Below, in pieces: positions 1-64,000 of a stretch of 64,000 nt of DNA. This stretch comes from Candidatus Thalassarchaeaceae archaeon (GTDB lineage Archaea; Thermoplasmatota; Poseidoniia; Poseidoniales; Thalassarchaeaceae), in NCBI GenBank assembly GCA_030749075.1, contig JASMKR010000031.1, positions 70,089 to 134,088 of the forward strand, in the 5' to 3' direction. Within the stretch, counting starts at the first letter, position 1, and every line of letters starts with the position of its first letter. Under the pieces are notes generated by a model. The model had not been told where the DNA came from. It made no database searches and saw only the letters and a list, made by a program, of their open reading frames with translations. The position numbers were made by a program, and so were the translations under genes.

Positions 1-2309
1 TGGGGGATGGTTCCCTTGCAGGAGGCGTCATCCACCTCTCGATTGACGGCATAGACGTCGGACCGACATACACGACGATTTCCAATGCAACCAATGGACA
101 TTGGGCGATAACATACGACCTACCTCTCGACATGACCTTCGGACCCCACCAAGTGGGTGCCGAATTCCTCGGAGGATTCACTTGGGTTGACCCCATGGGT
201 CAGGGGGACTCATTGAATCCCGAGTTCTACCTCTTCTCATCAAATAGCATCGAGTTCAATTCCACCCAGACGTCCCAGGTCATCATCACCTCTTCTCCTG
301 GGGAGGTCGATCGAACCGAATTAGTCCTTATTCAGGGACTCTTGACGGATGGTGTTGGCAGGGGTCTGCCAAACAGGGATATTGAAGTCTCCATGGGCGG
401 CCAGTTCGTAACCGGTCTGAATGTCGGTGACAATGGTTCGTTCAGTGTCTATATCCCTGTGCCACCTGATATGCCCCTCGGCCCTAGAATCGTGGAAATC
501 GAATTTGCCGGTGAAGCATTCGTCCTGCCATCCAACTCATCCACCGTAATTTCCGTCTTTGGACCCGTTTTCACCTCTATTGTGGAACCTTTTCCCGCTG
601 CGGTAGACGATGCCATAATACTCCGTGGAACGGCCAAGGACAACCTTGAGGACGGCTGGTTGGGGAACCATACCATTGAGGTTTTCATTGATGGAATCCT
701 AATTGGCATCACAAGTACCGATGACAACGGTCATTGGGCGCTTCCATGGGTGATACCCGACTCTCTTGAGATCGGTAACCACACCCTGTCCGCCATCGCT
801 CCAGCCCAGGGCTATCACAGGCAGGGCAACGTGGAAACCACCCTTACTGTATCCTACCACACTGTGTTCACCGTCCAAGTCGAGGAATCATCAGTCACGA
901 GGGGGTCGGAATGGAACTTCTCTGGGCGCTTATTCGAGAGTGACACTGGTTACGAGCAGGGATTGGACGGCAGGGAGGTGAGAGTCCTTCTCGATGGAAC
1001 TGTCGTTGGAACTGTTTTCACGGAGTTAGGCGGCTTGTTCAGCTACAGGCACAGTCTGGGATATGCCATTTCAAGAGGGGGCCACAACATTAGCTTCTCT
1101 TATGGGGGGGAGTTCCTCTATCTCCCCACTGAGGCCAACCTGACCACCTTCGCCCTATCTGACGTACTGATCGAGGTTCAACCCATCACTTCGAAGATTA
1201 TCAGGGGCAACATCTCCCACTCGATTCTCATTCAAGGCTTTGTCAGGGAGGTCGGTGGCGACTCGAGCATCTTCGAGAACCTTACGATCAGCCTCTCTTG
1301 GGGTGAGAGCAACCTGCCCCTCCAAGGGGGCCCTTGGGACAATCCTAACACCCTGAACTTCCAGATGAGGGCAAAGGCGCAAGAGCTCATGCCTCCGGGC
1401 AAGAACATCGTAACCATCAACATTGGACCTGATCAGTCGAGATTTCTCAACGGCGCCTCCAAAGATATCGAAATTATGGTTATGATCGAGGTCGATTTCA
1501 CCTTATCCAGCATCGAACTATCTACCGGTCAGAGGGTGATTAGAGGGACTGTCAACGCCACTGCCAGGGACACTGGTTCACCCGTGGAGGGCCTTTCCAT
1601 GACTGCCATGCTTCAGAATGGGACCACCTCCCACTTCTCCATGTCCCGGCTCACCGACGCTGAAGGGGTCTTCAAGTACGAATTCAAGTCACTCTCTCCG
1701 CTTCCCCCCCTCTCGGACACCTCCTCGTGGGGCAGGCTCAGCGTCATGCTGGACTCGGACTCGGCTTTCATCGATGCTCGAAGCCTGGCCTATCTGCCTA
1801 GGGATGGCGTCCAAATCGCGTATGAGGAGGATAAATCCGACTCCATCTTCGGCCCGGCCATGATTGGCATAGTCACCATTTTGGCCATCGCTGCTGTACT
1901 GACCTCGGTCGTCGCCGTTCTATCTCGTCGTCGCAAGGCCGCAATCAAGGAACTAGCCGATGTCTTCAGTTATACTGCAGCCATGCTCGCCTCGGGAGAT
2001 GAATTCAGGAAGGCCATTTTCGAATGCTACCAGAAACTATGTGCCGTACTGATGCGCAGCGGCTTCCTCCGCAGGGACTTCGAGACTGTGAGGGAATTTG
2101 AAATCGCTATTCGTAATGCATTGCCAATCAGCGAGATTTCGTTGGTTTCGCTCGACCGGATTTTCGAGGAGGCGCGGTACTCTAGCCACGAGCTCGGAGG
2201 AATTCACAGAGAGAATGCCCAGGTTGCTCTGGCTTCGGTACTACAGGAAATCGAGGAGTTGCAGGAGATCCCCCAGAGAAGCACCCCGGTCTTCGAGGTC
2301 GAGGGCTAG
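1..2309 (+). CDS. Cell-surface protein, 5' partial; repeated beta-sandwich/Ig-like modules; single C-terminal TM helix plus ~130-aa cytoplasmic tail
   Basis: Frame 3 is open from nt 3 to the window edge, so the gene starts upstream. The motif DNGHWA(I/L) recurs in successive ~90-aa modules. There are more than 10 N-x-S/T sequons. The hydrophobic helix IGIVTILAIAAVLTSVVAVL is followed by RRRK and a charged tail. Confidence 0.6.
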   Translation, partial: GDGSLAGGVIHLSIDGIDVGPTYTTISNATNGHWAITYDLPLDMTFGPHQVGAEFLGGFTWVDPMGQGDSLNPEFYLFSSNSIEFNSTQTSQVIITSSPGEVDRTELVLIQGLLTDGVGRGLPNRDIEVSMGGQFVTGLNVGDNGSFSVYIPVPPDMPLGPRIVEIEFAGEAFVLPSNSSTVISVFGPVFTSIVEPFPAAVDDAIILRGTAKDNLEDGWLGNHTIEVFIDGILIGITSTDDNGHWALPWVIPDSLEIGNHTLSAIAPAQGYHRQGNVETTLTVSYHTVFTVQVEESSVTRGSEWNFSGRLFESDTGYEQGLDGREVRVLLDGTVVGTVFTELGGLFSYRHSLGYAISRGGHNISFSYGGEFLYLPTEANLTTFALSDVLIEVQPITSKIIRGNISHSILIQGFVREVGGDSSIFENLTISLSWGESNLPLQGGPWDNPNTLNFQMRAKAQELMPPGKNIVTINIGPDQSRFLNGASKDIEIMVMIEVDFTLSSIELSTGQRVIRGTVNATARDTGSPVEGLSMTAMLQNGTTSHFSMSRLTDAEGVFKYEFKSLSPLPPLSDTSSWGRLSVMLDSDSAFIDARSLAYLPRDGVQIAYEEDKSDSIFGPAMIGIVTILAIAAVLTSVVAVLSRRRKAAIKELADVFSYTAAMLASGDEFRKAIFECYQKLCAVLMRSGFLRRDFETVREFEIAIRNALPISEISLVSLDRIFEEARYSSHELGGIHRENAQVALASVLQEIEELQEIPQRSTPVFEVEG

Positions 2310-2800
2310 CAGGACTCACTTGTCCTCATGGTCAGGATGCCATCTTCCCAGATTGCTCCAGTTATGGTCTTGCCCGCGGGTAGTCTGAAGGTCCTGAGCA
2401 TCCCACCGAATCTCTCAGGTGAGATGAGACGTGCTATCTGCAACCCCTCTTCCACGAGAGTCTCGATGACCACTCCCCCAGGGTAGGGGGATGGAAGGGG
2501 TATTGCCATCTCGGAGCCCGACCACTCCCCTCCTAATTCTGCTAGGAAGTCTCCCATGGAAACCGCATCCCTTAGCACGGACTTCGACACATCCGCCACG
2601 TTGGCAACCTCGTCCAGGACCTCTCCATGACGGTCTTGGACCTCGGAGAGGTGTGGCAGTCCCCCAAGGAATATCTCGTGCATCTGCTGAGCGTTTACGT
2701 CTAATCCAATTCCGAGGTTTTCCAAACTGCCTCCGCCTTCCTCATCGTCGCCATCGACCTCGATTTCAATCCTCGACCACCGCATCTTACGACAATGCAT
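2306..2800 (-). CDS. Hypothetical protein (164 aa), co-directional with and 26 nt downstream of xpd
   Basis: Long ORF in a gap not covered by better genes. I recognised no motif. The true start may be an internal Met. It overlaps the stop of the upstream + gene by 4 nt. Confidence 0.3.
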   Translation of the reverse strand: MHCRKMRWSRIEIEVDGDDEEGGGSLENLGIGLDVNAQQMHEIFLGGLPHLSEVQDRHGEVLDEVANVADVSKSVLRDAVSMGDFLAELGGEWSGSEMAIPLPSPYPGGVVIETLVEEGLQIARLISPERFGGMLRTFRLPAGKTITGAIWEDGILTMRTSESC

Positions 2801-2826
2801 CGAACGGACCCGAATGAACCCATTGA

Positions 2827-4833
2827 TTATGACATCTCGAAGAAGCGCTCTACGTGCTTAGAGGTTCTGGCCGGGCTGGTGGTTTGACGAGTGTGCATAG
2901 ACTGGGGCAAGCAATCTCTGACTCTCTTCTCAAGCAATCGCTTCTCCAATAGTACAATGATAGCCTTATCTTCGGCCTTACGAATCGGCCTACCTAATGC
3001 CTGCATGATACTGTTTACCGCTGGTTGCAGACTCGCGTATTTCCATGCCTTCGACCTCCCGAAGCGTCCAGTGTAGTACTCTAGCAAGGCGTCCTGCCTA
3101 GCGCTTGGAGGAGATAGGGGAAGGCCTACGCAAACCACAGCATCAAGGATATTTCCTGCGTAGTCAACACCCTCTGAGAATTTGCCACTTAGTACTCCAA
3201 ATAATACTGCTTCAACCCCCATAGATTTCCACTCATGGAGCCTTCCTACCGTACCATCGACAGATCGCTTGGACATCCCCCTCTCCTCTAGTAATCTCCT
3301 CTTACCGAACGTGTAGTCAATATCTGCATAAATCCTATCCAACATCGCATAACTAGGAGCGAAAACCGCTACGTTTCCATCCGTCTTCTCCAGTACTGAT
3401 CTAATGTGGTCGCGAATGGAGGCGTAGCTTGCCTCCCTCTCTGTGAACTTGCTAGTTACGTCTCTTGCAATAAATACCGGCCTGTTATCGGGCGGGAATC
3501 CAGAGTAGTACTCCTTGCACATCGCTTTATCATCGGGGATCCCTAGGATGTCTGAGTACATGGTTGGAGGAAATAAGGTTCCAGACATTAGAATAGAGCC
3601 CGCGCACTGCTTGAATATCGGCCCACCGACAACACCCGGATCAAGCAGATGACTGGTCACCCGCGGGACTTCCAGAACGTTATCGAAAATCAGAGACAGG
3701 GCAGGACTATTCCTGTACTTGATGCAGATATCCAGAAACTCTGCCAATCTGATGCAGTCGTTTTGCTCGTCCTCATCTATCGAATCATCCTCATCAACCA
3801 CAACCGAAAGCAGCCTACTGTTCATTCTCATTATTCTGGCAATCCCATCTTCAGGATCATTTTCTTCTATGCCCTCTATCGCTCTCGCAATGACTTCCAG
3901 GAACTCGTCAGTATCTATCCTCAGGTCGCCAACCTTGGATGATTCATTCTCAGCGGTCTTCCCCGAGAACCACCTGCTCAATGCGGAGTCTTCCTCCAAT
4001 GCCTTGACCTGCTTCTCCAGGAGTAATACATCACTATGGCTTTTGGAAACAGGCAAGTCAAGTTTCTTTGCCGATTCCTCAAGATTTTCCTTGTGCGCAT
4101 TGACATCAATTCTTGCCCTATTGAACACTTTTGTCGTAACAATTCTTTCCAAGCCGAGTCTGATTCTGTCTGGTAGGTTGTGTGCTTCGTCTACGACGAG
4201 AATTGCGTTATCCAAATCCACACGCATCACGGTAAGCGATTTTTCCCGGACCGCCTCTACGAAGACGTGGTTGTAGTCGCAGACTAGAATGTCCGCTTTC
4301 CTGACTGCGGATCTTGCTGTCGCCCAAGCACAAATTCCCCTAGCACTCCCCTCCCTGATCACCCGGTCAACATGCCTCGGCTCTTCTAGGATAAAATCCT
4401 CCAAGTCTGCCCTCCTGCCTTTCCTAGCAGATCCAACAATGCCCTCTTCGCAGGTGCATTCACCGGTCGATTTGTTTACGTTATCGCACATTCCTTCCCT
4501 GCCGATGATGTCCACTAGGCTAACTTTCGGGATTTCAGTTGGGAGTTTAGAGTTGATTTGACGCACCGTCTCTACAACAATCCTGTGCTGAGATTGCCTG
4601 CCTGTCATAAACAGGATTTTCGGTTTCTCTGGGTTGGCGTTGTAGAAGTTCGCGACTTCAAATGCCGATGCAAGTGCCGCAGCGGTCTTGCCGATTCCCG
4701 TTGGAGCCGCAGCCAATAGGAAATCCCTTTCTCTGAGTGCAATTATTCCATCAGAGACCATCTTTTTCTGCGAATCCCTAATCTTTTCATGGGCGAAGAA
4801 TAGTCGTGCCTCGACTTCTCTCCCAACTGACAT
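2827..4833 (-). CDS. xpd: Rad3/XPD-family 5'-3' DNA helicase (FeS-cluster SF2 helicase)
   Basis: Walker A is AAAPTGIGKT and the DEAH box is VVDEAHNL. A four-Cys cluster (C..C.C....C around CDNVNKSTGECTCEEG) is typical of the XPD FeS domain. C-terminal helicase motifs are present. Confidence 0.8.
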   Translation of the reverse strand: MSVGREVEARLFFAHEKIRDSQKKMVSDGIIALRERDFLLAAAPTGIGKTAAALASAFEVANFYNANPEKPKILFMTGRQSQHRIVVETVRQINSKLPTEIPKVSLVDIIGREGMCDNVNKSTGECTCEEGIVGSARKGRRADLEDFILEEPRHVDRVIREGSARGICAWATARSAVRKADILVCDYNHVFVEAVREKSLTVMRVDLDNAILVVDEAHNLPDRIRLGLERIVTTKVFNRARIDVNAHKENLEESAKKLDLPVSKSHSDVLLLEKQVKALEEDSALSRWFSGKTAENESSKVGDLRIDTDEFLEVIARAIEGIEENDPEDGIARIMRMNSRLLSVVVDEDDSIDEDEQNDCIRLAEFLDICIKYRNSPALSLIFDNVLEVPRVTSHLLDPGVVGGPIFKQCAGSILMSGTLFPPTMYSDILGIPDDKAMCKEYYSGFPPDNRPVFIARDVTSKFTEREASYASIRDHIRSVLEKTDGNVAVFAPSYAMLDRIYADIDYTFGKRRLLEERGMSKRSVDGTVGRLHEWKSMGVEAVLFGVLSGKFSEGVDYAGNILDAVVCVGLPLSPPSARQDALLEYYTGRFGRSKAWKYASLQPAVNSIMQALGRPIRKAEDKAIIVLLEKRLLEKRVRDCLPQSMHTRQTTSPARTSKHVERFFEMS

Positions 4834-4873
4834 GGAAACCCCCCTGCAAATAGAACCACCAAGAAGATTGGCC

Positions 4874-7816
4874 TCATCTAACTACGATGGCCTCGGAGTC
4901 CCTACTGTCGAGGACCACCTTCAGTGGCGAGTCTAGCCTCACGTGGCGTAGACCACCCTCTTCCGTCAAGGCCTCAATGTCGTCGAGCCATTCCCAATCG
5001 ACCAAATCGTCCTCGAGGATGGTCAGGTAGCCTATGTTGAAGGTCACGATGTTCTGGAAGAAGTGGGTGCCCTGAGACGGTTCCACGCGAATGTCCGCCA
5101 TAGGAACCTCGACGATGGTCTTGGCACCCATTATCTGGTTCCATTGTACGGGAATGCCCAACGATGGGTCAGATGACCCCCAACGCCCGGGTCCAATCAG
5201 AATATATGGCCGGTCCTCCGATCGGAGCCCGGCATCGATCTCCTCGATCACAGGTATGATATCCATCGTCTTCATCCTGTTCATACGCTTTGGGTGTACG
5301 TAAACGACATCTACAATGTGGTCGATGATGCCATTTCCCAGTGACTTGCTGCTGATGCAGACGGCCTTGTCCTTATTGACCTCGTCCAGGTCGATGTCGA
5401 TGTCAACTGATTCGTCCATCAGTGGTCTGACTTGTAAGATGGCGAACTTGCGGTTTCCATCTTCGGGATTGACTGTAAGGGCGAACTCCAGCTCTACGGG
5501 GCTGCCCAAGAAGTTCTCACACGTCGCGAGGACATGGTGCAGAATGCGTGGGAGGGGAAAACGCTGGTGCTTGAGGATTGGCGCGAAGGTGACTAGCCTA
5601 GGCCCTCCCTCGACCTTTATCGAGTCCACGATCCTGTCGTCAGCAGTGATGTAAGTGGAACCGACAAGAGAGAGTCTGCCATCCTCCTCTGCAGAGGATA
5701 ATCCTAGATGTAGCAGGTTCTCCTCCTCAGCAGCGAGCACCGGCCCCGATTCCCGAACCATCGGGATGGCGAAGAAGCGACTCTGTGAGGAACTGATGAT
5801 TGACTGGGTGCTGTAGAATTGGTGAACCCTCTTGGGCTGGCCCGGACTGAATCTCAGGCACTTTCCCCCTGAGGAGACCTGTCTGCCAAGACCGATGCAA
5901 ACGGCAGCCAGTCCATCCTCCATCTTGAGTGGTTCGACCGGGTAGTGATTTCGACTCCTTGCCGCCCCGGAGATATCGGGGTAGAAGCGACCCGAAACCT
6001 CCCTCCCGACAACCTCCTGAATCACAACTGCCATCTTCTCATCCTCGATGGTGTTGGCAGTTGCTGTAACGTATTTCTTGGCGCCCCTGTGGAATATCGA
6101 TGCGTATACCAGTTTTATCGCTTCAAGCAGCCGCCTGAGTCTGACCTCAAGGTCAGGGTGATCATTCGCGAGCATGTATGTTGCGTACACCCCGGCAAAG
6201 GGTTGGTGACTGGAATCCTCGAGCAAGCTCGATGATCGTACGGCCAACGGCCACTCTGAATTCTCCAGCATGGCCCTAATCTCACGGACCTCATCATCTC
6301 CGAATTGGCTACTCAGGAATGCACGGTCCACTTCATCATCGGATTCGTCATCATGAACGAATCTAACCAGTTCGTTCCTAGACACGAAGTCGTCGAAGAC
6401 CTCCGTAGCGATGACTACGGAGTTCGGGACAATGAAATCGATGTCTGGGAAGCCATCACCTAACCCCAACTCCCCCATCTTTGTGTAGAAGAACGCGAGA
6501 CCCCGCCCCTTTCCCCCTAAGCTCCCTCGCCCAATTCTCTGGAAACCAACCTCGTCTATGCCAGATTCGTGATCCCTGATCGTCCGCCTCCTAACATCGG
6601 AAATATGTGCCAGAACCGACTCAGCGATGTACTTCCTCACGCCTTCTAAGTCCTCAAAATCCTCCAAAGTCATCGGTCTGAGGGAGGCTGCGAGCGAGAA
6701 TTCGGTTCGGGCACGGAGCCAGTGGGAGAATTCGTTCCTCGTCGCATGGAACTCTATGGTCTCAATCGGTACCCCCTCCAACTCGACGACGAACTCCTCT
6801 AGATTCGACGCTCTGCCAATCTCCGTCTCATCAGGCATCCTGAAAATGAAATCGCCGAACCCCATCTCCTCAAGCATGAACTCCTCGATTCTCTGGTACA
6901 ATGCCGGATCTTCCTTGTGGAGGAAGCGGACCCCAAGTCCCTCGGCCGCTTCCTTCAGCTCGAGGTTCTTTGATTGCAGTAGTATTGGGAGGTACCTGTG
7001 ACCGCTTTGGGCATAACGAACCAATTCCAATCCCGCTGTGTCCCTCTCACCGTTTTGGTGGGGAAATCTACCATCGGTGAAGACTCCGATGATATTTCTT
7101 GAGTACTTGTCAATTATTTCCTTGGCCGAAGCCATGTCCGAGGCGAGTAGAATCTTCGCTCGGGCCCTCAGCCTCAGGAGCTTCTCATGGAGGTTACCAC
7201 CCTCTCCCATGAGTTTCGTTGTCTGCCGCACCAGTTGAGTGTAGAGGAGTGGTAGGTAAGCAGAGTAGAACCTCCTGCTGTCCTCGACGAGTAGAATGAC
7301 CTGCACGTCACCGTCCCTTACGTCGTTCTCTACGTTCCTTTCATCCTCAATCAACTTGCAAATCGAAAGTAGGATTCTGCTATCGCCCCCCCAAACAAAT
7401 ATCCTGTCAATACCATCGCCGGTTCTGAGAGTAGCCAGCTCCCTCGTGTTCTGACTCAGCATCACCACTGGCACATCCTCTTGATGGACTTTAACCAGCC
7501 TGGCAAAGGCGTAGGGATCCATGGTACCTACATTTGTCATAGTGATTACTAGATCGAAGTTGCGACTAGCGATGAGGCTCAGGGCATCATCGGCATCAGG
7601 GCTATGGATGATTCTAGGGGCCTGGGACAGGTTTAGCACCGAGTACTCCTCTTGCAGGATTTCTGCGAGATAGCCGGATTCTTCTAGGAGGTAGCGGTCG
7701 AACTGACTAGCCACGAGGAGGACCTCTGTGACTTTGAAGGGGGTCAGCCTCTCGAACCGATTCCAGTCCGTGACGCCCCCGTCCATAGGATCAGAGTCCG
7801 GTTGGCGGCATTGCAT
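4874..7816 (-). CDS. Two N-terminal CheY-like receiver domains (first degenerate) fused to a PEP-synthase/PPDK-type ATP-binding domain and a degenerate PEP-utilizing swivel domain
   Basis: The second receiver has VILLVEDS ... GVFTDGRFP ... LPILLQSK. The motifs GGKGRGLAFF (nt ~6497-6514), VPNSVVIATEVFDDF, VRSSSLLEDSSHQPFAGVYATY and LQVRPL match the PPDK_N/PEP synthase nucleotide-binding domain. The C-terminal GPGRWGSSDPSLGIPV (nt ~5165-5200) resembles the mobile domain GGRTSHAAI..GIP, but the His is replaced. Confidence 0.65.
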   Translation of the reverse strand: MQCRQPDSDPMDGGVTDWNRFERLTPFKVTEVLLVASQFDRYLLEESGYLAEILQEEYSVLNLSQAPRIIHSPDADDALSLIASRNFDLVITMTNVGTMDPYAFARLVKVHQEDVPVVMLSQNTRELATLRTGDGIDRIFVWGGDSRILLSICKLIEDERNVENDVRDGDVQVILLVEDSRRFYSAYLPLLYTQLVRQTTKLMGEGGNLHEKLLRLRARAKILLASDMASAKEIIDKYSRNIIGVFTDGRFPHQNGERDTAGLELVRYAQSGHRYLPILLQSKNLELKEAAEGLGVRFLHKEDPALYQRIEEFMLEEMGFGDFIFRMPDETEIGRASNLEEFVVELEGVPIETIEFHATRNEFSHWLRARTEFSLAASLRPMTLEDFEDLEGVRKYIAESVLAHISDVRRRTIRDHESGIDEVGFQRIGRGSLGGKGRGLAFFYTKMGELGLGDGFPDIDFIVPNSVVIATEVFDDFVSRNELVRFVHDDESDDEVDRAFLSSQFGDDEVREIRAMLENSEWPLAVRSSSLLEDSSHQPFAGVYATYMLANDHPDLEVRLRRLLEAIKLVYASIFHRGAKKYVTATANTIEDEKMAVVIQEVVGREVSGRFYPDISGAARSRNHYPVEPLKMEDGLAAVCIGLGRQVSSGGKCLRFSPGQPKRVHQFYSTQSIISSSQSRFFAIPMVRESGPVLAAEEENLLHLGLSSAEEDGRLSLVGSTYITADDRIVDSIKVEGGPRLVTFAPILKHQRFPLPRILHHVLATCENFLGSPVELEFALTVNPEDGNRKFAILQVRPLMDESVDIDIDLDEVNKDKAVCISSKSLGNGIIDHIVDVVYVHPKRMNRMKTMDIIPVIEEIDAGLRSEDRPYILIGPGRWGSSDPSLGIPVQWNQIMGAKTIVEVPMADIRVEPSQGTHFFQNIVTFNIGYLTILEDDLVDWEWLDDIEALTEEGGLRHVRLDSPLKVVLDSRDSEAIVVR

Positions 7817-8011
7817 TTCAGAGGACCGGAGGGTGTGCCCCGCACGAGCGTGCGGGACGGTGTGTGTTGAGTGTGCTCAGTCTTGCTCTCGCCTTCGTAG
7901 CACCCTTGGTGCCTGCCTTGCGTCATATCCGACTGCATTAGAGAGCCTTGCACGATTCCTGATTCCCCTAAGTCCCTTAGAAAACCCCCTGATTCGGCTT
8001 GATTTGTGGTT

Positions 8012-8036
8012 GGGGGGGCGGTTTTGCCGCCCCCCC
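8012..8036. repeat. Perfect GC-rich hairpin (10-bp stem GGGGGGGCGG / CCGCCCCCCC, 5-nt loop TTTTG), followed on the + strand by a GT-rich run
   Basis: Read directly from the sequence. It lies in the 260-nt spacer between the 3' end of the RHH gene and the 5' end of the receiver-PPS gene. Confidence 0.5.
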
Positions 8037-8077
8037 GTGTTGTTTGTGTGCATCCCATCCTCGCTCAATCTCTCACC

Positions 8078-8443
8078 TCAAGCGTTCGAATCGTCGTCAA
8101 ATCGAGAACGCAGATCATCCATGCGTCTCGCGAGAAGTTCCTCTACCGTGGCCCCCTGGATCATCTCCTTGCGAATGTACTCGCGAGCAGATTGTCGGAG
8201 CACGACATCTGCGGACTCGCCCACGAATTTGCAGAAGTCACTGAGTCTGATGGTTAGATCGGGACCAAGATCGACCTCGACCCTGCCTCCCTGTCCAGGC
8301 AACGGAGATGCCAGAAGCCTGCGCACTGCCTCTCTGATGACATCCGACCTATTCCTCATCCCATCGAATCCCACGAGCCTGTCCAGTTCCATCAGGTGAT
8401 CCTCGGGAATCCTCAGCGAGACCATGGGACTGACGCCGGCCAC
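8078..8443 (-). CDS. Ribbon-helix-helix (CopG/NikR-N-like) DNA-binding protein
   Basis: The N-terminal VSLRIPEDHLMELDRLVGFDGMRNRSDVIREAVRRLL is a classic RHH beta-strand plus two helices. The product is 121 aa, with a possible alternative start at Met7. It is divergent from the HD phosphohydrolase gene. Confidence 0.6.
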   Translation of the reverse strand: MAGVSPMVSLRIPEDHLMELDRLVGFDGMRNRSDVIREAVRRLLASPLPGQGGRVEVDLGPDLTIRLSDFCKFVGESADVVLRQSAREYIRKEMIQGATVEELLARRMDDLRSRFDDDSNA

Positions 8444-8487
8444 TTTGAACTACTCCTGAGTCTCGAGACGAGCATGGGCACTTAATT

Positions 8488-8516
8488 GTATTGCATTTGA
8501 AATGCAATTGCAATAC
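8488..8516. promoter_or_regulatory. Nested palindromes: GTATTGCA TTTGAAATGCAAT TGCAATAC. Outer 8-bp arms are 8488-8495 and 8509-8516, the inner TTGCATTT-G-AAATGCAA palindrome is 8491-8507, and ATTGCAAT is 8507-8514. Putative operator in a divergent promoter.
   Basis: Read directly from the sequence. It sits in the AT-richer 165-180-nt divergent intergenic region between the RHH regulator gene and the HD gene. Dyad symmetry is typical of RHH-dimer operators. Confidence 0.4.
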
Positions 8517-8607
8517 GATAGATAGTACACACAACTAGAACCTCCAGATACTACCCTCACAGAGCGATTCAAGGCACATGGGTCCCTGCAACGGCCACGG
8601 TGCTCTG

Positions 8608-9922
8608 ATGAAGGTCATCAACGATGCTATCCACGGTCAGTTCAAGCTCGATGGCGTTACCCAGGACCTCCTCGGCACACCCGAGCTAAACAAACTCAGT
8701 CACATCAAACAATTAGGGCTGGCCCACTTGGTTTTCCCCGGAGCGCATCACACTAGATTCGAGCATTCCCTAGGTGCTTCGCACGTTGCGGGTTTGATGG
8801 CGGAGTCTCTTGATCTGGGCGCACGGGATAGGGCGACCGTCGAGGTCGCAGCAATGCTCCATGACGTTGGTCATGGCCCGTATTCACACACGCTGGAGCA
8901 CATTCTTCAAGAGCGTGGGGGGATGGATCACATGTCGGTTACTGAGGGTATTATTCTAGGAGATTATGATGTGCTGTTGGAAGGTGAGGAAACCTCGGTC
9001 GAGAACAGGGAAGCAATTCCTGACATCCTGACTCGACATGGGCTCGATCCTGTTCAAATCGCATCTCTGATTCGTGGTCCAGACGCATCTGGGACTGAGA
9101 GGTCACTGCTCAATTGGACGGAGGGCAGGGAAGATTTCTCCGGTAGCGATAATACTCTGGCTCACCTAATCCACGGCCCCGTGGACTGCGACCAGTTGGA
9201 CTACCTGCTTAGGGACTCGCACTTCACAGGCGTGAAGCATGGAGTTGTGGACCATCACAGGCTCATCGAATGCCTTCAGAGCCAAGGTGGTGACATAGTC
9301 GTCGAGGAGGGTGGTCTTTCTTCGCTGGAGGGCATGCTAGCCGCTAGGGGACTGATGTACAGCTCCGTATACTTCCACAGGGTTACGAGAGTGACAGAGG
9401 TCATGTTGTCAAGGGCTGTCGAGAGAAGCAGTGAGGCCTTGCCCGACCCTATTGACCTACAGCGTAGGGTCGATGCAGAGATTTGGGGTGCACTAAATGA
9501 CGCGGGGGGGTTCTCTAGGGACATTATCAGGAGACTGAAGTACCGCAAGTTGCTCAAAATCTGCTTGAGCCGTCGCAGGGAAGATCTGACCGATGATCAA
9601 GCCGGTCGATTGGTGAAACTGGCCAATGACTCCAATTCGAGGCAGGCTATGGAAGACGAAATCGCCCATCGAGCAGGGGTCGAGCCGGGCTATGTGGCAA
9701 TCGACGTCCCTAGTGTGAAGCTCCTCATGGCCGAACCTAGGATGGCCCAAGTAGACATCAGGGTCGTCGGAAACGATGGGATGGCCCGGTGGCTGCGTGA
9801 ATTGACCCCCATGGCGGAAGCCCTCAGGAGGCGGCAGGTCAGCCAAGAAGCAGTATACGTGATGACGCTCCCCGGAACAGAGAAGAAAGTAGCCGAAATT
9901 GCAGAGCGCCACCTGTTCTCCT

Positions 9923-9924
<2 letters not shown>
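8608..9924 (+). CDS. HD-domain metal-dependent phosphohydrolase (dGTPase/SAMHD1-like superfamily)
   Basis: MKVINDAIHG..., H...RFEHSLG and LHDVGHGPYSH form the HD motif. There is a further D...D...LRD region. The 8578 ATG is in frame, but 8608 gives the canonical MK.I.D.IHG N-terminus. Confidence 0.7.
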
Positions 9925-11407
<1,483 letters not shown>

Positions 11408-13123
11408 TCACTCTGGAGAACGGCCTACCTCATCAATCTCGTTCATCCTATTGACGGCGACGTACCCCGCAATCGCGATTCCAATGACCAGTGCCAGCAT
11501 GATAGGTATGATGTAATGCAACCCCTCCTCTTCCTCAGCCTCGCCCCAGGTGATAGCACTGCTAACCATCTCCCCCCCTCCAAAGGCCAGATCGTCGACC
11601 AGTTGCGTAGGAGTAAGGACACGGCAAGTCAGACTGTCCTCACCGGTAGTGGACGTCCTCCATGTGAAGTGGATGGTCTCCTCGCCCCCAGCCCCAATCA
11701 TCGCATTGGGCCATGTAGGGGACAACTCCGCTGCGACTCCAGTGCTGGTGACATTGCAATCTATGGCAAGGATAGCCGCTGCGGTGCCCGTGTTCGCAAT
11801 CACCGCCTCGACTGCGACAGAGTCCCCCATAACTGCAGCATCGGTTGAATTCCCGTCATCACCCACTGCGATGATGGACACCCACTCTACGTTCGGCGTT
11901 ACTTGGTCGACTACGACATCTGTCTGCCATCCAAGGGAGAATTGACCTCCTCCGTAGTCCCCGATTCCTGATCCATCAGGATTCCACGCTGTTCTGTAGT
12001 CAGTGATGGTCACAACCGCCTGTTCGGTCCAAATGGGGCTATCCTCCCAGGTGTTGTCATCGGACCATGCGATCTCTACGACCCTCTCGCCTCCCCCCTT
12101 GATGTACGAAACTCCGTTCAAGTCGCTGAAGTTGCTGTATGATGGGGCGTTGTGCATGCCCGTGATCTCGTAGGCGACGTAAATGGCTTCGAAACTGAGG
12201 CGCTGTCCTGCTAGCCGCCTCTCCCACTTGTCAGTCAAACCACCAGAACCCCCCACATCCTCGCCCCATTCAATTGAGCTGTAGGCCCTTGCCCTGACAT
12301 CGTGGTCGTCAGTGCTATTGGTGAAGTTGGTCGTGCCTCCAAGAAAGATGGCCGCCCTATCGCTGGAAAGTATGACTGGACCTACCCTATTCATCACCGA
12401 ATCATTGATTGTAACTTCCCCGGTAGTTGATATCTGGCCGCCCTCAATCAAGGAATCTACAGCCCTCATTTGCCCCTCAATTGATACTGTAAACCCCGAT
12501 TCCCCATATACCATCATGTTCCGATGGAATAGGTCAGCGGCAGAGTAACTGATTTGATTCAAGTTCGAAGCGCTCAAGGTAATTTCACTTAGTGAAACCG
12601 GGTAGCAGAATGGGCCAACAAATTCAACCCATACATCAGTCGCCCCAGGTCCAAAAGTCAGGGTATACTCGGTGCCACTCATGGCTTCAGAATCGTTTCC
12701 AAAATAAGCTGTAACTCCATCTAGGCTTGACGAACCAATTGGCCTGAATGTGGCCTCAAATCTTTTGTTGGCGTCATCCCAAGGTATCATCACAGCAGAG
12801 CGATTGCTCTCATCGCAGTAACCATAGCCAACTAGGCCCGAAGGTGGTTCGGTTGCTATCATTTCCGAGTTTTCAACACGTAGAATTGATCCTTCTTCGA
12901 CGAAAATATTCACGCCTCTTTCCAGCGTTACCTCGGTGTTCGAGAAGGTCAGGGATCCGCCGTTGATGACCCTGATATTCTGTGACAGGGTCATGTCCTG
13001 CTCCCAAGTCATGTCAGATTCGATAATGATGTCCTCGCCGCTCTCAGCTGTTGCTCCAGATGGCAGAACCATCCCAGTTGCGATTAGTGTCATGCAAACC
13101 AATAGGGCGCTTCTGCCATTCAT
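11408..13123 (-). CDS. Secreted cell-surface protein with signal peptide and C-terminal TM anchor
   Basis: The Met25 start gives a classic signal peptide, MNGRSALLVCMTLIATGMVLPSGATA. The C-terminus is EEEGLHYIIPIMLALVIGIAIAGYVAV plus a charged tail. There are many N-x-S/T sequons. The track ORF extends to 13195. Confidence 0.55.
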   Translation of the reverse strand: MNGRSALLVCMTLIATGMVLPSGATAESGEDIIIESDMTWEQDMTLSQNIRVINGGSLTFSNTEVTLERGVNIFVEEGSILRVENSEMIATEPPSGLVGYGYCDESNRSAVMIPWDDANKRFEATFRPIGSSSLDGVTAYFGNDSEAMSGTEYTLTFGPGATDVWVEFVGPFCYPVSLSEITLSASNLNQISYSAADLFHRNMMVYGESGFTVSIEGQMRAVDSLIEGGQISTTGEVTINDSVMNRVGPVILSSDRAAIFLGGTTNFTNSTDDHDVRARAYSSIEWGEDVGGSGGLTDKWERRLAGQRLSFEAIYVAYEITGMHNAPSYSNFSDLNGVSYIKGGGERVVEIAWSDDNTWEDSPIWTEQAVVTITDYRTAWNPDGSGIGDYGGGQFSLGWQTDVVVDQVTPNVEWVSIIAVGDDGNSTDAAVMGDSVAVEAVIANTGTAAAILAIDCNVTSTGVAAELSPTWPNAMIGAGGEETIHFTWRTSTTGEDSLTCRVLTPTQLVDDLAFGGGEMVSSAITWGEAEEEEGLHYIIPIMLALVIGIAIAGYVAVNRMNEIDEVGRSPE

Positions 13124-13242
13124 TGTCACTCGGCTGGCCGAGGGGGAAATGAACATCACGGCGGCATGTCTCCGAAAAAATGGAATTAATCCCAATTCAT
13201 GATGTGCGAAAGTTCAACCGCCCAAGCGGCGTGCTCAACCCG

Positions 13243-13896
13243 ATGGCATCCGAGTACAGCCCCCTCATCGCGCCCTTGCTCGTACTGTGGCTCTATCTTC
13301 CCGGATACCTCTCGAATACCACCGCGATGCTTGGAGGCAAGTGGATTCCGGAAATGATCGGAATGGCCGTGAAGCCCATTGACGGGGGCAGGGTGCTTGG
13401 CGATGGAAACAGGCTCCTAGGGGATGGGAAGACCTGGAACGGTCTAGCCGGCGGAACCCTAGGAGGCGGTCTTCTCGGCATGCTCACCCACGCTCTTTCT
13501 CTTGGCAGCGAGGACTCCGATGCCCCATTCATCGATCCATTGACTGGAGTCACTCCGGATGCATGGTTCTGGCTCGGTGGGGAGTGGGGAGCAGTTTTCG
13601 TGCTTGGATGCGTACTGGGTTTTGGTTGCATGGTCGGCGACTCTGCTGGCTCCTTCGTCAAGCGTCGTTTCGGACACAAGAGGGAAGGCGACGAGAGCTC
13701 CGAGGCACCGCTGCTTGACACCCTCCCATTCGCGATTTCCGCCTTCTTGTTCGGCCAGTTATTGCTGGACCCTTCTATTGTCGGCAGTTCGGAACTGACG
13801 ATGGGGATGGCAATACTGCTGCTAATCACCCCAATCATCCACAGGTCATTCAACCTCCTCGGCTACCGCCTTGGCTTGAAGTCCGTCCCGTATTGA
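13243..13896 (+). CDS. carS: CDP-archaeol synthase (CDP-2,3-bis-O-geranylgeranyl-sn-glycerol synthase)
   Basis: It is a polytopic membrane protein. GDSAGSFVKRRFGHK is the CarS/CdsA-type signature. The track ORF starts at 13180, and the Met at 13243 gives a ~215-aa product. Confidence 0.7.
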   Translation: MASEYSPLIAPLLVLWLYLPGYLSNTTAMLGGKWIPEMIGMAVKPIDGGRVLGDGNRLLGDGKTWNGLAGGTLGGGLLGMLTHALSLGSEDSDAPFIDPLTGVTPDAWFWLGGEWGAVFVLGCVLGFGCMVGDSAGSFVKRRFGHKREGDESSEAPLLDTLPFAISAFLFGQLLLDPSIVGSSELTMGMAILLLITPIIHRSFNLLGYRLGLKSVPY

Positions 13897-13943
13897 GCAA
13901 TGATCTCCGGGGAATTGTCTATCGTGTCAAGCACAAGCGCAAC

Positions 13944-15221
13944 ACCATGGCTGGCATGGACGTACTAATCGTCGGTGGTGGTGGTCGTGAGCACGCGCTG
14001 GCCATCGGCCTTTCCCGGAGCGAGTCCGTGGCCACTGTCCACGCTTCGCCGGGCAATGCCGGCACGTCCATGGTCGGATTGAATCACGGAATCAGCCCCA
14101 ATGACATTGATGGACTGGTGAACCTCGCTGTCGATCTCGAAGTCGGCTTGGTCGTCGTAGGACCCGAGTCCCCCCTCGTTGGGGGGCTCGCAGACCGACT
14201 CAGGGCCAAGGAAATCCCATGCTTCGGCCCTCACTCCGAGGGTGCCAAGTTGGAGGGGTCAAAGCTCCACGCCAAGAGGGTCATGAGGTCGCTAGGAATA
14301 CCAACCGGCGACTTCATCGTCATCCACGACCAGGGTGATGTCCAATCCTCGCTAGATGCGTTCGAGCCTCCTTGGGTGGTGAAACGAGACGTCCTAGCCG
14401 GAGGCAAGGGGGTGACTGTGACGTCCAAGAGGGAGGATGCCGAGGAGGCTTTGCGAGAGGCGATGGAATCCGACGGTTTCGCCTTATTGGAGCAGCATCT
14501 CTCGGGGGAGGAGGCATCCGTCCTCGTAGTGATGGATGAGACGGGGTACATCCTCCTTCCAGCCAGTCAGGATCACAAGCGCGTGGATGATGGAGACAGA
14601 GGACCAAATACCGGTGGTATGGGTGCATATGCCCCAGCGCCCGTTGCGACACCGGCCGTGATGAGGAGGGTCACTGAGGAGATTGTCGAGCCAATGCACC
14701 ATCATTTGGGGGACGGGGACACGCCATATCGGGGATGCCTCTACGTCGGGCTCATGATCGATCGCGACGGGTCCCCCAGTGTGGTGGAGTTCAACGTCAG
14801 GCTGGGAGACCCAGAAGCCCAGGTCACAATCCCGCTCATCGCCTCCGACCTAGGTATGACCTTACTAGCCGCTGCAGAGGGAACGCTAGCCCAAATTGAG
14901 GTCGAATTCCACGATCTCAACGCTGCCACCGTCGTCCTCGCTTCCGAGGGCTATCCCGACACCCCCACAACTGGCCGACCAGTATCTGGTTGGGACGCAC
15001 GCATCGAAGAGGGACAGGTAAGCGCGTTCGTGCATCTCGCAGGTGCTATTATCGGGGAAGACGGCAATCTCCATTCCATCGGCGGGAGGGTCCTCTCCGC
15101 GACCGGCATCGCCCCAACCCTTGGGGAAGCAGTCGAATCATCCTACCAGATCATCGACGGTATCGAACTCGAAGGTTCGCACTACCGCTCGGATATAGGA
15201 TTCCGTGCCCTTTCGAGATGA
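13944..15221 (+). CDS. purD: Phosphoribosylamine--glycine ligase (GAR synthetase)
   Basis: MAGMDVLIVGGGGREHALA is the canonical PurD N-terminus, followed by ATP-grasp motifs. The track ORF starts at a TTG at 13893 and overlaps the carS stop. Confidence 0.9.
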   Translation, partial: TMAGMDVLIVGGGGREHALAIGLSRSESVATVHASPGNAGTSMVGLNHGISPNDIDGLVNLAVDLEVGLVVVGPESPLVGGLADRLRAKEIPCFGPHSEGAKLEGSKLHAKRVMRSLGIPTGDFIVIHDQGDVQSSLDAFEPPWVVKRDVLAGGKGVTVTSKREDAEEALREAMESDGFALLEQHLSGEEASVLVVMDETGYILLPASQDHKRVDDGDRGPNTGGMGAYAPAPVATPAVMRRVTEEIVEPMHHHLGDGDTPYRGCLYVGLMIDRDGSPSVVEFNVRLGDPEAQVTIPLIASDLGMTLLAAAEGTLAQIEVEFHDLNAATVVLASEGYPDTPTTGRPVSGWDARIEEGQVSAFVHLAGAIIGEDGNLHSIGGRVLSATGIAPTLGEAVESSYQIIDGIELEGSHYRSDIGFRALSR

Positions 15222-15254
15222 TGAGCGAACCCGTTCTGCCCCGTCATTACCGCA

Positions 15255-15273
15255 ACCGTTCTACGAACGGTTA
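15255..15273. repeat. Perfect hairpin AACCGTTC-TAC-GAACGGTT followed by AAAACAAG, 34 nt after the purD stop
   Basis: Read directly from the sequence. CCGTTCT also recurs at ~15229. It could be a purD 3' structure or lie in the aglB-giant upstream region. Confidence 0.4.
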
Positions 15274-15319
15274 AAACAAGCGTTCAGGTCGCCGCGCTGC
15301 TGAGCCTTGGCTATGTGGT

Positions 15320-18300
15320 ATGGTGGGTACGATGGAAACTGATAAAGAAGCACCCCAAGTCAACCTCCGGCTCCCCGGGATAGTCTCACCAATCGCCATC
15401 ACCGCGATGCTAACCATGCTCTTCCTAGGACTCTCCCAAATCGAGGGGCGTACAATTGACAACGACTACCTCACTAGCTCCCTGAAACTACCCCTAGCAG
15501 CCCTAGCCTCAGCATGCATTGGAATAATGTCCCCATGGCTGCGACTCAGCCCTACTGTAGGACTCCGTGTTTCAGTCCTGTCATTCGGACTGTTGGCAAT
15601 CGCTTCCATGGCGAACTTACTCGACCCTTTGATATTCGACAACTTGTTCGTCGCCACGTTCTTCCTAGTCGGTTCGGTAATTGGATTCCTAGTGGAGTCA
15701 AAGCGGTTTGAGGAGTCAAGCACCTTCCTTTCCGCCGTTGTGGGCCTGCACCTTGCCACGTCCTACGCTGCGGGGTTGGGGATTATCGACGGCGCTGCGA
15801 CTGCTCAGATGGTAAACGTCGAGAGAGAGGCAATCGGCTCTGCCTTCTTCGCGTTCTGGTTTGCGTCTATTGCACTCGGAATTGTTGTGATGATTGCCCT
15901 GAGGGGCACAATGGAGGAAGCGGGCTCCGGCCCGATGATGTCTGCGCTCCCCACACCGGCACAGAGCCTAGAGGCGACATCCTACGCTGCCCTCATCTTC
16001 GTAGTTCATTTGATCCCACTGGCGTGGATGGGGCAGATAGAGGACATAGAGAAATTCTCTGAGTCCAGCCATCTCGGTGTCGTCTGGGCCATCTTCACGA
16101 CCTTTGCCGTCCTATTGCACTCTTTCTTCCGGGCCGAGGGCTGGCACGTCCTCGGAGCGCTTCTAGCGATCAATTGGATACTGTACACTTTGGGCCATCT
16201 TCACGAGATTGGCAACGAGTTCCCATATCCCCTTGACGAAGGGGACTTGATTGGCTCGTTCTCATGGTTCTTCATGGGCTTCTGGCTAAACTTATTCGGA
16301 ATCATGGCAGCGTCTCGAGGGGTATTCGGAGACATCTCCCCTCGGAGAGAGCCAAGCGGCTTCAGAATCTGGTGGAAATCGAATTCCTACGGAATCTTAG
16401 TCAGCCTAGCCCTGGTAACCGCGCTGGTAGTCAGGACCGCATGGAACGTAATCCCGGCGATGAACGCGTCGGGAACAGGTCTCTGGGACATGACTGGGGG
16501 ATCTGACCCTTGGTACATGAAGAGGGTTGTCGACTACGTGATTGCTGAGAGGAGCCACCTCATCTTCGATCATGACAGGGCGTACCCACTCGGGGGCGTT
16601 AACCCTCGACCACCACTGTTCTCGTGGTCCCTCGCCCTAGGTGGTTTGGGACTCTCCTGGCTACTCGAGATTCCGGCTGAGGAGGCGGTTTGGTGGAGCA
16701 TGTCCGCCCTGCCAGCGATTTACGGTGCCCTCATCGTAATCCCCATCGCTGGAATTGCCACCCGGGTCCACAGCAAAACTGCCGGCATTTTCTCAGCATG
16801 GCTGATCGCACTGATGCCTGGCCACATTAGCAGGTCGACATTTGCCATGGCTGACCACGACTCATTCGCCATGCTTTTCCTAGCCACTGCATTCTACTTC
16901 TGGATTAGGGCACTGTCCGGGATTGAGCACAAGAGGCTGTTCGAATCTACCAGTCCGAACCCACTCTACCTGCTCGCCGGGATGAGGGAGAGTTGGAAGC
17001 AGAACCCCATGGTTATGGCAAACGCCACGATGTCCGGGATTGCTTTCACGTTGATGGCGCTGGGCTGGAAGGGGTTCGTCTACGGGCCGGGAATCCTATT
17101 CCTCGCTTATTCCGTACAGGTTGCCTTCAACATCTTCCGTGGCAGGGACAGCCTCCAGTTCACTGCTGCCGCGCTGCAGATGATGATGACAGCAATTCTT
17201 CTCCCACTGCCGTTCTACGGATGGCCTGGCCTGAATTTGGTCTTCGCGCCCAGTGGCATGCAACCGATGTTCTATATCATCGGTTTCACAATTGCCGTGG
17301 GCTGGGTGGCCAGTTCCTTCAGGGACAAGCCATGGCTACTCGTAATCATCAGCGGCACGATTCTATTCGGCACGATTCTAACTTCCCTCTACCTGCTCCA
17401 AGCCGCCGATTATTACAATGGGTGGGACATACTTTTCACAGGGGGGTTCTACTTCTCAAAGAACAAGATCTTCGGAACTATCGGAGAGGCTCAGGCTCCT
17501 AGTCGAGGGGTATTATTCGCCTCATATGGACCAGTGGTCGCCCTAATAGCAATTGGATGCGGCTTTGTTCTACTATGGAGGGGCAGTCGACGGAACAAGT
17601 CCGAGCTGACTCTACTGGGCTTATGGGTAATCATCGCGACATACATGGCATGGACCGCTGGAAGATTCATCATCAACGCAACTCCGGCTATGGCGGTTGT
17701 GGGCGGTGTCGGAATCTCCATGCTTTGGCGCAGTGCCAATTCATCTGAATTCGCCAAAGAATGGAGGAGGTCCGGCATTGGAACGCCCAGGGCTAGATTC
17801 AGGTCACTATGGCCTGCGACCAAGTCACGCCCCGGCATCCCAGCGATTCTGATCGTCCTCCTTCTTGTGGCCTCGCAGCATTCCACCTACGGAATTGACT
17901 CAGGCATCCCTAGGGGGGAGGAATCCGCCTATGAGGCCGACCTAGCCATCTACGACATCGCACCGGACATTCTGAGGGAGGACTTTTTCAATATCTTCTC
18001 TGTAATGAACAGCAAGGAGTACAATCCCGAAGTCTCAGGCCTTTGGTACATGGGCACGTTCGGCCCTAGCTTCAACAGCCAGGGCTGGAACCATGCCTAC
18101 GACTGGTTGTCCGAGCAGGACTCTGAGCAAGGTTTCAGCGAGCGTCCAGCCTTTGTCTCATGGTGGGACTACGGGTTCCAGGCTCTAGCCTCGGGCCAAC
18201 ATCCCACCGTTGCTGACAACTTCCAGTCGGGAATCCCAAATAGTGGGGGGATGCTCTTGTCGGCTGGACAAGAAGACACCCTGTCCATGTTCATCGTCAC

Positions 18301-21300
18301 TCTGGCACAGGGCGATAGAAAGTCCAACTCCGGCCAACTTGGCGATGATTTCATCGCATCTCTCAACGAGCACATGACCCTTCGACAGGTCGCGGAGTTC
18401 GAGAGCATACTCTCCAACAGCAACAGGGAATTCGTACTCAACAGATCAATGGGCGTCGTAGCGGTGTACAACGACGTCGAACTGCTATACGGAGAGCGTC
18501 TTGGTAGCGATGGCCTCCCTCAACCAGGAAAGGTCTGGATGGTAGTAGAAGATGGGATCCAGGTCTCCGAACCCACCTCGGACGAGTCAGAGGCCATGTC
18601 CCTGTTCAACGTGACCCGCGCCTCATCAACCAAGGTCAAAATCCGTGAGCCAGCGCACTACGACATTGGCGGATATAGGTACACCAAGGACCTGATAGAA
18701 GACTACTACGACATCTCCACTGGCCTTCACAGAAGCAATGCAAAGCTGGGGATGATGCGCGCCTTCCTTGTCACTGCCTTCGACATGGAAACCCTAGTTG
18801 ACATATACCACAGCATCACCTCTATTGAGTACGAGGTCTCCGACTACAACTCCCCACTGGGAAACACGGTGACCCGCAACAACGAGATTCGCTACTTCGC
18901 CGTCGATAACAGGCTCTTTCCGCTAGGTGGCTCTTACTATGAGGACCAATCCTACCATCGCGGACAGACAACAGGAATCTTCCATGCGCCAACTCATTTA
19001 TCGGGGCTAGATTTGGGGACCTACATCTCAACCATGTACCAAACCCAGAGGGGCGATGCCCTTACCGGAGCCAAGGAGATGACCCAAGCCGAATACGAAG
19101 CAGAGTACCGAGGCGACCTGATTAATCAGAGCGCGGGGGTGATCACGGACCCCTCCCAAGTCATCAGGATGACCGATATCGACTACCAGCACCAATCGGA
19201 GTTCTTCGAGACCATGGTCGCTAGGGTATACGTCGGATACGGGTCCTCAACGCTGGGGCTTCCGGGAGATGCCGAGACGCCTGCCGTCTGGTTCAATCCC
19301 CAGCAGACGAATATCATGGGCGCTCCAGGCTCTTCCTTGGAGTACGCCTTCGCTCTCCCCGGAGCAATGATGAATCACTTCGTCATCTCCAACTGGTACG
19401 ACGACAGCGAGTGCGAACTAAATGAGACAGGCGTCAAGATTAGCCAGTTATGCGGTACCATTTACGACTCAAACAGGGTCGTCAAGGTACTCAAGTACTA
19501 CAGCGGCGCAACCGTTGAGGGCACTGTCGAATTGGAAGGCATCGGCCCTGTTCCAAACGCTAGGATCCTGATTGAGAGGGATGCATTCAGCGGCGAGGAG
19601 GAACCCGATGAGAACGGCAGCGTGATTGATAGGGACGAGCGTACGTTTTGGATACCGATTGGCCATACCCAGGCCAACGAAAACGGGGAGTATTCCTTCA
19701 CCGTTCCCGCGGGCAAGATCCGAGTCTCCGCCTTCTCCGGAGAGCCAGACCTTGAGGCTGCTCGTCTTTCGATAACCCCCTCCGTGGCTTCCGAACTCGG
19801 CAACTCGATGTACGAACTGTTCTCCGAGCACAACGAACAGAGGAACGTCAATCCGATTACGGGAATCCTAGGCAACGTCTCGGGCTCGACCTGGCTCTCC
19901 GAGAACATCGTCAACGTCTCTGGGTCTGATGGCCACAGCAATGGCCAATCCCGGATAGAGGCCTCGATCTCAGTCCAGCCCTCCACTGCGGTCGGGGTCT
20001 TGTTGTGGTCTGGCGGCCTTGACTTCGCAGGGGACCCGATCCTGGGCTCTAAGGTGGTGCTGACTCCCTCCTCCGACGAGATTACTATTGAACCATATTC
20101 AGCACCCACCTCAAATGGTACGGTTGAGGGCGAATCTCTGGAGTTCAACGGCATTGGTCAAGCCACCTTCACAGGCGAGGGCACTGTCATCTCAGAGGGC
20201 ATTGTGACCGTCACCGATTTCACGGGGACACACACTCAGACCATCTTGGACAATCACAGTGTTACCGGGGAGGGCCAGTTCTCGGGCAAGGGCACGCTGT
20301 CAGGAACCCTTGTTGACATCACAGCCATTTCCTGCCCCAACGATGAAATTCCTGACGGGGCCGTCGTCTGTTTGCTTGAAAATGGTAAATTCCTTGTGAA
20401 TGGTACCGTAGATGCCTCGGGCAGGTTCACCGCCGACGGAACGGTCCTGTTCTCAAGAACCCTCAACCAGTCTACATTCGTTGGATCGGGTGAGTTCGAG
20501 ACGGACGCTACGCAGTCACTGCCTGCCTATGGGACCATCAATGGTACGGGAATGTTCTCTGGCACTGGGATTTTCAGTGGACCAATGGTCCAACCCGGCT
20601 CCTTCCACTTCTACGATGCCCTCCCGGGCGAGTACATCCCCTCTATCGAATTCGATGATGGCACGACGGTGGAATTGGGGAGCAACTTCCTAATCGGGCT
20701 GAATTCCTTGCAGGCCCCAGTGCAGCTTACTATCTCTGGAGGGGCCATAAAGGGCAACTTGATTGACCAATCTGGTGAACCCCTGTACGGCCAGATCTCC
20801 ATCTTCCCGGCCAACGACACTGCCGAGAACGCCACTACGGAGTGTTCCCAGACCGTATCCTCTCCATGCATGGTCATTCCTGATGACGACGGTGCATTCC
20901 AGATTGGTCCAATCGTCCCGGGGAACTACATAGCCGAGGTCGATCTCGACGATGATGGTTTCCCGGAGGTTTCCCAGGCTTACTCATTCCTCCCCGAGGA
21001 GGATTTCGTAGCCAATTTCCCCTACCCGATCCCAGAAATGTCGGACCTCTTTTTCACTCTCTTGGATGGGGACTCCCCACTCTCCGACCTAGAGGTCCTC
21101 CTGCGACCCGAAAATGGGTCGTTAGCTCCAGTCCTAGCGATATACGACTCGGATTTAGATTCCTACAGGGCCGAGCTCCCCCAAGGCACATGGATACTCA
21201 ACCATACTTTGTCAGAGGACAAGCAGCTCTGGCAACTTATCGAGATTGGCAAGGAGGATGTGTCCGACTCCTTCAGCTTCCAGATCAGCCAGATGGTGAA

Positions 21301-24300
21301 CGGCACAGTGCGATACTCCCAAGACGACAAGCAGGATATCGGAATCATAGTGCCAGCCGCGAGTCTCACTGAGGTAGTTTTCCAATGGGATGGATTCACT
21401 CTTTCTACCACAACGGACGCAGACGGCAACTTCAGCGTGATTCTCCCTGTGGATGCGGTTGTGGATGCCACCGTCGAAATTCTCATGGGCGTCGATGGAT
21501 TCTCTTCCAATGGTACACGCTTCAAAGTGACCCGGGGAATGGACGATGTTTCTCTGAACATTGTTTCGGGTGCCATGGCAACCGGCTCTGTGAGCCTGAA
21601 CCGACTTGGGAACCACTACACTGATGCAATCAAGGGCTGGGAAGCCGTCCATGTCGTCGCCACCAATACTGACGGGTCCACAAACGGGGTTTGGAGGGAT
21701 GAGGCCGATTCCAACGGCTACTTCGAGATGATACTACCTCTGGGTAACTGGACATTCGTTCTTGACCCCGGTCAAATGGGCTCTAGCACGGAGACTAGGG
21801 AAATCAACTCATCCACCGTAATAGATCTAGAGCTTCTAGTCTACCCGGAAGGGAACAGCACGGTCGTAATCGACCTCTTTATCGATCACGATAGAGACAA
21901 CAACGCCTCCAATGGGACGGCGGTGACATATCCTTTCGCCGTCCAGTCGTTGGAGGCCAACGGCGCTGGATACGAAGTGGTCGCAGATGGCGATGAATGG
22001 ATTTCCTCCGGAAGGGCCGAGATTTCTCTGGAACCAGGCAGGTACAGGGTTGTCGTAGAAAGGGCAAATGCCTCGGCAGACGAGCCCTTCGACACTCTCT
22101 ATGACCTCAACGAGGTGTTCCAAGTAGGCATGACTCCATCGGCTGTCGAGAGGTCTGTGGGATTCGAGCCCCTGTGGCTCGTAAACATCACCTTCAGCAA
22201 CGAGAGCGGCAGTCTCCTAGTCGACCACGAGGTCGTTTTCGTCGATAGCGAAAACGGATGGATCCAAACTTTCCTCACCGACGAGGAAGGCAGAGTAGTG
22301 GAATATCTGTCAGAAGGTGACTGGATAGTTATCGTCGACGAGTTCGAGACCAACTCAGACGTTTTCGAAGGACTGCGTCGCCTCATTAGCGTGTCCCAAG
22401 CCAGTGCGGGGGCCCGGTTATATTTCCAGACCTCCGAGCTGGCCGAAGTCTCGATTGCCCTCTTCGAGGATTTTTCTGGTTCCAGTCTCAACCAAATGGA
22501 ACTCAGGTTCACCTCCCAGGAAGGGTTGGGTTCATTCACTGCGCAGACCTCAGGCTTCTTGGAGACCATAAAGATCAGACCGACACCGGGAATGTGGAAC
22601 GTAGAACTTAACCAGTCTGACAACCAAGGAGTGAGATGGGTCATCGATAATTCCTCCCTAGTCGAATCAGGAGTCTCCGTCGGCGTCGAACACATTGTCA
22701 ATCTGACTGTTCGGAGGCTCGTAGAGATGAGCGGCAAGGTCTACTGGGACCTCGATGACGACGGGCTGCCAGGATTCGGAGAGGGTCTAGTCAACGTCTC
22801 GGTGAGCATTACTTCCAACGATACCACCAACCATTCTTTGACCACTGATGATGGTGGCGATTGGGCAATCTACCTCCCAGCCGGCAGTTCATGGAGCGTC
22901 TCGGTAGAAAAGCCAGGATTCGCCAACGAATCAGTTTCCGTCACCCTAGGATCTTCCCGCCATGTCGAGAATATCGTGATTTCCGCTGGGTCAGTCGAGG
23001 TTTCCGGCACCGTCTCGTACATTTCGGATGAATGGATATTTGATGATGATTGGGAAATCGTGCTGATTCCCGCGCATGGGATTTCTAGGGAGAGGGTCGT
23101 TCCAGACAAGGTTGGCAACGAAGTGGATGGGTGGACAGGCGAGTGGGTTGCCTCGGTGGAACCCGGGCGATGGATTGCCTACGTCACGGTCGATTCCCTA
23201 GAGGGGGAGTCCTACCTAATCGCTGTGGATATGCTCGATGCCGATACCGATGGTGGTTCGGTAGATTCAGATCTCTCGATTGGCGGCAAACTCTTCCTTG
23301 ACACCGAGTGGCTGGACTATGACGGTGGACTGCACTCCCTTTCAGAGATCGATGACTACGATCTAGTGATTTCAATCGGAATGGGGATGGAATGGTCCGA
23401 GCAACTGGGTGAGGATGGCACCCTAGAGATGCTACTGCCCACCGGGAGAATCGACGCATCGAGTGACTTCGAGATCGAGCAACGGGCTAGGAATATGTCA
23501 TACTCGGGCGGTCAAGGCGTTACAATGAAGGCCGGCCAGGACAGTCCACTAAAGACACTGAGCTTGGAACGGGTTTCGAAGCAGAACATCGAAATTTCAA
23601 CGATCGGGGAAAGTACCGTCACATTGGGACTGGATCCCGAATGCGAAGTCGAGCTACTACCTCCACCACATGACTGCGAATACACACCCGTCGAATTCTC
23701 ATTGCGCATCGACTACTTAGGACACAGTTCCTTCGACTCATACGACGTTGTGGGCACCGTCCTCGGGACTGATGGCATCCTTTGGCTTGTGCAGTTTGAG
23801 AACGACTCCGGGGGCTGGAACAGCACCGCCTCATTCGAGATGGGAATCGATAACGCTGAGACGATTGACAGCTTAGTTGTCAGGGTGAGTCCAGCAAACA
23901 AGAGCCAGGCCCACCATTTCGGACTTGGACACACTATTCTGATGAAGTTCAAGACTGCCGAGGGTTATTCCACCGAGCACAGTCTGACCGTGAAGGTCCC
24001 CAGATTCTCCGGATTCGAAGTAACCGAGGAATTCGTCGACACAGTCTACTTCAGTTCAGGGGATAAATTTCTGGAAATAGAGATTCCATTTCAAAATCTG
24101 GGGAACGCCGACGACCTACTGACTTTCGACTATCAATCTACTGAACACTGGAACGTGGGCATGCCAACGCTGCAACCAATCTCGCCATTCTCGGAGGGAA
24201 TTACGACTATGTCACTCTCCTACGCAGTCGAGGAGGAACATCTTCCCGAGTACGCGATTGACTTCACTGTGTCCGATGCAGAAAACAACTCCTACGACTA

Positions 24301-24826
24301 CCATATCACGCTCCTAGGGGATTCGCCAGTCCTCTCCATTCACGGAAGCACAATCCAACTCCAAGGTGGTGGAAACCCCGTCGTGGGCCAGAAGTTAACT
24401 TACGTGGTAGAGGTGGTAAATGAGGCGCATGTCAGCGCAGAGGGCGTCACTTTACGGGCAACGCTGTGTAACGACATCAAATGCGAATCAACTGCCGGGG
24501 TGAACTCGACTGCAGTAAGCGACATCCCGGAACAGGGAAGCTCGTTGTTCTATGTCCCCATGGATTACACTAACTTCACCACCCCTGCCAAGTACTTCAT
24601 TATCTTCGAGATTATCCCTCCCGGATTCAACGAGGGGGACGTTCTGGTGGCTTGCGTCGCAGAGCAGGCGGAAGGGGCATCGGCGTGTGTTATGGAGGCA
24701 CAACTCTGGCCTGAGTCCGAGGAAGAAGTGCTATCTTGGATTACCTATCTATTGCTGCTAATGCTCGCATTGGCACTATGGTCACTGACCCGTCGGACCG
24801 GAAGAAGGCCGGGAGCCCCCTTCTGA
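15320..24826 (+). CDS. aglB: Giant (3,168-aa) membrane protein: N-terminal ~330-aa polytopic domain + AglB/STT3 oligosaccharyltransferase core + ~1,900-aa extracellular beta-sandwich extension + C-terminal TM anchor
   Basis: It is an uninterrupted 9,507-nt ORF. FDHDRAYP is the DxD motif of the STT3 first external loop (nt 16565-16579). SWWDYGFQ is the WWDYG catalytic motif (nt 18161-18175). There are multiple TM helices before WWDYG. After ~aa 1,300 there are repeated Ig/CarboxypepD_reg-like modules rich in N-x-S/T. The C-terminus is WITYLLLLMLALALWSLTRRTGRR. Confidence 0.8.
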   Translation: MVGTMETDKEAPQVNLRLPGIVSPIAITAMLTMLFLGLSQIEGRTIDNDYLTSSLKLPLAALASACIGIMSPWLRLSPTVGLRVSVLSFGLLAIASMANLLDPLIFDNLFVATFFLVGSVIGFLVESKRFEESSTFLSAVVGLHLATSYAAGLGIIDGAATAQMVNVEREAIGSAFFAFWFASIALGIVVMIALRGTMEEAGSGPMMSALPTPAQSLEATSYAALIFVVHLIPLAWMGQIEDIEKFSESSHLGVVWAIFTTFAVLLHSFFRAEGWHVLGALLAINWILYTLGHLHEIGNEFPYPLDEGDLIGSFSWFFMGFWLNLFGIMAASRGVFGDISPRREPSGFRIWWKSNSYGILVSLALVTALVVRTAWNVIPAMNASGTGLWDMTGGSDPWYMKRVVDYVIAERSHLIFDHDRAYPLGGVNPRPPLFSWSLALGGLGLSWLLEIPAEEAVWWSMSALPAIYGALIVIPIAGIATRVHSKTAGIFSAWLIALMPGHISRSTFAMADHDSFAMLFLATAFYFWIRALSGIEHKRLFESTSPNPLYLLAGMRESWKQNPMVMANATMSGIAFTLMALGWKGFVYGPGILFLAYSVQVAFNIFRGRDSLQFTAAALQMMMTAILLPLPFYGWPGLNLVFAPSGMQPMFYIIGFTIAVGWVASSFRDKPWLLVIISGTILFGTILTSLYLLQAADYYNGWDILFTGGFYFSKNKIFGTIGEAQAPSRGVLFASYGPVVALIAIGCGFVLLWRGSRRNKSELTLLGLWVIIATYMAWTAGRFIINATPAMAVVGGVGISMLWRSANSSEFAKEWRRSGIGTPRARFRSLWPATKSRPGIPAILIVLLLVASQHSTYGIDSGIPRGEESAYEADLAIYDIAPDILREDFFNIFSVMNSKEYNPEVSGLWYMGTFGPSFNSQGWNHAYDWLSEQDSEQGFSERPAFVSWWDYGFQALASGQHPTVADNFQSGIPNSGGMLLSAGQEDTLSMFIVTLAQGDRKSNSGQLGDDFIASLNEHMTLRQVAEFESILSNSNREFVLNRSMGVVAVYNDVELLYGERLGSDGLPQPGKVWMVVEDGIQVSEPTSDESEAMSLFNVTRASSTKVKIREPAHYDIGGYRYTKDLIEDYYDISTGLHRSNAKLGMMRAFLVTAFDMETLVDIYHSITSIEYEVSDYNSPLGNTVTRNNEIRYFAVDNRLFPLGGSYYEDQSYHRGQTTGIFHAPTHLSGLDLGTYISTMYQTQRGDALTGAKEMTQAEYEAEYRGDLINQSAGVITDPSQVIRMTDIDYQHQSEFFETMVARVYVGYGSSTLGLPGDAETPAVWFNPQQTNIMGAPGSSLEYAFALPGAMMNHFVISNWYDDSECELNETGVKISQLCGTIYDSNRVVKVLKYYSGATVEGTVELEGIGPVPNARILIERDAFSGEEEPDENGSVIDRDERTFWIPIGHTQANENGEYSFTVPAGKIRVSAFSGEPDLEAARLSITPSVASELGNSMYELFSEHNEQRNVNPITGILGNVSGSTWLSENIVNVSGSDGHSNGQSRIEASISVQPSTAVGVLLWSGGLDFAGDPILGSKVVLTPSSDEITIEPYSAPTSNGTVEGESLEFNGIGQATFTGEGTVISEGIVTVTDFTGTHTQTILDNHSVTGEGQFSGKGTLSGTLVDITAISCPNDEIPDGAVVCLLENGKFLVNGTVDASGRFTADGTVLFSRTLNQSTFVGSGEFETDATQSLPAYGTINGTGMFSGTGIFSGPMVQPGSFHFYDALPGEYIPSIEFDDGTTVELGSNFLIGLNSLQAPVQLTISGGAIKGNLIDQSGEPLYGQISIFPANDTAENATTECSQTVSSPCMVIPDDDGAFQIGPIVPGNYIAEVDLDDDGFPEVSQAYSFLPEEDFVANFPYPIPEMSDLFFTLLDGDSPLSDLEVLLRPENGSLAPVLAIYDSDLDSYRAELPQGTWILNHTLSEDKQLWQLIEIGKEDVSDSFSFQISQMVNGTVRYSQDDKQDIGIIVPAASLTEVVFQWDGFTLSTTTDADGNFSVILPVDAVVDATVEILMGVDGFSSNGTRFKVTRGMDDVSLNIVSGAMATGSVSLNRLGNHYTDAIKGWEAVHVVATNTDGSTNGVWRDEADSNGYFEMILPLGNWTFVLDPGQMGSSTETREINSSTVIDLELLVYPEGNSTVVIDLFIDHDRDNNASNGTAVTYPFAVQSLEANGAGYEVVADGDEWISSGRAEISLEPGRYRVVVERANASADEPFDTLYDLNEVFQVGMTPSAVERSVGFEPLWLVNITFSNESGSLLVDHEVVFVDSENGWIQTFLTDEEGRVVEYLSEGDWIVIVDEFETNSDVFEGLRRLISVSQASAGARLYFQTSELAEVSIALFEDFSGSSLNQMELRFTSQEGLGSFTAQTSGFLETIKIRPTPGMWNVELNQSDNQGVRWVIDNSSLVESGVSVGVEHIVNLTVRRLVEMSGKVYWDLDDDGLPGFGEGLVNVSVSITSNDTTNHSLTTDDGGDWAIYLPAGSSWSVSVEKPGFANESVSVTLGSSRHVENIVISAGSVEVSGTVSYISDEWIFDDDWEIVLIPAHGISRERVVPDKVGNEVDGWTGEWVASVEPGRWIAYVTVDSLEGESYLIAVDMLDADTDGGSVDSDLSIGGKLFLDTEWLDYDGGLHSLSEIDDYDLVISIGMGMEWSEQLGEDGTLEMLLPTGRIDASSDFEIEQRARNMSYSGGQGVTMKAGQDSPLKTLSLERVSKQNIEISTIGESTVTLGLDPECEVELLPPPHDCEYTPVEFSLRIDYLGHSSFDSYDVVGTVLGTDGILWLVQFENDSGGWNSTASFEMGIDNAETIDSLVVRVSPANKSQAHHFGLGHTILMKFKTAEGYSTEHSLTVKVPRFSGFEVTEEFVDTVYFSSGDKFLEIEIPFQNLGNADDLLTFDYQSTEHWNVGMPTLQPISPFSEGITTMSLSYAVEEEHLPEYAIDFTVSDAENNSYDYHITLLGDSPVLSIHGSTIQLQGGGNPVVGQKLTYVVEVVNEAHVSAEGVTLRATLCNDIKCESTAGVNSTAVSDIPEQGSSLFYVPMDYTNFTTPAKYFIIFEIIPPGFNEGDVLVACVAEQAEGASACVMEAQLWPESEEEVLSWITYLLLLMLALALWSLTRRTGRRPGAPF

Positions 24827-24867
24827 TTGGGCGATATGGGCGATGACTCCCAGCAACACGGTGGTCG

Positions 24868-26106
24868 GTGATGCAGGACATAGAACACCTCGAACTGATG
24901 CCCGAACCAGATGAGCCAAGCCTGCTTACAACGGTCGACAGCGATGCCCCCGGATATCCCGGTAAGTCCTATGGGGTCTCGGATGAGGAGGCTAGGGAGA
25001 TGCGCTGGCCCGCTGGCCCGATCATGGAGGTGCTATGGCCGTGGGGGGCGATTGTGTTTTCCTTGACAATCGTTTTCCTATTGCTGTCTTGGAACTTGAT
25101 ATCTCCCTTCTTAGGACACGTTCTACCCGATTCTGAGTGGGCATACGAGGACACCGGAATCAGGGAACTGCAGAGTTCAGGAAGATTGGGGAGCGGAGTA
25201 AGCGTGTGCATTGTGGATACGGGAATCGACATATCGCACCCTGACCTCTCCAATGTCCACCTAGCAGGTTTCAGGGACTTCTACGGCGACGATCATGATA
25301 GTGTCAGGGATATCGGGAACGAGGGTCACGGTACGCTAATGGCCGGGCTCCTCGTTGCAAACGGCACCTTTGTGGGCGCCGCTCCCGAGGTCTCCCTCTC
25401 AATCGCAATCGCTCTGGGGCCTACCGGAAAGTCGACCGATGAGCGAATGGTTTCCCAGGCAATCCGTTGGTGCCGAATCTCTCAGCAGGCCGATATCATC
25501 TCACTAAGCCTAGGCAGCGAGCCTGGTTCGGGGATGGGCTTCGAATCCGATACCGTTGGGGCCGTTAAGGAAGCCCTAGAGGAAGGGGTCTTCGTCGTCG
25601 CTGCTGCGGGGAATACGAACTCGATCACTGGTGACTCTGACGTTTCGACCCCTGCAAGCATCGAGGGTGTCATCGCGGTTGGGGCACATAGTAGGAACGA
25701 GGCTGTCTGGAAGGATAGCGCTATTGGAGCTGCAACCGACCCATATTCCGGCGAGAACCGAACGTTTCCAAATCAGAAGCCCGAGATCTCTGCCCCCGGC
25801 GTTCTCCTATGGTCTTGCGTTTCCAGCGAAAACGATCCTCCATACGCTTACTCGACTGGAACCAGCGACTCCACGGTCTTGGTCACCGGTGCTCTAGCAC
25901 TCATTTTGGAGGAACACCGACAGATTATCGCCGGGCAGAACGACAGGATTGACCCCGAAGAGATAGCCCTGGTCAAGGTCGCTTTGGCCAAGTCAGCCCA
26001 AAAGACCCCCTCGCAACAGGGTTCTCATGACCCTAAGATTGGTTATGGCCTACTAGATGCTAAGGCATGGTCCGACCAAGTGGCACTGGAGTTCAATTCT
26101 ATTTGA
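24868..26106 (+). CDS. Subtilisin-like serine protease (peptidase S8) with N-terminal TM/signal anchor
   Basis: The Asp motif is VCIVDTGID, the His motif is HGTLMAGL and the Ser region is YSTGTSDSTVLVTGALALI. An N-terminal hydrophobic helix WGAIVFSLTIVFLLL is present. Confidence 0.75.
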   Translation: MMQDIEHLELMPEPDEPSLLTTVDSDAPGYPGKSYGVSDEEAREMRWPAGPIMEVLWPWGAIVFSLTIVFLLLSWNLISPFLGHVLPDSEWAYEDTGIRELQSSGRLGSGVSVCIVDTGIDISHPDLSNVHLAGFRDFYGDDHDSVRDIGNEGHGTLMAGLLVANGTFVGAAPEVSLSIAIALGPTGKSTDERMVSQAIRWCRISQQADIISLSLGSEPGSGMGFESDTVGAVKEALEEGVFVVAAAGNTNSITGDSDVSTPASIEGVIAVGAHSRNEAVWKDSAIGAATDPYSGENRTFPNQKPEISAPGVLLWSCVSSENDPPYAYSTGTSDSTVLVTGALALILEEHRQIIAGQNDRIDPEEIALVKVALAKSAQKTPSQQGSHDPKIGYGLLDAKAWSDQVALEFNSI

Positions 26107-26148
26107 GACCACAAGGGCTCGATACTACCCTACGGTTAAATCGCTCTG

Positions 26149-29100
26149 ATGGGGCCCGGAGCCATGGCGCGCAGTGGAAAGGCCGGTTCCATTGCCCTCG
26201 CTGCTCTCTTCCTGACCAGCGTCCTACTAGCACTAGTGCTACCGGCCAATCCTGTAAGAGCGTCCAACGAGACCACCTCCGGTACCATCACAGGTACGGA
26301 GACTTGGGCTGGAACGCACGTCCTAACTGGAGATGTGACCGTCGCCCCAGGTGCTAAGCTTATCATCCAAGCGGGAGCCACGATTACCTTTCCCAATGGG
26401 ACGTATCTCGACGTGCGTGGTAGCCTATGCGCGGGGGTAGCCTCTTGCGGCAGCAGCAGCAATGCCGACCCTTCGATGAAGATCACCCTCAGGTGGGAAG
26501 AGCCCCTCAACGCCAGTGCCATTGGGGAGTGCTATGGCATGTCCGAAGGCAATCAGGAAATCTGGATTGACGACCCCTCGTGCAACGAGGGGTTGCTGAT
26601 GAGAAGCAGCATTGACCTATCGGAGACGGGAATGAGGTACGTCACTTTCGACGGTCCTTGGGGAGTCCCATACTATGTCACTGCGGTCAGCGAGTTCCGT
26701 TACGCGGCCCTAGTCCTAGATGGTGCTAGCCCGACCCTGACCAACCTCGAGTTCATTGACGTCAACTCTAGCAGCGTCCTAACCACGGACCTCGCTCAGC
26801 CCACTTTCAACGGTGGCACATTCGTAGTAGGCAATGATGCCAGCAGAAGCATTGTGGGCCCCGCCCTGCAGATTTACTCCTCGGGGTCCTCAATCACTCC
26901 CTTCACCCTCAGCGATATCACACTCTCCAGTACCAACAACGGCTGTGGGAACCGGGACCGCGGCCGCGCCGCCATATGGGCGGAGAAGTCATTCATAGAG
27001 ATCAACAATGCCGAAATCACCGATGGCGACTTCGGCTTCAGCCTCAGGACCTCTGCGGGCAGCGTCACCAACTCCACTGCAAGCGTCAACTGCAATGGCA
27101 TCGACATCAACGGCAAGAAGTCCGTAGGCTCTGTCTACTATGACTTCGAAATTTCGAACAACGTCATCACGACCGTCCAAGGCAGTGGAATCACGCTTTA
27201 CAGCGGTGCTCTGGCCACGTTGACCAACAACGACATCGAAGGCGCCTCTCAAGCCTCCGGCATCACCGTTTATTCCAGCACTGCGGCCCTCCACAACAAT
27301 GAGATTGGCCCGATTGGGGGGTACAACGGACTCTGGCTGCGCGGCTCCTTCGACGTTGAAGCGGAGAATAACACCATCTTCGATACCGGAAGGGAGCCAA
27401 TCGTAGCGGGAAGGTACACCCGGTCTGAGTACTCGGCATCCCGTATCTTCCTAGCTAACAACACCATCTCAACGAAGGGGACCGGCGCGTGCAGCAGCAA
27501 CACATACTGGGCCGGCGACTTCACATGCCCGGCCATTCATGCCTTTGTTACCGGTGTGACGATGTACGACAACGTCGTCAACGTCGATTCCGAAGGCACC
27601 GCCGATGGCATCAGAGCCATCGGCTCGCTGTTGGACATCCAGAGGAACGTCTTCAACGTCCCCAAGTCAGGCGCCATTGTCAAGAACTTCGACAGCGGTT
27701 ACTCCGAAGCCGATCAATACGGCACCCTCGGCTTCTTCTCACAGAACACGTGGAACGGTGTCGAAACGACGTACAACGTCACCAAGAGCTCAATCACTGT
27801 TCAGTCCGAGTACATTCCAAGCCCCCCTTCCGGAGAGTTCCCCGTTCTCCTTGATTGGCCAGACCAGGAGGCATGGCCCGCAAACGGCTTCCAAGGCTCC
27901 ATCATACCCACTCCGGTCAAGAACTGCGCAAACTGCGACAACATGACCCCGCACAACTTCCCCCTCGCGATAAACATGGACAACAACTCCACCGTTTTCA
28001 CCTTCGCCAACCTGTCAAATCTGGACCTCTCCAAGGTCAAGATAGAAACCCAACCCACACATTTTGCGGTTCAGGTCAGCAGGGCTGAGTTGGTCAGGTT
28101 CCAGACGCTGATTAAGGGTGAGAGGGTCGGCGATGCCTTGCTCATTGTCGAGGACGCCTTAGGGAACGACCTCTACTCCATCAAAACCCATTCCGATGGA
28201 TTCACCCCGTGGATTTCTCTTCCCTCCAATTTCCACCTTGACTTCAGGGGGCTTGGTGGTGGTGATAATCCCGATGGCTTCGCGGATGACGAGTACGAGG
28301 ACTCTTGCTCCGATGGTATCGACAACGATGGCGATCTTACCACCGATACAAACGACAACGATTGCAACTATTCTGCAGGTACAAGGGAGATGTCCCTCTA
28401 CAGGTACACCGCCTATAGGTTCGGTTTCGGTTACTACCGCGGAGAGTTCACTCTCGCAGACAGTTCCTACCAAGAGACCGTCAGCCTCGAAAACCTCGCT
28501 CCGACGGTTACTGTGACCCAAGACAATGATCACTCCTATCGCAGGATTGTCAACATCACAGGCAGTGCTCACGATGGCCAACTGGCGAACAGTTACGCTA
28601 CCGACCAATTGGCTCAGTGGGACCAGCGTGGTTACGTCCACTCTATCCAGATCAAGGATCCGTTTACTAACAGCTGGGAGGATGCCGGTAATGCAATAGA
28701 CACCGGTGGAGCCGGGGAGGGGCATGTCACTAGGTTCAACCGGCCTTTCAGCTCCTGGTACTATGCCCTCGACATGAGTAGCATTGCTGGCGAGGGCGAT
28801 TATACCTTCGAGTTTCGTGCCTTCGATGGAATCGATTACAGCCCAACAGTCTCCAAGACCTTCAAGCTCAACACACAACCTCCTACGGTTTTCGTAACCT
28901 CGCCAAGCTCGTATTCATCGCATGACGGGGGAACGGTGAATTTCATCGGAACAGCTCAGGATCCATATGGCTGCCCCTCGGAGTGTAACAAGGACGTCGG
29001 ACTGATATATTTCCAGATCGAGGGCCCGAACTTCCAAGTAACGACTCCAGTCCAATCCAACGATGATGGCAGTTGGGAGTGGGAATGGGACTTCAGCGGC

Positions 29101-30486
29101 CAACCCCGGGATCTCGCCACCTTCACATTTACCGTTTGGGCATCCGACTCCGATTTCTGCGATGGCATCATTGACGAATGCCTGCCGGTGGTTCTGACAC
29201 TGAGCATAGACAACTCCAACAGCCAACCAACCATCAGCGTCAACCAGCCACAGGCGGGCACTCGAATCTCAGTTTCCGAGAGTACGCTGCTTAGCGGTGT
29301 GGCGAGGGACTTCGACGGCGAAGTAACAAGGGTGGATGTGGAGGTCAAGGATGTCTCTAACGACTACATTACCGTACACCTCGCCTCCACTCACGATTTC
29401 ACGTCCGAGGGTGAATGGGAAATCGAGTGGGACACCACCCAACTTCGCCATGATGCCGACTACCTGATCAGGCTCAGATCCTATGATGGAATGGACTTCA
29501 GCAGCTGGGTCGAGGTGGGGATTATCGCCGATAACCCACCCGATGCCGGTAACAACCAGCCTCAGTTCAATCCCAGCGAATGGGTAAGCGAGATCACACT
29601 TTTCTGTGATACTGAGTCAAGCTCTGCCAACAGGTGCACCACGATCGAGATGGACCTGATGGAATTCTTCAGCGACGCTGACGGGGACATACAGTTCATC
29701 TCAGTGTTCAACGACACCTCTGATCCCGCCGACGACAACTATGCCATCGTGATAAACGTCGCAGGTGATGGTATGGCATACTACAACCCAGCGGATATGT
29801 TCTTCTACGATCCAGACATAAGCTCTTGGACACTAAACGACGTAATTTTCATTGCTACTGATTCGCATAACTCTAAGGTCAACTCACTTCCTATTTCCTT
29901 CACAGTCATACCCATTCAGTTTTCGATAGATTCCCCCGAGGAGGCTTGGGTCGAGTTGGATGGGATTTCGGTGTATTCTGGCGTCGGCCTTCCGGGGAAG
30001 CAGGTCACCGTGCTAATCGGCGGGATTACCGTCAACAATACCATAGTGGCCGATAATGGAACTTGGGTACTCGGCATACCGGCATCAAGAATCCAGGGTG
30101 ACTCCGCAACCCCCCAGTTTAGCTATAGTGGCGAATTTACCCCCGGAGATCCAATTCAACTAGGGCAACCAGAAGAAGAGGGGTCGAACTGGAACAGGAT
30201 TGCTCTGGTAGGTGTGCTAGTATTCGCACTGCTGGGTGCCCTAGCCTACTTTATATTCGAAATCGAGGATGATGATGATGAGTACGGGAAGTCACCTGTG
30301 GCCCCATTAGTAGAGCCCGATGAGCCCGACGACCCCTATGCTTGGGCCAAGGTCGACGCCCCTATTCCTCCTACAACAGTTGATCGGGGTCAGCAATTGG
30401 AGCGGCACGAGGAACACCCAGGATGGTTGTGGGACCCCATCAGGGAGGAATGGGCCCCAGATCCTGAATACCATGACTCCGAATAA
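26149..30486 (+). CDS. Large (1,445-aa) surface protein with right-handed parallel beta-helix repeats, Ca-binding-like D-rich segment and C-terminal TM anchor plus acidic cytoplasmic tail
   Basis: Signal peptide is MARSGKAGSIALAALFLTSVLLALVLPANPVRA. Repeated motifs N..I....GSGITLYS / GASQASGITVYSS are pectate-lyase-like PbH1 repeats. DGIDNDGDLTTDTNDNDCNYS is present. The C-terminus is IALVGVLVFALLGALAYFIF followed by EIEDDDDEY. Confidence 0.7.
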   Translation: MGPGAMARSGKAGSIALAALFLTSVLLALVLPANPVRASNETTSGTITGTETWAGTHVLTGDVTVAPGAKLIIQAGATITFPNGTYLDVRGSLCAGVASCGSSSNADPSMKITLRWEEPLNASAIGECYGMSEGNQEIWIDDPSCNEGLLMRSSIDLSETGMRYVTFDGPWGVPYYVTAVSEFRYAALVLDGASPTLTNLEFIDVNSSSVLTTDLAQPTFNGGTFVVGNDASRSIVGPALQIYSSGSSITPFTLSDITLSSTNNGCGNRDRGRAAIWAEKSFIEINNAEITDGDFGFSLRTSAGSVTNSTASVNCNGIDINGKKSVGSVYYDFEISNNVITTVQGSGITLYSGALATLTNNDIEGASQASGITVYSSTAALHNNEIGPIGGYNGLWLRGSFDVEAENNTIFDTGREPIVAGRYTRSEYSASRIFLANNTISTKGTGACSSNTYWAGDFTCPAIHAFVTGVTMYDNVVNVDSEGTADGIRAIGSLLDIQRNVFNVPKSGAIVKNFDSGYSEADQYGTLGFFSQNTWNGVETTYNVTKSSITVQSEYIPSPPSGEFPVLLDWPDQEAWPANGFQGSIIPTPVKNCANCDNMTPHNFPLAINMDNNSTVFTFANLSNLDLSKVKIETQPTHFAVQVSRAELVRFQTLIKGERVGDALLIVEDALGNDLYSIKTHSDGFTPWISLPSNFHLDFRGLGGGDNPDGFADDEYEDSCSDGIDNDGDLTTDTNDNDCNYSAGTREMSLYRYTAYRFGFGYYRGEFTLADSSYQETVSLENLAPTVTVTQDNDHSYRRIVNITGSAHDGQLANSYATDQLAQWDQRGYVHSIQIKDPFTNSWEDAGNAIDTGGAGEGHVTRFNRPFSSWYYALDMSSIAGEGDYTFEFRAFDGIDYSPTVSKTFKLNTQPPTVFVTSPSSYSSHDGGTVNFIGTAQDPYGCPSECNKDVGLIYFQIEGPNFQVTTPVQSNDDGSWEWEWDFSGQPRDLATFTFTVWASDSDFCDGIIDECLPVVLTLSIDNSNSQPTISVNQPQAGTRISVSESTLLSGVARDFDGEVTRVDVEVKDVSNDYITVHLASTHDFTSEGEWEIEWDTTQLRHDADYLIRLRSYDGMDFSSWVEVGIIADNPPDAGNNQPQFNPSEWVSEITLFCDTESSSANRCTTIEMDLMEFFSDADGDIQFISVFNDTSDPADDNYAIVINVAGDGMAYYNPADMFFYDPDISSWTLNDVIFIATDSHNSKVNSLPISFTVIPIQFSIDSPEEAWVELDGISVYSGVGLPGKQVTVLIGGITVNNTIVADNGTWVLGIPASRIQGDSATPQFSYSGEFTPGDPIQLGQPEEEGSNWNRIALVGVLVFALLGALAYFIFEIEDDDDEYGKSPVAPLVEPDEPDDPYAWAKVDAPIPPTTVDRGQQLERHEEHPGWLWDPIREEWAPDPEYHDSE

Positions 30487-30537
30487 TCCGCCCGACTCCT
30501 ACCAACATTATTGAGTGGAGATTGGGGCTGAGGAACC

Positions 30538-33069
30538 GTGGCCACGATTTCTGCGTCCCGCCCCGGGGTCCAAGAGCGAATCTTCCTGCATCTTCGTGAC
30601 TATATGGATCACAGTGACAAGGTAGAAGTCCCATTCGCACTTTCGCAGATGGGAATTGCAAACTCCGTGGCAATCGCTCGATCCAACGTTCCCAGAGCAA
30701 TCTCCGGGATGAAAGAGTCCGGCCATCTCATCGAGCGTCAAGCTCACGTCACCGGAGTCTCTAGGAAACGCAAGGCATACTTTCTCACCGAAGATGGCGC
30801 TAATGTCGCCGATGAGATTTGGACAAAGGTATCCGAGCATCCGGTCAGGCTCGTACACCCCGACGGTCGATCCGAATCCACCTCCCTCTCTGAGGCAGTA
30901 GAGGGGACCGACCTGCCTCTTCGCCATGTCGACCTGCTACGCTACATGGATGACTCGGGCACGATAGACCTCTCAGGACTCACACCTGATCTAATTCAGA
31001 GGGATCTCTCCAAACACATCGAAAAACAACTCATTTCCTACCTCAACGACCTACCCCGAACCCGTCGGTTCTACGGGAGGGCGAAGGAACTCGATGTCAT
31101 GGCAGAACTACTGGATTCCAAATCCGGCTCGATCCTTCTTCCCGGGATTGCAGGAATCGGGAAGACTTCCCTATCGACGAAAATATTGGACCGATTCACG
31201 CATCGACGAAACCTCCTGTACCACAGATGTCAGGACTGGGAGGGGTCACGTGCATTTCTCGAGGGATGTGCTGAGTGGCTCGCAGCGATAGGCCACAACG
31301 ACCTCTCCGACTATCTTGCCTCCACTCCCGTTCCCCAACCAACCATGACAGTGAATCTAATCGAATCAGGACTCTCTGAATCTCCTTCTTTGATTGTCAT
31401 TGATGACCTCCACAAGATGGGTGACGAGACTCTGTACACCATTCTTCGTGAGCTCACCTTGAGAATCCCCAATCTGAAGGAAGTCGGCCTAGTGATGTTC
31501 TCTCGTTCATTCCGGATGGTCGTCCCCGAATCCGACAGAACTGGGAAGATCGTTACACTAGTGATGCCTCTTCAGGGATTGGACGAGGATTCCAGCAAGC
31601 AGATTCTGACGGCGATGCCCGGGTTGAATCAAGAGCAGTTCTCCAATATTTACTCCTTGTCCCGGGGGCACCCCCTAATTCTTGAGCTCATAAACAGGGG
31701 GAATGTCGCTGATACCTTCCATGCGACTCTGGAGGCATTCGTGGAACAGGAAATCTTCAGCCGCCTCTCAGGTGCTGAAAAGCGCCTTCTCGGTGCAATT
31801 GCTGTGTTTCGTGAACCCATTCCTATTCATGCAGTCAAGCAAGTCGAAGGGGGTACTGACCTGCTCGATGAACTGGTAGAAAAAGGGCTAGCCCGCCAAT
31901 CTGATGCGGAAAACTACGATGTCCACGATCTCGTTAGAGAGTTCCTTATGCGCTCGATGGACGATGAACTGAGGAAGGAACTGCATTCTACTGCTGTGGG
32001 TTGGTATAGGGATAAGTATGACAATGCCGCCTATAGAATTGAGTTCATTCATCACCTTCGGTATACCGGGGACGATGATGGCCTAGCCGAAGTACTGCTT
32101 TCAGAGGGTCACCGCCTTGTTAGGGCCGGCCATACCGAGCTTCTCTCAATATTGAACACCCTCGATAGGAATGACTTCGACACAAAGAGCTGGGGACTGA
32201 TAAGGGAACTTAGGGGGGACATCCTCTCTATTCAGGGGAGATGGGATGAAGCAGAGATTGAATACGACGCTGCAACAAGACAAGTCGGAAGAAAAATCAG
32301 TCCCGAACTCGCCCGCCTACTATCTGCTAGAGCCGACATTGCAGTAAAACGAGGAGCAATGGATGACGCGCTTGAACTTCACCGCAAGGCCCTCCAGATA
32401 CAAACCCACAAAGACATTCGTGATGCGGTTGGAGCAGCGCGCTCATACAATAATATGGGATACATCTACAGGAGAAGGAAGGATGTAAGACGCGCGCTCG
32501 AGGTTTATGGCAATGTCGAGGATATGCTGAAACTCGAGGATGATCCCGAACTCAACGAGGCTAGAATCAGACTAGCTTCCGCCTTCATCGAGATGGGGGA
32601 ATTGGACAGGGCCAGAGAGCATGCCCTTGCGTCCTTCGACAATACCAAGGACATCAATCAGGATTTCCTTCACGCACGCTCGAGAGCAGTCCTCGGCAGA
32701 TTCTATGCCAAGATTTCTGACAACGAGCTTGCACTCCACCACTACTCTGGTGCTTTGGAAACTCTCTCTCACCTCGATGACCCAAGAAGCGCGGTGGAGA
32801 TCGAGATGCTGCTAGGGCAGGTATTAGTTGATGCTGGTAGGGGCGGGGAGGCCGGCGAACATTACCTCAACGGTCTTGCAGTGGCCGAGGCAAACGACTT
32901 CAGAATGCTACAGGGCGAGTTACTAGCTCGCCTCGGAGAGGTTGAGGCCGATCGTTCGCAGCGAATGAACTACCTACAGCGCTCGCTTTCCCTATTCAGG
33001 GAACTGGGGGCCGTGGAAAGGATGAAGGAGGTCCAGAACTCAGTTCACCGGGCGGTAATGGGGAAGTAG
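30538..33069 (+). CDS. STAND-class P-loop NTPase with N-terminal winged-HTH and C-terminal TPR repeats (AfsR/SARP-like regulator architecture)
   Basis: The N-terminal ~100 aa is wHTH-like (ALSQMGIANSVAIARSNVPRAISGMKESGHLIERQ). Walker A is LLPGIAGIGKTSL (nt ~31141-31170) and Walker B is LIVIDDLH. LVMFSRSF and GHPLILELI are the NB-ARC sensor-1 and GxP motifs. The C-terminal ~300 aa has TPR-like repeats (SYNNMGYIYRRRKDVRRALEVY etc). Confidence 0.65.
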   Translation: MATISASRPGVQERIFLHLRDYMDHSDKVEVPFALSQMGIANSVAIARSNVPRAISGMKESGHLIERQAHVTGVSRKRKAYFLTEDGANVADEIWTKVSEHPVRLVHPDGRSESTSLSEAVEGTDLPLRHVDLLRYMDDSGTIDLSGLTPDLIQRDLSKHIEKQLISYLNDLPRTRRFYGRAKELDVMAELLDSKSGSILLPGIAGIGKTSLSTKILDRFTHRRNLLYHRCQDWEGSRAFLEGCAEWLAAIGHNDLSDYLASTPVPQPTMTVNLIESGLSESPSLIVIDDLHKMGDETLYTILRELTLRIPNLKEVGLVMFSRSFRMVVPESDRTGKIVTLVMPLQGLDEDSSKQILTAMPGLNQEQFSNIYSLSRGHPLILELINRGNVADTFHATLEAFVEQEIFSRLSGAEKRLLGAIAVFREPIPIHAVKQVEGGTDLLDELVEKGLARQSDAENYDVHDLVREFLMRSMDDELRKELHSTAVGWYRDKYDNAAYRIEFIHHLRYTGDDDGLAEVLLSEGHRLVRAGHTELLSILNTLDRNDFDTKSWGLIRELRGDILSIQGRWDEAEIEYDAATRQVGRKISPELARLLSARADIAVKRGAMDDALELHRKALQIQTHKDIRDAVGAARSYNNMGYIYRRRKDVRRALEVYGNVEDMLKLEDDPELNEARIRLASAFIEMGELDRAREHALASFDNTKDINQDFLHARSRAVLGRFYAKISDNELALHHYSGALETLSHLDDPRSAVEIEMLLGQVLVDAGRGGEAGEHYLNGLAVAEANDFRMLQGELLARLGEVEADRSQRMNYLQRSLSLFRELGAVERMKEVQNSVHRAVMGK

Positions 33070-33876
33070 TCAGGCCGCCACGAATCGCCGTGGTTCCGCT
33101 TGCCCAGTCCAATGGCTGAACTCCGGCCCACGCTGTTTTGAGACTGAAATGTCGCCTGAGAATGTATCGCCAATGGCCATCAGAACCTCGCTCTCTGCCA
33201 AATGGGGGGCATTGTTATTCTCAGAAAGGTGACAGAGGACGATGCTATCCAACTCAGGGTGACACACGTTTCCCAATAGTTCGGCAGTTTGGGAATTAGA
33301 AAGGTGCCCACCTCGCCCCGAAATCCTTCGTTTGAGAGAATCTGGATATGGCCCTTGGATGAGCTTGGAGTGGTCGTAATTCGCTTCGATTGAGATGTGG
33401 TTGCAGCCACGAAGATGCTTCGCCAATTCAGCAGTGGACTCTCCGAGGTCCGTCACTATAGCAGCCCGTCCTCCATTTCCATCGCTGCCGATTACGGCGA
33501 CGTTTTCGGCATCGTCATGAGGAACTGGAACTGTTATCAGACTGAGTCCGGTGGCACACTCTACCCTCTCAAGATTGCCGAACGTCCTACAGTCCTCTAG
33601 AGGGTGCCAACCCAATTTCATTGCAGTTTCTAGATTACAGTGGAGTTTGGCGTCCCATGCCCTTGAGGCTTTGAGGGCTGAGTTGGAGTGGTCCCTGTGA
33701 TGGTGCGTCACGAGAATGGCGTCAATTGAATCCGGTGCGACTCCAATCAATGACAGCCTCTTCTCAGTTTGCCTGAGACTAAATCCACAATCTATCAAGG
33801 CCCTCGAGTCCCCGGAGCTTAGTAGGGTTGCGTTGCCTTTACTGCCCGAACCCAGATGAGTAATCTCGATGCTCAT
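33070..33876 (-). CDS. MBL-fold metallo-hydrolase (metallo-beta-lactamase superfamily)
   Basis: LVTHHHRDH is the HxHxDH motif. The N-terminal HLGSGSKGNATLL is typical of the MBL fold. Downstream His/Asp ligands are present. It is convergent with and abuts the STAND gene. Confidence 0.7.
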   Translation of the reverse strand: MSIEITHLGSGSKGNATLLSSGDSRALIDCGFSLRQTEKRLSLIGVAPDSIDAILVTHHHRDHSNSALKASRAWDAKLHCNLETAMKLGWHPLEDCRTFGNLERVECATGLSLITVPVPHDDAENVAVIGSDGNGGRAAIVTDLGESTAELAKHLRGCNHISIEANYDHSKLIQGPYPDSLKRRISGRGGHLSNSQTAELLGNVCHPELDSIVLCHLSENNNAPHLAESEVLMAIGDTFSGDISVSKQRGPEFSHWTGQAEPRRFVAA

Positions 33877-34053
33877 AATGTCATTCTCTCATCCACAGCA
33901 CCCTTTGAACCAATCCATTATCTTGCCTCAATCACACGCTATTCCAAGACCATGGTGGTTAGCCGCCACCCCATTCTAGCCATCTATGTCCGAACGGCGC
34001 TCCATCACCATGATAAATCACTCAAGTAGGGAAAATGGTACCGAGTGGGTAAC

Positions 34054-37000
34054 ATGCGGCGCAAGCAGACTGCCCTGCTATTCTCCTTCCTGATATTATC
34101 TAGCCTCGCCTTCGTCTCTCAAACACGCCCACAGTCTCCGGTGTCTTCGACCGATCCGAACCTCGCAGAAGGCAGCGAGTCCCCTGTCACTGACCAGGAC
34201 GGAGACCTAATCCCCGATCTCTACGAAGTCATTTTCGGTGATGACTACTTGTTGGAGACTGCGAATGTAGAGATGACCATCAATGGACTCGACCCCTCAG
34301 ATGCCACCGATAACCTCACCGATAACGACGGAGATGGGCTCACCGCCCTGCAGGAGTACTGTTGGCCCTACACCATTGACAGATGTTTCGAAGAGAGGAA
34401 CAGTCTTACTGGTAAGGCACCCGAGGAGACCGTGTCTGGCCTGAGGGAATACCTCGATCCCAGAGTTTCCGATACCGATGGTGATGGCCTTCCTGACGGC
34501 TACGAAGTATATATGTGCACAATTGGAGGCCTTTTCAAGAACAACCCAAACGACCCATTGAACTCGAAGAAGATTTGGGAATGCCAATTCTTCGACCCTC
34601 TCGACCCCAGCGATCTAATTGAGGACTTCGATCGGTGTGAGGCTGACTTCAGTTGGGGATGCGGCGATGGATTCGACTTCAACGGCGACGGAACTATCGA
34701 CATTGGCGAGAGATTCACAAACGCCGAAGAGTACCTCTTTGGCACTCCTCAAGAATGGATAACGGAGCGGGATGGACTTTGGTGCTATGGACAAATCTCT
34801 GGCCTGTCTGAAGATGCTTGTCAGACACAATACGACAGACCCACTTCTAATCATGGTTGGATGGGTACTGACCCTCGATTCGCCGATTCGGACTATTATT
34901 CATGGGACGAGGTCGTGGCCGTCGAGCTCATAGTTCCCGGGGATGGAATTCCTGATGGTTGGGAGGCTCACCACGGCCTGGACCCTCGGAATGCCAGCGA
35001 TTCCGTACTCGATAGCGACTCCGATGGATGGGATGGAAATAGGGATGGCTTCATTACTCCGGATGTAACTACGTCAACGGCCCACTGGGGAGAGTCATTC
35101 AGTAACTATGAGGAATATTCCATCGACTTCGATGAGGCATCCGGGGTCAGGCCAGGCCTCAGGGGGACCAAGGTTTCTTCGGAGCAGGGGCAGGTTCTAA
35201 ACTTCGATCACTCGACTGCAATAAGCCTCTTCGATCCTGCTGTCCACTCCGTGATTGCTGACCAACCGAGGGACCGCCTCATTGTCGGTTCGAGATACGG
35301 AATAACGGCCATAGATCCGTTTAGGGGAACAACCTCCAACTTCGAGTTCCAGCCAGGGATTGAGGGATTGACGATGAGTCGCTATACGATTGGTGACTCG
35401 GACTACCTCTTACTCGGAACAAATGTGGGATTTCACACCTTCCGGATGGAGAACGGCCTCCCTATGATGGACTCAATGAAAACTCAAGAGATAGGCCCCG
35501 TTTCTACCATAATTCCCCTAAAGACCAATTCTGTTGATCTTGACCTCCTACTTTTCGGGGGCTCGAGTGCATGGAAGGCCAAGTTGGCAGTGGGGTTCGA
35601 GTCCAACTCCTCTAGTTTCGAACCCCTTCCCCTCGTTGAGCTTTCCACAATGCTCTCTCACTCCAATGCCTCAGTTACCACGGCCGCGCATGTGGAGATG
35701 TCTGGAAGAGGCCCGCTTCTCTTCATAGGTACGGATGTTGGATTACTGGGTTGGAACACTACTGATGGGTCGAACTCGGTCGGCCAACCCTGGTGGATTT
35801 TCGACATTATGAACGCAGAATATTTCGTCAATACCAATCTCTTTGACTCCACCAATGCTGCTCGGGTAAACACCATTGTGATTGGCGATGGGATCGAGGG
35901 AGAGAGCGATGTCTGGATGGGGACAAGTGGGGGTCTGCATCGGATAAACATGAACCTGATAATATCTCAACCTACAGAGGCATTCGATAATGGAAGGATG
36001 CTCAATATCGATGGCCTGCTGTCTGGAGCAAACGACGTCCATGCAATTCTTCCACTAGATGGGATGGTTGCAGTGGGGTCAAAGGATGGCACTTGGTGCC
36101 TAGAGGGGGGATCCTCGGGGATAATAGGTCCTTTTCTTAACCAAACAGAGATTCCCGGGCTCGTAACTTCAATGGTCACTTTGGACAAAGAGGGGGAGGA
36201 GTGGCTCTTCGCTGGCATCTCCCCTGGCAGATACATGAACATAGCATCCATGAACCCTCACTCTGCTGACTCTGACTTGGATGGGATGCCCGATGGGTGG
36301 GAGTTCGCTTACGGCCTAGATCCAACAGACCCCTATGACAGCCTAAGGGATCCGGACGTCGATGGAGTTTCGATTTCTTGGAGTGACGATGGGTATTACA
36401 CGAGGCAATGGAGCAACTTGGATGAGTATAGATTCATTTCAGCCACAATGGACGGATTCAACGGTACCGACCCCCGACACTCTGACTCTGATGGAGATGG
36501 TTTGAGTGATGGAGAGGAGTATTGGGGGTGGTTCTTTGACTCGACCTCATTTGAATGCCATTACCTCAACGGGGCCTATATGTGCGATCCCAACACTGGG
36601 GAGTCAGCAAGGGAGGTCCATTTGGGTGGATGGCTAGGCTCGGGGTCAGGCGGCGGTAGCGATGGACCCACTGACCCAACCAATCCAGATTCGGATGGGG
36701 ACGGAATGCCCGATGGTTGGGAGATTCGCCATAGGAGGTGGTTGGGGGATGTCTATACCGGCGGAAACAATTGGACCCTAGACCCTAGGGACCCCTCGGA
36801 TGCTATGCAGGACGCCGACGGTGACGGACTCAGCAATATCTGCGAGTACGAGTGGGCAAGACTTCACAATCAAGTCATGACATTGGGTCTGGATACTCAC
36901 GGTGAATCGAAGGAATCGGCAGCAAACTGGTTCAGTACCGATCCTAATTCAGTGGATTCCGATCACGACTCCCTCCCAGATGGCTGGGAGGCCCGCTACT

Positions 37001-39771
37001 CGTGCCACTGGCCATCTGAAAATGCCGGAATCAACCCGATGAACGGCTCTGATTTTCTGAACAATCCCGACGGTGACGGTTACGACTCCAATCATGACGG
37101 AACACTGGAATTGGAAGAATCTCTCGTCAATTGGCTCGAATACCATCTCAAATCGAAAATCCTCCTGCATAATGGTACTTCATCCGGTGAAAATTATCCA
37201 GGTAATCTGACTTCAGTCTTGCCCCACGAGTCATGGGATGGACTAGCGCCAGGTTCCTTTGGCGAGTACATTGGAAGCTACTATGAATCGTTGAATGCTG
37301 CCCTGCCGATTGATGACATAGGCACATCTGACCCTCTTCGCGCTGATTCGGACAGGGACGGGATGCCGGATGGATGGGAAGTCTACAATGCCCGATGGAG
37401 CCTCTTTGAGCAAGACTGGACGCTCAACCCCGTGAATAGCGATGACAGGCTAGGTGACCCAGACGGTGACGGAATGAACAACTGGGAGGAGTACAACGCC
37501 ATCGACGGCCAGTTGAGTGAAAGCGATGGAACTATTTCTGTACCCCAGTTTTACCTATCTGATGCAGCGGGGGCACTCTTGGAGACTCCCTGGATTGGGG
37601 CCGAATCGTCTCTGTCGTTTGGATCATTCGTCACAGAAGAGCAGAGAAACTCGACGGGATTAACTGCCGATCCAAACAACCCTGACTCAGATGGTGATGG
37701 ATTGCTTGACGGTGTCGAGTTGATTTTCACCATGTGGAACTCAACCGACAGCGTCTGGACACTCAATCCATTGGTTCCAAACGATGGGTTCTATGACTCC
37801 GACGGCGACGGTATCCGTGATTCGACTGAACTGAACCTTACTGCCAATGGTCCGGTCAATGGTGACCTTTCTCCTCCCGATGCCCCATTGTTCTGGGAGG
37901 AGGCAGATCAATTGAATCACTTAGATTCCGTGAACCGAATTTTTAGAATATTATTCAAGAAGGAAGGCAGGGCTGAGCTGGCGATGAATCAATTCTACGA
38001 TTGGCAGGAGGGACACTCTGCCAAGCCTCTTCTTTCCTCAATAATTGGAATCACCGATCCAAACGAAGTCGACACCGATCGTGATGGGATGAGCGATGGG
38101 TATGAGTATTGGTTCACCGGCTGGGATCTTGAAAACAATCGTTGGAACATGAATCCCCTGAGTGATACCGATTCAGGTTATGACTCCGACGAAGATTCCT
38201 ACGACTGCAACGAAGATGGGGAGATTTCCGATTCTGAATCCTTCGACAACCTTGCTGAGTATGACTCCAGATGGTACGGAAAGAGGCTGGCCATAGGCAG
38301 CATGCCAAACGGCACAGGAGTGGTGTCCTATGGCTCGGATGCTGTAACCGCTCAAATAGAGGAAAATGGGCTTTCGATGGAAGCTGCGTGGGGGCAACTT
38401 TACCTGCAGTTCGCCACGAAGAGCCTGTCTTCTTCAGAGAAGATGGGCCTGATCAATTCTTTCAACCCTGACAACTTCAACCATACCCTAATTGGAATTA
38501 GCGACCCAACCGACGCAGACTCCGACAGGGATGGTATGCCCGACGGCTGGGAGTTCTGCTACTCCCTATATGCCGAGGTACTCCCAGTCAATGCCTTCCG
38601 CTGGTCGTTGAACCCGATTAATCCCCTCGATGTAGACTACGACCCCGATGCCGACGGTTGGTTCGACAGGATGATTGGGGACAATCCAGCTGAGCAAGGG
38701 ACGTGGGAGAATCGCGAGTTCTCGGCTTATGCGCCCAATCAGCAGATTTCAAACGGAGTCACTGCACTGTACTTCACAAATATCATGGAGTTCCACAATG
38801 GTACAAAACCACTCGATCCAGACTCAGATAGCGACGCAATGGCAATGATTCCAGTATTCCAAGACGGCATAATGACCGATTATGTCAGGGACATGAGCCT
38901 GTCCGATGGTCTTGAGATTTTCAAGTACGGTACAAACCCTCTCGATAATGACACAGACGGCGACATGATGCCAGACTTCTACGAGCACTACCGCGGATGG
39001 AATGAGACTAATGACAATTGGTCCTCTTTCTATAAAATCGAAGTGCAATGGCAGGAAGTCACTCCAAACAACTGGAAACCCGTGGACATCTCGAAGGGCT
39101 ACATCGCCAGACCCTCACTTGGCTGGACATGGTTCACTCACGATGCCACTGATCCATCTGACGCATCACAGGACGCGGATATGGATGGTGAATGGGCCTG
39201 TTCTGGCTCTTCCTGTACATATGAGCCGTACAATAACTTCCAAGAGTACTATGCTGTCGTTAATGCCACCCTATCCTCTCCCTCAGTTGTCCGCGCCTCC
39301 TCCCTATACGACTGCTCTGGGGACACCGTCGAGGAATGGTGGCAACTGAGGGAGACGCTGTTGGGCACTTGTTCTGGCTCCAACTCACTGTCATCCAATT
39401 ACTTGAGAATGAACAGAATCAACAATCAGGATTCACTCTACGCATTGATTATCGACGATAACGATGTTGACTACGAGATCGTCAACACGAGTGATGACAT
39501 CATCTTCGTCAATGGTGCTTGGACGGATGAATTTAATCGATTGGCAGGAGATAGATACCACCTGCCTAACGTCGGACTCGGAGAGAATCCCTATGGTTGG
39601 TGGTACCTGGATATCGACGGCGATCTCATTGCAGATGGGACCGACCCGACGAACTGGGACACCGATGGCGATTGGTTGAACGATTTCTTTGAGATAGATG
39701 ATGACCTATTGGATGGGGTGAGGGGAAACAGCGGTTCCCCCATCAGGTACGACGATCGCACTACCTCATGA
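34054..39771 (+). CDS. Giant (about 1,905-aa) secreted Ca-binding protein with ~22 thrombospondin-type-3-like DxDxDG..D..E repeats; no TM anchor
   Basis: Signal peptide is MRRKQTALLFSFLILSSLAFVSQTRP. Repeats include DTDGDGLPDGYE, DSDGDGMPDGWE, DSDRDGMPDGWE, DADGDGLSNICE and others spread over the whole protein. There is no C-terminal hydrophobic helix. The track ORF begins at a GTG at 34045. Confidence 0.75.
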   Translation: MRRKQTALLFSFLILSSLAFVSQTRPQSPVSSTDPNLAEGSESPVTDQDGDLIPDLYEVIFGDDYLLETANVEMTINGLDPSDATDNLTDNDGDGLTALQEYCWPYTIDRCFEERNSLTGKAPEETVSGLREYLDPRVSDTDGDGLPDGYEVYMCTIGGLFKNNPNDPLNSKKIWECQFFDPLDPSDLIEDFDRCEADFSWGCGDGFDFNGDGTIDIGERFTNAEEYLFGTPQEWITERDGLWCYGQISGLSEDACQTQYDRPTSNHGWMGTDPRFADSDYYSWDEVVAVELIVPGDGIPDGWEAHHGLDPRNASDSVLDSDSDGWDGNRDGFITPDVTTSTAHWGESFSNYEEYSIDFDEASGVRPGLRGTKVSSEQGQVLNFDHSTAISLFDPAVHSVIADQPRDRLIVGSRYGITAIDPFRGTTSNFEFQPGIEGLTMSRYTIGDSDYLLLGTNVGFHTFRMENGLPMMDSMKTQEIGPVSTIIPLKTNSVDLDLLLFGGSSAWKAKLAVGFESNSSSFEPLPLVELSTMLSHSNASVTTAAHVEMSGRGPLLFIGTDVGLLGWNTTDGSNSVGQPWWIFDIMNAEYFVNTNLFDSTNAARVNTIVIGDGIEGESDVWMGTSGGLHRINMNLIISQPTEAFDNGRMLNIDGLLSGANDVHAILPLDGMVAVGSKDGTWCLEGGSSGIIGPFLNQTEIPGLVTSMVTLDKEGEEWLFAGISPGRYMNIASMNPHSADSDLDGMPDGWEFAYGLDPTDPYDSLRDPDVDGVSISWSDDGYYTRQWSNLDEYRFISATMDGFNGTDPRHSDSDGDGLSDGEEYWGWFFDSTSFECHYLNGAYMCDPNTGESAREVHLGGWLGSGSGGGSDGPTDPTNPDSDGDGMPDGWEIRHRRWLGDVYTGGNNWTLDPRDPSDAMQDADGDGLSNICEYEWARLHNQVMTLGLDTHGESKESAANWFSTDPNSVDSDHDSLPDGWEARYSCHWPSENAGINPMNGSDFLNNPDGDGYDSNHDGTLELEESLVNWLEYHLKSKILLHNGTSSGENYPGNLTSVLPHESWDGLAPGSFGEYIGSYYESLNAALPIDDIGTSDPLRADSDRDGMPDGWEVYNARWSLFEQDWTLNPVNSDDRLGDPDGDGMNNWEEYNAIDGQLSESDGTISVPQFYLSDAAGALLETPWIGAESSLSFGSFVTEEQRNSTGLTADPNNPDSDGDGLLDGVELIFTMWNSTDSVWTLNPLVPNDGFYDSDGDGIRDSTELNLTANGPVNGDLSPPDAPLFWEEADQLNHLDSVNRIFRILFKKEGRAELAMNQFYDWQEGHSAKPLLSSIIGITDPNEVDTDRDGMSDGYEYWFTGWDLENNRWNMNPLSDTDSGYDSDEDSYDCNEDGEISDSESFDNLAEYDSRWYGKRLAIGSMPNGTGVVSYGSDAVTAQIEENGLSMEAAWGQLYLQFATKSLSSSEKMGLINSFNPDNFNHTLIGISDPTDADSDRDGMPDGWEFCYSLYAEVLPVNAFRWSLNPINPLDVDYDPDADGWFDRMIGDNPAEQGTWENREFSAYAPNQQISNGVTALYFTNIMEFHNGTKPLDPDSDSDAMAMIPVFQDGIMTDYVRDMSLSDGLEIFKYGTNPLDNDTDGDMMPDFYEHYRGWNETNDNWSSFYKIEVQWQEVTPNNWKPVDISKGYIARPSLGWTWFTHDATDPSDASQDADMDGEWACSGSSCTYEPYNNFQEYYAVVNATLSSPSVVRASSLYDCSGDTVEEWWQLRETLLGTCSGSNSLSSNYLRMNRINNQDSLYALIIDDNDVDYEIVNTSDDIIFVNGAWTDEFNRLAGDRYHLPNVGLGENPYGWWYLDIDGDLIADGTDPTNWDTDGDWLNDFFEIDDDLLDGVRGNSGSPIRYDDRTTS

Positions 39772-40280
39772 CCTCAATCAGTTATGTGCCCAAGCCCAAT
39801 CGAGGGACCATGGTGGGCGAAGACGGGATACCGGCCCCCGACTCGCCCGTAGAGGACAAACTAATCTTCCTGCAAGAGAATATGGTTGGTTTTGTAAGCC
39901 AGTATAGCCTTCCCGCCATCGAAATTGCGCTCGTCCTCTCCAAGTACCTAAGAATCTTGACCGAATCCCTAGTTGAGCATGCAAATACCCATCTCGAGAC
40001 CATCCCGGAAGACCTTCTACGAGCAAGACACCTCGAACCACTCCCTATCGCCTCCGCTCTTTCCGAATTTCCCCTAGAAGCACTCATCTACAGGGTGGAC
40101 CGGGATAGGATGGACATATTAGATACCATTCTGAGAACCTCAATCAACAAGACCGAACTACCATTTCCCCCAGCCATAACACTCTTGAGGGAGTGGGAGG
40201 AAATCGTCCGAGCCCAACTATCGAGTGCAACAACCCCAGGTCACCTGTTCAGTCCCTTGGAGTTACCCAATGGATTCTAG
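39768..40280 (+). CDS. Hypothetical protein (170 aa), translationally coupled (ATGA overlap) to the TSP3-repeat giant gene
   Basis: Its ATG overlaps the stop of the preceding gene (ctcATGAcc). It has no TM segment or recognisable motif. Confidence 0.4.
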   Translation: MTSISYVPKPNRGTMVGEDGIPAPDSPVEDKLIFLQENMVGFVSQYSLPAIEIALVLSKYLRILTESLVEHANTHLETIPEDLLRARHLEPLPIASALSEFPLEALIYRVDRDRMDILDTILRTSINKTELPFPPAITLLREWEEIVRAQLSSATTPGHLFSPLELPNGF

Positions 40281-40628
40281 ACTCTCCCTTGTCTCGGCCG
40301 ATGCCACTATTCCACTCGAGACCCACCATGCGTCTGCAATCGACCAGAAGTAAAGAACGGGCCATAGCACGAGAGACAATATCAGTGGGAATTGAATCAA
40401 GAACCACTCCCCTCCCTTCCTATGCTCCCGATTGAAGTGCTGTCCGAGGAATAGGAGAGGAACGAGGGATATAGCGACTGCGAATAGGGGTCGGACAGCT
40501 CCCCAGGGGCCAATGCCTCCGCTCAACTCGTGCCAGATGACCGAAAGCACGCCAAGGGGACTCGCTCTCGACTCATCTTCGGGTTCGAGTTGAACCACAT
40601 ACTCCTCGCCCACGATGCTCGACTCCAT
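40263..40628 (-). CDS. Hypothetical small membrane protein (121 aa, 2-3 TM helices)
   Basis: Hydrophobic segments are LFAVAISLVPLLFLG and LIQFPLILSLVLWPVLYFW. It has no motif and is a weak call. Confidence 0.3.
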   Translation of the reverse strand: MESSIVGEEYVVQLEPEDESRASPLGVLSVIWHELSGGIGPWGAVRPLFAVAISLVPLLFLGQHFNREHRKGGEWFLIQFPLILSLVLWPVLYFWSIADAWWVSSGIVASAETRESLESIG

Positions 40629-40699
40629 TCGTCACGGAAGAATATGACGACCCCTAGTACTATAGAAAAGGCGAACTAGATGCGGACCGTGGGGTTGCC

Positions 40700-41689
40700 A
40701 TGGCCCTACCAAGGCTACTGCTGACGGGCTTCACCCCTTTCTCAAAGCATGCAGAAAACATTTCTCAAGATATCATTGACGCAATCTCCACCTTTGGAAT
40801 CGAGGGCCTGGAGGTGGAGACCATGTTGCTGTCTGTTGACGAAAAAGGGTCCAGAATTACATCTGAAAAGATTTCTGCAGGTGCGGAATACACAGCAATC
40901 TTGCACCTAGGCTTCTCTCCCGAATCAGAGAACATTAGGCTTGAGAGGTTTGGCCGGAACAGGTACTGTATGCAAATCCCAGACAACTCCAGAAGGCAAA
41001 TGAAATCCGGCACAGTTGTTTCTGGCGCTCCTGAGGTTATTGCAACCAATTCTCCTGAGCACGTCATTGACGAGTCTCTGGACGATTTCGAAGGAGTATC
41101 TTGGAGTGAGGATGCCGGAGGATACGTTTGCAACGAGACCTACTACAGGACTCTTTTTGCCGTTTCGGAGTCTGAGCATCCATCCATGCCTGTGCTATTC
41201 GTGCACCTTCCAGATGAAGGAAAAATTCCAATTAGTGTGCAGGTTTCATTGGTCCGAAGAATATCTCGATGCCTGTGCATAAGGCCACATTTCGAAGTCG
41301 TATCGGCGCTAGTTTTCGATGATAGGCACAGGGTACTTGCTTGCCGAAGGGCCCGTGGCGACAAGTGGGCAGGGATGTGGGAGTTTCCAGGAGGTAAGAT
41401 CGAAGATCAAGAGTCTTCAAGAGATGCTATAATCAGGGAGGTCAGGGAGGAGCTACAAGTTTCAGTCGACCCATCACACGTAGTTTCAGAGATTAGACAT
41501 AGTTACGATGACAGGGACGTATCACTGCATCTTTGGTTTTGCGGGGTTGTTTCACCCGAGGCCGTCATTCCGACTGAGCACGACGAGGTTAGATGGCTTT
41601 CTAGGGAAGAACTACTCGAAGTCGAATGGCTTCCAGCAGACTTTCCAGTTGTTGAGTCATGGTTCGTGAACGGCCTACCGGCCCCTTAA
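40700..41689 (+). CDS. pcp: Fusion protein: pyroglutamyl-peptidase I (peptidase C15) N-terminal domain + NUDIX (MutT-like) hydrolase C-terminal domain
   Basis: The PCP part has LLTGFTPF, a catalytic Glu in LERFGRN, Cys in AGGYVCNETYY (nt ~41119-41139) and His in LFVHLP. The NUDIX box is GMWEFPGGKIEDQESSRDAIIREVREELQV (nt ~41374-41460). Confidence 0.75.
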   Translation: MALPRLLLTGFTPFSKHAENISQDIIDAISTFGIEGLEVETMLLSVDEKGSRITSEKISAGAEYTAILHLGFSPESENIRLERFGRNRYCMQIPDNSRRQMKSGTVVSGAPEVIATNSPEHVIDESLDDFEGVSWSEDAGGYVCNETYYRTLFAVSESEHPSMPVLFVHLPDEGKIPISVQVSLVRRISRCLCIRPHFEVVSALVFDDRHRVLACRRARGDKWAGMWEFPGGKIEDQESSRDAIIREVREELQVSVDPSHVVSEIRHSYDDRDVSLHLWFCGVVSPEAVIPTEHDEVRWLSREELLEVEWLPADFPVVESWFVNGLPAP

Positions 41690-42201
41690 TCCATGTCTCC
41701 TATGGTCTTGCGCCCCTTCGAGTCGAACCATTCAGACGGATCTCCTTCTTCGGTCATTGCAAGCTCGTCACCGGTGCTCCTAGGGATTGAGCCCCTACCA
41801 CTATGCCATGTCTGCTGTTCCAGCCACGAACCCAAGTCCCTGCCCTCGACCATCACCTCCATCGTTCCACCTAGGGGGTAATCTTTCAACACGAACGAGA
41901 CTTTTCCGGCTAGTGCAGATTGCCTTGAGAGAGAGAAGACAGTGGACTTGCCTATCAAAGACATAGCCATAGCATCGAGGGCGGTATCTAGAACTCTCTG
42001 TTCCCTAACAATCTTTAGGACGGTGTCCAGCGAGGTAGCCGGCCCCTTCAATTCCAATTCCCCCCTAGTGCAAGGGAAACAGCACCCGTCTGGATTTGCC
42101 TCCGGACTCCAATCGGGAAATAGCGCTTGTACTGACTTTGTTACTTTCTTTGGGTCCTCGTGGGGACGAACCACAGTGGAGACAGATACAGCGGGGTCCA
42201 T
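41686..42201 (-). CDS. Hypothetical protein (171 aa)
   Basis: ORF without overlap with better genes. It overlaps the pcp-nudix stop by 4 nt. I did not recognise a family. Confidence 0.4.
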   Translation of the reverse strand: MDPAVSVSTVVRPHEDPKKVTKSVQALFPDWSPEANPDGCCFPCTRGELELKGPATSLDTVLKIVREQRVLDTALDAMAMSLIGKSTVFSLSRQSALAGKVSFVLKDYPLGGTMEVMVEGRDLGSWLEQQTWHSGRGSIPRSTGDELAMTEEGDPSEWFDSKGRKTIGDMD

Positions 42202-42294
42202 GGTGCAACGAACGACTGTCTGGTCAAGAGTGCTGCGATGCCAACTCCCTCAAAGGCACGAATATTTCAAACGGCCGTCTAGTGGGGCCTGAGC

Positions 42295-43062
42295 ATGGTG
42301 CAACGAACGACTGCAATGTCCTTCGCTCTCGTAGCATCGCCGAGCGTCTGCCTGCTCGCTATCAGGTTGGGTATTCCCACTTTCAGCGAGGCGCTATCCA
42401 ACGACCTCGTCGCCGAGTCGGGGTTGCACCTATTCGCTATATTGATTGGTGTTGTGATGGTGAACAGATACAGGTCCGTCGAGGATCATGAATACCATCG
42501 TTCCAAGGCAATTGAGCGACTCACCAAGACCTATCGTAACGAGGACAAGGGCCTATGGGAGAAGGGGGATGCAGCGATTCAGAGGCTGGAAGCCAAGGCG
42601 TATGCCGACTTCAAGGGAAAGAGGGCGGTGCTTGCTAGGGAGAAGATGCGGAGCAATATCGGCGTGCTCAACAAGGAAGCTAAGGAAGTCGAGGCTCCAC
42701 AACACGAAGATGGTAGATATTCCATCCGAATTGACGGGGTTGAACAGCATGTAGATCCTCCTCCAGAAATAGACAATCGCAGACCACTCTTAACGAGGAT
42801 TGCCGAACTCATTGGACAAACCGTGGACCGAACCGCCTCCAAGAGGCTAGCCACGTCCTCTCCGGTGGAAAAAGCTACCAAGCCTGTCTTTGCTGTTCCA
42901 AGTAAGACAACGCCTGATTTCGATCCCAAGTGGGACGTACCCGAGGAAGTCCGAGAGAAGGAACCTCCTGTCCATTGCAACGACTGCGGTTCATTCAATC
43001 GACCCGAGGTCAACTATTGCTCCTCGTGCGGCTCATTCATCTCTGAAGCGGGGAACGGTTGA
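42295..43062 (+). CDS. Membrane protein with N-terminal TM helices and C-terminal CxxC...CxxC zinc ribbon
   Basis: Hydrophobic segments are SFALVASPSVCLLAIRLGI and LHLFAILIGVVMV. The C-terminus is HCNDCGSFNRPEVNYCSSCGSF. It overlaps the dnaJ start region by 4 nt. Confidence 0.45.
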   Translation: MVQRTTAMSFALVASPSVCLLAIRLGIPTFSEALSNDLVAESGLHLFAILIGVVMVNRYRSVEDHEYHRSKAIERLTKTYRNEDKGLWEKGDAAIQRLEAKAYADFKGKRAVLAREKMRSNIGVLNKEAKEVEAPQHEDGRYSIRIDGVEQHVDPPPEIDNRRPLLTRIAELIGQTVDRTASKRLATSSPVEKATKPVFAVPSKTTPDFDPKWDVPEEVREKEPPVHCNDCGSFNRPEVNYCSSCGSFISEAGNG

Positions 43063-43097
43063 TAGGACCCGGTCAGGAGCCTCGCTATGGTGAGGGG

Positions 43098-44240
43098 ATG
43101 CCTGAGAAGCGTGACTACTACAGGGTGCTCGGCATAGATAAAGCGGCCTCGGAAACGGAAATCAAGAAGGCGTTCAGGTCTCTGGCTAGAAAGCATCATC
43201 CTGACAAGAATCCCGACGATTCCGAAGCGGAAATGAAGTTCAAAGAGATTCAGGAGGCATTCGCCATTCTATCCAACCCCGAGGAGAGGAGGAAGTATGA
43301 CATGTTCGGCCACGACCGACCTGGGGGTTCGCCGTTTGGCTCTAGGGGATTCCAAGGAGTTAACATCAGTTTCGACGAACTCTTTGGAGGAGGCTTCGAG
43401 TCAATTTTCAGTCAGTTCTTCGGTGACTCCTCGAGCAGTGCTTCTCGCGGCTCCGATCTCCTAGTTCGTCACTCAGTCCCCTTTCAAGCCGTGATGGACG
43501 GAATGGAAGACGAGCTGGAGATTGATATCCTGAGGGGTTGTGAGGGCTGTGGTGGATCGGGTTCGAATAATGAGGACGGTGCACGCCCCTGTCCCTCTTG
43601 CGATGGCAGAGGAAGAATTGATGAGATTTCCATGATCGGACCATTCAGACAGAGGGTCCGCAAGGAGTGCCCTCCCTGCCGCGGCTCAGGACGAATTGTC
43701 ACCGACCCCTGTCGCGTTTGCAAGGGCGAAGGCAGGTCCTACCAAGTTATCAGGGTCAAATTCTCGGTGCATCCCGGTGTAGTCTCTGGAACACGCCTTA
43801 GGATGAGGGGACAGGGTGAGGCTGCATCCAGCCACCGAGAGCAGACTGGCGATCTGTACATCGAACTGGGGGTAGAACCGCATCCTTGGTTTGAGCGCGA
43901 CGGCCCTGACCTCCTGATGGCATTGCCATTGAGTTACGCCGACCTTGCTTTAGGGACCTCTGTCGAGATTCCGCACATTGATGCAGAAAATTTGAGAATC
44001 AAGGTCCCATCAGGATCCAAACCCGGCGAGACAATAACCATTCTAGGAAGGGGCTTGCCACGACCTAAGTCCAACTCAATGAGGGGTTCGGTGACTGCGG
44101 TTCTAAAGTTGGAAGTTCCCAGGAAGACGTCTCGATCCATGCGAAAGAGACTCAATGAGATGAGGGACGATATGGAGGGGGAACTCGATGACTTGGAGGT
44201 TCGGATCAAGAAAGAGGCTAGATTCCGTCGGAGGGGGTAA
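43098..44240 (+). CDS. dnaJ: Chaperone DnaJ (Hsp40), type I
   Basis: The J domain is DYYRVLGIDKAASETEIKKAFRSLARKHHPDKNPDD, containing HPD. There is a G/F-rich linker. Four CxxCxGxG zinc-finger repeats are present (CEGCGGSG, CPSCDGRG, CPPCRGSG, CRVCKGEG). The track ORF starts at a TTG at 43059. Confidence 0.85.
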   Translation: MPEKRDYYRVLGIDKAASETEIKKAFRSLARKHHPDKNPDDSEAEMKFKEIQEAFAILSNPEERRKYDMFGHDRPGGSPFGSRGFQGVNISFDELFGGGFESIFSQFFGDSSSSASRGSDLLVRHSVPFQAVMDGMEDELEIDILRGCEGCGGSGSNNEDGARPCPSCDGRGRIDEISMIGPFRQRVRKECPPCRGSGRIVTDPCRVCKGEGRSYQVIRVKFSVHPGVVSGTRLRMRGQGEAASSHREQTGDLYIELGVEPHPWFERDGPDLLMALPLSYADLALGTSVEIPHIDAENLRIKVPSGSKPGETITILGRGLPRPKSNSMRGSVTAVLKLEVPRKTSRSMRKRLNEMRDDMEGELDDLEVRIKKEARFRRRG

Positions 44241-44241
44241 T

Positions 44242-45399
44242 CTATTCTTCTTCCCATCTGATTGAGCTCATTGGGACAGCAGCTACCGGAACGCCCCCTA
44301 CGACTCCAGAGAGGTTGAATCCAATGACAGACGGTTCCCCAATGATGGAAACTCGCAGGAAGGTATTCGATTGGGGGGTGAGCTTGTCGAGGAAGATCTC
44401 GTCCCCGTGAAACAGGTGCTCTGGGGAAACCCCCCCGATTCTAGCCTCTGATCCCTCAGGGGAATGGATTCGGATTGCCGCCAGTTCCCACGACTCGGAC
44501 CCTATTCGAATACCAACCAGCAACGTTCCTCCGACACCAGGAATTCTCCATGCGCATATCTCGATCTGTTGAGTCAGATGACGTATTTGGGGCTGGCCCC
44601 AGTCCGAGACTACCGCTTCCCAGGCGCTGTCACTTAACTGGCGCAACGCTGACTCGATTACTGCTTTGTCCCTCTCATTTGTCGAGGCAACCTCTCCAAG
44701 CCTCTCCCTGAGCCTGCGCAGTCGCCTCTTCTCATGGTCCTCTATTTTCAGAACCCCGGAACGCCGGCCAAATCCTTCGCCCCTATTCCACCACAGCACA
44801 ATAAGCAATGGAAGCAGCATCACGAATCCAGCGAACAGGTAGAAATCGGAGAACAACCTAGACAGGTCCTCTAAGGAATCTTCATTGGGAACTACAGGGC
44901 CCAAATCCACCAATTTGAAACTGTAATCTATCGACTCATCACCAGAACCTATCCTTTCTATTCGGACTGCGTGATGACCCGCCGAGAGATTCATCTCACC
45001 GTAGAAATACTCTTCATCGTCAAACGAGGTCAATTTGGCACTTTTCGAGCCTTCGATAACCCAATTGGTCTGGTTAAGCAAGAGAATCTGAAAACTTGCA
45101 GTGCTATTTGTCATAATCCCAACTCTGGCTCCATTTTCTGAGCTCACTTTCAGGGCAAAGACGTCAACTGAGTCATTATCAGAAAAATTCCCATTAATCT
45201 CAAAACCTACAAAGATTACTTGATACGTATAGTCCAATTCAGTTTGCCCCCATAGGGAGTCTGGAGCATCACCAATTTCGTTGACTTTGTGAAATCCTGA
45301 GGACAACTGCTCGGAAAAGGAAACCTGGGAAAATAACATAGTGACTACCATCGCAATAGCGAAGCAAACCGCCCTCATCACATATCGGAGAGCGTACAT
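44242..45399 (-). CDS. Hypothetical membrane protein with signal peptide and one internal TM helix
   Basis: The N-terminus is MRAVCFAIAMVVTMLFSQVSFS and the internal helix is FYLFAGFVMLLPLLIVLWW. It has no motif. Confidence 0.45.
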   Translation of the reverse strand: MYALRYVMRAVCFAIAMVVTMLFSQVSFSEQLSSGFHKVNEIGDAPDSLWGQTELDYTYQVIFVGFEINGNFSDNDSVDVFALKVSSENGARVGIMTNSTASFQILLLNQTNWVIEGSKSAKLTSFDDEEYFYGEMNLSAGHHAVRIERIGSGDESIDYSFKLVDLGPVVPNEDSLEDLSRLFSDFYLFAGFVMLLPLLIVLWWNRGEGFGRRSGVLKIEDHEKRRLRRLRERLGEVASTNERDKAVIESALRQLSDSAWEAVVSDWGQPQIRHLTQQIEICAWRIPGVGGTLLVGIRIGSESWELAAIRIHSPEGSEARIGGVSPEHLFHGDEIFLDKLTPQSNTFLRVSIIGEPSVIGFNLSGVVGGVPVAAVPMSSIRWEEE

Positions 45400-45440
45400 G
45401 TCTTAGAATCCTTCAAGCGAAATGCTACGCTCGAAGGTCG

Positions 45441-47222
45441 ATGGCTGAGCGACCCATTGGACGAGACGTCATTGCAAGGCAGCGATTCTCCCGCTTGTTC
45501 TCATTGGGTGACCGGAGGAATCCGCTCTCCTGGTCCCCGGGACTAGTCCTTGGTCCCAATGACCCCGAGCTTCCGGTATCTCTAGCCCCTTTGAGATCAA
45601 CTCGGTCATCTGACTCCATACCTGCTGTCATTACCATTCATACAAGAGGGAAACTCTGTTACCCATTCGATTCCGAGGATGAATGGGTTTCCAATGAGGG
45701 TCTGGTACTGCCCCCAAGCCTGGTTGAGTCAGATTCGGGCGAACTCGGAAGTGGCATGGAGGCGGTTCCGGTATCGTGGAACTCACTGCATCACGACGAA
45801 TCTTTGGCGGTTTTGGACTCTGGGCCCTCAATAATAATCCTCATCGATGCCCCGCAGTTGGTACAGCGTCCCGGCATGCTGTCAGAGGCGCTTCAGACAG
45901 TGAGGTTTCGCTTCCCCTCCTCCCTGATTTGGGCACCCGGAATCTCAGGTCCCGACAATTGTGCTTTGCTTGCTTGGATGGGCGTAGACCTGTTCGATCT
46001 AGCTAGATTGAGGCACGCTTCCTCTCTTGGCGTTCTGCTGACTGAGTCCGGACCGAGAAAGATAGAGCAATCCATGGATGAGAACTTCGGTATGGAGTCG
46101 CAGTGCACATCGTGGACGCAAGCGATTTCGTCCACTCGAGCAGCAATCAGGGAAGGGACGCTTCGGGAACTAGCGGAGAGGCAGAGCATGTCGAGCCCCC
46201 GCTCAGTAGAGCATCTTCGCAGGCACGATTCGATGGCCAGGGGGATTGGCAGCAACCGCTCGATTCTCTCCAGCGCAGTAAGGGCAAATCGACGTCTCAG
46301 ATGCTATACTTTCGAGAGCCGAAACGACCCCCTTATCCTCGATTGGAGGTCGAGGGTTTCTGAGGGGCATCTACCACCTGCACATCAGAGGGAAATCTTG
46401 GTGCTGCTGCCATGCTCGGCCAAGAAGCCATACAAACTATCGAAGAGTCACAGAAGATTCAGACGCGTACTCCGGAATACCTGTATTCACGAGGTGATGG
46501 TGACTGCCCCCCTGGGACTCGTTCCCAGGGAGTTGGAGGATCTCTGGCCAGCAGCCCATTATGACATCCCAGTTTCGGGGGAATGGGATGCTGACGAACT
46601 CGAAGTAATTCGTTCGATGGCTAGCCGCTTTGTCAGTAGGATTGGTTATTCGGTCGTCATCAATCACTCCGGAATTGACATCCACGTCGAAGGTACCCGA
46701 GTAATTGACACTCGTCAGGGGGGTTCCGCAGGATCTGGTGAGGCACTCGCGAGGTTGGAATCATCCGTCGAATCCGCTGTTTTGGGTAGTGGTGACCAAG
46801 GTGCGACCTTTGGAACGCGTCTGGAGGTGATGAAGTCAATTTCTAGATTCATTCATGGCTCCGATGCTTGGCTCGAGGGAACATCGGTATTTGGTAGGCC
46901 ACCTATTCTCACAATCGAAAAGGATGGCTCCCAGATGGCAAAATGGAATCCTAGAATGGGGAGGTTCTCCTTCTCCAAGTCTAGCCTGCCATTGCTCGAT
47001 GAATTGGGTGTACTGCCCAAAGTTTCACTGAGGGAGGGGGTGGATTGGGTAGGGGACATATTCTCCTCGAACACAGAATCTGCAGATGTTTCGATTAGGG
47101 CTGGGGACGAGATTCTTGTTTCCCGGGGGGGCAAGCTGATTGGTTCGGCTAGGGCTGAAGCCCCCGGTTGGGAGTGGCCTCATGGCCCCGGTAGATTGGC
47201 ACGTGCCAGGCATCGCCTGTGA
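45441..47222 (+). CDS. arcS: Archaeosine synthase-like protein (TGT-like N-domain, PC-X3-KPY-X2-S-X2-H motif, C-terminal PUA domain)
   Basis: LLPCSAKKPYKLSKSHRRF (nt ~46404-46450) matches the ArcS signature PCX3KPYX2SX2H. The C-terminal VSIRAGDEILVSRGGKLIGSARAE is PUA-like. The length (593 aa) fits ArcS. Confidence 0.6.
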   Translation: MAERPIGRDVIARQRFSRLFSLGDRRNPLSWSPGLVLGPNDPELPVSLAPLRSTRSSDSIPAVITIHTRGKLCYPFDSEDEWVSNEGLVLPPSLVESDSGELGSGMEAVPVSWNSLHHDESLAVLDSGPSIIILIDAPQLVQRPGMLSEALQTVRFRFPSSLIWAPGISGPDNCALLAWMGVDLFDLARLRHASSLGVLLTESGPRKIEQSMDENFGMESQCTSWTQAISSTRAAIREGTLRELAERQSMSSPRSVEHLRRHDSMARGIGSNRSILSSAVRANRRLRCYTFESRNDPLILDWRSRVSEGHLPPAHQREILVLLPCSAKKPYKLSKSHRRFRRVLRNTCIHEVMVTAPLGLVPRELEDLWPAAHYDIPVSGEWDADELEVIRSMASRFVSRIGYSVVINHSGIDIHVEGTRVIDTRQGGSAGSGEALARLESSVESAVLGSGDQGATFGTRLEVMKSISRFIHGSDAWLEGTSVFGRPPILTIEKDGSQMAKWNPRMGRFSFSKSSLPLLDELGVLPKVSLREGVDWVGDIFSSNTESADVSIRAGDEILVSRGGKLIGSARAEAPGWEWPHGPGRLARARHRL

Positions 47223-47297
47223 TCAATCTGCTTCCACATACACTACGTAGCGATTATAGAGGGAGAGCAGGTGGCCCGGCTGCCCGAGGTTTGACAG

Positions 47298-47753
47298 ATG
47301 GCTAGGATGCACAGCAAGGGCAAGGGGAAGAGCGGCTCGAACAAGCCTTACTCTGAGGCAACTCCCGACTGGTCAAACTCAGACAAGAAGGAAATCGAGG
47401 ACCTCATCGTCCATCTTTCCAGCGAAGGGCATACGGGTGCAACGATTGGCACGATACTCCGCGATAAGCACGGGGTTCCGGATGTGCGTCTGGTTACGGG
47501 CGAGAGAATTTCGCAAACCCTTGCCAGACTAGATGACACCCAAAGTTACCCCGAGGATTTGATGAGCCTGATGCGCCGTGCTTTGAGACTCATTGACCAC
47601 CTCTCGGCAAATGGAAAGGACATTCACAACCGAAGGCAGCTCGAACTGTGTGAATCAAAGATTCGACGCCTTTCCAGATACTACAAGAAAAAAAATCGGC
47701 TTGATGAGGATTGGACCTACAAGAGGGACCAACTCAGACTGATGGTTGAATGA
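47298..47753 (+). CDS. rps15: 30S ribosomal protein S15 (uS15), archaeal form
   Basis: The N-terminus MARMHSKGKGKSGSNKPY and the S13e/S15 C-terminal domain are conserved. The length is 151 aa. Confidence 0.9.
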   Translation: MARMHSKGKGKSGSNKPYSEATPDWSNSDKKEIEDLIVHLSSEGHTGATIGTILRDKHGVPDVRLVTGERISQTLARLDDTQSYPEDLMSLMRRALRLIDHLSANGKDIHNRRQLELCESKIRRLSRYYKKKNRLDEDWTYKRDQLRLMVE

Positions 47754-47794
47754 GAAACGCAGGTGATTTGTACCTCCTCACCTAGGCAGCAGCA

Positions 47795-48652
47795 ATGCGC
47801 GAGTTGCTCATGGAGGAAGTATTCTCGGACGTACGAAGTACGCTGTCATCTGCTGGTGAGGCGATGGCCACCTCAAGTGATGCCATTCTTCTGCACGCAC
47901 CCCCTACTCTCCTAGGCGCCTTGGCCATAGCTCCGATTGAAGCCGCCCTATTGGACTCGGAAATACCATACAGAAGGCGTTTCAGGTCCGAAGCTCCAAA
48001 AGCTCCGCCGTTCGTTCACGTTTTGGGGCCGGAATATAGCTCCGGACCAGTCCTTGAAAGCAGTCCGATGAGGCTGACCATTTCCACAACGGTAGTAGAG
48101 GGTCTCAGAGGCCATCATGGCGATGCAAGAAAGGGACCACTAACCACAGTGCCCCAGGCGCACGCTTTAGCGCAATCCATCTTTCCGGAGAGCAGTAGGA
48201 TGAGACGGATGAGGCCATGGTTGATATCTGGAAATTGGCTGGATTCAGCCCTAGATACGACATACGATCCAGTCTATACGGCCCTACGGGACCTGCTTTT
48301 ATCCGAAGGTTCAATCCGAGTGGTCCCGATTCCGGAGGTCGGCAGTCCAGATTCCAGAAACTCGCCATGGTTGGATGATGATGCATTGGAGGCAATCTCC
48401 AAGCAATGGGATATGATGGATCTGGAGGCCAAGGCGAGGGCACTATCCAATCTCGCCAAGCCTGCGCTCACTAGCAGCACTCCATCATCGGCTAGATTGG
48501 AGGAATTGATGTGGCATTGCGTCCTCGGAAATGACTGGAGCACCGACCTCGCGACCCAGATTCGAAAAGCCTCTTCATATTGGGAAGGAGAACCGGCCCA
48601 CATCGCAGCCGGCACAGTCGTTGATTCTCTTCTCAGAGAGGGACAATGTTGA
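47795..48652 (+). CDS. Hypothetical protein (285 aa), possibly a degenerate DHH/RecJ-like domain
   Basis: AILLHAPPTLLGALAIAPIEAAL resembles DHH motifs I-II but lacks the Asp/His catalytic residues. Position after rps15 matches the archaeal rps15-recJ-like neighbourhood. Weak call. Confidence 0.4.
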   Translation: MRELLMEEVFSDVRSTLSSAGEAMATSSDAILLHAPPTLLGALAIAPIEAALLDSEIPYRRRFRSEAPKAPPFVHVLGPEYSSGPVLESSPMRLTISTTVVEGLRGHHGDARKGPLTTVPQAHALAQSIFPESSRMRRMRPWLISGNWLDSALDTTYDPVYTALRDLLLSEGSIRVVPIPEVGSPDSRNSPWLDDDALEAISKQWDMMDLEAKARALSNLAKPALTSSTPSSARLEELMWHCVLGNDWSTDLATQIRKASSYWEGEPAHIAAGTVVDSLLREGQC

Positions 48653-48654
48653 CC

Positions 48655-50664
48655 CTACTCTATCCTAAGGGTGCTCCCGCATTCTGAGCAGTCCAACCTC
48701 AGGGGCCTCACGTTGGACTCAACCTTGTTCTTGGTCCCACATGAAGGGCATCTAACCCTGCCGGCTTTGGTGGGACCACCACCTGCCTTCTCCATCGACT
48801 CATCGGCGGGGGAGATGAGGGTAACGGGGAACACTAGGAGAACGCTAGAGGCGACCACGCCTAGGACGATTTGCATCGGGAGGCCGAACCAATAAATCAC
48901 TAGAGTCAGAACGCCGAGGACGCTGACCATAATCATGCTCGGAACCCTCGTTCTGCGTTTCGTCAGTGCCAAAGCGATTCCAATCGCCAAGCATAGGGCG
49001 AATACGGCGATCATCGCCGAAACCAGGGGGCTGTGAACAAGGGAACCCGGGGCGGCGAAGTCGATTCTGAAGTCAGTCTCAGAATCTATGTCCGATTCCT
49101 CGATTATTAGGGTCTCCATTACAATCCACCTCCGGTGTGAGTACGAGATATCGTCAGTCTCGGAATACACTGCACCAAGACCTGAAAGCATCCCAGTGCT
49201 AATCTCAAAGTCGAGATCCACCTTTGCCCAGTAGTCGTATCCCCCCGGGCGGATGAAGTCCTCGATTAGCCTCTGCCTCTGACTTTCATCAACGTCATAG
49301 GCCGCACTAATGGTGATGGAAATTACCTCGGAGTTGAATGCTGCCGATCCTCCCAAGTCAATCACTATGCCCATTGGGCCGAAATCGATTGGGTTCACGC
49401 CGAAAATCGCCTCAGGATCTAGGAATAGTCCATTGGATAGAAATGACCTCAAGTCTGATTTAGATCCCCTCAGATGGTCCTGCAGAGCCATAATTTCGGA
49501 ATCGTCGACTCTTCCGTTTTGCTTGTCCGAGCTGCTCACCAAGTCAGAGTAAGAATTCAAGTTCCTCCACCAACTGCTGGAGCCTAGACTCTTATTTCCA
49601 ATGTTGTCAAGCCCCCATCTCATCCACTGGGACATCGACCCATCGAAACTAATCGAAGTAGCCCTATCGATCGAGTCTCCGTCGTATTCGCATGAGATGC
49701 TGACTTCCAGCTCGGAGCCACCGATTCGCGACGGCTCTTCTGCTGGATACCAGCCAGTGCCCCCAGAGTCCACCCCTGCTGTAATCTGATGATTTTTATC
49801 AGCCTCGATTCTCAGGGCAGATTGTGGAGAAAGGTAGAAGTCGGCTCTCAAAGACCCGCCCACAAAGTCATCAGGCACCTCCCAGACGAAGGTAACCTCA
49901 ACCCCATCTTCCAGAACTGTAGTGATGGGGCTTTCACTCACCTCCGTATTTTGAATCGAGAATCCTCCGCTCGAACCGGACCACATCTTGTAACCGAATC
50001 CCGAAGTCAGCTTAATTGGGAAGAACGCAAGGTTGCCCTTCACGCTCGCCTCCCTCATCTCGACGTTGACAAGTGGGAATGACATGGACAAGGAAGCATC
50101 GTTTTGTGTCGATCCCCAGAGAAACAGAATCCCCGATTCACTTCCAGGATTGGAGAAGACCAGGCCTTGCACGGATAGCGAAATCTCGATTTCTTCGCCC
50201 TCGGAAATCTCCCCATCACCGACTTCCACAGAGACTTGCAGTTCTCCTGAGTTGGTAAGGTATACTGCGGGAATCTGGGAAGAGCTCTCGTACGTGCTTC
50301 CTCCCACCTTGATTAGAACGGTGGCGTTGGCAGTAACGCCGGTTGCATCGACAACTTCGTAGGGGATGCTGAAAATCCATGTCCCTGCTGAGTAATCCCC
50401 ATCCGCGCCCCAGATGACGCTCCATGCCCCTATGTTCACCTCTCCCCAAATCGACGGGGTGACGAGGAATGACTTCTCTTCGTCTAAGTCGGAGTCGAAG
50501 GGGGTCAACTCTCCTTCATCCGATTCTCCCATCAGATATAGCTTGAAGTCCTGAGTCTCACAGCATGAATTCACCTCGTCGGATTGCACAGACATTGGGG
50601 ATAGGACAATTATGACCAACAGTGCAACTACCGCTCCCGTACCACGTGGGGAATTGCCACTCAT
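48655..50664 (-). CDS. Surface protein (669 aa): signal peptide, large extracellular beta-rich domain, C-terminal TM helices, cytoplasmic CxxC..CxxC zinc ribbon
   Basis: The N-terminus is MSGNSPRGTGAVVALLVIIVLSPMSVQS. C-terminal helices are LVSAMIAVFALCLAIGIALAL and MIMVSVLGVLTLVIYWF...VLGVVASSVLLVF. The C-terminal motif is RCPSCGTKNK....CSECGSTL. Confidence 0.55.
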   Translation of the reverse strand: MSGNSPRGTGAVVALLVIIVLSPMSVQSDEVNSCCETQDFKLYLMGESDEGELTPFDSDLDEEKSFLVTPSIWGEVNIGAWSVIWGADGDYSAGTWIFSIPYEVVDATGVTANATVLIKVGGSTYESSSQIPAVYLTNSGELQVSVEVGDGEISEGEEIEISLSVQGLVFSNPGSESGILFLWGSTQNDASLSMSFPLVNVEMREASVKGNLAFFPIKLTSGFGYKMWSGSSGGFSIQNTEVSESPITTVLEDGVEVTFVWEVPDDFVGGSLRADFYLSPQSALRIEADKNHQITAGVDSGGTGWYPAEEPSRIGGSELEVSISCEYDGDSIDRATSISFDGSMSQWMRWGLDNIGNKSLGSSSWWRNLNSYSDLVSSSDKQNGRVDDSEIMALQDHLRGSKSDLRSFLSNGLFLDPEAIFGVNPIDFGPMGIVIDLGGSAAFNSEVISITISAAYDVDESQRQRLIEDFIRPGGYDYWAKVDLDFEISTGMLSGLGAVYSETDDISYSHRRWIVMETLIIEESDIDSETDFRIDFAAPGSLVHSPLVSAMIAVFALCLAIGIALALTKRRTRVPSMIMVSVLGVLTLVIYWFGLPMQIVLGVVASSVLLVFPVTLISPADESMEKAGGGPTKAGRVRCPSCGTKNKVESNVRPLRLDCSECGSTLRIE

Positions 50665-50756
50665 CGTATGCTGATTGGCACCATGCCCTTGAATGCGACG
50701 CCCATAGGAACCTCACGCGCGCGATTCACTGGGCAACGCAGTTGGCCCGCACCGAA

Positions 50757-52457
50757 TTATCTGTGCAGCCAAATCAACTTCGCTGGCCCCTTATCAGGGA
50801 GCTCTTCCAATATGGCGAAACCTACTCTCTCGAGTTGGTATGTCTCTCCAACCTGCAGTTCAAAGTCCTCGAGCAGTCCAATCTCGGAGGAGATGAGTCT
50901 GCCATCTGGCCTGTGGAGGACTGCTTCGCGACCCATGCCACTAGGAAGCCATTGGACAACTGGACGCTCGTCTGTTCTACTCCAGGACTCTACTGTAGCA
51001 GTCTCGCCGGACACTATGATATCCCCGTACTCCTTCAGGCGGATTCTAGTCGCAGCGACATCTGCAGACTGGACTGCCACGGTATCTCCAACCGTCCAAT
51101 CCCTAGAACCGCTCACAGTACCTTCTGGGTGCTTGGGGATGGATAACTCCGGACCTGGCCCACCCGAACCATCCAGAGTCAGAGTCACGGGATCGCGGAC
51201 GAAGCTCCGCCGCTCCGTCGAGGGGTCGATCCTCTTGGCGTGAAATGCCTCGATAGTCTGCATTGATGTGGAAATGTCCTTCTCCGAAATTCCGAGGCTA
51301 ATCCAATAATCGCGGATAACATCCGGTCTGAAGCCTCTACGCCTCAGGGCGGAAAGAGTGGGCAACCGGATGTCATCCCAATCCTCGAACTCCCCGCCTT
51401 CAATCGCTGCCTTGATTTCCGATTTGGAAATCTTGCCAAACTCGTGAATCTTGATTCTTCCCCAGTACATCGTTTGCGGGTATGTCCATCCGAAGTGTTC
51501 GTAAAGTAGAGTCTGCTTACGAGTGCTGTCCATCAGGTCCTTTCCCCTGATGATGTGGGTCACTCCACATTTGTGGTCATCTACGGCGCTCTGAAAGTCC
51601 AGAAGTGGCCATACCCTGTCATTCTCGCCGACGTCCAATATTCTCAGGGCCGGCCAATCCCGCAAAGCTGGGTTCGGCAGGCTCATTGACGTCTTCACCC
51701 TGATTACGGCACCTCCCTCGTCAATTTTTCCGGATTTCATCTCTTCCCAGTCAGCCAGGCTGTCGTCCTCTGGTCGATTTCTGCATGGGCAGTCTTTCTT
51801 CTCCTCGCGCATTCTCCTGAAATTATCAACGCTGCATCGGCAGACGTATCCGAAGCCACCGGATAGCATCTCCACTGCGTGCTCGTAGTAGATGCTCATT
51901 CTATTCTCGGCTCGCATTATTTTGTCGGGCGGGCCCCCAGTGAGCCATTCCCACTCATCCACTATCATGTCGTAGGCTTCTTTCATTGGCTTCTTCAACT
52001 TGCGATCCGTGTCATCAAATCGAAGCACCATCTTGCCCCCGTAATTATTAGCGTACTCGGAGTTGATTGAAAGGCCCCTGGAGTGCCCTATTGTCAAGGG
52101 CCCATTCGGATTGGGCGCAAACCTCAGGACGATGCTAGAAGTATTTCCTGGCAATTCTCCTAAGCCCCCCATCTTTTGGTGCTTCTCGCGTTCCAGGGCC
52201 TCGGGCGCAATCTTCCCCAACTCGGCTCGGACGGCATCGACCCCCTGACTTGCGGCCATTGAGTTGGCAGCAGAGACCTCCGCATCGACTAGGTCCATGA
52301 GTTCGCGAGCCTTCTGACGCAGGTCCTCACGCTCAGAGAGCAGCCTACCGAGAACGCTGCCCGACTGCCCCTCGCCATTGTACTCGACCGCGTTCTGGAG
52401 GGCGTACTTGCGGACCACTCCAATCACGACGGCATCCCAATCACTAGGCTCGCTCAT
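50757..52457 (-). CDS. gltX: Glutamyl-tRNA synthetase, archaeal type
   Basis: The HIGH region is LRFAPNPNGPLTIGHSRG and the KMSKS-like motif is FGKISKSE. The track ORF runs to 52625 but would overlap the rnhB 3' end by 127 nt. The Met at 52457 (MSEPSDWDAVV) gives ~566 aa with no overlap. Confidence 0.8.
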   Translation of the reverse strand: MSEPSDWDAVVIGVVRKYALQNAVEYNGEGQSGSVLGRLLSEREDLRQKARELMDLVDAEVSAANSMAASQGVDAVRAELGKIAPEALEREKHQKMGGLGELPGNTSSIVLRFAPNPNGPLTIGHSRGLSINSEYANNYGGKMVLRFDDTDRKLKKPMKEAYDMIVDEWEWLTGGPPDKIMRAENRMSIYYEHAVEMLSGGFGYVCRCSVDNFRRMREEKKDCPCRNRPEDDSLADWEEMKSGKIDEGGAVIRVKTSMSLPNPALRDWPALRILDVGENDRVWPLLDFQSAVDDHKCGVTHIIRGKDLMDSTRKQTLLYEHFGWTYPQTMYWGRIKIHEFGKISKSEIKAAIEGGEFEDWDDIRLPTLSALRRRGFRPDVIRDYWISLGISEKDISTSMQTIEAFHAKRIDPSTERRSFVRDPVTLTLDGSGGPGPELSIPKHPEGTVSGSRDWTVGDTVAVQSADVAATRIRLKEYGDIIVSGETATVESWSRTDERPVVQWLPSGMGREAVLHRPDGRLISSEIGLLEDFELQVGETYQLERVGFAILEELPDKGPAKLIWLHR

Positions 52458-52498
52458 GATAATCGATTTGACCGAGCAAAGGTGGCATTTCACCATTC

Positions 52499-53239
52499 TT
52501 ACTGATTCCAATCCTCCAAGGACGATTGTATTGGGCGTGTCGCACCGGCGTCTCTTGTGGGAACGGGGCGCCGGTGCGTCTCCGTCCAGATATCGAAAAC
52601 CGTCGACCAACTCCAGCGCAGGCACTCGTGAGGGAGTTGGCCTGCACAGAGCTCTCGCACAGCGGCTCTAGTCAGGGGGTCCGAGGGATATCCCGAACCT
52701 AACTCAATTCCAATGCAACTCGCCAATCTACTTACCTCGGCATCACGCCTGAATTTCGCTATTGTGCTGGCGGCGCCTACGACAACGTCTTTTCCATCCA
52801 TTCCATGATCCGAGAGGATTCTGCAACCCTGCCACCTCTCTCCGAGTTCGGACTCTACGTTCTTACCGAATCTAGGGGCATTGACGTCGCAAGCATCGAG
52901 CATAATCCTACAGTTTTCGTTAGGTTCCATCGTCGCGTTAATTGCCTCAGCAAACAACTCGACCTCTAGTGAGTTAAGGTTTCCAGTCATCATTCCTAGG
53001 TCGATTCTGGACGGTCTGCAAACGATTTCTACCACGTCCCAGCCCCTTGAGTCTGAGAGTCTGCCGATCTCTGAAACTACTTCCTCTCGCTTCTTCTTGC
53101 TGAGCTTCTTCGAGTCATCAGCACCAATGTCGACTAGGACCCCCCGATCTTCTTCGGGCACCGCGATGGCGCACACAACGAGAGGACCAATTACAGACCC
53201 CCTCCCTGCCTCATCGACCCCGATGACTCGTCCCCGCAT
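52499..53239 (-). CDS. rnhB: Ribonuclease HII
   Basis: VIGVDEAGRGSVIGPLVV is the DEAGRG active-site motif. Downstream catalytic Asp residues are present. The product is 246 aa. Confidence 0.9.
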   Translation of the reverse strand: MRGRVIGVDEAGRGSVIGPLVVCAIAVPEEDRGVLVDIGADDSKKLSKKKREEVVSEIGRLSDSRGWDVVEIVCRPSRIDLGMMTGNLNSLEVELFAEAINATMEPNENCRIMLDACDVNAPRFGKNVESELGERWQGCRILSDHGMDGKDVVVGAASTIAKFRRDAEVSRLASCIGIELGSGYPSDPLTRAAVRELCAGQLPHECLRWSWSTVFDIWTETHRRPVPTRDAGATRPIQSSLEDWNQ

Positions 53240-53291
53240 AGTGTTGAAATTGGCATAATTCTATTGAAAACTACTGTTTTCAGAAGCATTA

Positions 53292-53519
53292 TTGCGCAAT
53301 ACTGATGTTCATGTGCATTGCTCGAGGCACATGGTTCCGTTTTGGCCTTTCAAGAAGAAGCCCCCAAAATCGCGCATTTCTAGGCAGAAGTTCGTCACCA
53401 ATGTCGTCGAGTACGAGCGCGAAACGGAGAAGGAAGCGAAGAGCAAGACCAGGGAAGGGGACCATTTGAAAGATCGAAAGTTCATGGACGCGATGAAGTT
53501 GTTAACGAAGAAGGATTAG
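53292..53519 (+). CDS. Small lysine-rich basic protein (75 aa; could start at the internal Met for 62 aa), unknown function
   Basis: ORF in the divergent gap after an AT-rich region (53240-53291). The KKKPPKSR...KEAKSKTREGD composition looks like a nucleic-acid-binding protein. It has no motif and is low confidence. Confidence 0.25.
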   Translation: MRNTDVHVHCSRHMVPFWPFKKKPPKSRISRQKFVTNVVEYERETEKEAKSKTREGDHLKDRKFMDAMKLLTKKD

Positions 53520-53522
53520 CCT

Positions 53523-55277
53523 TCATATCACGGGATCTGGAATCAGCTCACCAAGCGCTCCCAGATCGAACTCACCTGCGTGAATGGGGGATTTGAGACC
53601 GAATGCGCTACTTATCAATGGGTCAATCTCACCAAACTCGCCCACTGCCTGTCCTCGTACAGTCACAGAGGACCCTCTTCCAGTTATCCATGGCCCCACA
53701 TTGGGGGCAGTAGCGATGAAGTCGACTTCATTGGCTGGCGCACCCAGGTCCCTAAGAATTCCCTGAACAATCCCTTTGGCGGTAGAAAATCCACTTCCCA
53801 CCTCTGCACACGCCCAGGCGCCCCTGTCCCTGTTCCGGGAGTCGCGAACAACCGAACCGAGTTCGTAGACGCGCTGGGGAAGCTCATGGTGGCGGTTTGC
53901 GGCAAGAAGCCTTAGCAGTGATGGGAGGATGAACTGCCGAAGCATAGTGTGCTCGGATGTAATCGGATTAGCAATGGTTGTCCTAGATCCTCCTTCTGGC
54001 CATCGCGTTAACTCGAACTGGTCAGCCTCATTTGACAGGGTAAGACTCTGAATCTCTTGTAACCCGCAAGCCCGCATACTCTCACTGAACCTACGCTTAA
54101 GGTGGGATGACTGCAGGGGGACTGCATCTATGTGAACGGACGACATCTCCTTGGGTAGATTTTCATAGCCGTAGCCTATTGCAATATCCTCAACGATGTC
54201 AATTGGGTGCATGATGTCGCTTCTCCATCTGGGCATTGAAACTATGTGCTCCTGCTCTCCCACGGCACAATCGCCCCATCTCTCTGATTTGTTCGGCCCA
54301 TCGGTCACAGTCCTACTTTCATCCAGGCGGCCACCCATCCTCGTTAGCGCCTCGGAAAGGACCTCTGCCGACATCTCCAGACCCAGTATACTCCTAATCA
54401 GACGGTCTGGAACCCTGTGCTGACGCTCGTCCCCCCTAGGTGTGCTGATTGAATTTCCGTCACAACCCGTCACAAGCACACTCTCGACGAGCCCCCCCCT
54501 CTCTGCTAACGAGAGGCAGATCAAGAGCAAGCAAGCCTCGCAAGCCCTCTCGTCCCACCCAGTTACATCAATGAAAAAGTCAGTAGTCTTCTCGTTCACC
54601 GTAGTATGATCTCCATTGATAATCGGGGGAAACGAGAGCAGGTCATCATTGGAGTCTAGAATTACTGGGAAGCGATCCAGTTCACTCATCAAGTGGGAAT
54701 ACTCAATCCCCTTGGGATGATTTTCCAGAATCTGCCCGATGCTCATCTTCTCAGTCTCTGCTAGGGGTACGAAGGAGTATGATGGGGGAACGGTGATTAC
54801 GCGGAAGGGGGGGCTCAGGGATGAGAGGTCATGAACGCCAATTGAGGAGAACCTCCTCTTTCTACCAAGGGTTAGGTGCAACTTCTCCTGATGATCCATC
54901 AGAGATTGGATGAAACCGCTCTTCTGCTCGGCGTCGGAGCCAGTGTCAACGTTCCTAACCACTGCTGCCATGATGACTGGTCGAACTTCTCGCAAAGACG
55001 GATCGACGTTCATCTCGATGTCGCCATCAAGCACCCCCATCGCAACGCCATCTCCCCCTTGAGCAAGGAACGAACGGGAGGCCTTAGCGAGAGTCTCGTG
55101 ACTCAGAAGGTCCGGACGATCGGGAAAAACCTCCAATTCCACCACCGTCTCGTCATTGTTATCCACCGGACAGCCGATCCTAGGCAACCAATCCGACCAA
55201 TCCTCGGGGTTGTGTTGAGTTTCATTCAGATTCTGGATGTACCTGAGAATCGAATGTTGGAGCTCTAGGGTAGGCAA
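53523..55277 (-). CDS. pheT: Phenylalanyl-tRNA synthetase beta subunit, archaeal type
   Basis: The N-terminus MPTLELQHSILRYIQ is typical of archaeal PheT. The length is 584 aa. B3/4 and B5 domains and the C-terminal catalytic-like fold are present. Confidence 0.8.
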   Translation of the reverse strand: MPTLELQHSILRYIQNLNETQHNPEDWSDWLPRIGCPVDNNDETVVELEVFPDRPDLLSHETLAKASRSFLAQGGDGVAMGVLDGDIEMNVDPSLREVRPVIMAAVVRNVDTGSDAEQKSGFIQSLMDHQEKLHLTLGRKRRFSSIGVHDLSSLSPPFRVITVPPSYSFVPLAETEKMSIGQILENHPKGIEYSHLMSELDRFPVILDSNDDLLSFPPIINGDHTTVNEKTTDFFIDVTGWDERACEACLLLICLSLAERGGLVESVLVTGCDGNSISTPRGDERQHRVPDRLIRSILGLEMSAEVLSEALTRMGGRLDESRTVTDGPNKSERWGDCAVGEQEHIVSMPRWRSDIMHPIDIVEDIAIGYGYENLPKEMSSVHIDAVPLQSSHLKRRFSESMRACGLQEIQSLTLSNEADQFELTRWPEGGSRTTIANPITSEHTMLRQFILPSLLRLLAANRHHELPQRVYELGSVVRDSRNRDRGAWACAEVGSGFSTAKGIVQGILRDLGAPANEVDFIATAPNVGPWITGRGSSVTVRGQAVGEFGEIDPLISSAFGLKSPIHAGEFDLGALGELIPDPVI

Positions 55278-55281
55278 CGAA

Positions 55282-56913
55282 TCACCTCAGTTCTAGCCAC
55301 ATCGGTAGCGGCCTATCGTACCCAGATAGACGTAGCCCAGAAATTGCAGCCGTGTCATAGTCCATGGCTCTGAGATTCCTTCTGCCGATCCTCTCAAGAC
55401 CGTCTATTCCTAGTTCGCGCATCCAGCCCCTCAGGTCACACTCGACCGAAGTCAGGTAACCTTCTACATCCGTATCTTTAGGCGGTGCAACGACCACCTG
55501 ACATCCGGCCGCGACGGCAATCAGCATGTCTTCAGCACTAGGCACCTCATCTAATTCCATCATCACGTATTTGCCGTACTCGGTCAGACCCATGGCTCTG
55601 GAGGCTAGGCCAATCTTCGGGAGGGCTGAAGCCAATCTGGCTCCGCCGGGGGAAGCCCCATCCACAACCGCACCGTCGAGATCCAATTCAACCACGAGTC
55701 TGAATAGGTGCTCTACTCGATTGACATGCCCCCTCAATAGAATAAGAGAGCGCTCGGACATCCTGCTATGCATCGAAACAAGCAGGGCCTCGATCTCTGC
55801 GTCGTTCAAACCCGGGAATTCGCCTAGGTCCAGAACTATGCCCGCGCATTGCCCGACAATCGAAATGGAGTCGGCCAAATTCCCTTCCCCTAGGAGCAGG
55901 AGATCCGCTGCGCGAGGGGCTGACCGTACTAGTGCGGGCTGGCTTTCCGACATTGCGCCCTTCCACTCTGAGGCGGTTTCACACTGAATTAGCCATGGCA
56001 CCGGAAAGATGACCCCTTCAGAATCCGCATCGGTTGGAATAATCAGGGTGTAGTGATCAAGGGGGGCATGATTGGATAACCGATCTTCATTTGATGGAGC
56101 GAGAGTAATTCTCTCAAAGCCCTCTGCAACGAAGGACTCGGGGGCAACGGGTGGGCCTGCGAGGTTCTTGGCCGGCTCCAGTACCAGGGCATCTTCATTC
56201 AGGGAAAGTCCGAGGGGATCAAGAAGGTTCGAGAACTCAGAAATCTCATCATCGCCTATTGATCTCATGACTACTCCTTGGCCCGGAGGGGGACAGCTCC
56301 CTGAGATGACTATCCTTCCACCATTCATCCCTAATCCCGGTTCTCTGCCTACAGACCCCATCACCATAATCACTCCTTCAGACATTCCCGCACCCAGTCT
56401 GCCTCCAGCGTGCCCTTGAACGACTATCGAGCCACCCGTCATCCCAACTCCGCCTTCATCCCCAATGGAACCCTGAATCGTGATTTCACCCCCACTCATT
56501 CGAAATCCAACCTTGTCACCCGCGTCTTTCTCTACCACGGTCCTGCCAGCAACGTGATAAGCCCCAAGCATTGACGATGCCGAGCCCCTGAGGGTGAAGG
56601 TTCCACCCCGGTTAATGCCACCTGCAAACTCGCCGAGCGTACCTAGGCAAAGGACTCTGGCACCCTCGGGAAGATGGGTGATTACTCCGATTTCGCCTTT
56701 CTTAGGACGCTCGTCTCCTGCTTTCCCCCACCCAATCTTCACTGGCCGGTCTTCTTCAATCCCCTTCTCGACATACCTGTCTAGATCGCGATTGAGCTTC
56801 ACGCTCTTGGCAGTGACATCTCTCATTTCCTCCACACCCCTATGAGTACCCAGACACCTCAACCATACTGTGACATTGACGATAAACGGCGTCTTGTTAT
56901 TGACTCTTGCCAA
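55282..56913 (-). CDS. Glutamate-synthase-related protein: N-terminal GXGXG beta-helix domain (GltB domain 3 / FwdC-like) fused to part of the C-terminal FMN/TIM-barrel region (permuted order)
   Basis: GXGXG-type repeats: GRTVVEKDAGDKVGFRMSGGEITIQGSIGDEGGVGMTGGSIVVQGHAGGRLGAGMSEGVIMVMGSVG. The C-terminus ELDLDGAVVDGASPGGARL ... AEDMLIAVAAGCQVVV resembles the GltS FMN-barrel tail. Confidence 0.55.
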   Translation of the reverse strand: MARVNNKTPFIVNVTVWLRCLGTHRGVEEMRDVTAKSVKLNRDLDRYVEKGIEEDRPVKIGWGKAGDERPKKGEIGVITHLPEGARVLCLGTLGEFAGGINRGGTFTLRGSASSMLGAYHVAGRTVVEKDAGDKVGFRMSGGEITIQGSIGDEGGVGMTGGSIVVQGHAGGRLGAGMSEGVIMVMGSVGREPGLGMNGGRIVISGSCPPPGQGVVMRSIGDDEISEFSNLLDPLGLSLNEDALVLEPAKNLAGPPVAPESFVAEGFERITLAPSNEDRLSNHAPLDHYTLIIPTDADSEGVIFPVPWLIQCETASEWKGAMSESQPALVRSAPRAADLLLLGEGNLADSISIVGQCAGIVLDLGEFPGLNDAEIEALLVSMHSRMSERSLILLRGHVNRVEHLFRLVVELDLDGAVVDGASPGGARLASALPKIGLASRAMGLTEYGKYVMMELDEVPSAEDMLIAVAAGCQVVVAPPKDTDVEGYLTSVECDLRGWMRELGIDGLERIGRRNLRAMDYDTAAISGLRLSGYDRPLPMWLELR

Positions 56914-58022
56914 GTTACGTTATGTTCATAGGCATCCTTCAGACGCCGGCGGATTACCGGAAACGGTTTCGAGGGACTTCTGTGAGCGCTATTAAGATTG
57001 CAATAAACGGCTATGGAACAATTGGAAAGCGGGTTGCAGATGCTGTAGATGCACAGGAAGACATGGAAGTCGTGGGCGTAACCAAGACTGCCCCCTCTTT
57101 CGGGTGCAATCTAGCCGTCAAGAAGGGTTTCCCCCTTTACTGCACCAGTGATGAAACCAAGCGAATATCCGCATTCTCAGAATCTCACTTCGAATGCCGC
57201 GGTGGCCTCTCAAAATTACTTTCGATTGCTGATGTCGTAATCGATTGCTCACCAGGGAAAGTGGGTGCGGAAAACCTGTCCAAATATCGGGCCGCCGGAG
57301 TCAAATACATCTTCCAAGGAGGTGAAAAGCACGAACTGACCGGTCTGTCCTACACATCTTCGGCCAACCATGCCGAGAACCTTAACGCTGAGGGCACTAG
57401 GGTAGTCTCTTGCAATACCACTGGCCTCGCGCGCACATTGGTGCCCCTGTACGATCACTGCGGTTCTTTGAGTGTGGAATGCACAATGATTCGCCGTGCT
57501 GCGGATCCCGGCGATTCCAAGAAGGGCCCCATTAACGCCATCAAACCCGTCCTCAAAGTACCTAGTCACCACGGTCCGGATGTCATGACGGTCAAGCCTG
57601 AAATCATCATCAATAGCCTCGCAGTAGCGGTTCCCACAACCATCATGCATGTGCACGCAATCGTTGCTGATCTCCCCGAAGGACATGGCCTGACGACTGA
57701 GTCGGCCGTCGATCTATGGAAGGAGACACCACGGGTTGTTGTCATGCATGGGGGGGGCAATCGCCTCACTACGACAGCTGAGGTCATGGAGATGGCTCGG
57801 GACATTGGAAGGAAATGGGGGGACCTGCACGAGATTTTCGTGTGGGAGGATGGCGCCAAGCTCGTTGGGAACCGCCTCTACTACTTCCAGGCCATACATC
57901 AGGAGAGCGACGTGATTCCTGAGAATGTTGACTGCATTCGAGCTCTGATGGGGGTGGAATCTGATTGGCGCTCATCGGTGGCCAAGACTGATGTAGCCAT
58001 TTCTCGGTACTACTCCATCTAA
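56907..58022 (+). CDS. gap: Glyceraldehyde-3-phosphate dehydrogenase, archaeal type II
   Basis: IKIAINGYGTIGKRVADAV is the Rossmann motif. VSCNTTGLARTL contains the catalytic Cys. Roughly 25 extra residues precede the Rossmann motif, so an in-frame GTG at 56982 is an alternative start. Confidence 0.85.
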   Translation: MPSYVMFIGILQTPADYRKRFRGTSVSAIKIAINGYGTIGKRVADAVDAQEDMEVVGVTKTAPSFGCNLAVKKGFPLYCTSDETKRISAFSESHFECRGGLSKLLSIADVVIDCSPGKVGAENLSKYRAAGVKYIFQGGEKHELTGLSYTSSANHAENLNAEGTRVVSCNTTGLARTLVPLYDHCGSLSVECTMIRRAADPGDSKKGPINAIKPVLKVPSHHGPDVMTVKPEIIINSLAVAVPTTIMHVHAIVADLPEGHGLTTESAVDLWKETPRVVVMHGGGNRLTTTAEVMEMARDIGRKWGDLHEIFVWEDGAKLVGNRLYYFQAIHQESDVIPENVDCIRALMGVESDWRSSVAKTDVAISRYYSI

Positions 58023-58087
58023 TTCTGGATACCACACTGCTCGTATAGTGTCAATAGTCAAAAGACAATCTTGGGTCGGAAACCCGA

Positions 58088-61000
58088 ATGGCTGGACTGA
58101 AGTCGCTGTTTGGAGTTCTCGGATTGCTCCTTCTCTCCCCCTTCGCCCATTCGATTTCATTTGAAGTAGATGACTTTGAGGATTCAACCTCACACTCCAA
58201 TCAAATTTCCTCCCAAAGTGTTTGGAGAATGCTGACCAACCCCGTGCATTCTACCTACCAACTTACAGAGTCAACAGGACTAATCCACTCGCCATATGGG
58301 TCTTTCGATCCCGCCACTCACCCAGTTCCCCTCGGCCCCTGGGCAGAAGTAGGTTTGGAATCCCCTACCCGAGCGGGAATCTACATCCTCCAGTCCTCCA
58401 GTTCAGACTTGGTAGCCTTGACCGAGCAATTGTACTCATTGGAAATCCCGATAATTGACCTCATTCCTGACGAAGCACTAGTAGTCAGCCTTCCCGAAAT
58501 TCGGAGGGATGAGGCCCTTCGACAGATGCAGCATCTTCCGGGGGTTCGGTGGTCTGGCGATTTCCCCACTCTTTGGACCATCTCACCCGAACTCCTCCCC
58601 TTGCTGGGTTTCGATGATATCGAGGTCGACCTCGATGTCATCCCCTCATCAAATCTAATGCCTCACGAGATTGCTGACCTATCAACTGAACTCGCGGCGT
58701 TGTCACGTCCGTCGGATACACCTCCCAATTGTGACCCCTATCTCTGCCAGTTGAGGTCTGTTAGCCCCTCAATAATCACCACTCTGGCAATCGATTCGAG
58801 AATCATCAAGATTGAACCGGGCCCAACTTTAGCAATCCACAATTCCAACGCCAGCCTTATCGCAGGATTGGCCGCAGCTCTCACGACCTCCGACGACCTG
58901 TTGACCGGGGACGGCGAGGTAATTGGCATATCGGATACCGGGTTGGACGCCGATCACGGCGATTTCGAAGGGAGACTAAGGAATCCAATCTACAACCAGT
59001 TTGGACCAGACAATTCGGGAGCTGACGCAAATAGCGGACACGGTACCCACGTCACTGCAACACTCCTAGGTGATGGCTCAGGTGACTCTATTGCCACCGG
59101 AATGGTTCCTGAGGCAACATTCCACTTCTACCAACTGGAGGTCGACAGCTCCGGACTCCTAGCACGCTGGGGTTCCCTCTACGAGATGTTCCTGCACTCA
59201 TGGCAGAACGACGCCAAGATTCAGACCAATAGTTGGGGTTCTGATAATCTCGTCGGCCAGTACACTTCAGACTCTCGATCTGCTGATTCATTCACCTACG
59301 ATTACCCAAAGTTTCTGGTACTTTTCTCCGCGGGCGATATGGCTGAAGCGGGCGTTAATCCACCGAGTACTGCGAAGAATGTTCTCTCAGTCGGCTCCGC
59401 TACAACTGGCGCCTTCGACTCCGATCCAGTGGGCACGGTCCATGTTTCCTCATCTGTTGGCCCAACTCTCGATGGTAGGATCAAGCCCGATTTGGTTGCC
59501 CCGGGAGTCATGCTCTGCTCCGCTAGGGCGCAGGAGGCTGCATTCACAACCGGGGGCCCCTGCTCCCTCACAAACCACGAAGACGGCTCAACTCCACTCT
59601 ACATGACTCTGAATGGCAGTTCTATGGCGACCCCAGTAGTTGCCGGCGCTGCGGCCATGGCTAGGCAGTACCTGAGAGAAGTCGCCGGAATCTCCGAGCC
59701 TCGCTCTGACTTGATTCGTGCACTGTTGGTAAATGGTGCTGACGACCTCGGCGAGCCAGACGTGCCCAACCCATCTGAGGGCTGGGGCCAACTGAACCTG
59801 ACGAACAGCCTCTACCCAACAAAAGGAGGTCAGAACCTTTCAGTCCTCTACGACTATGGCCGTGCCCTTCTACCGGGACACAGTTTCATCTACACCTTCG
59901 AGCTGTTCGAAGGTGTAGGATTCGATGCAACCCTTGCTTGGAACGACCGCGAAGGTTCTGCTACTGCGGATCAGAATGCTAGCAGGTTGGTTAACGACCT
60001 AGATCTCACTATCATCTCTCCAGACGGTACCGCATACAGGGGTAACAACTTCATGGATGGCACAAGCTCTTCCGGTGGAAATAGGGACCAACTTAACAAT
60101 CTCGAGAGGGTCAGGCTCCCCACCGCTGAGGCAGGTCTGTGGACCATCCAGATCGGCCACTCTGGAGGATTCTCCCAGGACTTCTCCCTATTGTTCAGTG
60201 CTATGGCTGAGGAGAGAATGGAGGCAGATTTGACGGTTCTCCAAGATTCGATTACTACCTTGAACCAAAACCCCTTACAGGATGAGACGATATCAATCCA
60301 ACTGGCTTGGTCCAACCAGGCAGCGTCTCAAACCGGCCAGTACTCAATCAAGTTGGAAGATATTTCAGAGGGTGTCGTAATCCGGACTGATTCCTTCTCC
60401 TCCCTTGTCGGGGGAAGCGTCGAGTCACATTCCCTTTACCACTCGTTTTCGACGACTGGAGAGCACGTACTGCGTCTCACTCTGGACTACTTGTCTCAGG
60501 TCGATGAGCTCAATGACGAAACCACCGGAACGGACAACAATGTGTTCGAGTTCACCTTTGAAGTCACTCAGATTGGAGTCAGAATCATCCCCCTGATGGA
60601 GAACGGTTCTACCCCCAGCAGTTTCGAGGAAGGAATCCAGGCGCGTTCTAGGGATCTCGACCCTAGCACTGAGAGTTGGGTGGTCTTCCAACTTGAACTG
60701 AGGAATGAGGGGACTTCCGAGATTGATGTCAAACTGGGCGTTACCCAGATTCAGATGGTCGACGAGAATGGTATCCTAAAATCTCCAGGGGACGAATGGT
60801 GGCGAATACTCAACGAAAGTGGGGACGGTGACAACGATTTCTGGACCCTTTCTCCTTTCGGACAGGATGGTGACAGGAGGATTATTTCCCTGAATCTCTC
60901 CGATCAGGACGCTGATATCTCCAACAGTGCCGAAGCCAGATATGCGCTGCCTGGAAATTTCGTTTCGGACCTGACTCTTTATGACAAGAACGCGCCGACC

Positions 61001-62884
61001 ATCTCTCACTCTATTCGGCTGTCCATTAACGTCCAGAGGGTAGAGGGGCTGTACACAATCGCTGCTGGAACGGGTGGACTCGGGGCCGAGCCAGGCGAAT
61101 TCGCAGTATTTTCCTTATCCGTTAAGAACATTGGAAACGGGCCCACGCAGTATTTGATTTCATGTGACAGTCCTAACCGTTGGCTGATTAACATCGGCAA
61201 TAGCCAGTCATCCAATGTCACTCTCGGACCTCTCAGCAGGCTTCAGTTCGTCCCAATCCCAATACGTGTTAGGGTCCCGCCATCTTCAGGGGGACTTCCC
61301 GCAGGAACCACTGAACATGTAACCTGTTTGACTACGTCTGTGAACGACCCCACCCTCCAGACAACCGAAGAAGCTGAGGTCGAGGTATTCGAGAGCCGCT
61401 CTTTCTCGACAGAAATTTTCGATGCTGAGGCCAACCCTCTCGGCCCCATTGCTCTAGCGGAGTTCCGTTCAGTTCTCAATGGAGACTACGTCTCAACATT
61501 GCTGGCAATAAACAATGAAGGAAACATTCCCCTTCAATTTGAGGTCAGAGCCCTCTCCTCGAGCAACTTCTGGCCAATCCAAGTGTACGAAACAGGGGAA
61601 GGGCCGCCAATCGGCGAGATAGAGTCACTCACGGTGGTGCTGCAACCAGGTGACTCGGTTGAAATCAGCATCAGGACAATTGTTCCCCTTTCGGCACAGA
61701 AGGGTGACAGGAACACCATTACCATCAAAACCACATTGGAAGGGGGCCCAATTGTCAACAATGGAACCGAGTTGGAGGTCAGGGAGATCACCACACTGGA
61801 TGTCCAAATCTCTTCGGGATTTTCCATTGCCATGGGGAGGTCCGGTAACGCTGAGGTATTGCTTCACAATTCCGGAAACGTCCCCCTCTCAATCGAATTG
61901 ACACTGGGAACCCTTCCCACTGGATGGTCAGGGGGGTTCCTTTCGGGAAGGCAGTTCTCTATGGATATGAATCGAGACTCAGTCATCAGTATTGGACTAG
62001 AATTACCTGGCAGCATCCAGCCCGGACCAATCGCAGATAGCGTGCCCGTAATTGTCGAATCGACATCCCCAACTGGGGTCGTCGAAGTTCAGACGATTAA
62101 TCTCGATGTGACTGTCGTTCCTTCCGTATGGCTTTTGGTAGATGGTGAGATCACCCAATTACAGGGAATTGAGATCAATCAGCATCAGAGTTTCGTGGTG
62201 AATGTGCAGAATCTGGGGAACATTGCTACAGGGGTCAGCATGGGGGTGGAGGGATTGGAAGGATGGGATATTCTTCTAGTCCCAGCCTCCATCGACGACC
62301 TAGGCATCGGAGATTCGGCCGAAGTGAGTGTGTCTATTCGCCCAACGACATCTTCAGATGACGGCTTGAAGCAACTGCGCATTATTGCCAATTCTACAGT
62401 TACAAGTGAGGATGTCACTATCACCGATTCAGTCTACTCCGTTGATGTCAGTAGGGCTAGGCCATCGAATAATGGTGGGTTAGCAGGGGCTCTGGAAGCC
62501 ATTGGGCTACCTGCTTGGACACTTGCCATCTTCTTCCTGTTTTCTGTATCGGCCATCATAGTGGCGGGGATGAGAATGCACAGGACTCACGAGTCACTCA
62601 GACCCGAAGAGGAGATTATCCCTCGTGGTTCGGCTTTGCAGGCCGGCACCAAGGCCGAAAGACGTGCTGCGGCATTGGAAACCTCCTCCTCGGGTGAAGT
62701 CGTTACGGGAGAGGTTTCTTCCAGCGAGATTCAAGATGTCTTGACAACTTCTCTCCCCCCATTGCCCATTCATAGAGCCCCCGAAGGGGCTCCACCACTC
62801 CCTCGAGGGGGCCTTCCTGATGGATGGACGATGGAACAGTGGGTTTCCTACGGCTCCCTCTGGTGGGAACAGAACAGCCCCTAG
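58088..62884 (+). CDS. Large (1,598-aa) cell-surface subtilisin-like protease (peptidase S8) with ~1,100-aa C-terminal beta-sandwich extension, TM anchor and cytoplasmic tail
   Basis: The signal peptide is MAGLKSLFGVLGLLLLSPFAHS. The Asp motif is VIGISDTGLD, the His motif is HGTHVTATLLG and the Ser motif is GSSMATPVVAGAAAMA. The C-terminus is LPAWTLAIFFLFSVSAIIVAG followed by RMHRTHE... The extracellular part is rich in N-x-S/T. Confidence 0.8.
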   Translation: MAGLKSLFGVLGLLLLSPFAHSISFEVDDFEDSTSHSNQISSQSVWRMLTNPVHSTYQLTESTGLIHSPYGSFDPATHPVPLGPWAEVGLESPTRAGIYILQSSSSDLVALTEQLYSLEIPIIDLIPDEALVVSLPEIRRDEALRQMQHLPGVRWSGDFPTLWTISPELLPLLGFDDIEVDLDVIPSSNLMPHEIADLSTELAALSRPSDTPPNCDPYLCQLRSVSPSIITTLAIDSRIIKIEPGPTLAIHNSNASLIAGLAAALTTSDDLLTGDGEVIGISDTGLDADHGDFEGRLRNPIYNQFGPDNSGADANSGHGTHVTATLLGDGSGDSIATGMVPEATFHFYQLEVDSSGLLARWGSLYEMFLHSWQNDAKIQTNSWGSDNLVGQYTSDSRSADSFTYDYPKFLVLFSAGDMAEAGVNPPSTAKNVLSVGSATTGAFDSDPVGTVHVSSSVGPTLDGRIKPDLVAPGVMLCSARAQEAAFTTGGPCSLTNHEDGSTPLYMTLNGSSMATPVVAGAAAMARQYLREVAGISEPRSDLIRALLVNGADDLGEPDVPNPSEGWGQLNLTNSLYPTKGGQNLSVLYDYGRALLPGHSFIYTFELFEGVGFDATLAWNDREGSATADQNASRLVNDLDLTIISPDGTAYRGNNFMDGTSSSGGNRDQLNNLERVRLPTAEAGLWTIQIGHSGGFSQDFSLLFSAMAEERMEADLTVLQDSITTLNQNPLQDETISIQLAWSNQAASQTGQYSIKLEDISEGVVIRTDSFSSLVGGSVESHSLYHSFSTTGEHVLRLTLDYLSQVDELNDETTGTDNNVFEFTFEVTQIGVRIIPLMENGSTPSSFEEGIQARSRDLDPSTESWVVFQLELRNEGTSEIDVKLGVTQIQMVDENGILKSPGDEWWRILNESGDGDNDFWTLSPFGQDGDRRIISLNLSDQDADISNSAEARYALPGNFVSDLTLYDKNAPTISHSIRLSINVQRVEGLYTIAAGTGGLGAEPGEFAVFSLSVKNIGNGPTQYLISCDSPNRWLINIGNSQSSNVTLGPLSRLQFVPIPIRVRVPPSSGGLPAGTTEHVTCLTTSVNDPTLQTTEEAEVEVFESRSFSTEIFDAEANPLGPIALAEFRSVLNGDYVSTLLAINNEGNIPLQFEVRALSSSNFWPIQVYETGEGPPIGEIESLTVVLQPGDSVEISIRTIVPLSAQKGDRNTITIKTTLEGGPIVNNGTELEVREITTLDVQISSGFSIAMGRSGNAEVLLHNSGNVPLSIELTLGTLPTGWSGGFLSGRQFSMDMNRDSVISIGLELPGSIQPGPIADSVPVIVESTSPTGVVEVQTINLDVTVVPSVWLLVDGEITQLQGIEINQHQSFVVNVQNLGNIATGVSMGVEGLEGWDILLVPASIDDLGIGDSAEVSVSIRPTTSSDDGLKQLRIIANSTVTSEDVTITDSVYSVDVSRARPSNNGGLAGALEAIGLPAWTLAIFFLFSVSAIIVAGMRMHRTHESLRPEEEIIPRGSALQAGTKAERRAAALETSSSGEVVTGEVSSSEIQDVLTTSLPPLPIHRAPEGAPPLPRGGLPDGWTMEQWVSYGSLWWEQNSP

Positions 62885-62888
62885 GGGC

Positions 62889-62898
62889 GCTTCTTTTT
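62889..62898 (+). terminator. Oligo-T tract (CTTCTTTTTT followed by CCCCCC) immediately after the subtilase stop
   Basis: Read directly from the sequence. Archaeal transcription terminates at oligo-dT tracts. It is 20 nt upstream of the adk ATG. Confidence 0.4.
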
Positions 62899-62917
62899 TC
62901 CCCCCACCCTCTTTGGC

Positions 62918-63547
62918 ATGGCTGTGACGGGGTCAATCGTGCTATTCGGTCCTCCTGGGGCCGGCAAGGGAACACAAGCTACCCGAATTGTCGAATTGAC
63001 CGGAAAGCCCCAGATATCTACCGGAGACATGCTAAGAGCAGCAGTTGCCTCTGGCACCGAATTGGGCTTAGAGGCGAAGAGATACATGGATGCCGGCGGG
63101 CTTGTCCCCGATCAAGTCATCATCGGGCTGATCGAGGAGCGGCTCAAGGAGCCCGACGCGACAAACGGAGTGCTCTTCGACGGGTTCCCTAGAACCGTCC
63201 CCCAAGCCGAGGCCCTCGCTAGCATCACTGAAGTTTCCATTGTCATTTCCATAGAAGTTCCAGATGAGGATATTGTGGAGCGTATTGTCGGTAGGAGGAT
63301 GGACCCGGAAACCGGTGACATCTACCACATCTTGTTCAAACCACCCCCTTCAGCGATCGAAGACAGGCTCATTCAAAGGAAGGATGACACCGAAGAGACA
63401 GTGAGGAACCGACTTGATGCATATCACTTGCAAACAGAGCCTCTCGGCTCGTGGTATGGTAGCAGGGGGCTATTGGCTCCCGTCGACGGTAGTGGCACGA
63501 TATCCGAGGTGGGCGATGCGGTGGCCTCCGCTGTGATTGGACTTTGA
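62918..63547 (+). CDS. adk: Adenylate kinase (bacterial/eukaryal short-lid type)
   Basis: The P-loop is IVLFGPPGAGKGTQA. ISTGDMLRA and GFPRT are NMP-binding motifs. The product is 209 aa. Confidence 0.9.
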   Translation: MAVTGSIVLFGPPGAGKGTQATRIVELTGKPQISTGDMLRAAVASGTELGLEAKRYMDAGGLVPDQVIIGLIEERLKEPDATNGVLFDGFPRTVPQAEALASITEVSIVISIEVPDEDIVERIVGRRMDPETGDIYHILFKPPPSAIEDRLIQRKDDTEETVRNRLDAYHLQTEPLGSWYGSRGLLAPVDGSGTISEVGDAVASAVIGL

Positions 63548-63878
63548 GGTGCACATGAGAAGACGCAGACAACGCACTGGTCGGAAGCGGTTGGGACGTA
63601 AGGAGGGCGCCGCGAAGGCAATCCAGCACCTCTCAGGTATCCTTGGGGCGAGGCATATTTCCAATCAAGAGATTGCTGACAGCGCGGCACGCCAATTGAT
63701 GGGCATTGGAAGGAGGCACGGGGTTCGCGCCAAACCCCAGGTCACTCGAATGATTTGCAGGTCCTGCCACCTCTCCCTTATTCCCGGAAAGTCTTCTCGT
63801 GTCAGGATCTCCTCTGGCGTCATTACCAACTCATGCTTGAGGTGTGGTAGGGTCCGACGCTTAGGTCCGGATTTCTAG
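63537..63878 (+). CDS. rnp4: RNase P protein component 4 (Rpp21/Rpr2 family zinc-ribbon protein)
   Basis: CRSCHLSLIPGKSSRVRI....CLRCGRVRR is the Rpr2-type zinc ribbon with the LIPG.S.R motif. It overlaps the adk 3' end by 11 nt. A likely start is an internal Met (MRRRRQ..., 63555). Confidence 0.65.
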   Translation: MDFEVHMRRRRQRTGRKRLGRKEGAAKAIQHLSGILGARHISNQEIADSAARQLMGIGRRHGVRAKPQVTRMICRSCHLSLIPGKSSRVRISSGVITNSCLRCGRVRRLGPDF

Positions 63879-63890
63879 GGGGTCAATCGA

Positions 63891-64000
63891 ATGTCTGACT
63901 TTGTCCCGAAGGCGGTCTTGTCGAGGGCTAAAGGTAATCAGATTGAGGTCTCGGTCAGAATTGGGCGAAGTGGAATCACTGATGCCGTGATAGGGGAGCT
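63891..64000 (+). CDS. CRM-domain (YhbY-like) RNA-binding protein, 3' partial
   Basis: MSDFVPKAVLSRAKGNQIEVSVRIGRSGITDAVIGE matches the YhbY/CRS1 pattern V.iGK.GiTd.vi.E. It runs off the window edge. Confidence 0.5.
   Translation, partial: MSDFVPKAVLSRAKGNQIEVSVRIGRSGITDAVIGE

Follow-up and report, generated by a model that had tools for sequence, protein, structure and literature searches.

A single polypeptide encoded by a marine group II archaeon carries what looks like a DNA-binding domain, a switch NTPase and a repeat array. Is this protein a transcription regulator and, if so, to which family does it belong and which genes might it serve? Marine Group II archaea are uncultured and among the most abundant planktonic archaea and, to our knowledge, almost nothing is known of how their genes are regulated. 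The gene lies within a stretch of 64,000 nucleotides (hereafter the window), as follows:

30538-33069, + strand: whole gene of the wHTH-STAND-TPR regulator, 843 aa plus stop, GTG start

An in-frame stop is found two codons 5' of the GTG at 30538, which is therefore the earliest possible start. An identical (100%) 843-aa protein has already been recorded from a Ca. Thalassarchaeaceae MAG, and no paralogue of the regulator was found within the 64-kb window. At E<=1e-30 the family comprises 398 representative clusters, of which the majority align co-linearly from about residue 11 to about residue 495. In the full-length AlphaFold model (pLDDT 88, pTM 0.71), an N-terminal winged helix is followed by a small module, a STAND NOD (NBD-HD-WHD), a helical arm, seven TPRs and a capping helix.

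We consider the central domain first, with PH0952 of Pyrococcus horikoshii (PDB 6mfv) as the reference structure:

31063-31572, + strand: NBD, residues 176-345 (AAA_16, model, alignment to the PH0952 NBD)
31144-31167, + strand: Walker A motif GIAGIGKT, in the NBD
31390-31413, + strand: Walker B motif LIVIDDLH, in the NBD
31498-31512, + strand: sensor-1 Arg323 within FSRSF, in the NBD
31573-31707, + strand: helical domain, residues 346-390, containing the GxP motif, which is aligned with FGHPLML in PH0952
31666-31683, + strand: GxP motif GHPLIL
31708-31959, + strand: STAND-specific winged-helix domain (WHD), residues 391-474 (model: WHD helices plus hairpin)
31921-31944, + strand: MHD-like motif VHDLVREF, residues 462-469; aligns with VHDMVREF of 6mfv

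The preliminary description had placed the NTPase in the STAND clade on the strength of four motifs, and all of them were present (GIAGIGKT at residues 203-210, LIVIDDLH at 285-292, FSRSF at 321-325 and GHPLIL at 377-382). In an alignment of 40 family members at about 25% identity, residues G203, G206, G208, K209 and D289 were invariant, as were R323, G377, P379, L380 and H463; because these key residues do not vary across the family, the quoted motifs are not chance strings. The NBD also carries the pre-P-loop motif F.GR..EL, is modelled with five beta strands and matched Pfam AAA_16 above the gathering cutoff (E=3.9e-8). With the STAND class of Leipe et al. 2004 taken as defined in PMC6468293, the protein possesses a Walker A/B NBD of AAA+-related fold, a GxP helical domain and a WHD with an MHD-type histidine. 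This histidine, His463, aligned with His282 of the 6mfv chain, that is, His382 of full-length PH0952, a WHD residue that touches ADP (Lisa et al. 2019, NAR, PMC6468293). The switch residues Lys209 (P-loop), Asp289 (Walker B), Arg323 (sensor-1), Pro379 (GxP) and His463 (WHD) were thus all intact and invariant, and from them an ADP/ATP-dependent closed-to-open switch with oligomerisation is predicted.

Searches with a NOD profile separated PH0952 (175 bits, E=1.4e-50) from all other STAND proteins: Roq1 scored 34 bits (E=1.7e-7), NRC1 29, AfsR 28 (E=8e-6), MalT 26 (E=4.3e-5) and APAF1 23. Roq1 and MalT were matched over the whole NOD, and NRC, AfsR and APAF1 over an N-terminal stretch only, the P-loop included. 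Clp, RFC and RuvB matched at the P-loop only, with 21 bits or less, and no Orc1/Cdc6 chain was present among the top 60 profile matches. The Foldseek ranking agreed with the profile, in that STAND NODs came out nearer than classical AAA+ proteins. A weak NCBIfam match to TIGR02928 (E=4.7e-5), whose 22 bits fall well short of the cutoff of 181, and the Foldseek matches to Cdc6/ORC at about 2-3e-6 could be explained by an ordinary AAA+ ATPase akin to Orc1/Cdc6, an initiator or clamp-loader-like protein that has gained TPRs; Orc1/Cdc6 proper has an AAA+ lid and a C-terminal DNA-binding WH, but neither arm nor TPRs. However, the Foldseek matches were far weaker than the STAND matches, with an rmsd of about 17 A, and the invariant GxP motif and His463-bearing WHD are STAND-specific. 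The profile and Foldseek comparisons together refute an Orc1/Cdc6 or classical AAA+ identity, to which we attach next to no credence. Judged by profile and Foldseek scores, the NTPase is, as had been proposed, of the STAND NOD type and no ordinary AAA+ domain.

The above findings pointed to PH0952 as the nearest characterised relative. A single-sequence search of the PDB (phmmer) returned 6mfv with E=3e-29 over residues 172-489. With the full-length model, the best Foldseek match was 6mfv_A (E=1.2e-22, 689 columns, TMt 0.65), in an alignment that covers NOD, arm and TPR, and the second was MalT (8bob; E=2.6e-10, TMt 0.68). Given the very large gap in NOD profile score between PH0952 and every other STAND protein, we infer that the NOD belongs to a PH0952-like clade. 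PH0952 is itself a predicted transcription factor, with an ArsR-like N-terminal DBD, a NOD, an arm and a TPR sensor (PMC6468293). The wHTH-NOD-arm-TPR architecture is therefore already known in archaea, a precedent that the preliminary description had passed over. The C-terminal half of the protein follows this plan:

31960-32172, + strand: arm (HD2), residues 475-545, helical (model; Foldseek alignment to 6mfv)
32173-33066, + strand: TPR sensor, residues 546-843, seven helix pairs plus capping helix

The C-terminal TPR repeats that had been proposed were significant in Pfam (TPR_12 at 1.4e-13 and TPR_1 at 2.3e-8, besides TPR_2 and a weak TPR_MalT), and the model places helices at residues 549-841 with pLDDT above 90, the array running to the last residue. 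The two proteins share the domain order, from an ArsR/MarR-class N-terminal winged helix through NBD-HD-WHD and arm to TPRs with a capping helix, as well as the ADP-contacting histidine of the WHD (His382 there, His463 here), and the PH0952 motifs GIAGIGKTS, IIDDFHK, GHPLML and VHDMVREF align residue for residue. They differ in that the regulator described here has seven TPRs whereas PH0952 has six, in an overall identity of about 19-30%, and in their hosts, a hyperthermophile for PH0952 and a mesophilic marine planktonic archaeon here.

MalT, the activator of the maltose regulon in Escherichia coli, likewise shares the NOD, the arm and a TPR-type sensor, and presumably the mechanism: an autoinhibited ADP-bound monomer, inducer-triggered and ATP-dependent multimerisation, and cooperative promoter binding. 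In MalT, however, the DNA-binding domain is a C-terminal HTH of the LuxR/GerE type, whereas the present regulator bears a wHTH of the MarR type at its N-terminus, and MalT works with sigma-70 RNAP where the archaeal basal transcription machinery would serve here. No GerE match was found in the regulator with Pfam. Since it scored 44 bits with the NCBIfam MalT model (NF003420), whose cutoff is 537, the protein is not a MalT equivalog.

Two modules precede the NOD:

30565-30834, + strand: winged helix-turn-helix, residues 10-99 (model, Foldseek, family profile)
30835-30981, + strand: module 2, residues 100-148, beta-beta-alpha-alpha-beta (model), between wHTH and NOD

The wHTH was modelled with a pLDDT of about 95 and consists of helices H1 and H2, a recognition helix H3 (residues 50-60), a beta-hairpin wing (64-83) and H4. 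Its best Foldseek matches were the MarR-family regulators ZitR, MepR and SlyA, over about 88 columns with an rmsd of 2-3 A; the probability was 1.0 and the E values modest, at about 2e-3 with none at or below 1e-3. DNA-bound structures (MepR-DNA and ZitR-DNA) were among these matches. In a single-sequence Pfam search this domain stayed below threshold (HTH_Crp_2, E=0.001-0.002). The family profile matched MarR/SlyA/MepR in the PDB with E=6e-5, and among 31 family members, which matched 23 families in all, HTH_Crp_2 was found in 27, PadR in 13 and MarR_2 in 12. Profile and structure thus confirm the N-terminal winged helix of the preliminary description. Of all domains it is the best conserved between MGIIa and MGIIb (72% identity), and the arm is the least conserved between the orthologues (about 31%). 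We presume that the wHTH is the DNA-binding effector domain.

Module 2, predicted with a pLDDT of about 90, was found throughout the Thermoplasmatota family. In PH0952 the NOD starts about 63 residues earlier; this extra stretch between wHTH and NOD is the place of module 2, which would be missing from PH0952. A profile of the module built from 31 sequences gave chance-level matches only against the PDB (best E=0.047), and calmodulin, peroxiredoxin and designed-protein folds, whose matches were all at E>=0.047, were rejected on that ground.

These N-terminal data also bear on the AfsR/SARP-like label that the protein had been given. AfsR and other large SARPs of Streptomyces share with it the order of an N-terminal DNA-binding effector, NOD, arm and TPR (PMC10936776), the AfsR NOD was matched with E=8e-6 as given above, and AfsR, as an ATP-modulated transcription activator, may be likened to the regulator on that score. 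A true large SARP transferred to archaea would, however, be expected to belong to a family defined by an OmpR-type DNA-binding domain (ODB) and a BTA domain (PMC10936776), and neither a Trans_reg_C/OmpR-type nor a BTA domain was found in the regulator or among the 23 families matched by the 31 members. The wHTH is of the MarR/PadR/Crp type by sequence and structure, and the region that follows it is not all-helical, being the 49-residue beta-beta-alpha-alpha-beta module. The likeness of the NODs is confined to the P-loop region (profile positions 4-52), and PH0952 is far nearer than AfsR in NOD score. AfsR, moreover, comes from bacteria, and its contacts are with the sigma and beta subunits of their RNAP. 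With both defining sub-domains missing, SARP membership is refuted and we consider it extremely improbable; the likeness in domain order stands.

Winged helices can act as protein-interaction modules. The protein might accordingly serve as a scaffold or signalling hub of STAND/TPR build, its winged helix binding proteins, for instance machinery of surface-protein biogenesis, and not DNA. The transcription-factor role is a prediction for the whole PH0952-like clade, PH0952 included, the extra module 2 has only chance-level profile matches in the PDB, and the gene is part of a tight co-directional cluster of genes for secreted and surface proteins, all of which would suit a scaffold. Against this, the wHTH resembles bona fide DNA-binding domains of the MarR family, those of DNA-bound MepR and ZitR included; its wing bears a conserved basic run (R/K-R-R-K) and its putative recognition helix is nearly invariant; and PH0952 was read as a transcription factor by the authors of its structure (PMC6468293). 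We regard the scaffold as improbable. The best-supported reading, in line with the ligand-gated transcription switch first suggested, is a transcription factor that is gated by a signal, switched by nucleotide and of the PH0952-like (MalT/APAF1-related) STAND class; we hold it to be likely, the transcription-factor role being predicted.

By analogy with MalT and PH0952 (PMC6468293), such a factor would rest as a closed ADP-bound monomer, kept shut by contacts of the arm and the TPRs with the NBD. A ligand, either a small molecule or a peptide or protein, would bind the TPR/arm region and release the NOD, whereupon ADP would be swapped for ATP and protomers would assemble head to tail. The N-terminal winged helices, now arrayed, would engage repeated sites at target promoters and so change transcription.

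Which promoters these might be was approached through the distribution and the neighbourhood of the gene. Orthologues were found in MGIIa and MGIIb at 50-94% identity, one per genome among the loci kept, in a position that is syntenic across Poseidoniales and with a conserved order of S8 peptidase, beta-helix protein and STAND gene; the regulator looks near-universal in the order. The surface cluster comprises an STT3-containing 3168-aa protein, the S8 peptidase, a 1445-aa beta-helix protein and a 1908-aa TSP3-repeat protein, and its MGIIa version also holds pilin-like genes. Relatives are called "TPR protein / MarR-family regulator / MalT" by automatic annotation. Those at about 30% identity (Methanomassiliicoccales and others) had a local synteny of their own and no neighbours in common with the MGII locus.

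This distribution bears on the suggestion that the protein is a defence-related sensor, an Avs-like antiviral STAND whose TPRs sense a viral protein and whose oligomerisation triggers a DNA-directed response through the DNA-binding effector. STAND plus TPR is the general plan of Avs proteins, and Avs3 (8dgc) was returned by Foldseek with E=1.7e-9. Avs and NB-ARC/NLR proteins share with the regulator a STAND NOD with Walker A/B, sensor-1 arginine, GxP and an MHD-type histidine, as well as a C-terminal repeat sensor, the plant NLR Roq1 being the one that matches the full NOD profile. Their effectors, however, are nuclease, protease, TIR or CC domains, whereas the putative effector here is a plain wHTH of the MarR type, and the protein has no domain of the nuclease, protease or TIR kind. 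The Avs3 alignment had a TMt of 0.09 and an rmsd of 33 A, and so reflects generic shared folds only. Avs genes are island-borne, whereas this is a core gene in a fixed syntenic spot, contrary to what a variable defence island would show. A PADLOC scan found nothing significant (best match PDC-S73, E=0.0074), and the defence reading was therefore dropped; we rate it as very unlikely.

A further gene had been noted beside the regulator, on the opposite strand:

33070-33876, - strand: MBL hydrolase, convergent with the regulator at zero spacing

The adjacency was confirmed. A weak match of this hydrolase to the anti-Pycsar Apyc1 family, which at E=0.0033 falls far short of the cutoff, might favour an antiviral role; against this, the hydrolase has a generic MBL fold that was matched only around the HxHxDH motif. 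As to its being a conserved neighbouring target, the MBL gene adjoins the regulator in MGIIb only, and in MGIIa about 3.8 kb with three inserted pilin-like genes separates the two. It was therefore rejected as a conserved partner or target of the predicted transcription factor. The best candidate for the regulon of this factor is the flanking surface cluster, with the S8 peptidase, the beta-helix protein of about 1445 aa and the TSP3-repeat protein of about 1900 aa.

Two conserved non-coding segments were then considered as possible sites of action:

30504-30517, + strand: promoter-like block AACATTATTGAGTG, 21-34 nt 5' of the GTG start
33987-34019, no strand assigned: ultra-conserved non-coding element TGTCCGAACGGCGCTCCATCACCATGATAAATC of about 33 nt, in the intergenic region between the divergent genes for MBL and the giant TSP3 protein

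The block AACATTATTGAGTG is kept across orthologous MGIIb loci while the remaining spacer drifts. It is single-copy in the window, its matches with up to 3 mismatches are at chance level, and similar elements, TAT(T/A)GA..GG, lie at an equal distance upstream of other window genes. On these grounds it was rejected as a specific operator and, given the resemblance to the elements before other genes, read as a promoter. It is probably the regulator's own TATA-like element, serving a transcript with a short or absent leader, its function being deduced from position and sequence.

The second element is better conserved than the proteins flanking it. Its core GTCCGAACNNCGCTCCATCA was exact in 22 Poseidoniales loci, MGIIa included, and of 120 metagenome matches 112 fell between MBL and TSP3 as they do here, while the remaining 8 were chance occurrences in unrelated CDS. 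The element was found once in the window, against 0.04 copies expected by chance. It is not a dispersed regulon motif, as the concentration of the metagenome matches at one locus indicates, and it was rejected as a known RNA, no Rfam match being obtained even at E<=10. A tiny minus-strand ORF (MVMERRSD...) may be present at the element. Its 3' part is TATA-like, and the upstream 22 nt or so are a candidate operator, possibly that of the wHTH-STAND-TPR regulator. The link between regulator and element is one of adjacency only, and in MGIIa the gap between them is about 4.8 kb. A bolder proposal is that the regulator is the master switch of the Poseidoniales surface (adhesion/particle-attachment) cluster and acts through this element, its TPRs reading an environmental or cell-envelope cue and the clade-specific module 2 coupling DNA binding to the opening of the NOD. 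We put it forward as speculative and rather doubtful.

As a type of protein, the regulator adds little, such an architecture and its probable mechanism being familiar from PH0952 and MalT. Its one chain joins a sensor (the TPRs), a switch driven by ATP (the NOD) and an output domain (the wHTH). Because it lies in a conserved gene cluster for giant surface proteins, beside an unusually conserved promoter element, it offers a concrete and testable entry point into gene regulation in MGII. If the regulator did prove to be the master switch of the surface cluster and to act through this element, the two would be the first regulator-operator pair of these uncultured archaea, and the first sensory input to the remodelling of their surface would be at hand.

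The open reading frame at 30538..33069 on the plus strand encodes 843 aa from a GTG start, exactly as placed in the preliminary description, and an in-frame stop two codons 5' of the GTG rules out a longer reading. A 100% identical protein of 843 aa, encoded by a Candidatus Thalassarchaeaceae (Marine Group II b) MAG, is recorded simply as "tetratricopeptide repeat protein". All the motifs noted previously were found: GIAGIGKT at residues 203-210, LIVIDDLH at 285-292, FSRSF at 321-325 and GHPLIL at 377-382. In an alignment of 40 family members, G203, G206, G208, K209, D289, R323, G377, P379, L380 and H463 were invariant at only ~25% identity, so the motifs are not chance strings. Searching Pfam, AAA_16 (residues 177-306) exceeded its gathering score, AAA_22 was also matched and several TPR families were significant (TPR_12, 1.4e-13), with TPR_MalT weak. 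AlphaFold, given the family alignment, returned confident models of the full-length protein (pLDDT 88, pTM 0.71) and of its N-terminal 171 residues (pLDDT 88.4), with the following predicted domains:

Helices 11-20, 37-44 and 50-60, hairpin 64-83, helix 85-99: winged helix (wHTH)
Residues 100-148 (30835-30981, plus strand): module 2, beta-beta-alpha-alpha-beta, residues 102-144 in the model
Between module 2 and the NBD: linker helix
Residues about 176-345: NBD, five-stranded
Residues 346-390: helical domain
Residues 391-474: winged-helix domain (WHD) with hairpin
Residues 475-545: helical arm
Residues 546-841: TPR sensor, seven helix pairs and a capping helix

The protein carries this chain of domains with its switch residues intact and invariant.

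The NTPase almost certainly belongs to the STAND class. In the PDB, residues 172-489 of the single sequence matched 6mfv, a Pyrococcus horikoshii STAND named "TPR sensor PH0952", with E=3e-29, and the two align position by position through the P-loop, Walker B, GHPL and VHD(L/M)VREF. A profile of the NOD (the NBD-HD-WHD core of STAND NTPases), built from 20 diverse family members and run against the PDB, also found 6mfv best (1.4e-50), covered the whole NOD in Roq1 (1.7e-7) and MalT (4.3e-5), and matched NRC1 (4e-6) and APAF1 (4e-4). AfsR was matched as well (8e-6), confined to the P-loop region; the SARP/AfsR likeness drawn in the preliminary description is superficial, and membership of the SARP family is very improbable. 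Classical AAA+ proteins (Hsp104/Clp, RFC, RuvB, TnsC) were matched along the P-loop stretch alone, at E>=1e-3, and Orc1/Cdc6 chains were absent from the top 60 profile matches. Using the full-length model, Foldseek gave 6mfv_A the top rank (689 aligned columns at E=1.2e-22, TMt 0.65); among STANDs it was followed by MalT 8bob (2.6e-10, TMt 0.68), then by Avs3 and CED-4, superposed very poorly; Cdc6/ORC came only at about 2-3e-6, with an rmsd of about 17 Å. The best NCBIfam model was MalT, far below its cutoff (44 vs 537 bits), and Orc1/Cdc6 scored 22 vs 181 bits. Invariant His463 aligns with WHD His382 of PH0952 (the 6mfv chain begins at residue ~101, so that chain His282 is the published His382), which contacts ADP (PMC6468293). 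Neither the profile, nor Foldseek, nor His463 grouped the protein with ordinary AAA+, which upholds the STAND assignment proposed earlier; an Orc1/Cdc6-like AAA+ protein is a highly unlikely reading.

At the N-terminus, the evidence indicates a winged helix of the MarR/ArsR/PadR class. While residues 17-68 of the single sequence matched Pfam HTH_Crp_2 only below threshold, individual scans of 31 family members detected HTH_Crp_2 in 27 (best 7e-10), PadR in 13, MarR_2 in 12 and TrmB in 5. An N-terminal profile of 31 members matched MarR/SlyA/MepR chains (best E=6e-5), the alignment taking in H2, the recognition helix and the wing. The top Foldseek matches of the N-terminal model were MarR-family regulators only (ZitR, MepR, SlyA, AdcR), DNA complexes included, with prob 1.0, about 88 aligned columns, 2-3 Å and modest E-values of about 2e-3. 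The N-terminal winged HTH of the preliminary description is thus borne out by profile, family scans and Foldseek. A basic stretch in the wing is conserved (SRKRKAYFLT; RRRKVYFLT in the family consensus), and orthologues scarcely differ in the putative recognition helix. The domain is predicted to bind DNA, and we give little weight to the idea of a scaffold devoid of DNA binding.

The protein and PH0952 share the same domain plan, so this architecture is already known; pipeline labels from JGI on relatives already include "MalT". The PH0952 structure was solved without its N-terminal domain (Lisa et al. 2019, NAR; PMC6468293). Residue 172 is the counterpart of PH0952 residue ~109 in the alignment, so the NOD of our protein is preceded by about 63 additional residues; these form module 2, which appears to be absent from PH0952. 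The sensor has seven TPRs vs six in PH0952. Module 2, whose fold is confidently predicted, is conserved throughout the Thermoplasmatota family and gave no significant sequence-profile match among solved structures.

A HMMER pass with residues 1-500 against 1.84 billion cluster representatives retrieved 2172 proteins with E<=1e-3, of which 398 reached E<=1e-30. The majority were 750-1000 aa long, ~30% identical and co-linear from residue ~11 to ~495, indicating that wHTH, module 2, NOD and arm stay together as a unit. Among species-representative genomes, orthologues (49-94% identity) were confined to Poseidoniales, where both Thalassarchaeaceae (MGIIb) and Poseidoniaceae (MGIIa) have them, with one locus per genome among the loci kept and no paralogue within the window. 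The ~30% relatives lie in other Thermoplasmatota (Methanomassiliicoccales, Thermoplasmatales, unclassified Thermoplasmata). When MGIIb and MGIIa orthologues are compared, conservation is highest in the wHTH (72%), stands at ~50% in the TPR sensor and is lowest in the arm (31%) and in module 2 (37%). Three contigs (L040, L083, L060) sit in bacterial MAGs (Rhodobiaceae, Salipiger, Leptospirales): L040 and L083 carry the MGII protein with S8/beta-helix synteny and L060 a Methanomassiliicoccales-type relative, most likely through binning contamination of public MAGs.

Four genes run in the same direction with gaps of 41-51 nt (41-42 nt among the first three), the STAND gene coming last:

15320-24826, plus strand: 3168-aa protein with STT3 (oligosaccharyltransferase) domain, first of four
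24868-26106, plus strand: S8 peptidase, second
26149-30486, plus strand: beta-helix/Big_7 protein, 1445 aa, signal sequence, third
33070-33876, minus strand: MBL-fold hydrolase, downstream, convergent with the STAND gene
34045-39771, plus strand: bacterial-type TSP3-repeat protein, 1908 aa, divergent from the MBL gene
L026 (an MGIIa locus) 8021-11786, minus strand: three inserted genes, 158, 736 and 361 aa, no window equivalent

The very large secreted/surface proteins (15320-30486 and 34045-39771) form a cluster conserved in Poseidoniales; it is unusual to find an STT3 domain in a protein of >3000 aa. The S8/beta-helix/STAND trio is kept at all Poseidoniales loci whose flanks are long enough. 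The MBL gene, described earlier as abutting on the opposite strand, does so in the window and in MGIIb only: in MGIIa the three inserted genes, whose N-termini resemble archaeal class-III (type IV pilin-like) signal peptides, lie between. Known families (RNase Z, beta-CASP, Apyc1) matched the hydrolase at its HxHxDH region alone, all far below cutoffs. The gene occupies a constant chromosomal site within a cluster of cell-surface genes, not within a defence island. This position, together with a PADLOC scan of the protein that gave nothing significant, argues against an Avs-like defence sensor, which we regard as most improbable; the Avs likeness is superficial.

None of the MGII neighbours was found at the loci of the ~30% relatives. 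At 15 Methanomassiliicoccales loci (within L055-L079), whose local synteny is unlike that of MGII, a divergent gene lying upstream of the STAND homologue, at about 100-700 nt, encodes a small protein of about 190-230 aa that may resemble DUF835; heavy-metal P-type ATPase, TrpB-like, RidA-like and HAD genes lie nearby.

Two conserved non-coding blocks were found:

30504-30517, plus strand: promoter-like block AACATTATTGAGTG, 21-34 nt upstream of the STAND gene start
33987-34019: ultra-conserved ~33-nt block TGTCCGAACGGCGCTCCATCACCATGATAAATC, in the 168-nt MBL/TSP3 divergent spacer

The first resembles elements equally distant from other genes of the window, suggesting that the gene is probably transcribed from its own promoter. 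A TAT(T/A)GA(A/G)..GG-like element recurs about 22-40 nt upstream of window start codons (e.g. 10013, 40700, 47298, 42295, 33876 on the minus strand, 30538); it possibly represents the TATA/promoter consensus of Poseidoniales, whose leaders would be short or absent.

The second block lies in the promoter region shared by the MBL and TSP3 genes and is near-invariant across MGIIb loci, where the remaining spacer is unalignable. The 20-nt core of the block is identical in MGIIa loci as well, and so better conserved than the flanking proteins, which share just 40-55% identity there. Scanning metagenomes for exact matches to the core gave 120, of which 112 fell at the MBL/TSP3 position and the other 8 by chance within coding sequence of unrelated organisms; the window holds 1 copy vs 0.04 expected by chance. 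No Rfam family matches the element. Its 3' part, GATAAAT, occupies the expected TATA position for the TSP3 gene, about 36-42 nt before a conserved ATG at 34054 that a conserved GGTG precedes. The block is probably a TATA box plus upstream operator, the 22 nt upstream of GATAAAT being the candidate operator; alternatively, it may be read as a tiny minus-strand ORF (MVMERRSD...). From adjacency and the very conserved wHTH, we offer as a doubtful hypothesis that the neighbouring STAND protein binds these 22 nt.

The observation behind the preliminary description is confirmed as a whole and, of its interpretation, the STAND, wHTH and TPR parts and a probable ligand-gated transcription switch stand. 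We consider it likely that the protein regulates transcription as a STAND of the PH0952 type. For TPR-sensor STANDs a "double autoinhibition" model has been put forward, in which arm-NBD and sensor-NBD contacts keep the ADP-bound NOD closed until an inducer releases both, followed by ADP to ATP exchange and multimerisation (PMC6468293). By analogy with MalT and PH0952, the regulator at rest would be an ADP-bound monomer kept closed by arm and TPR contacts; a ligand would bind the TPR/arm, the NOD would open and exchange ADP for ATP, protomers would oligomerise head-to-tail, and the clustered N-terminal winged helices could then bind repeated sites and change transcription. The regulator is a new, very well-conserved addition to a PH0952-type design already described.

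Follow-up and report, generated by a model that had tools for sequence, protein, structure and literature searches.

A giant exported protein with predicted calcium-binding loops and a central beta-propeller is conserved across the archaeal order Poseidoniales

Marine Group II comprises the most abundant archaea of surface oceans, which are uncultured. To our knowledge, nothing experimental is known about their envelope or about their attachment to particles or phytoplankton. A gene of 1,905 codons in a Candidatus Thalassarchaeaceae genome raises the question of what a giant exported protein might do at the surface of such cells. It lies in a window of 64,000 nucleotides (the whole stretch of DNA analyzed) that is rich in genes for exported giant proteins and also contains an STT3/AglB fusion. 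The listed open reading frame (34045..39771, forward strand) begins at a GTG upstream of the ATG, and since all orthologue N-termini read MRRKQ or MRRSQ, the ATG at 34054 is the correct start. Judged from its translation, the product is an exported protein with about 25 putative calcium-binding loops around a central seven-bladed propeller (Table 1). Our preferred reading, to which we assign a probability of roughly 0.55, is that the gene is the local copy of a Poseidoniales-wide orthologue encoding a Sec-exported, calcium-saturated giant cell-surface protein, i.e., a scaffold with a ligand-engaging propeller head.

Table 1. Features of the giant-protein locus (nucleotide positions in the window; residues numbered from the ATG)
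Feature	Position	Strand	Description
Metallo-beta-lactamase (MBL)-fold gene	33070..33876	-	268 aa; Pfam Lactamase_B, Lactamase_B_2; divergent
Conserved intergenic element	33985..34018	.	ATGTCCGAACGGCGCTCCATCACCATGATAAAT; TATA-like ATAAAT about 40 nt upstream of the ATG
Giant-protein gene	34054..39771	+	1,905 codons, then TGA stop
Predicted N-terminal export signal	34054..34128	+	Residues 1-25: MRRKQ, hydrophobic core ALLFSFLILSSLAFV, invariant S-Q
Putative N-terminal calcium-loop region	34171..35133	+	Residues 40-360; loop sites, about three loop pairs
Example N-terminal loops			DQDGDLIPDLYE at 47, DNDGDGLTALQE at 90, DTDGDGLPDGYE at 140, DFNGDGTIDIGE at 208
Further N-terminal loops			GDGIPDGWE at 296, DSDSDGWD at 320
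Predicted seven-bladed beta-propeller	35152..36222	+	Residues 367-723; AF2, Foldseek, family profile
Putative C-terminal calcium-loop region	36247..39705	+	Residues 732-1884; loop sites, about 9-10 modules
Conserved C-terminal tail	39706..39768	+	Residues 1885-1905: LLDG[IV]RG[ND]S(G)SP[IL]RYD[DS]R.T; hydrophilic, not an anchor

The chain is acidic (Asp and Glu make up 18% of it) and carries 17 exact D-x-D-x-D-G motifs, against 0.36 ± 0.60 expected and a maximum of 3 in 500 shuffles. A loop HMM, built from the 15 canonical loops themselves (which score 23-35 bits), returned 25 sites, the other 10 being weak and degenerate. The original prediction of some 22 thrombospondin type 3 (TSP3)-like repeats was therefore a fair count, whereas its claim that they span the entire protein does not hold, as residues 366-731 are free of loops and are occupied by the propeller instead. 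The TSP3 assignment itself is borne out for the bacterial subtype. Pfam TSP3_bac (PF18884) matches five stretches of the protein with 36.7 bits, against a cutoff of 25, and lies above threshold in four of five other orthologues (25.0-55.3 bits), the fifth failing at 13.9 bits. The scan proposed at the outset, with the eukaryotic TSP_3 model PF02412, gave no match at E ≤ 1. RTX/beta-roll and dockerin modules were not found either (no HemolysinCabind or Dockerin_1 in Pfam at E ≤ 1, or at E ≤ 10 in five orthologues).

A typical C-terminal module consists of an A loop, [TS]DPxxxD[ST]DxDG[ML]PDG[WY]E, followed after 30-40 residues by a B loop, DxDxDG...N..EY. Canonical A loops begin at residues 739, 811, 879, 968, 1098, 1211, 1340, 1489, 1633, and 1869, and the A/B pairs stand 70-240 residues apart, not as a tight tandem array. 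Across 12 A loops in 30 orthologues, positions 1, 3, 5, 9, and 12 are D, D, D, D, and E in 100% of the 360 instances. Recent tandem DNA repeats, as left by expansion or contraction, were sought and not found; the only DNA-level repeats are dispersed 36-nt loop cores of 60-75% identity. The N-terminal loop region has invariant Asp, Gly, and Cys alignment columns and eight conserved cysteines, and none of the 19 cysteines of the protein falls inside a canonical loop. Nearly every invariant residue of the whole protein is an Asp, Gly, Trp, Pro, Cys, Asn, or Glu, as is typical of structural and Ca2+-ligand roles, and the loop motifs suggest that the loops bind Ca2+. AlphaFold2 (AF2) gave mixed confidence for the N-terminal loop region (pLDDT 30-70) and, from a 30-sequence alignment, an unusable model (pLDDT 39) for the C-terminal 1,170 residues (736-1905), so that about 60% of the protein is without fold assignment. 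The failure of this last model, computed without ions, is consistent with a presumed Ca2+-dependent folding.

The middle of the protein is predicted with much greater confidence. Where the original prediction had suspected a beta-propeller (residues 380-760), AF2 and Foldseek place one at residues 367-723, with a pLDDT of about 90 and seven four-stranded blades in the model. Every blade carries the motif phi-phi-phi-G-[TS]-x-x-G-phi (e.g., LIVGSRYGI, LLLGTNVGF, LFIGTDVGL, VWMGTSGGL, and VAVGSKDGT). Foldseek matches in the PDB are beta-propellers, including BT4663 and BT4673; the Bacteroides sensor propellers of this kind rank among the top matches, where their sequence identity of 13-15% exceeds that of the others. 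A family profile searched against the PDB aligned several blades with 4A2L (BT4663; E = 2.6e-8) and 3V9F (E = 9.9e-8). The propeller is thus a remote homologue of the propellers with which Bacteroides hybrid two-component systems (HTCS) sense glycans in the periplasm; of the sequence searches, the family profile alone reached these, single-sequence phmmer against the PDB returning nothing meaningful. Single sequences of six proteins likewise matched neither Reg_prop (PF07494) nor Y_Y_Y in Pfam at E ≤ 10, and one orthologue showed a weak match to the PorZ N-terminal propeller (PorZ_N_b_propeller). A phmmer search of 1.84 billion representatives gave 41 matches, nearly all of them full-length family members or fragments of the same region; one, P0143 (656 aa), aligns in eight short stretches.

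With the HTCS sensors (BT4663, 4A2L; 3V9F; BT4673, 3OTT/3VA6) and the PorZ N-terminal propeller, the predicted domain shares its seven blades and the phi-phi-G-T-x-x-G-L signature. Unlike them, the giant protein has a single propeller rather than a pair, and it lacks a YYY domain, a TM segment, a kinase, and a T9SS C-terminal domain. By analogy with these relatives the propeller probably binds glycan, but since HTCS sensors bind glycan with two propellers together with YYY, a single propeller lacking that domain counts against this reading. No conserved binding site was identified in the propeller, whose invariant residues are structural (Gly and Trp). It is the fastest-evolving part of the protein, at about twice the rate of the calcium modules. 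Between families its identity is 21-26%, against 45-50% for the modules, which points to a variable head on a conserved stalk.

The loops find their closest counterparts in bacterial TSP3 proteins (PF18884), with which they share the 12-residue Ca2+ loop and its flanks, [TS]DPxxxDxDxDGxxDxxE. These comparators, Myxococcus CglD and MtsD and the TSP3 linker of Bacteroidetes OmpA-family proteins, are likewise exported, acidic surface or matrix proteins. CglD and MtsD are the best NCBIfam matches (NF033765 and NF047639), aligned over about 200 residues of loop modules at scores far under the equivalog cutoffs (42.5 against 400 and 37 against 800). The giant protein differs from all of them in being archaeal, in lacking a VWA or OmpA domain, and in its central propeller, spaced A/B pairs, and unique conserved C-terminal tail. 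Eukaryotic thrombospondin and COMP type 3 repeats resemble it in the multicopy D-x-D-x-D-G-x-x-D motif, the setting of a secreted glycoprotein, and presumably Ca2+-dependent folding. In contrast to these, and in line with the failure of PF02412, the archaeal loops have Glu at position 12, as in EF-hands, and no intra-repeat disulfide pairs. The TSP_C lectin-like domain (searched in Pfam), EGF domains, and the coiled coil of thrombospondin are missing as well.

The distribution among relatives, whose inspection had been recommended, is order-wide, with a full-length orthologue in both Poseidoniales families (42-91% identity). All 63 complete genes, from 63 species, encode 1,891-1,924 aa. Identity of the giant protein is 43% between families and 62% within the family, against 30-56% and 42-71%, respectively, for cytoplasmic neighbours; it evolves at the rate of DnaJ and other cytoplasmic neighbours. 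Such neighbour-like constraint and fixed length speak for a core function and against one that varies between strains. Among 30 orthologues, 14 cysteines are kept in at least 28, four N-x-S/T sequons are invariant, and about 12 recur in 75% or more. The total of 22 sequons is no enrichment over chance (18 ± 3.9), and only their positional conservation is informative. Together with the export signal, the conserved cysteines and sequons form an extracellular signature, from which we infer that the protein would be both glycosylated and disulfide bonded.

How the protein might be held at the cell is less evident. Export, as proposed before, agrees with an n-region MRRK followed by a hydrophobic core of 15-17 residues; residues 4-25 form the single Kyte-Doolittle window above 1.4, and AF2 predicts a helix at residues 2-23. 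The segment could be either a Sec signal peptide that is cleaved or a signal-anchor that is not. It is 76-96% identical within family, compared with 60-88% for the adjacent mature region, whereas in a neighbouring exported protein taken as a control the N-terminal region does not exceed the rest in conservation. In Poseidoniaceae orthologues no clear small-x-small cleavage site was seen by eye after the segment. This unusual conservation and the apparent lack of a clear cleavage site in Poseidoniaceae make an uncleaved signal-anchor possible. Consequently, the earlier statement that the protein has no membrane anchor stands for the C-terminus, where neither this gene nor the 63 complete orthologues encode a hydrophobic segment, and not for the N-terminus. 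The contrast it drew with the other exported giants of the window was also correct, as the 3,168-, 1,445-, and 1,598-aa proteins have a TM segment near the C-terminus (residues 3135-3158, 1347-1374, and 1465-1498). No lipobox, sortase-type, PGF-CTERM, or other archaeosortase signal was found in the giant protein. Instead, it ends in a tail, ...RGNSGSPIRYDDRTT, that is kept, together with the stop codon, in the 63 complete orthologues and is 57-95% identical across the order. The tail motif is absent from the other reading frames of the window and of loci L002, L004, and L005.

Under the preferred reading of a surface scaffold with a propeller head, the roughly 25 EF-hand-type loops (the bacterial TSP3 repeat, D1-x-D3-x-D5-G-x-x-D9-x-x-E12) would form roughly 12 A/B pairs, each loop probably chelating one seawater Ca2+ ion. 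Acting with some seven pairs of conserved cysteines and with the conserved sequons for N-glycosylation, the loops would lock an otherwise unfoldable chain into a rigid extended scaffold, a shape proposed by analogy with what is generally known of thrombospondin and bacterial TSP3 structures. The propeller, inserted after the third module and apparently of the same lineage as the Bacteroides HTCS glycan-sensing propellers, would act as a fast-evolving head for contact with an external ligand; the likeliest ligand is a polysaccharide or glycoconjugate carried by particles, by algae, or by the cell's own envelope. Retention on the cell may rely on the N-terminal hydrophobic segment as a signal-anchor or on noncovalent docking via the C-terminal tail. 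The ligand class, the mode of surface retention, and a role in adhesion or envelope structure are our suggestions. Strong order-wide conservation, being atypical for adhesins, counts against an adhesin-type role.

That same conservation lends weight to the most serious alternative, a structural envelope protein, i.e., an S-layer-like or S-layer-associated scaffold serving as a housekeeping part of the Poseidoniales envelope. Ca2+ bridges and contacts between proteins would hold it in place, and its propeller and tail would be interfaces for assembly rather than ligand sites. A fixed-length orthologue in both families (63/63 complete genes), the DnaJ-like evolutionary rate, invariant synteny, and the conserved N-terminus and C-terminal tail all fit, as do the conserved sequons alongside a giant AglB/STT3 gene 9 kb upstream. 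Ca2+ dependence is, moreover, common in S-layers. Nevertheless, neither Pfam nor NCBIfam detects an S-layer domain in the protein, archaeosortase signals such as PGF-CTERM are missing, and a propeller at 21-26% identity is more in keeping with a variable surface turned outward than with a contact in a lattice. We hold this alternative to be unlikely. A bolder proposal joins the two readings: the protein would be the principal noncovalently attached Poseidoniales envelope scaffold, a functional S-layer equivalent made of a previously undescribed paired EF-hand-loop module, with a lectin-type propeller through which the cell holds on to algal polysaccharide and which has diverged under ligand- or virus-driven selection. 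We regard that full combination as distinctly doubtful.

The protein might instead be released, the signal peptide being cleaved and the chain shed as a matrix or aggregation factor that depends on Ca2+ and links cells with particles or exopolymers. The lack of a C-terminal TM segment, lipobox, or sortase-type signal, in which it departs from the window's other exported giants, and a hydrophobic core of signal-peptide length speak for release. So does the role of its best NCBIfam matches, Myxococcus TSP3 proteins working in surface matrix or cohesion (the CglD/MtsD locus is cited in a passage of PMC6593220). Against it, a freely diffusing 210-kDa protein would presumably be an expensive product for a planktonic cell whose genome measures about 2 Mb, and conservation of the N-terminal segment and of the C-terminal tail suggests that they are interfaces for retention. 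Release appears quite unlikely. Very improbable, in our view, is an extracellular enzyme with its activity in the inserts between loops, or a calcium store that buffers or sequesters Ca2+. The large fraction of the chain without assigned fold leaves room for such functions, and exported S8 proteases are encoded nearby. Still, no catalytic family was matched in Pfam, NCBIfam, or the PDB by single sequences or the family profile, the invariant residues are of structural and Ca2+-ligand type, and Ca2+ buffering would be pointless in seawater, which contains about 10 mM Ca2+.

By its motifs, the surface scaffold that we favour falls into a class already recognised, the calcium-dependent surface or adhesion proteins. 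Surface proteins with calcium loops occur commonly in marine prokaryotes, and no new biological principle is revealed here. New are the propeller within the loops, the fixed order-wide architecture, the invariant MBL-fold neighbour, and a head that evolves faster than its modules. Passages of Rinke et al. (2019; PMC6461757) describe thrombospondin genes as widespread in Poseidoniales, and passages of Orsi et al. (2015; PMC4511931) describe domains for calcium-dependent adhesion in Marine Group II; genes of this type are read there as adhesion factors. Bayer et al. (2019; PMC6593220) detected TSP3-like-repeat proteins in Nitrosopumilus proteomes, and the original remark that such repeats are unusual in archaea was therefore overstated. 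Our gene comes from the same organisms as those of the first two papers, carries the same motif class, and is very probably among the genes counted in them. The relevant passages of these two papers give KO or domain-level annotation only and do not describe architecture, propeller, orthology, or synteny. As a near-universal, marker-like surface protein of the order, it offers a concrete target for metaproteomic localisation, antibody or FISH-style labelling, and glycan-binding assays with recombinant propeller. The variable propeller on its conserved stalk may in addition hold a record of pressure from ligands or viruses.

The genomic setting is conserved on the upstream side. The MBL-fold gene is found upstream on the opposite strand at all 64 orthologous loci, the gap having a median of 187 nt; NCBIfam gave generic MBL matches only, so no functional link is drawn. 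A downstream 170-aa ORF with a 4-nt stop overlap was considered as a translationally coupled membrane partner and rejected, as it encodes a conserved, soluble-looking protein whose conserved start, Met15 at 39810, removes the overlap. In Poseidoniaceae, another 1,800-aa gene separates the two; this giant shows no similarity to the one upstream, and we rejected it as a tandem paralogue. The intergenic element between the giant and MBL-fold genes has no match to an Rfam family and occurs once in the window. It can be aligned across both families (loci L001, L002, L004, and L005) and is a candidate promoter or operator of the giant gene or of the divergent pair.

The window comes from a Marine Group II (MGII) archaeon, Ca. 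Poseidoniales, Thalassarchaeaceae type, with archaeal markers (e.g., PF01877 and DUF7577) on genes near the TSP3 gene, whose closest species-level relative lies on a metagenome-assembled contig (PBMR01000015.1, 91% identity). The open reading frame as listed covers 34045-39771 on the + strand. Since all orthologues begin with MRRKQ or MRRSQ, we place the start at the ATG at 34054, which yields a very acidic protein of 1,905 aa (Asp 11.9%, Asp+Glu 18%, Lys+Arg 4.9%). The roughly 22 TSP3-like repeats of the original prediction are real: the protein carries 17 D-x-D-x-D-G motifs versus 0.36 +/- 0.6 (maximum 3) in 500 shuffles, a loop HMM trained on its own 15 canonical loops recovers 25 sites (the training loops at 23-35 bits and 10 weak, degenerate ones), and the Pfam model TSP3_bac (PF18884) matches at 36.7 bits (cut-off, 25). 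By the Pfam criterion, this is a TSP3_bac repeat protein. The proposed check with the eukaryotic TSP_3 model (Pfam) returned no match; the protein is not a thrombospondin. The top NCBIfam matches, the Myxococcus TSP3 proteins CglD and MtsD, score about one-tenth or less of their cut-offs; the protein is an orthologue of neither. It does not belong to the archaeosortase or S-layer families.

The loops are of two types. A loops follow the consensus [TS]DPxxxD[ST]DxDG[ML]PDG[WY]E, and B loops (DxDxDG...N..EY) lie 30-40 residues C-terminal of them, making up roughly 12 A/B pairs: three on the N-terminal side of residue 360 and nine or ten on the C-terminal side of residue 732. In all 30 orthologues compared, each of 12 A loops has D at positions 1, 3, 5, and 9 and E at position 12, the ligand geometry of EF-hands. 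DNA-level repetition is confined to 36-nt loop cores that are 60-75% identical and dispersed rather than tandem; the modules are therefore old and do not represent a recently expanding array. Among its extracellular hallmarks are 14 cysteines, each kept in 28 or more of 30 orthologues, whose spacing points to local disulfide pairs (103/111, 155/177, 195/203, 244/256, 835/844, 1716/1721, and 1754/1773). N-x-S/T sequons number 22, without enrichment over the 18 +/- 3.9 expected by chance; of these, four are invariant and some 12 persist in at least 75% of orthologues. A gene with the membrane domain of STT3, the AglB-type oligosaccharyltransferase, lies 9 kb upstream.

The propeller suspected in the middle of the protein is borne out. 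AlphaFold2, given an alignment of 30 orthologues, models residues 367-723 as seven four-stranded blades (pLDDT ~90), and Foldseek against the PDB retrieves only beta-propellers, including the periplasmic domains of two hybrid two-component systems (HTCS) from Bacteroides thetaiotaomicron, BT4663 and BT4673, whose sequence identities exceed those of the other top matches. The fold by itself does not separate propeller families, but a search of all PDB sequences with a profile of the TSP3-protein family does: it retrieves precisely those sensors (4A2L, E 2.6e-8; 3V9F, E 9.9e-8), aligning several blades via a (L/V)(W/L)(V/I)GT..GL motif. This makes the propeller a distant member of the "regulator propeller" lineage, for whose characterised members glycan binding is stated in PDB titles. 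One orthologue also gives a weak match to the PorZ N-terminal propeller. The sequence is lineage-restricted: phmmer detects 41 proteins among 1.84 billion cluster representatives, nearly all of them full-length family members or fragments of the same region, and P0143, a 656-aa protein, matches in eight short stretches.

Both Thalassarchaeaceae and Poseidoniaceae have full-length orthologues (42-91% identity), and all of the best 79 loci in GTDB species representatives are of the Poseidoniales type. Two of these full-length orthologues, in a single-cell genome labelled "Deltaproteobacteria bacterium" (L062, JAOMAZ010000002.1) and a MAG labelled "Salinimicrobium sp." (L065, CAXRAI010000019.1), are probably Poseidoniales sequence that contaminates, or was mis-binned into, these public genomes, because both have an MGIIa-type N-terminus and the same metallo-beta-lactamase-fold (MBL) neighbour gene. 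The 63 complete genes encode 1,891-1,924 aa with 16-23 DxDxDG motifs each. Identity is 43% between families (neighbours, 30-56%) and 62% within the family (neighbours, 42-71%; DnaJ, 56%), i.e., cytoplasmic neighbours diverge to a similar extent. Inside the protein, the calcium modules share 45-50% identity between families and the propeller 21-26%.

The best-supported model is a conserved stalk that would form a Ca2+-saturated extracellular scaffold and present a fast-evolving, probably glycan-binding propeller; such an architecture would make the product a surface lectin or adhesin-like protein. Searches of Pfam, NCBIfam, and the PDB with single sequences or the family profile revealed no catalytic domain. 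The main rival is an envelope-structural role, because fixed length, an orthologue throughout both families, and a housekeeping-like evolutionary rate are unlike the pattern of typical strain-variable adhesins. The third possibility is a shed matrix protein.

The claim that the protein has no membrane anchor is confirmed for the C-terminus only. The tail is hydrophilic and conserved (LLDG[IV]RG[ND]S(G)SP[IL]RYD[DS]R.T); the 63 complete orthologues share one stop position, and none has a hydrophobic stretch at its C-terminus. The tail motif is absent from the rest of the window and from three long related loci. As predicted, the window's other exported giants (the STT3 fusion, the 1,598-aa S8 protease, and a 1,445-aa beta-helix protein) differ in having a TM segment near the C-terminus. 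The only hydrophobic segment of the TSP3 protein, residues 4-25, has a core of signal-peptide length (15-17 residues) but is possibly a signal-anchor: within Thalassarchaeaceae, it is 76-96% identical versus 60-88% for the adjacent mature region, whereas the N-terminal 45 residues of the nearby beta-helix protein are 56% identical versus 58% for its remainder. Read by eye, Poseidoniaceae orthologues (...ASLLFMSQFPAISPV...) have no obvious small-x-small site after the core.

Thus, the feature is real and belongs to an already known class. TSP3-type genes have been reported as widespread in Poseidoniales and interpreted as adhesion factors (PMC6461757; restated in PMC8821943), Ca-dependent adhesion domains were described in MGII by Orsi et al. 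(PMC4511931), and TSP3-like-repeat proteins were detected in Nitrosopumilus proteomes (PMC6593220). Given these reports, there is little support for the premise that archaea seldom carry such repeats. Relative to the literature consulted, the embedded HTCS-type propeller, the A/B loop-pair organisation, the order-wide orthology with an invariant divergent neighbour, and the conserved C-terminal tail appear new.

Features around the TSP3 gene (L004 and L005, orthologous loci from related genomes)
Feature	Size	Coordinates	Strand	Remarks
STT3 fusion	3,168 aa	15320-24826	+	multi-span STT3/AglB membrane domain, residues ~395-793
MalT-like STAND NTPase	843 aa	30538-33069	+	TPR repeats, weak N-terminal HTH
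MBL gene	268 aa	33070-33876	-	divergently adjacent to TSP3 gene in 64/64 orthologous loci; median gap 187 nt
Intergenic element (ATGTCCGAACGGCGCTCCATCACCATGATAAAT)	~33 nt	33985-34018		between MBL and TSP3 genes; conserved in both Poseidoniales families
Downstream gene	~155-156 aa	39810-40280	+	conserved; no family match, no hydrophobic segment
Poseidoniaceae extra giant	1,772-1,808 aa	L005:15818-21244, L004:15886-21204	same as TSP3 gene	directly downstream of TSP3 gene
S8 protease	1,598 aa	58088-62884		C-terminal tail motif at 62795-62854

The MBL gene, with only generic MBL or RNase Z-like matches in NCBIfam, forms an unusually rigid pair with the TSP3 gene without an obvious functional link. 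The element between them could be a shared promoter/operator or a micro-ORF. A TATA-like box lies ~40 nt upstream of the TSP3 start; the minus strand of the element can be read as a mini-ORF (M-x-M-M-E-R-R-S-D...), and differences among loci resemble third-codon-position changes. Upstream, the order STT3 giant, another S8 protease, beta-helix giant, and STAND-TPR regulator is conserved, with an insertion of 3-4 genes in Poseidoniaceae. Throughout the order, the STAND NTPase gene is found between those for the beta-helix giant and the MBL/TSP3 pair, and its product may regulate this set of surface-protein genes. Nothing points to joint function of the genes in this region, and a single operon is made less likely by the opposite-strand gene lying between them. 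The STT3 fusion, kept as a 3,171-aa protein in two related loci (L002 and L003), has >2,300 extracellular residues, with a CarboxypepD_reg domain among them, besides its C-terminal TM segment.

Downstream, the ~155-aa gene follows in Thalassarchaeaceae (29/56 loci) and a giant of ~1,800 aa is inserted in Poseidoniaceae (27/56). The small protein shares 52% identity with its MGIIb counterpart and 37% with that of MGIIa; its ORF is listed from 39768, with conservation from Met15. The giant has no Pfam matches, is unrelated to the TSP3 protein rather than a paralogue, and is absent from the corresponding position in Thalassarchaeaceae. Its L005 copy (21155-21214) and the 1,598-aa S8 protease, otherwise unrelated and membrane-anchored, share a cytoplasmic tail after the C-terminal TM segment, PLPxxGLPxGWTMEQWxxYG (15/20 residues identical), which may be a sorting or docking motif of MGII giant surface proteins; the beta-helix giant has a looser tail, GWxWD...W..DP.Y.

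Follow-up and report, generated by a model that had tools for sequence, protein, structure and literature searches.

A lineage-wide fusion of a pyroglutamyl-peptidase I domain and a MutT-type Nudix hydrolase domain in Poseidoniales archaea

Results

A single gene joins a peptidase to a Nudix hydrolase

The stretch of DNA analyzed here, referred to below as the window, is 64 kb long (positions 1-64000) and comes from a marine Group II archaeon. It carries one real gene in which an intact pyroglutamyl peptidase is joined to an intact MutT-type Nudix enzyme; the open reading frame (ORF) on the plus strand at 40700..41689 starts with ATG, runs through 329 codons (329 aa), and ends with TAA. The gene is monocistronic, with a divergent gene on one side and a convergent gene on the other. 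The features of the locus are listed here by coordinates, strand, and description:

40700..41689, plus strand: complete pcp-nudix fusion gene, a single ORF with both Pfam domains above their gathering scores and an AlphaFold2 model at pLDDT 95 and pTM 0.84
40700..41287, plus strand: predicted pyroglutamyl-peptidase I (peptidase C15) domain, aa 1-196, from PF01470, alignment to solved pyroglutamyl peptidases (PCPs), and Foldseek
41288..41686, plus strand: predicted MutT/NudG-type Nudix hydrolase domain, aa 197-329, from PF00293, PF14815, PDB hits, and Foldseek
41390..41461, plus strand: Nudix box GGKIEDQESSRDAIIREVREELQV, aa 231-254, with catalytic residues invariant in 35 family members
40263..40628, minus strand: 121-aa predicted membrane protein, diverging from the fusion gene
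40629..40699, no strand: divergent intergenic region of 71 bp, a putative bidirectional archaeal promoter with short 5' leaders of the fusion gene and the 121-aa gene
41686..42201, minus strand: 171-aa convergent neighbor with a weak PF01877 / NCBIfam PRK00447-like match

The domain assignment was made with Pfam, as the initial annotation had suggested, and both profiles exceed their gathering scores. Peptidase_C15 (PF01470) covers aa 5-171 and profile positions 2-168 of 204 (E 1.3e-14, 55.1 bits against a gathering score of 22.7), NUDIX (PF00293) covers aa 199-317 (E 1.2e-20, 74.3 bits against 21.1), and NUDIX_4 (PF14815) matches the same protein at 67.2 bits against 35. The two weaknesses that the initial annotation had allowed for, a stop between the halves near 41,280 and a C-terminal half foreign to NUDIX models, are both absent: the NUDIX score is well over its threshold, and reading of the window ORF across 40700..41689 showed the frame to be open and unbroken around the suggested junction. 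The sizes given there for the two parts, about 195 and 135 aa, also hold, and the stand-alone relatives of the peptidase stop exactly at residue ~196. Because the earliest Met of the Nudix half (M226) lies inside the domain, the Nudix module would be producible only within the fusion.

The N-terminal half is a divergent member of peptidase family C15

The catalytic motifs of pyroglutamyl-peptidase I (PCP-I) that had been read from the sequence are all present, namely TGFTPFS (F11, F14), LERFGRN (E82), GGYVCNETYY (C144), and FVHLP (H169), with catalytic Glu82 encoded at nt 40943-40945, Cys144 at nt 41129-41131, and His169 at nt 41204-41206. The best PDB sequence matches of this half are pyrrolidone-carboxylate peptidases of archaeal and bacterial origin (1iu8, 6ltq, 2ebj, and 5z47, E ~1e-13), and E82, C144, and H169 align without gaps to their ER, CN, and H-x-P motifs. 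The Glu-Cys-His triad is unchanged in 35 fusions and 4 stand-alone relatives. Within the 35-fusion alignment, F11 and F14 are almost invariant and position 142 is Tyr or Phe in all members, as in solved PCPs; we take F11, F14, and Y142 to be the aromatic residues of the PCP pocket. Asp95, Asn96, and Arg99 are invariant in the same fusions and lie within IPDNSGR, the counterpart of IPDNxG in solved PCPs.

Comparison with classical PCP-I (MEROPS C15, PF01470, EC 3.4.19.3; 1iu8 from P. horikoshii, 2ebj from T. thermophilus, 5z48 from D. radiodurans, and 1aug from B. amyloliquefaciens) reveals a common fold (TM ~0.8), a homologous Glu-Cys-His triad, the common motifs GFxPF, IPDNxG, G-x-Y/F-x-CN, and F-x-H-x-P, and a catalytic unit of 196 aa in the fusion versus 192-220 aa in the classical enzymes. 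The differences are that the peptidase half is only 20-29% identical to solved PCPs and that classical PCPs, which assemble into dimers or tetramers, are single-domain proteins, whereas in the fusion the final peptidase helix continues straight into the Nudix domain. The NCBIfam equivalog level for PCP (TIGR00504, PRK13194, and related models) is not reached, with scores of 44-64 bits against cut-offs of 199-308 and a best comparison of 64 versus 274 bits. On these sequence comparisons, we assign the peptidase half to a divergent C15 subfamily, as a family member rather than a proven equivalog.

The C-terminal half is of the MutT/NudG type

The best PDB sequence matches of the Nudix half are MutT 5x1x (3.5e-22) and NudG/Orf135 2rrk (2.7e-19). 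The initial annotation had described a canonical Nudix box here, and the segment at aa 231-254 does follow the consensus GX5EX7REUXEEXGU, reading G232-x5-E238-x7-R246-E247-V-x-E250-E251-x-Q253-V, except at the final Gly. This last position is Gln253 in the window protein and Gln also in some close relatives (P0002, P0005), and is Gly in most members, while G231, G232, E238, R246, E247, E250, and E251 are invariant across 35 family members.

With MutT and NudG (PF00293, PF14815; 5x1x, 2rrk, E. coli MutT 1mut, and M. smegmatis MutT2 5zrc), this half has in common the Nudix fold (TM 0.78-0.87), the complete catalytic Nudix box, WEFPGGK, EH...W, and a PAD motif near the C-terminus, at 30-44% identity. 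It differs from them in not being a free-standing protein of ~130 aa and in scoring below both equivalog cut-offs, at 71.3 versus 148 bits and 70.5 versus 97.9 bits for the MutT models and 85.7 versus 156 bits for NudG/Orf135 (overall, 71-86 bits against NCBIfam cut-offs of 148-156). The top NCBIfam match of the Nudix half is PRK08999, at 102 bits. The residue aligned with Asn119 of E. coli MutT, presumably the reader of 8-oxo-G, is Asp314, which belongs to a nearly invariant LPAD motif and matches NudG Asp118. The alignment to 2rrk further pairs E228 with E33, R272 with R77, and D314 with D118 of NudG, with H267 replacing R72; E33, R72, R77, and D118 are the residues that we assume to contact the NudG substrate. 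Since Asp314 aligns with NudG Asp118, the preferred substrates may be those of NudG (pyrimidine or 2-OH-dATP) and not strictly 8-oxo-dGTP. Because the scores of both halves lie well under all NCBIfam equivalog cut-offs, we can only infer the exact substrates of each, and the assignment of the C-terminal half would extend as far as "MutT/NudG-type (d)NTP pyrophosphohydrolase."

The two domains are predicted to form one compact protein

An AlphaFold2 model computed from the 35-sequence family alignment shows one compact protein (mean pLDDT 95, pTM 0.84), in which helix 178-193 is followed, three residues on, by the Nudix strand 197-206 with no flexible linker between them. When the halves were compared with the PDB by Foldseek, the N-terminal half matched 34 PCP-I chains (E ~1e-16) with target-normalized TM of 0.76-0.83, including 0.82 to both 2ebj and 5z48, and the C-terminal half matched Nudix structures with TM of 0.87 (3r03), 0.85 (3grn), 0.78 (2rrk), and 0.86 (MutT2, 5zrh). 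The Foldseek search of the PDB returned no solved chain covering both halves, the top query-normalized TM being 0.54. The absence of a linker in the model, together with its pTM of 0.84, suggests that the geometry between the domains is fixed.

The fusion is the usual form of the gene across Poseidoniales

The initial annotation had proposed a database search for the domain pair. The pair was found in other proteins and proved to be the usual form of the gene across Poseidoniales rather than a feature unique to the window. A search of 5.8 billion proteins yielded the same Pfam pair in ~65 clusters at 90% identity, ranging from 99% to 31% identical to the window protein, and a profile search of 1.84 billion representatives yielded ~55 full-length fusion representatives at 50% identity. 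All fusion clusters with an organism label or an inspected context are Poseidoniales, from both families and with a conserved neighborhood. The source labels read "Candidatus Thalassarchaeaceae archaeon," "Candidatus Poseidoniales archaeon," "Euryarchaeota archaeon," and "Methanobacteriota archaeon." Among GTDB species representatives, at least six full-length fusion loci were found, all Poseidoniales among the matches listed, a figure that is a lower bound and not a census, as the GxWEFPGGK pattern also matches ordinary bacterial MutT genes. Poseidoniaceae and Poseidonia sp. (L005, L006) each encode the whole fusion. The most similar protein, P0001, is 99% identical to that of the window, and the closest named relative, labeled Thalassarchaeaceae, belongs to the P0002 cluster (82%), which was recovered on 13 or more contigs of separate samples. 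From this relative, the most likely source of the window is an MGIIb archaeon.

The mean pairwise identity of the halves is about equal (peptidase 39%, Nudix 38%), and no catalytic residue of either half varies among the 35 fusions, which reach as low as 32% identity; given this invariance and the equal conservation of the halves, both active sites are under purifying selection.

Public product names for these genes in GenBank, IMG, and Tara are "NUDIX domain-containing protein," "8-oxo-dGTP diphosphatase," "mutator protein MutT," and "hypothetical protein," and one JGI record (P0063) gives the names of both halves. Full-text literature searches found no description of the PCP-Nudix domain pair, in agreement with the earlier statement that such a fusion was undescribed. 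Within the papers searched, the architecture is thus undescribed; it is lineage-wide and made of two well-known enzymes, from sequences that are already public and machine-annotated.

The locus is conserved and offers no operon partner

The block around the fusion has the order giant TSP3-repeat protein, 157-170-aa protein, 121-aa gene (minus strand), fusion, ~170-aa gene (minus strand), zinc-ribbon protein (DUF7577-like), DnaJ, ~385-aa gene (minus strand), and DUF5591. It recurs in relatives whose fusion is 82% and 58% identical and is recognizable in the divergent P0235 (3.0-Mb contig), P0350, and Poseidonia L006; the neighborhood is conserved even for a member with only 210 bits against the family profile. 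P0350 had been considered as a bacterial sequence, which was rejected, as it is archaeal by synteny and tree position.

The stops of the fusion gene (plus strand) and the 171-aa gene (minus strand) overlap by 4 nt, as TTAA at 41686-41689. The convergent arrangement of the 171-aa gene is also found in L081-L088, L092, L093, and L096, while L006 and L095 carry a homologous convergent gene of 178 aa. This gene is probably a conserved syntenic partner with no functional link to the fusion. The overlap of the stops persists, as CCTTAG, in a lineage from which the Nudix module is deleted. Because the fusion gene diverges from one neighbor and converges on the other, it lacks an operon partner that would hint at a joint pathway, and Pfam and NCBIfam scans of the adjacent genes revealed no functional link from the neighbors.

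On the divergent side, the 121-aa membrane protein (40263-40628) has no Pfam or NCBIfam match. It is always the divergent partner of the fusion gene, also in Poseidoniaceae, and carries the motif FLFLGQHFNR(E/Q)HR. The 71-bp intergenic region between the two genes (ACGGAAGAATATGACGACC...ATAGAAAAGGCGAACTAGA) hardly varies between loci whose fusion proteins share only 55-82% identity, exceeding the conservation of the coding DNA; it is partly retained in L001 and not recognizable in deeper lineages. Two A/T-rich TATA-like boxes, GAATATGA and ATAGAAAAGG, lie within it, and from these boxes the region probably represents overlapping bidirectional archaeal promoters.

Several other features of the surroundings were also noted. 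A 1908-aa protein encoded at 34045-39771 (plus strand) has a signal-peptide-like N-terminus and many Asp-rich "DSDGDGxxDGxE" repeats; in its relatives a faint TSP3_bac match is seen, and the position of its gene upstream of the fusion locus is kept across Poseidoniales contigs. Downstream, a 255-aa protein encoded at 42295-43062 (plus strand) ends in a zinc ribbon (weak DUF7577 match), its gene overlapping by 4 nt the start of DnaJ (43059-44240, plus strand), and this zinc-ribbon/DnaJ pair is conserved beside the fusion locus in all inspected Poseidoniales contigs that reach that far. No tRNA genes and no Rfam families at the gathering threshold were found within the 64-kb window.

The Nudix module has been lost more than once

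Four stand-alone peptidases (P0046-P0049, 195-202 aa) are 50-55% identical to the N-terminal half, keep the triad, and terminate precisely where the peptidase domain does (...CLCxxP*). The MAG GCA_029936035.1 is one of those from which the Nudix half has been lost. The tail of P0049 (…QNEYDSGFST) resembles a remnant of the extreme C-terminus of the fusion. P0046 (L082 5001-5591) occupies the same syntenic slot as the fusion, and alignment of its DNA to a sister fusion locus and to the window displays a clean gap of ~400 nt in place of the Nudix module, with conserved peptidase sequence on one side and the conserved convergent gene on the other.

A phylogeny of each half had been proposed in order to see whether the fusion is lineage-specific. 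In neighbor-joining trees of the peptidase domain with bootstrap, the archaeal fusions and the stand-alone P0046-P0049 form one clade (79% bootstrap), apart from 25 other stand-alone peptidases, while the Nudix tree, built on 129 columns, is too poorly resolved to tell for or against a separate origin of the bacterial fusions. Inside the archaeal clade, the stand-alone forms nest at two to three positions, P0046 with the fusion P0004 (94%, first tree), P0048 with P0049 (85-87%), and P0047 separately. The simplest history consistent with these trees and alignments would begin with one fusion event, no later than the ancestor shared by the two Poseidoniales families sampled, after which the Nudix module was lost precisely and in frame on at least two occasions. 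As the peptidase triad was retained through these losses, the peptidase therefore does not need the Nudix domain. The short Nudix-only P0249 falls inside the archaeal clade; it was considered as a derivative that had lost the peptidase and was rejected, being a fragment on a 537-bp contig.

Fusions outside the archaea and other Nudix fusions

A 321-aa PCP-Nudix fusion, P0243 (L094 8001-8966), forms a singleton cluster and lies on a 170-kb contig. Its neighbors (PilZ, cNMP-binding, AI-2E transporter, SBP_bac_5, and long-form S14, with a flavodoxin-like gene immediately upstream) make up a bacterial-type context. The peptidase halves of P0243 and P0246 group with stand-alone bacterial peptidases of ~228 aa (74%), and in the poorly resolved Nudix tree their C-terminal halves join neither the archaeal fusions nor each other. 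P0243 looks like a rare independent fusion, with an ancient transfer as a possible alternative source. Matches in two stretches, such as P0245, P0258, P0263, and P0288, were considered as reverse-order Nudix-PCP fusions and rejected, being tandem Nudix-Nudix proteins. In the oomycete Thraustotheca clavata, a 512-aa protein returned by the profile search (P0230) matches Peptidase_C15 in three separate stretches, possibly as tandem domains.

MutT-like Nudix domains among the search matches are joined to HhH-GPD/MutY, GNAT, TMP-TENI, Vsr, APH, BirA, PEMT, 5-FTHF cyclo-ligase, and a second Nudix domain in tandem. Because these domains join so many unrelated partners, recurrence of a fusion is by itself weak evidence of a functional link. 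Other known MutT-domain fusions, such as the MutT-ThiE-like "Nudix family hydrolase" PRK08999, the GNAT-(d)NTP pyrophosphohydrolase, MutY (HhH-GPD plus a Nudix-like domain), and NadM-Nudix, likewise combine a Nudix module with an unrelated enzyme. Unlike in these, the partner here is a peptidase and not a nucleotide or cofactor enzyme, and the Nudix domain is C-terminal.

Discussion

We consider it probable that the protein is bifunctional and has two independent housekeeping activities, the deblocking of pyroglutamyl (pGlu) peptides and the sanitizing of nucleotides, where we infer both the substrates and the independence of the two activities. It would act as a "house-cleaning" enzyme in the cytosol of an archaeon of Marine Group II, probably one of the Thalassarchaeaceae. 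The N-terminal cysteine peptidase, through the triad Glu82-Cys144-His169, would remove N-terminal pyroglutamate from peptides, and the C-terminal Nudix pyrophosphohydrolase would convert damaged or non-canonical (d)NTPs to monophosphates and pyrophosphate, with the metal for this chemistry held by the glutamates of the Nudix box and the two active sites working on separate substrates. The fusion would have arisen once and then become fixed, its Nudix fold lying directly on the final helix of the peptidase, the gain being obligate co-expression and perhaps added stability. The initial annotation had left the choice between a functional link, for example through a hybrid substrate, and co-regulated housekeeping; the repeated loss of the Nudix module and the promiscuity of Nudix domains toward fusion partners favor the housekeeping option and speak against the link.

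The same data contain points that sit less easily with two independent activities, as a junction without a linker and a pTM of 0.84 would also be expected of a composite enzyme. Retention across the order under equal constraint on both halves, together with the bacterial-type P0243 fusion, hints at some recurrent advantage. The protein could accordingly be a coupled enzyme, that is, a rigid unit for a hybrid or sequential substrate, such as a nucleotide-linked or pGlu-capped peptide or metabolite, or one in which either domain exerts allosteric control over the other or takes over the oligomerization role of the C-terminal part of classical PCPs. The passage of helix 178-193 straight into strand 197-206, the pTM of the two-domain chain, the order-wide retention with equally conserved halves, and the second, apparently independent fusion in a bacterial-type context would all fit such a unit. 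We nevertheless regard it as unlikely, given that clean deletions have removed the Nudix module at least two times from a peptidase that retained both its triad and its place in the genome, that each half has a complete canonical active site with stand-alone enzymes as its nearest relatives, and that the bacterial fusions are singletons; moreover, we know of no substrate class that joins pGlu to a nucleoside diphosphate. A more far-reaching form of coupling, to which we give only a slim chance, is that the two active sites cooperate on an unrecognized substrate class, such as a pGlu-capped or peptide-linked nucleotide metabolite scavenged by abundant ocean archaea, or that the Nudix domain gates the peptidase upon damage to the nucleotide pool. 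Were the coupled reading true, the same selective link would lie behind the bacterial fusion that appears to be independent.

It is also conceivable, though quite improbable, that one half is catalytically dead or repurposed, the Nudix domain serving as a nucleotide-binding regulatory or stabilizing domain or the peptidase fold acting on targets other than pGlu. The scores of both halves far below the NCBIfam equivalog cut-offs, the Gln at the last Gly position of the Nudix box, and an Asp314 that aligns to MutT Asn119 and matches NudG Asp118 instead are in line with this reading. However, E238, R246, E247, E250, and E251 and the Glu/Cys/His triad are invariant across members only ~30% identical, which is not expected of pseudo-enzymes and makes a pseudo-enzyme half unlikely, and F11/F14 are nearly invariant and IPDN is conserved, its Asp and Asn invariantly so, as in solved PCPs. 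Finally, an artefact (an overlooked stop, a frameshift, or two adjacent genes joined in a chimeric assembly) has a vanishingly small probability and can be ruled out, because the same unbroken ORF recurs in dozens of independent assemblies (ENA, JGI, NCBI, Tara, and Logan), and in addition the window ORF contains no stop, the junction is in frame and conserved, and AlphaFold2 gives one compact protein.

By itself, the fusion opens no new mechanism and settles no long-standing question; its value is in improving the annotation of an abundant, uncultured archaeal order and in providing a natural experiment on how domains are fused and lost. Poseidoniales are among the most abundant planktonic archaea of the surface ocean and are known for the degradation of peptides and proteins, and because they are uncultured, the functions of their genes rest on annotation alone. 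Because most records label the gene as "NUDIX" or "8-oxo-dGTP diphosphatase" only, a predicted peptidase activity is missing from Poseidoniales metabolic reconstructions. The fusion also constitutes a lineage-diagnostic architecture with natural deletion variants, which makes it handy for asking what fused housekeeping enzymes gain.
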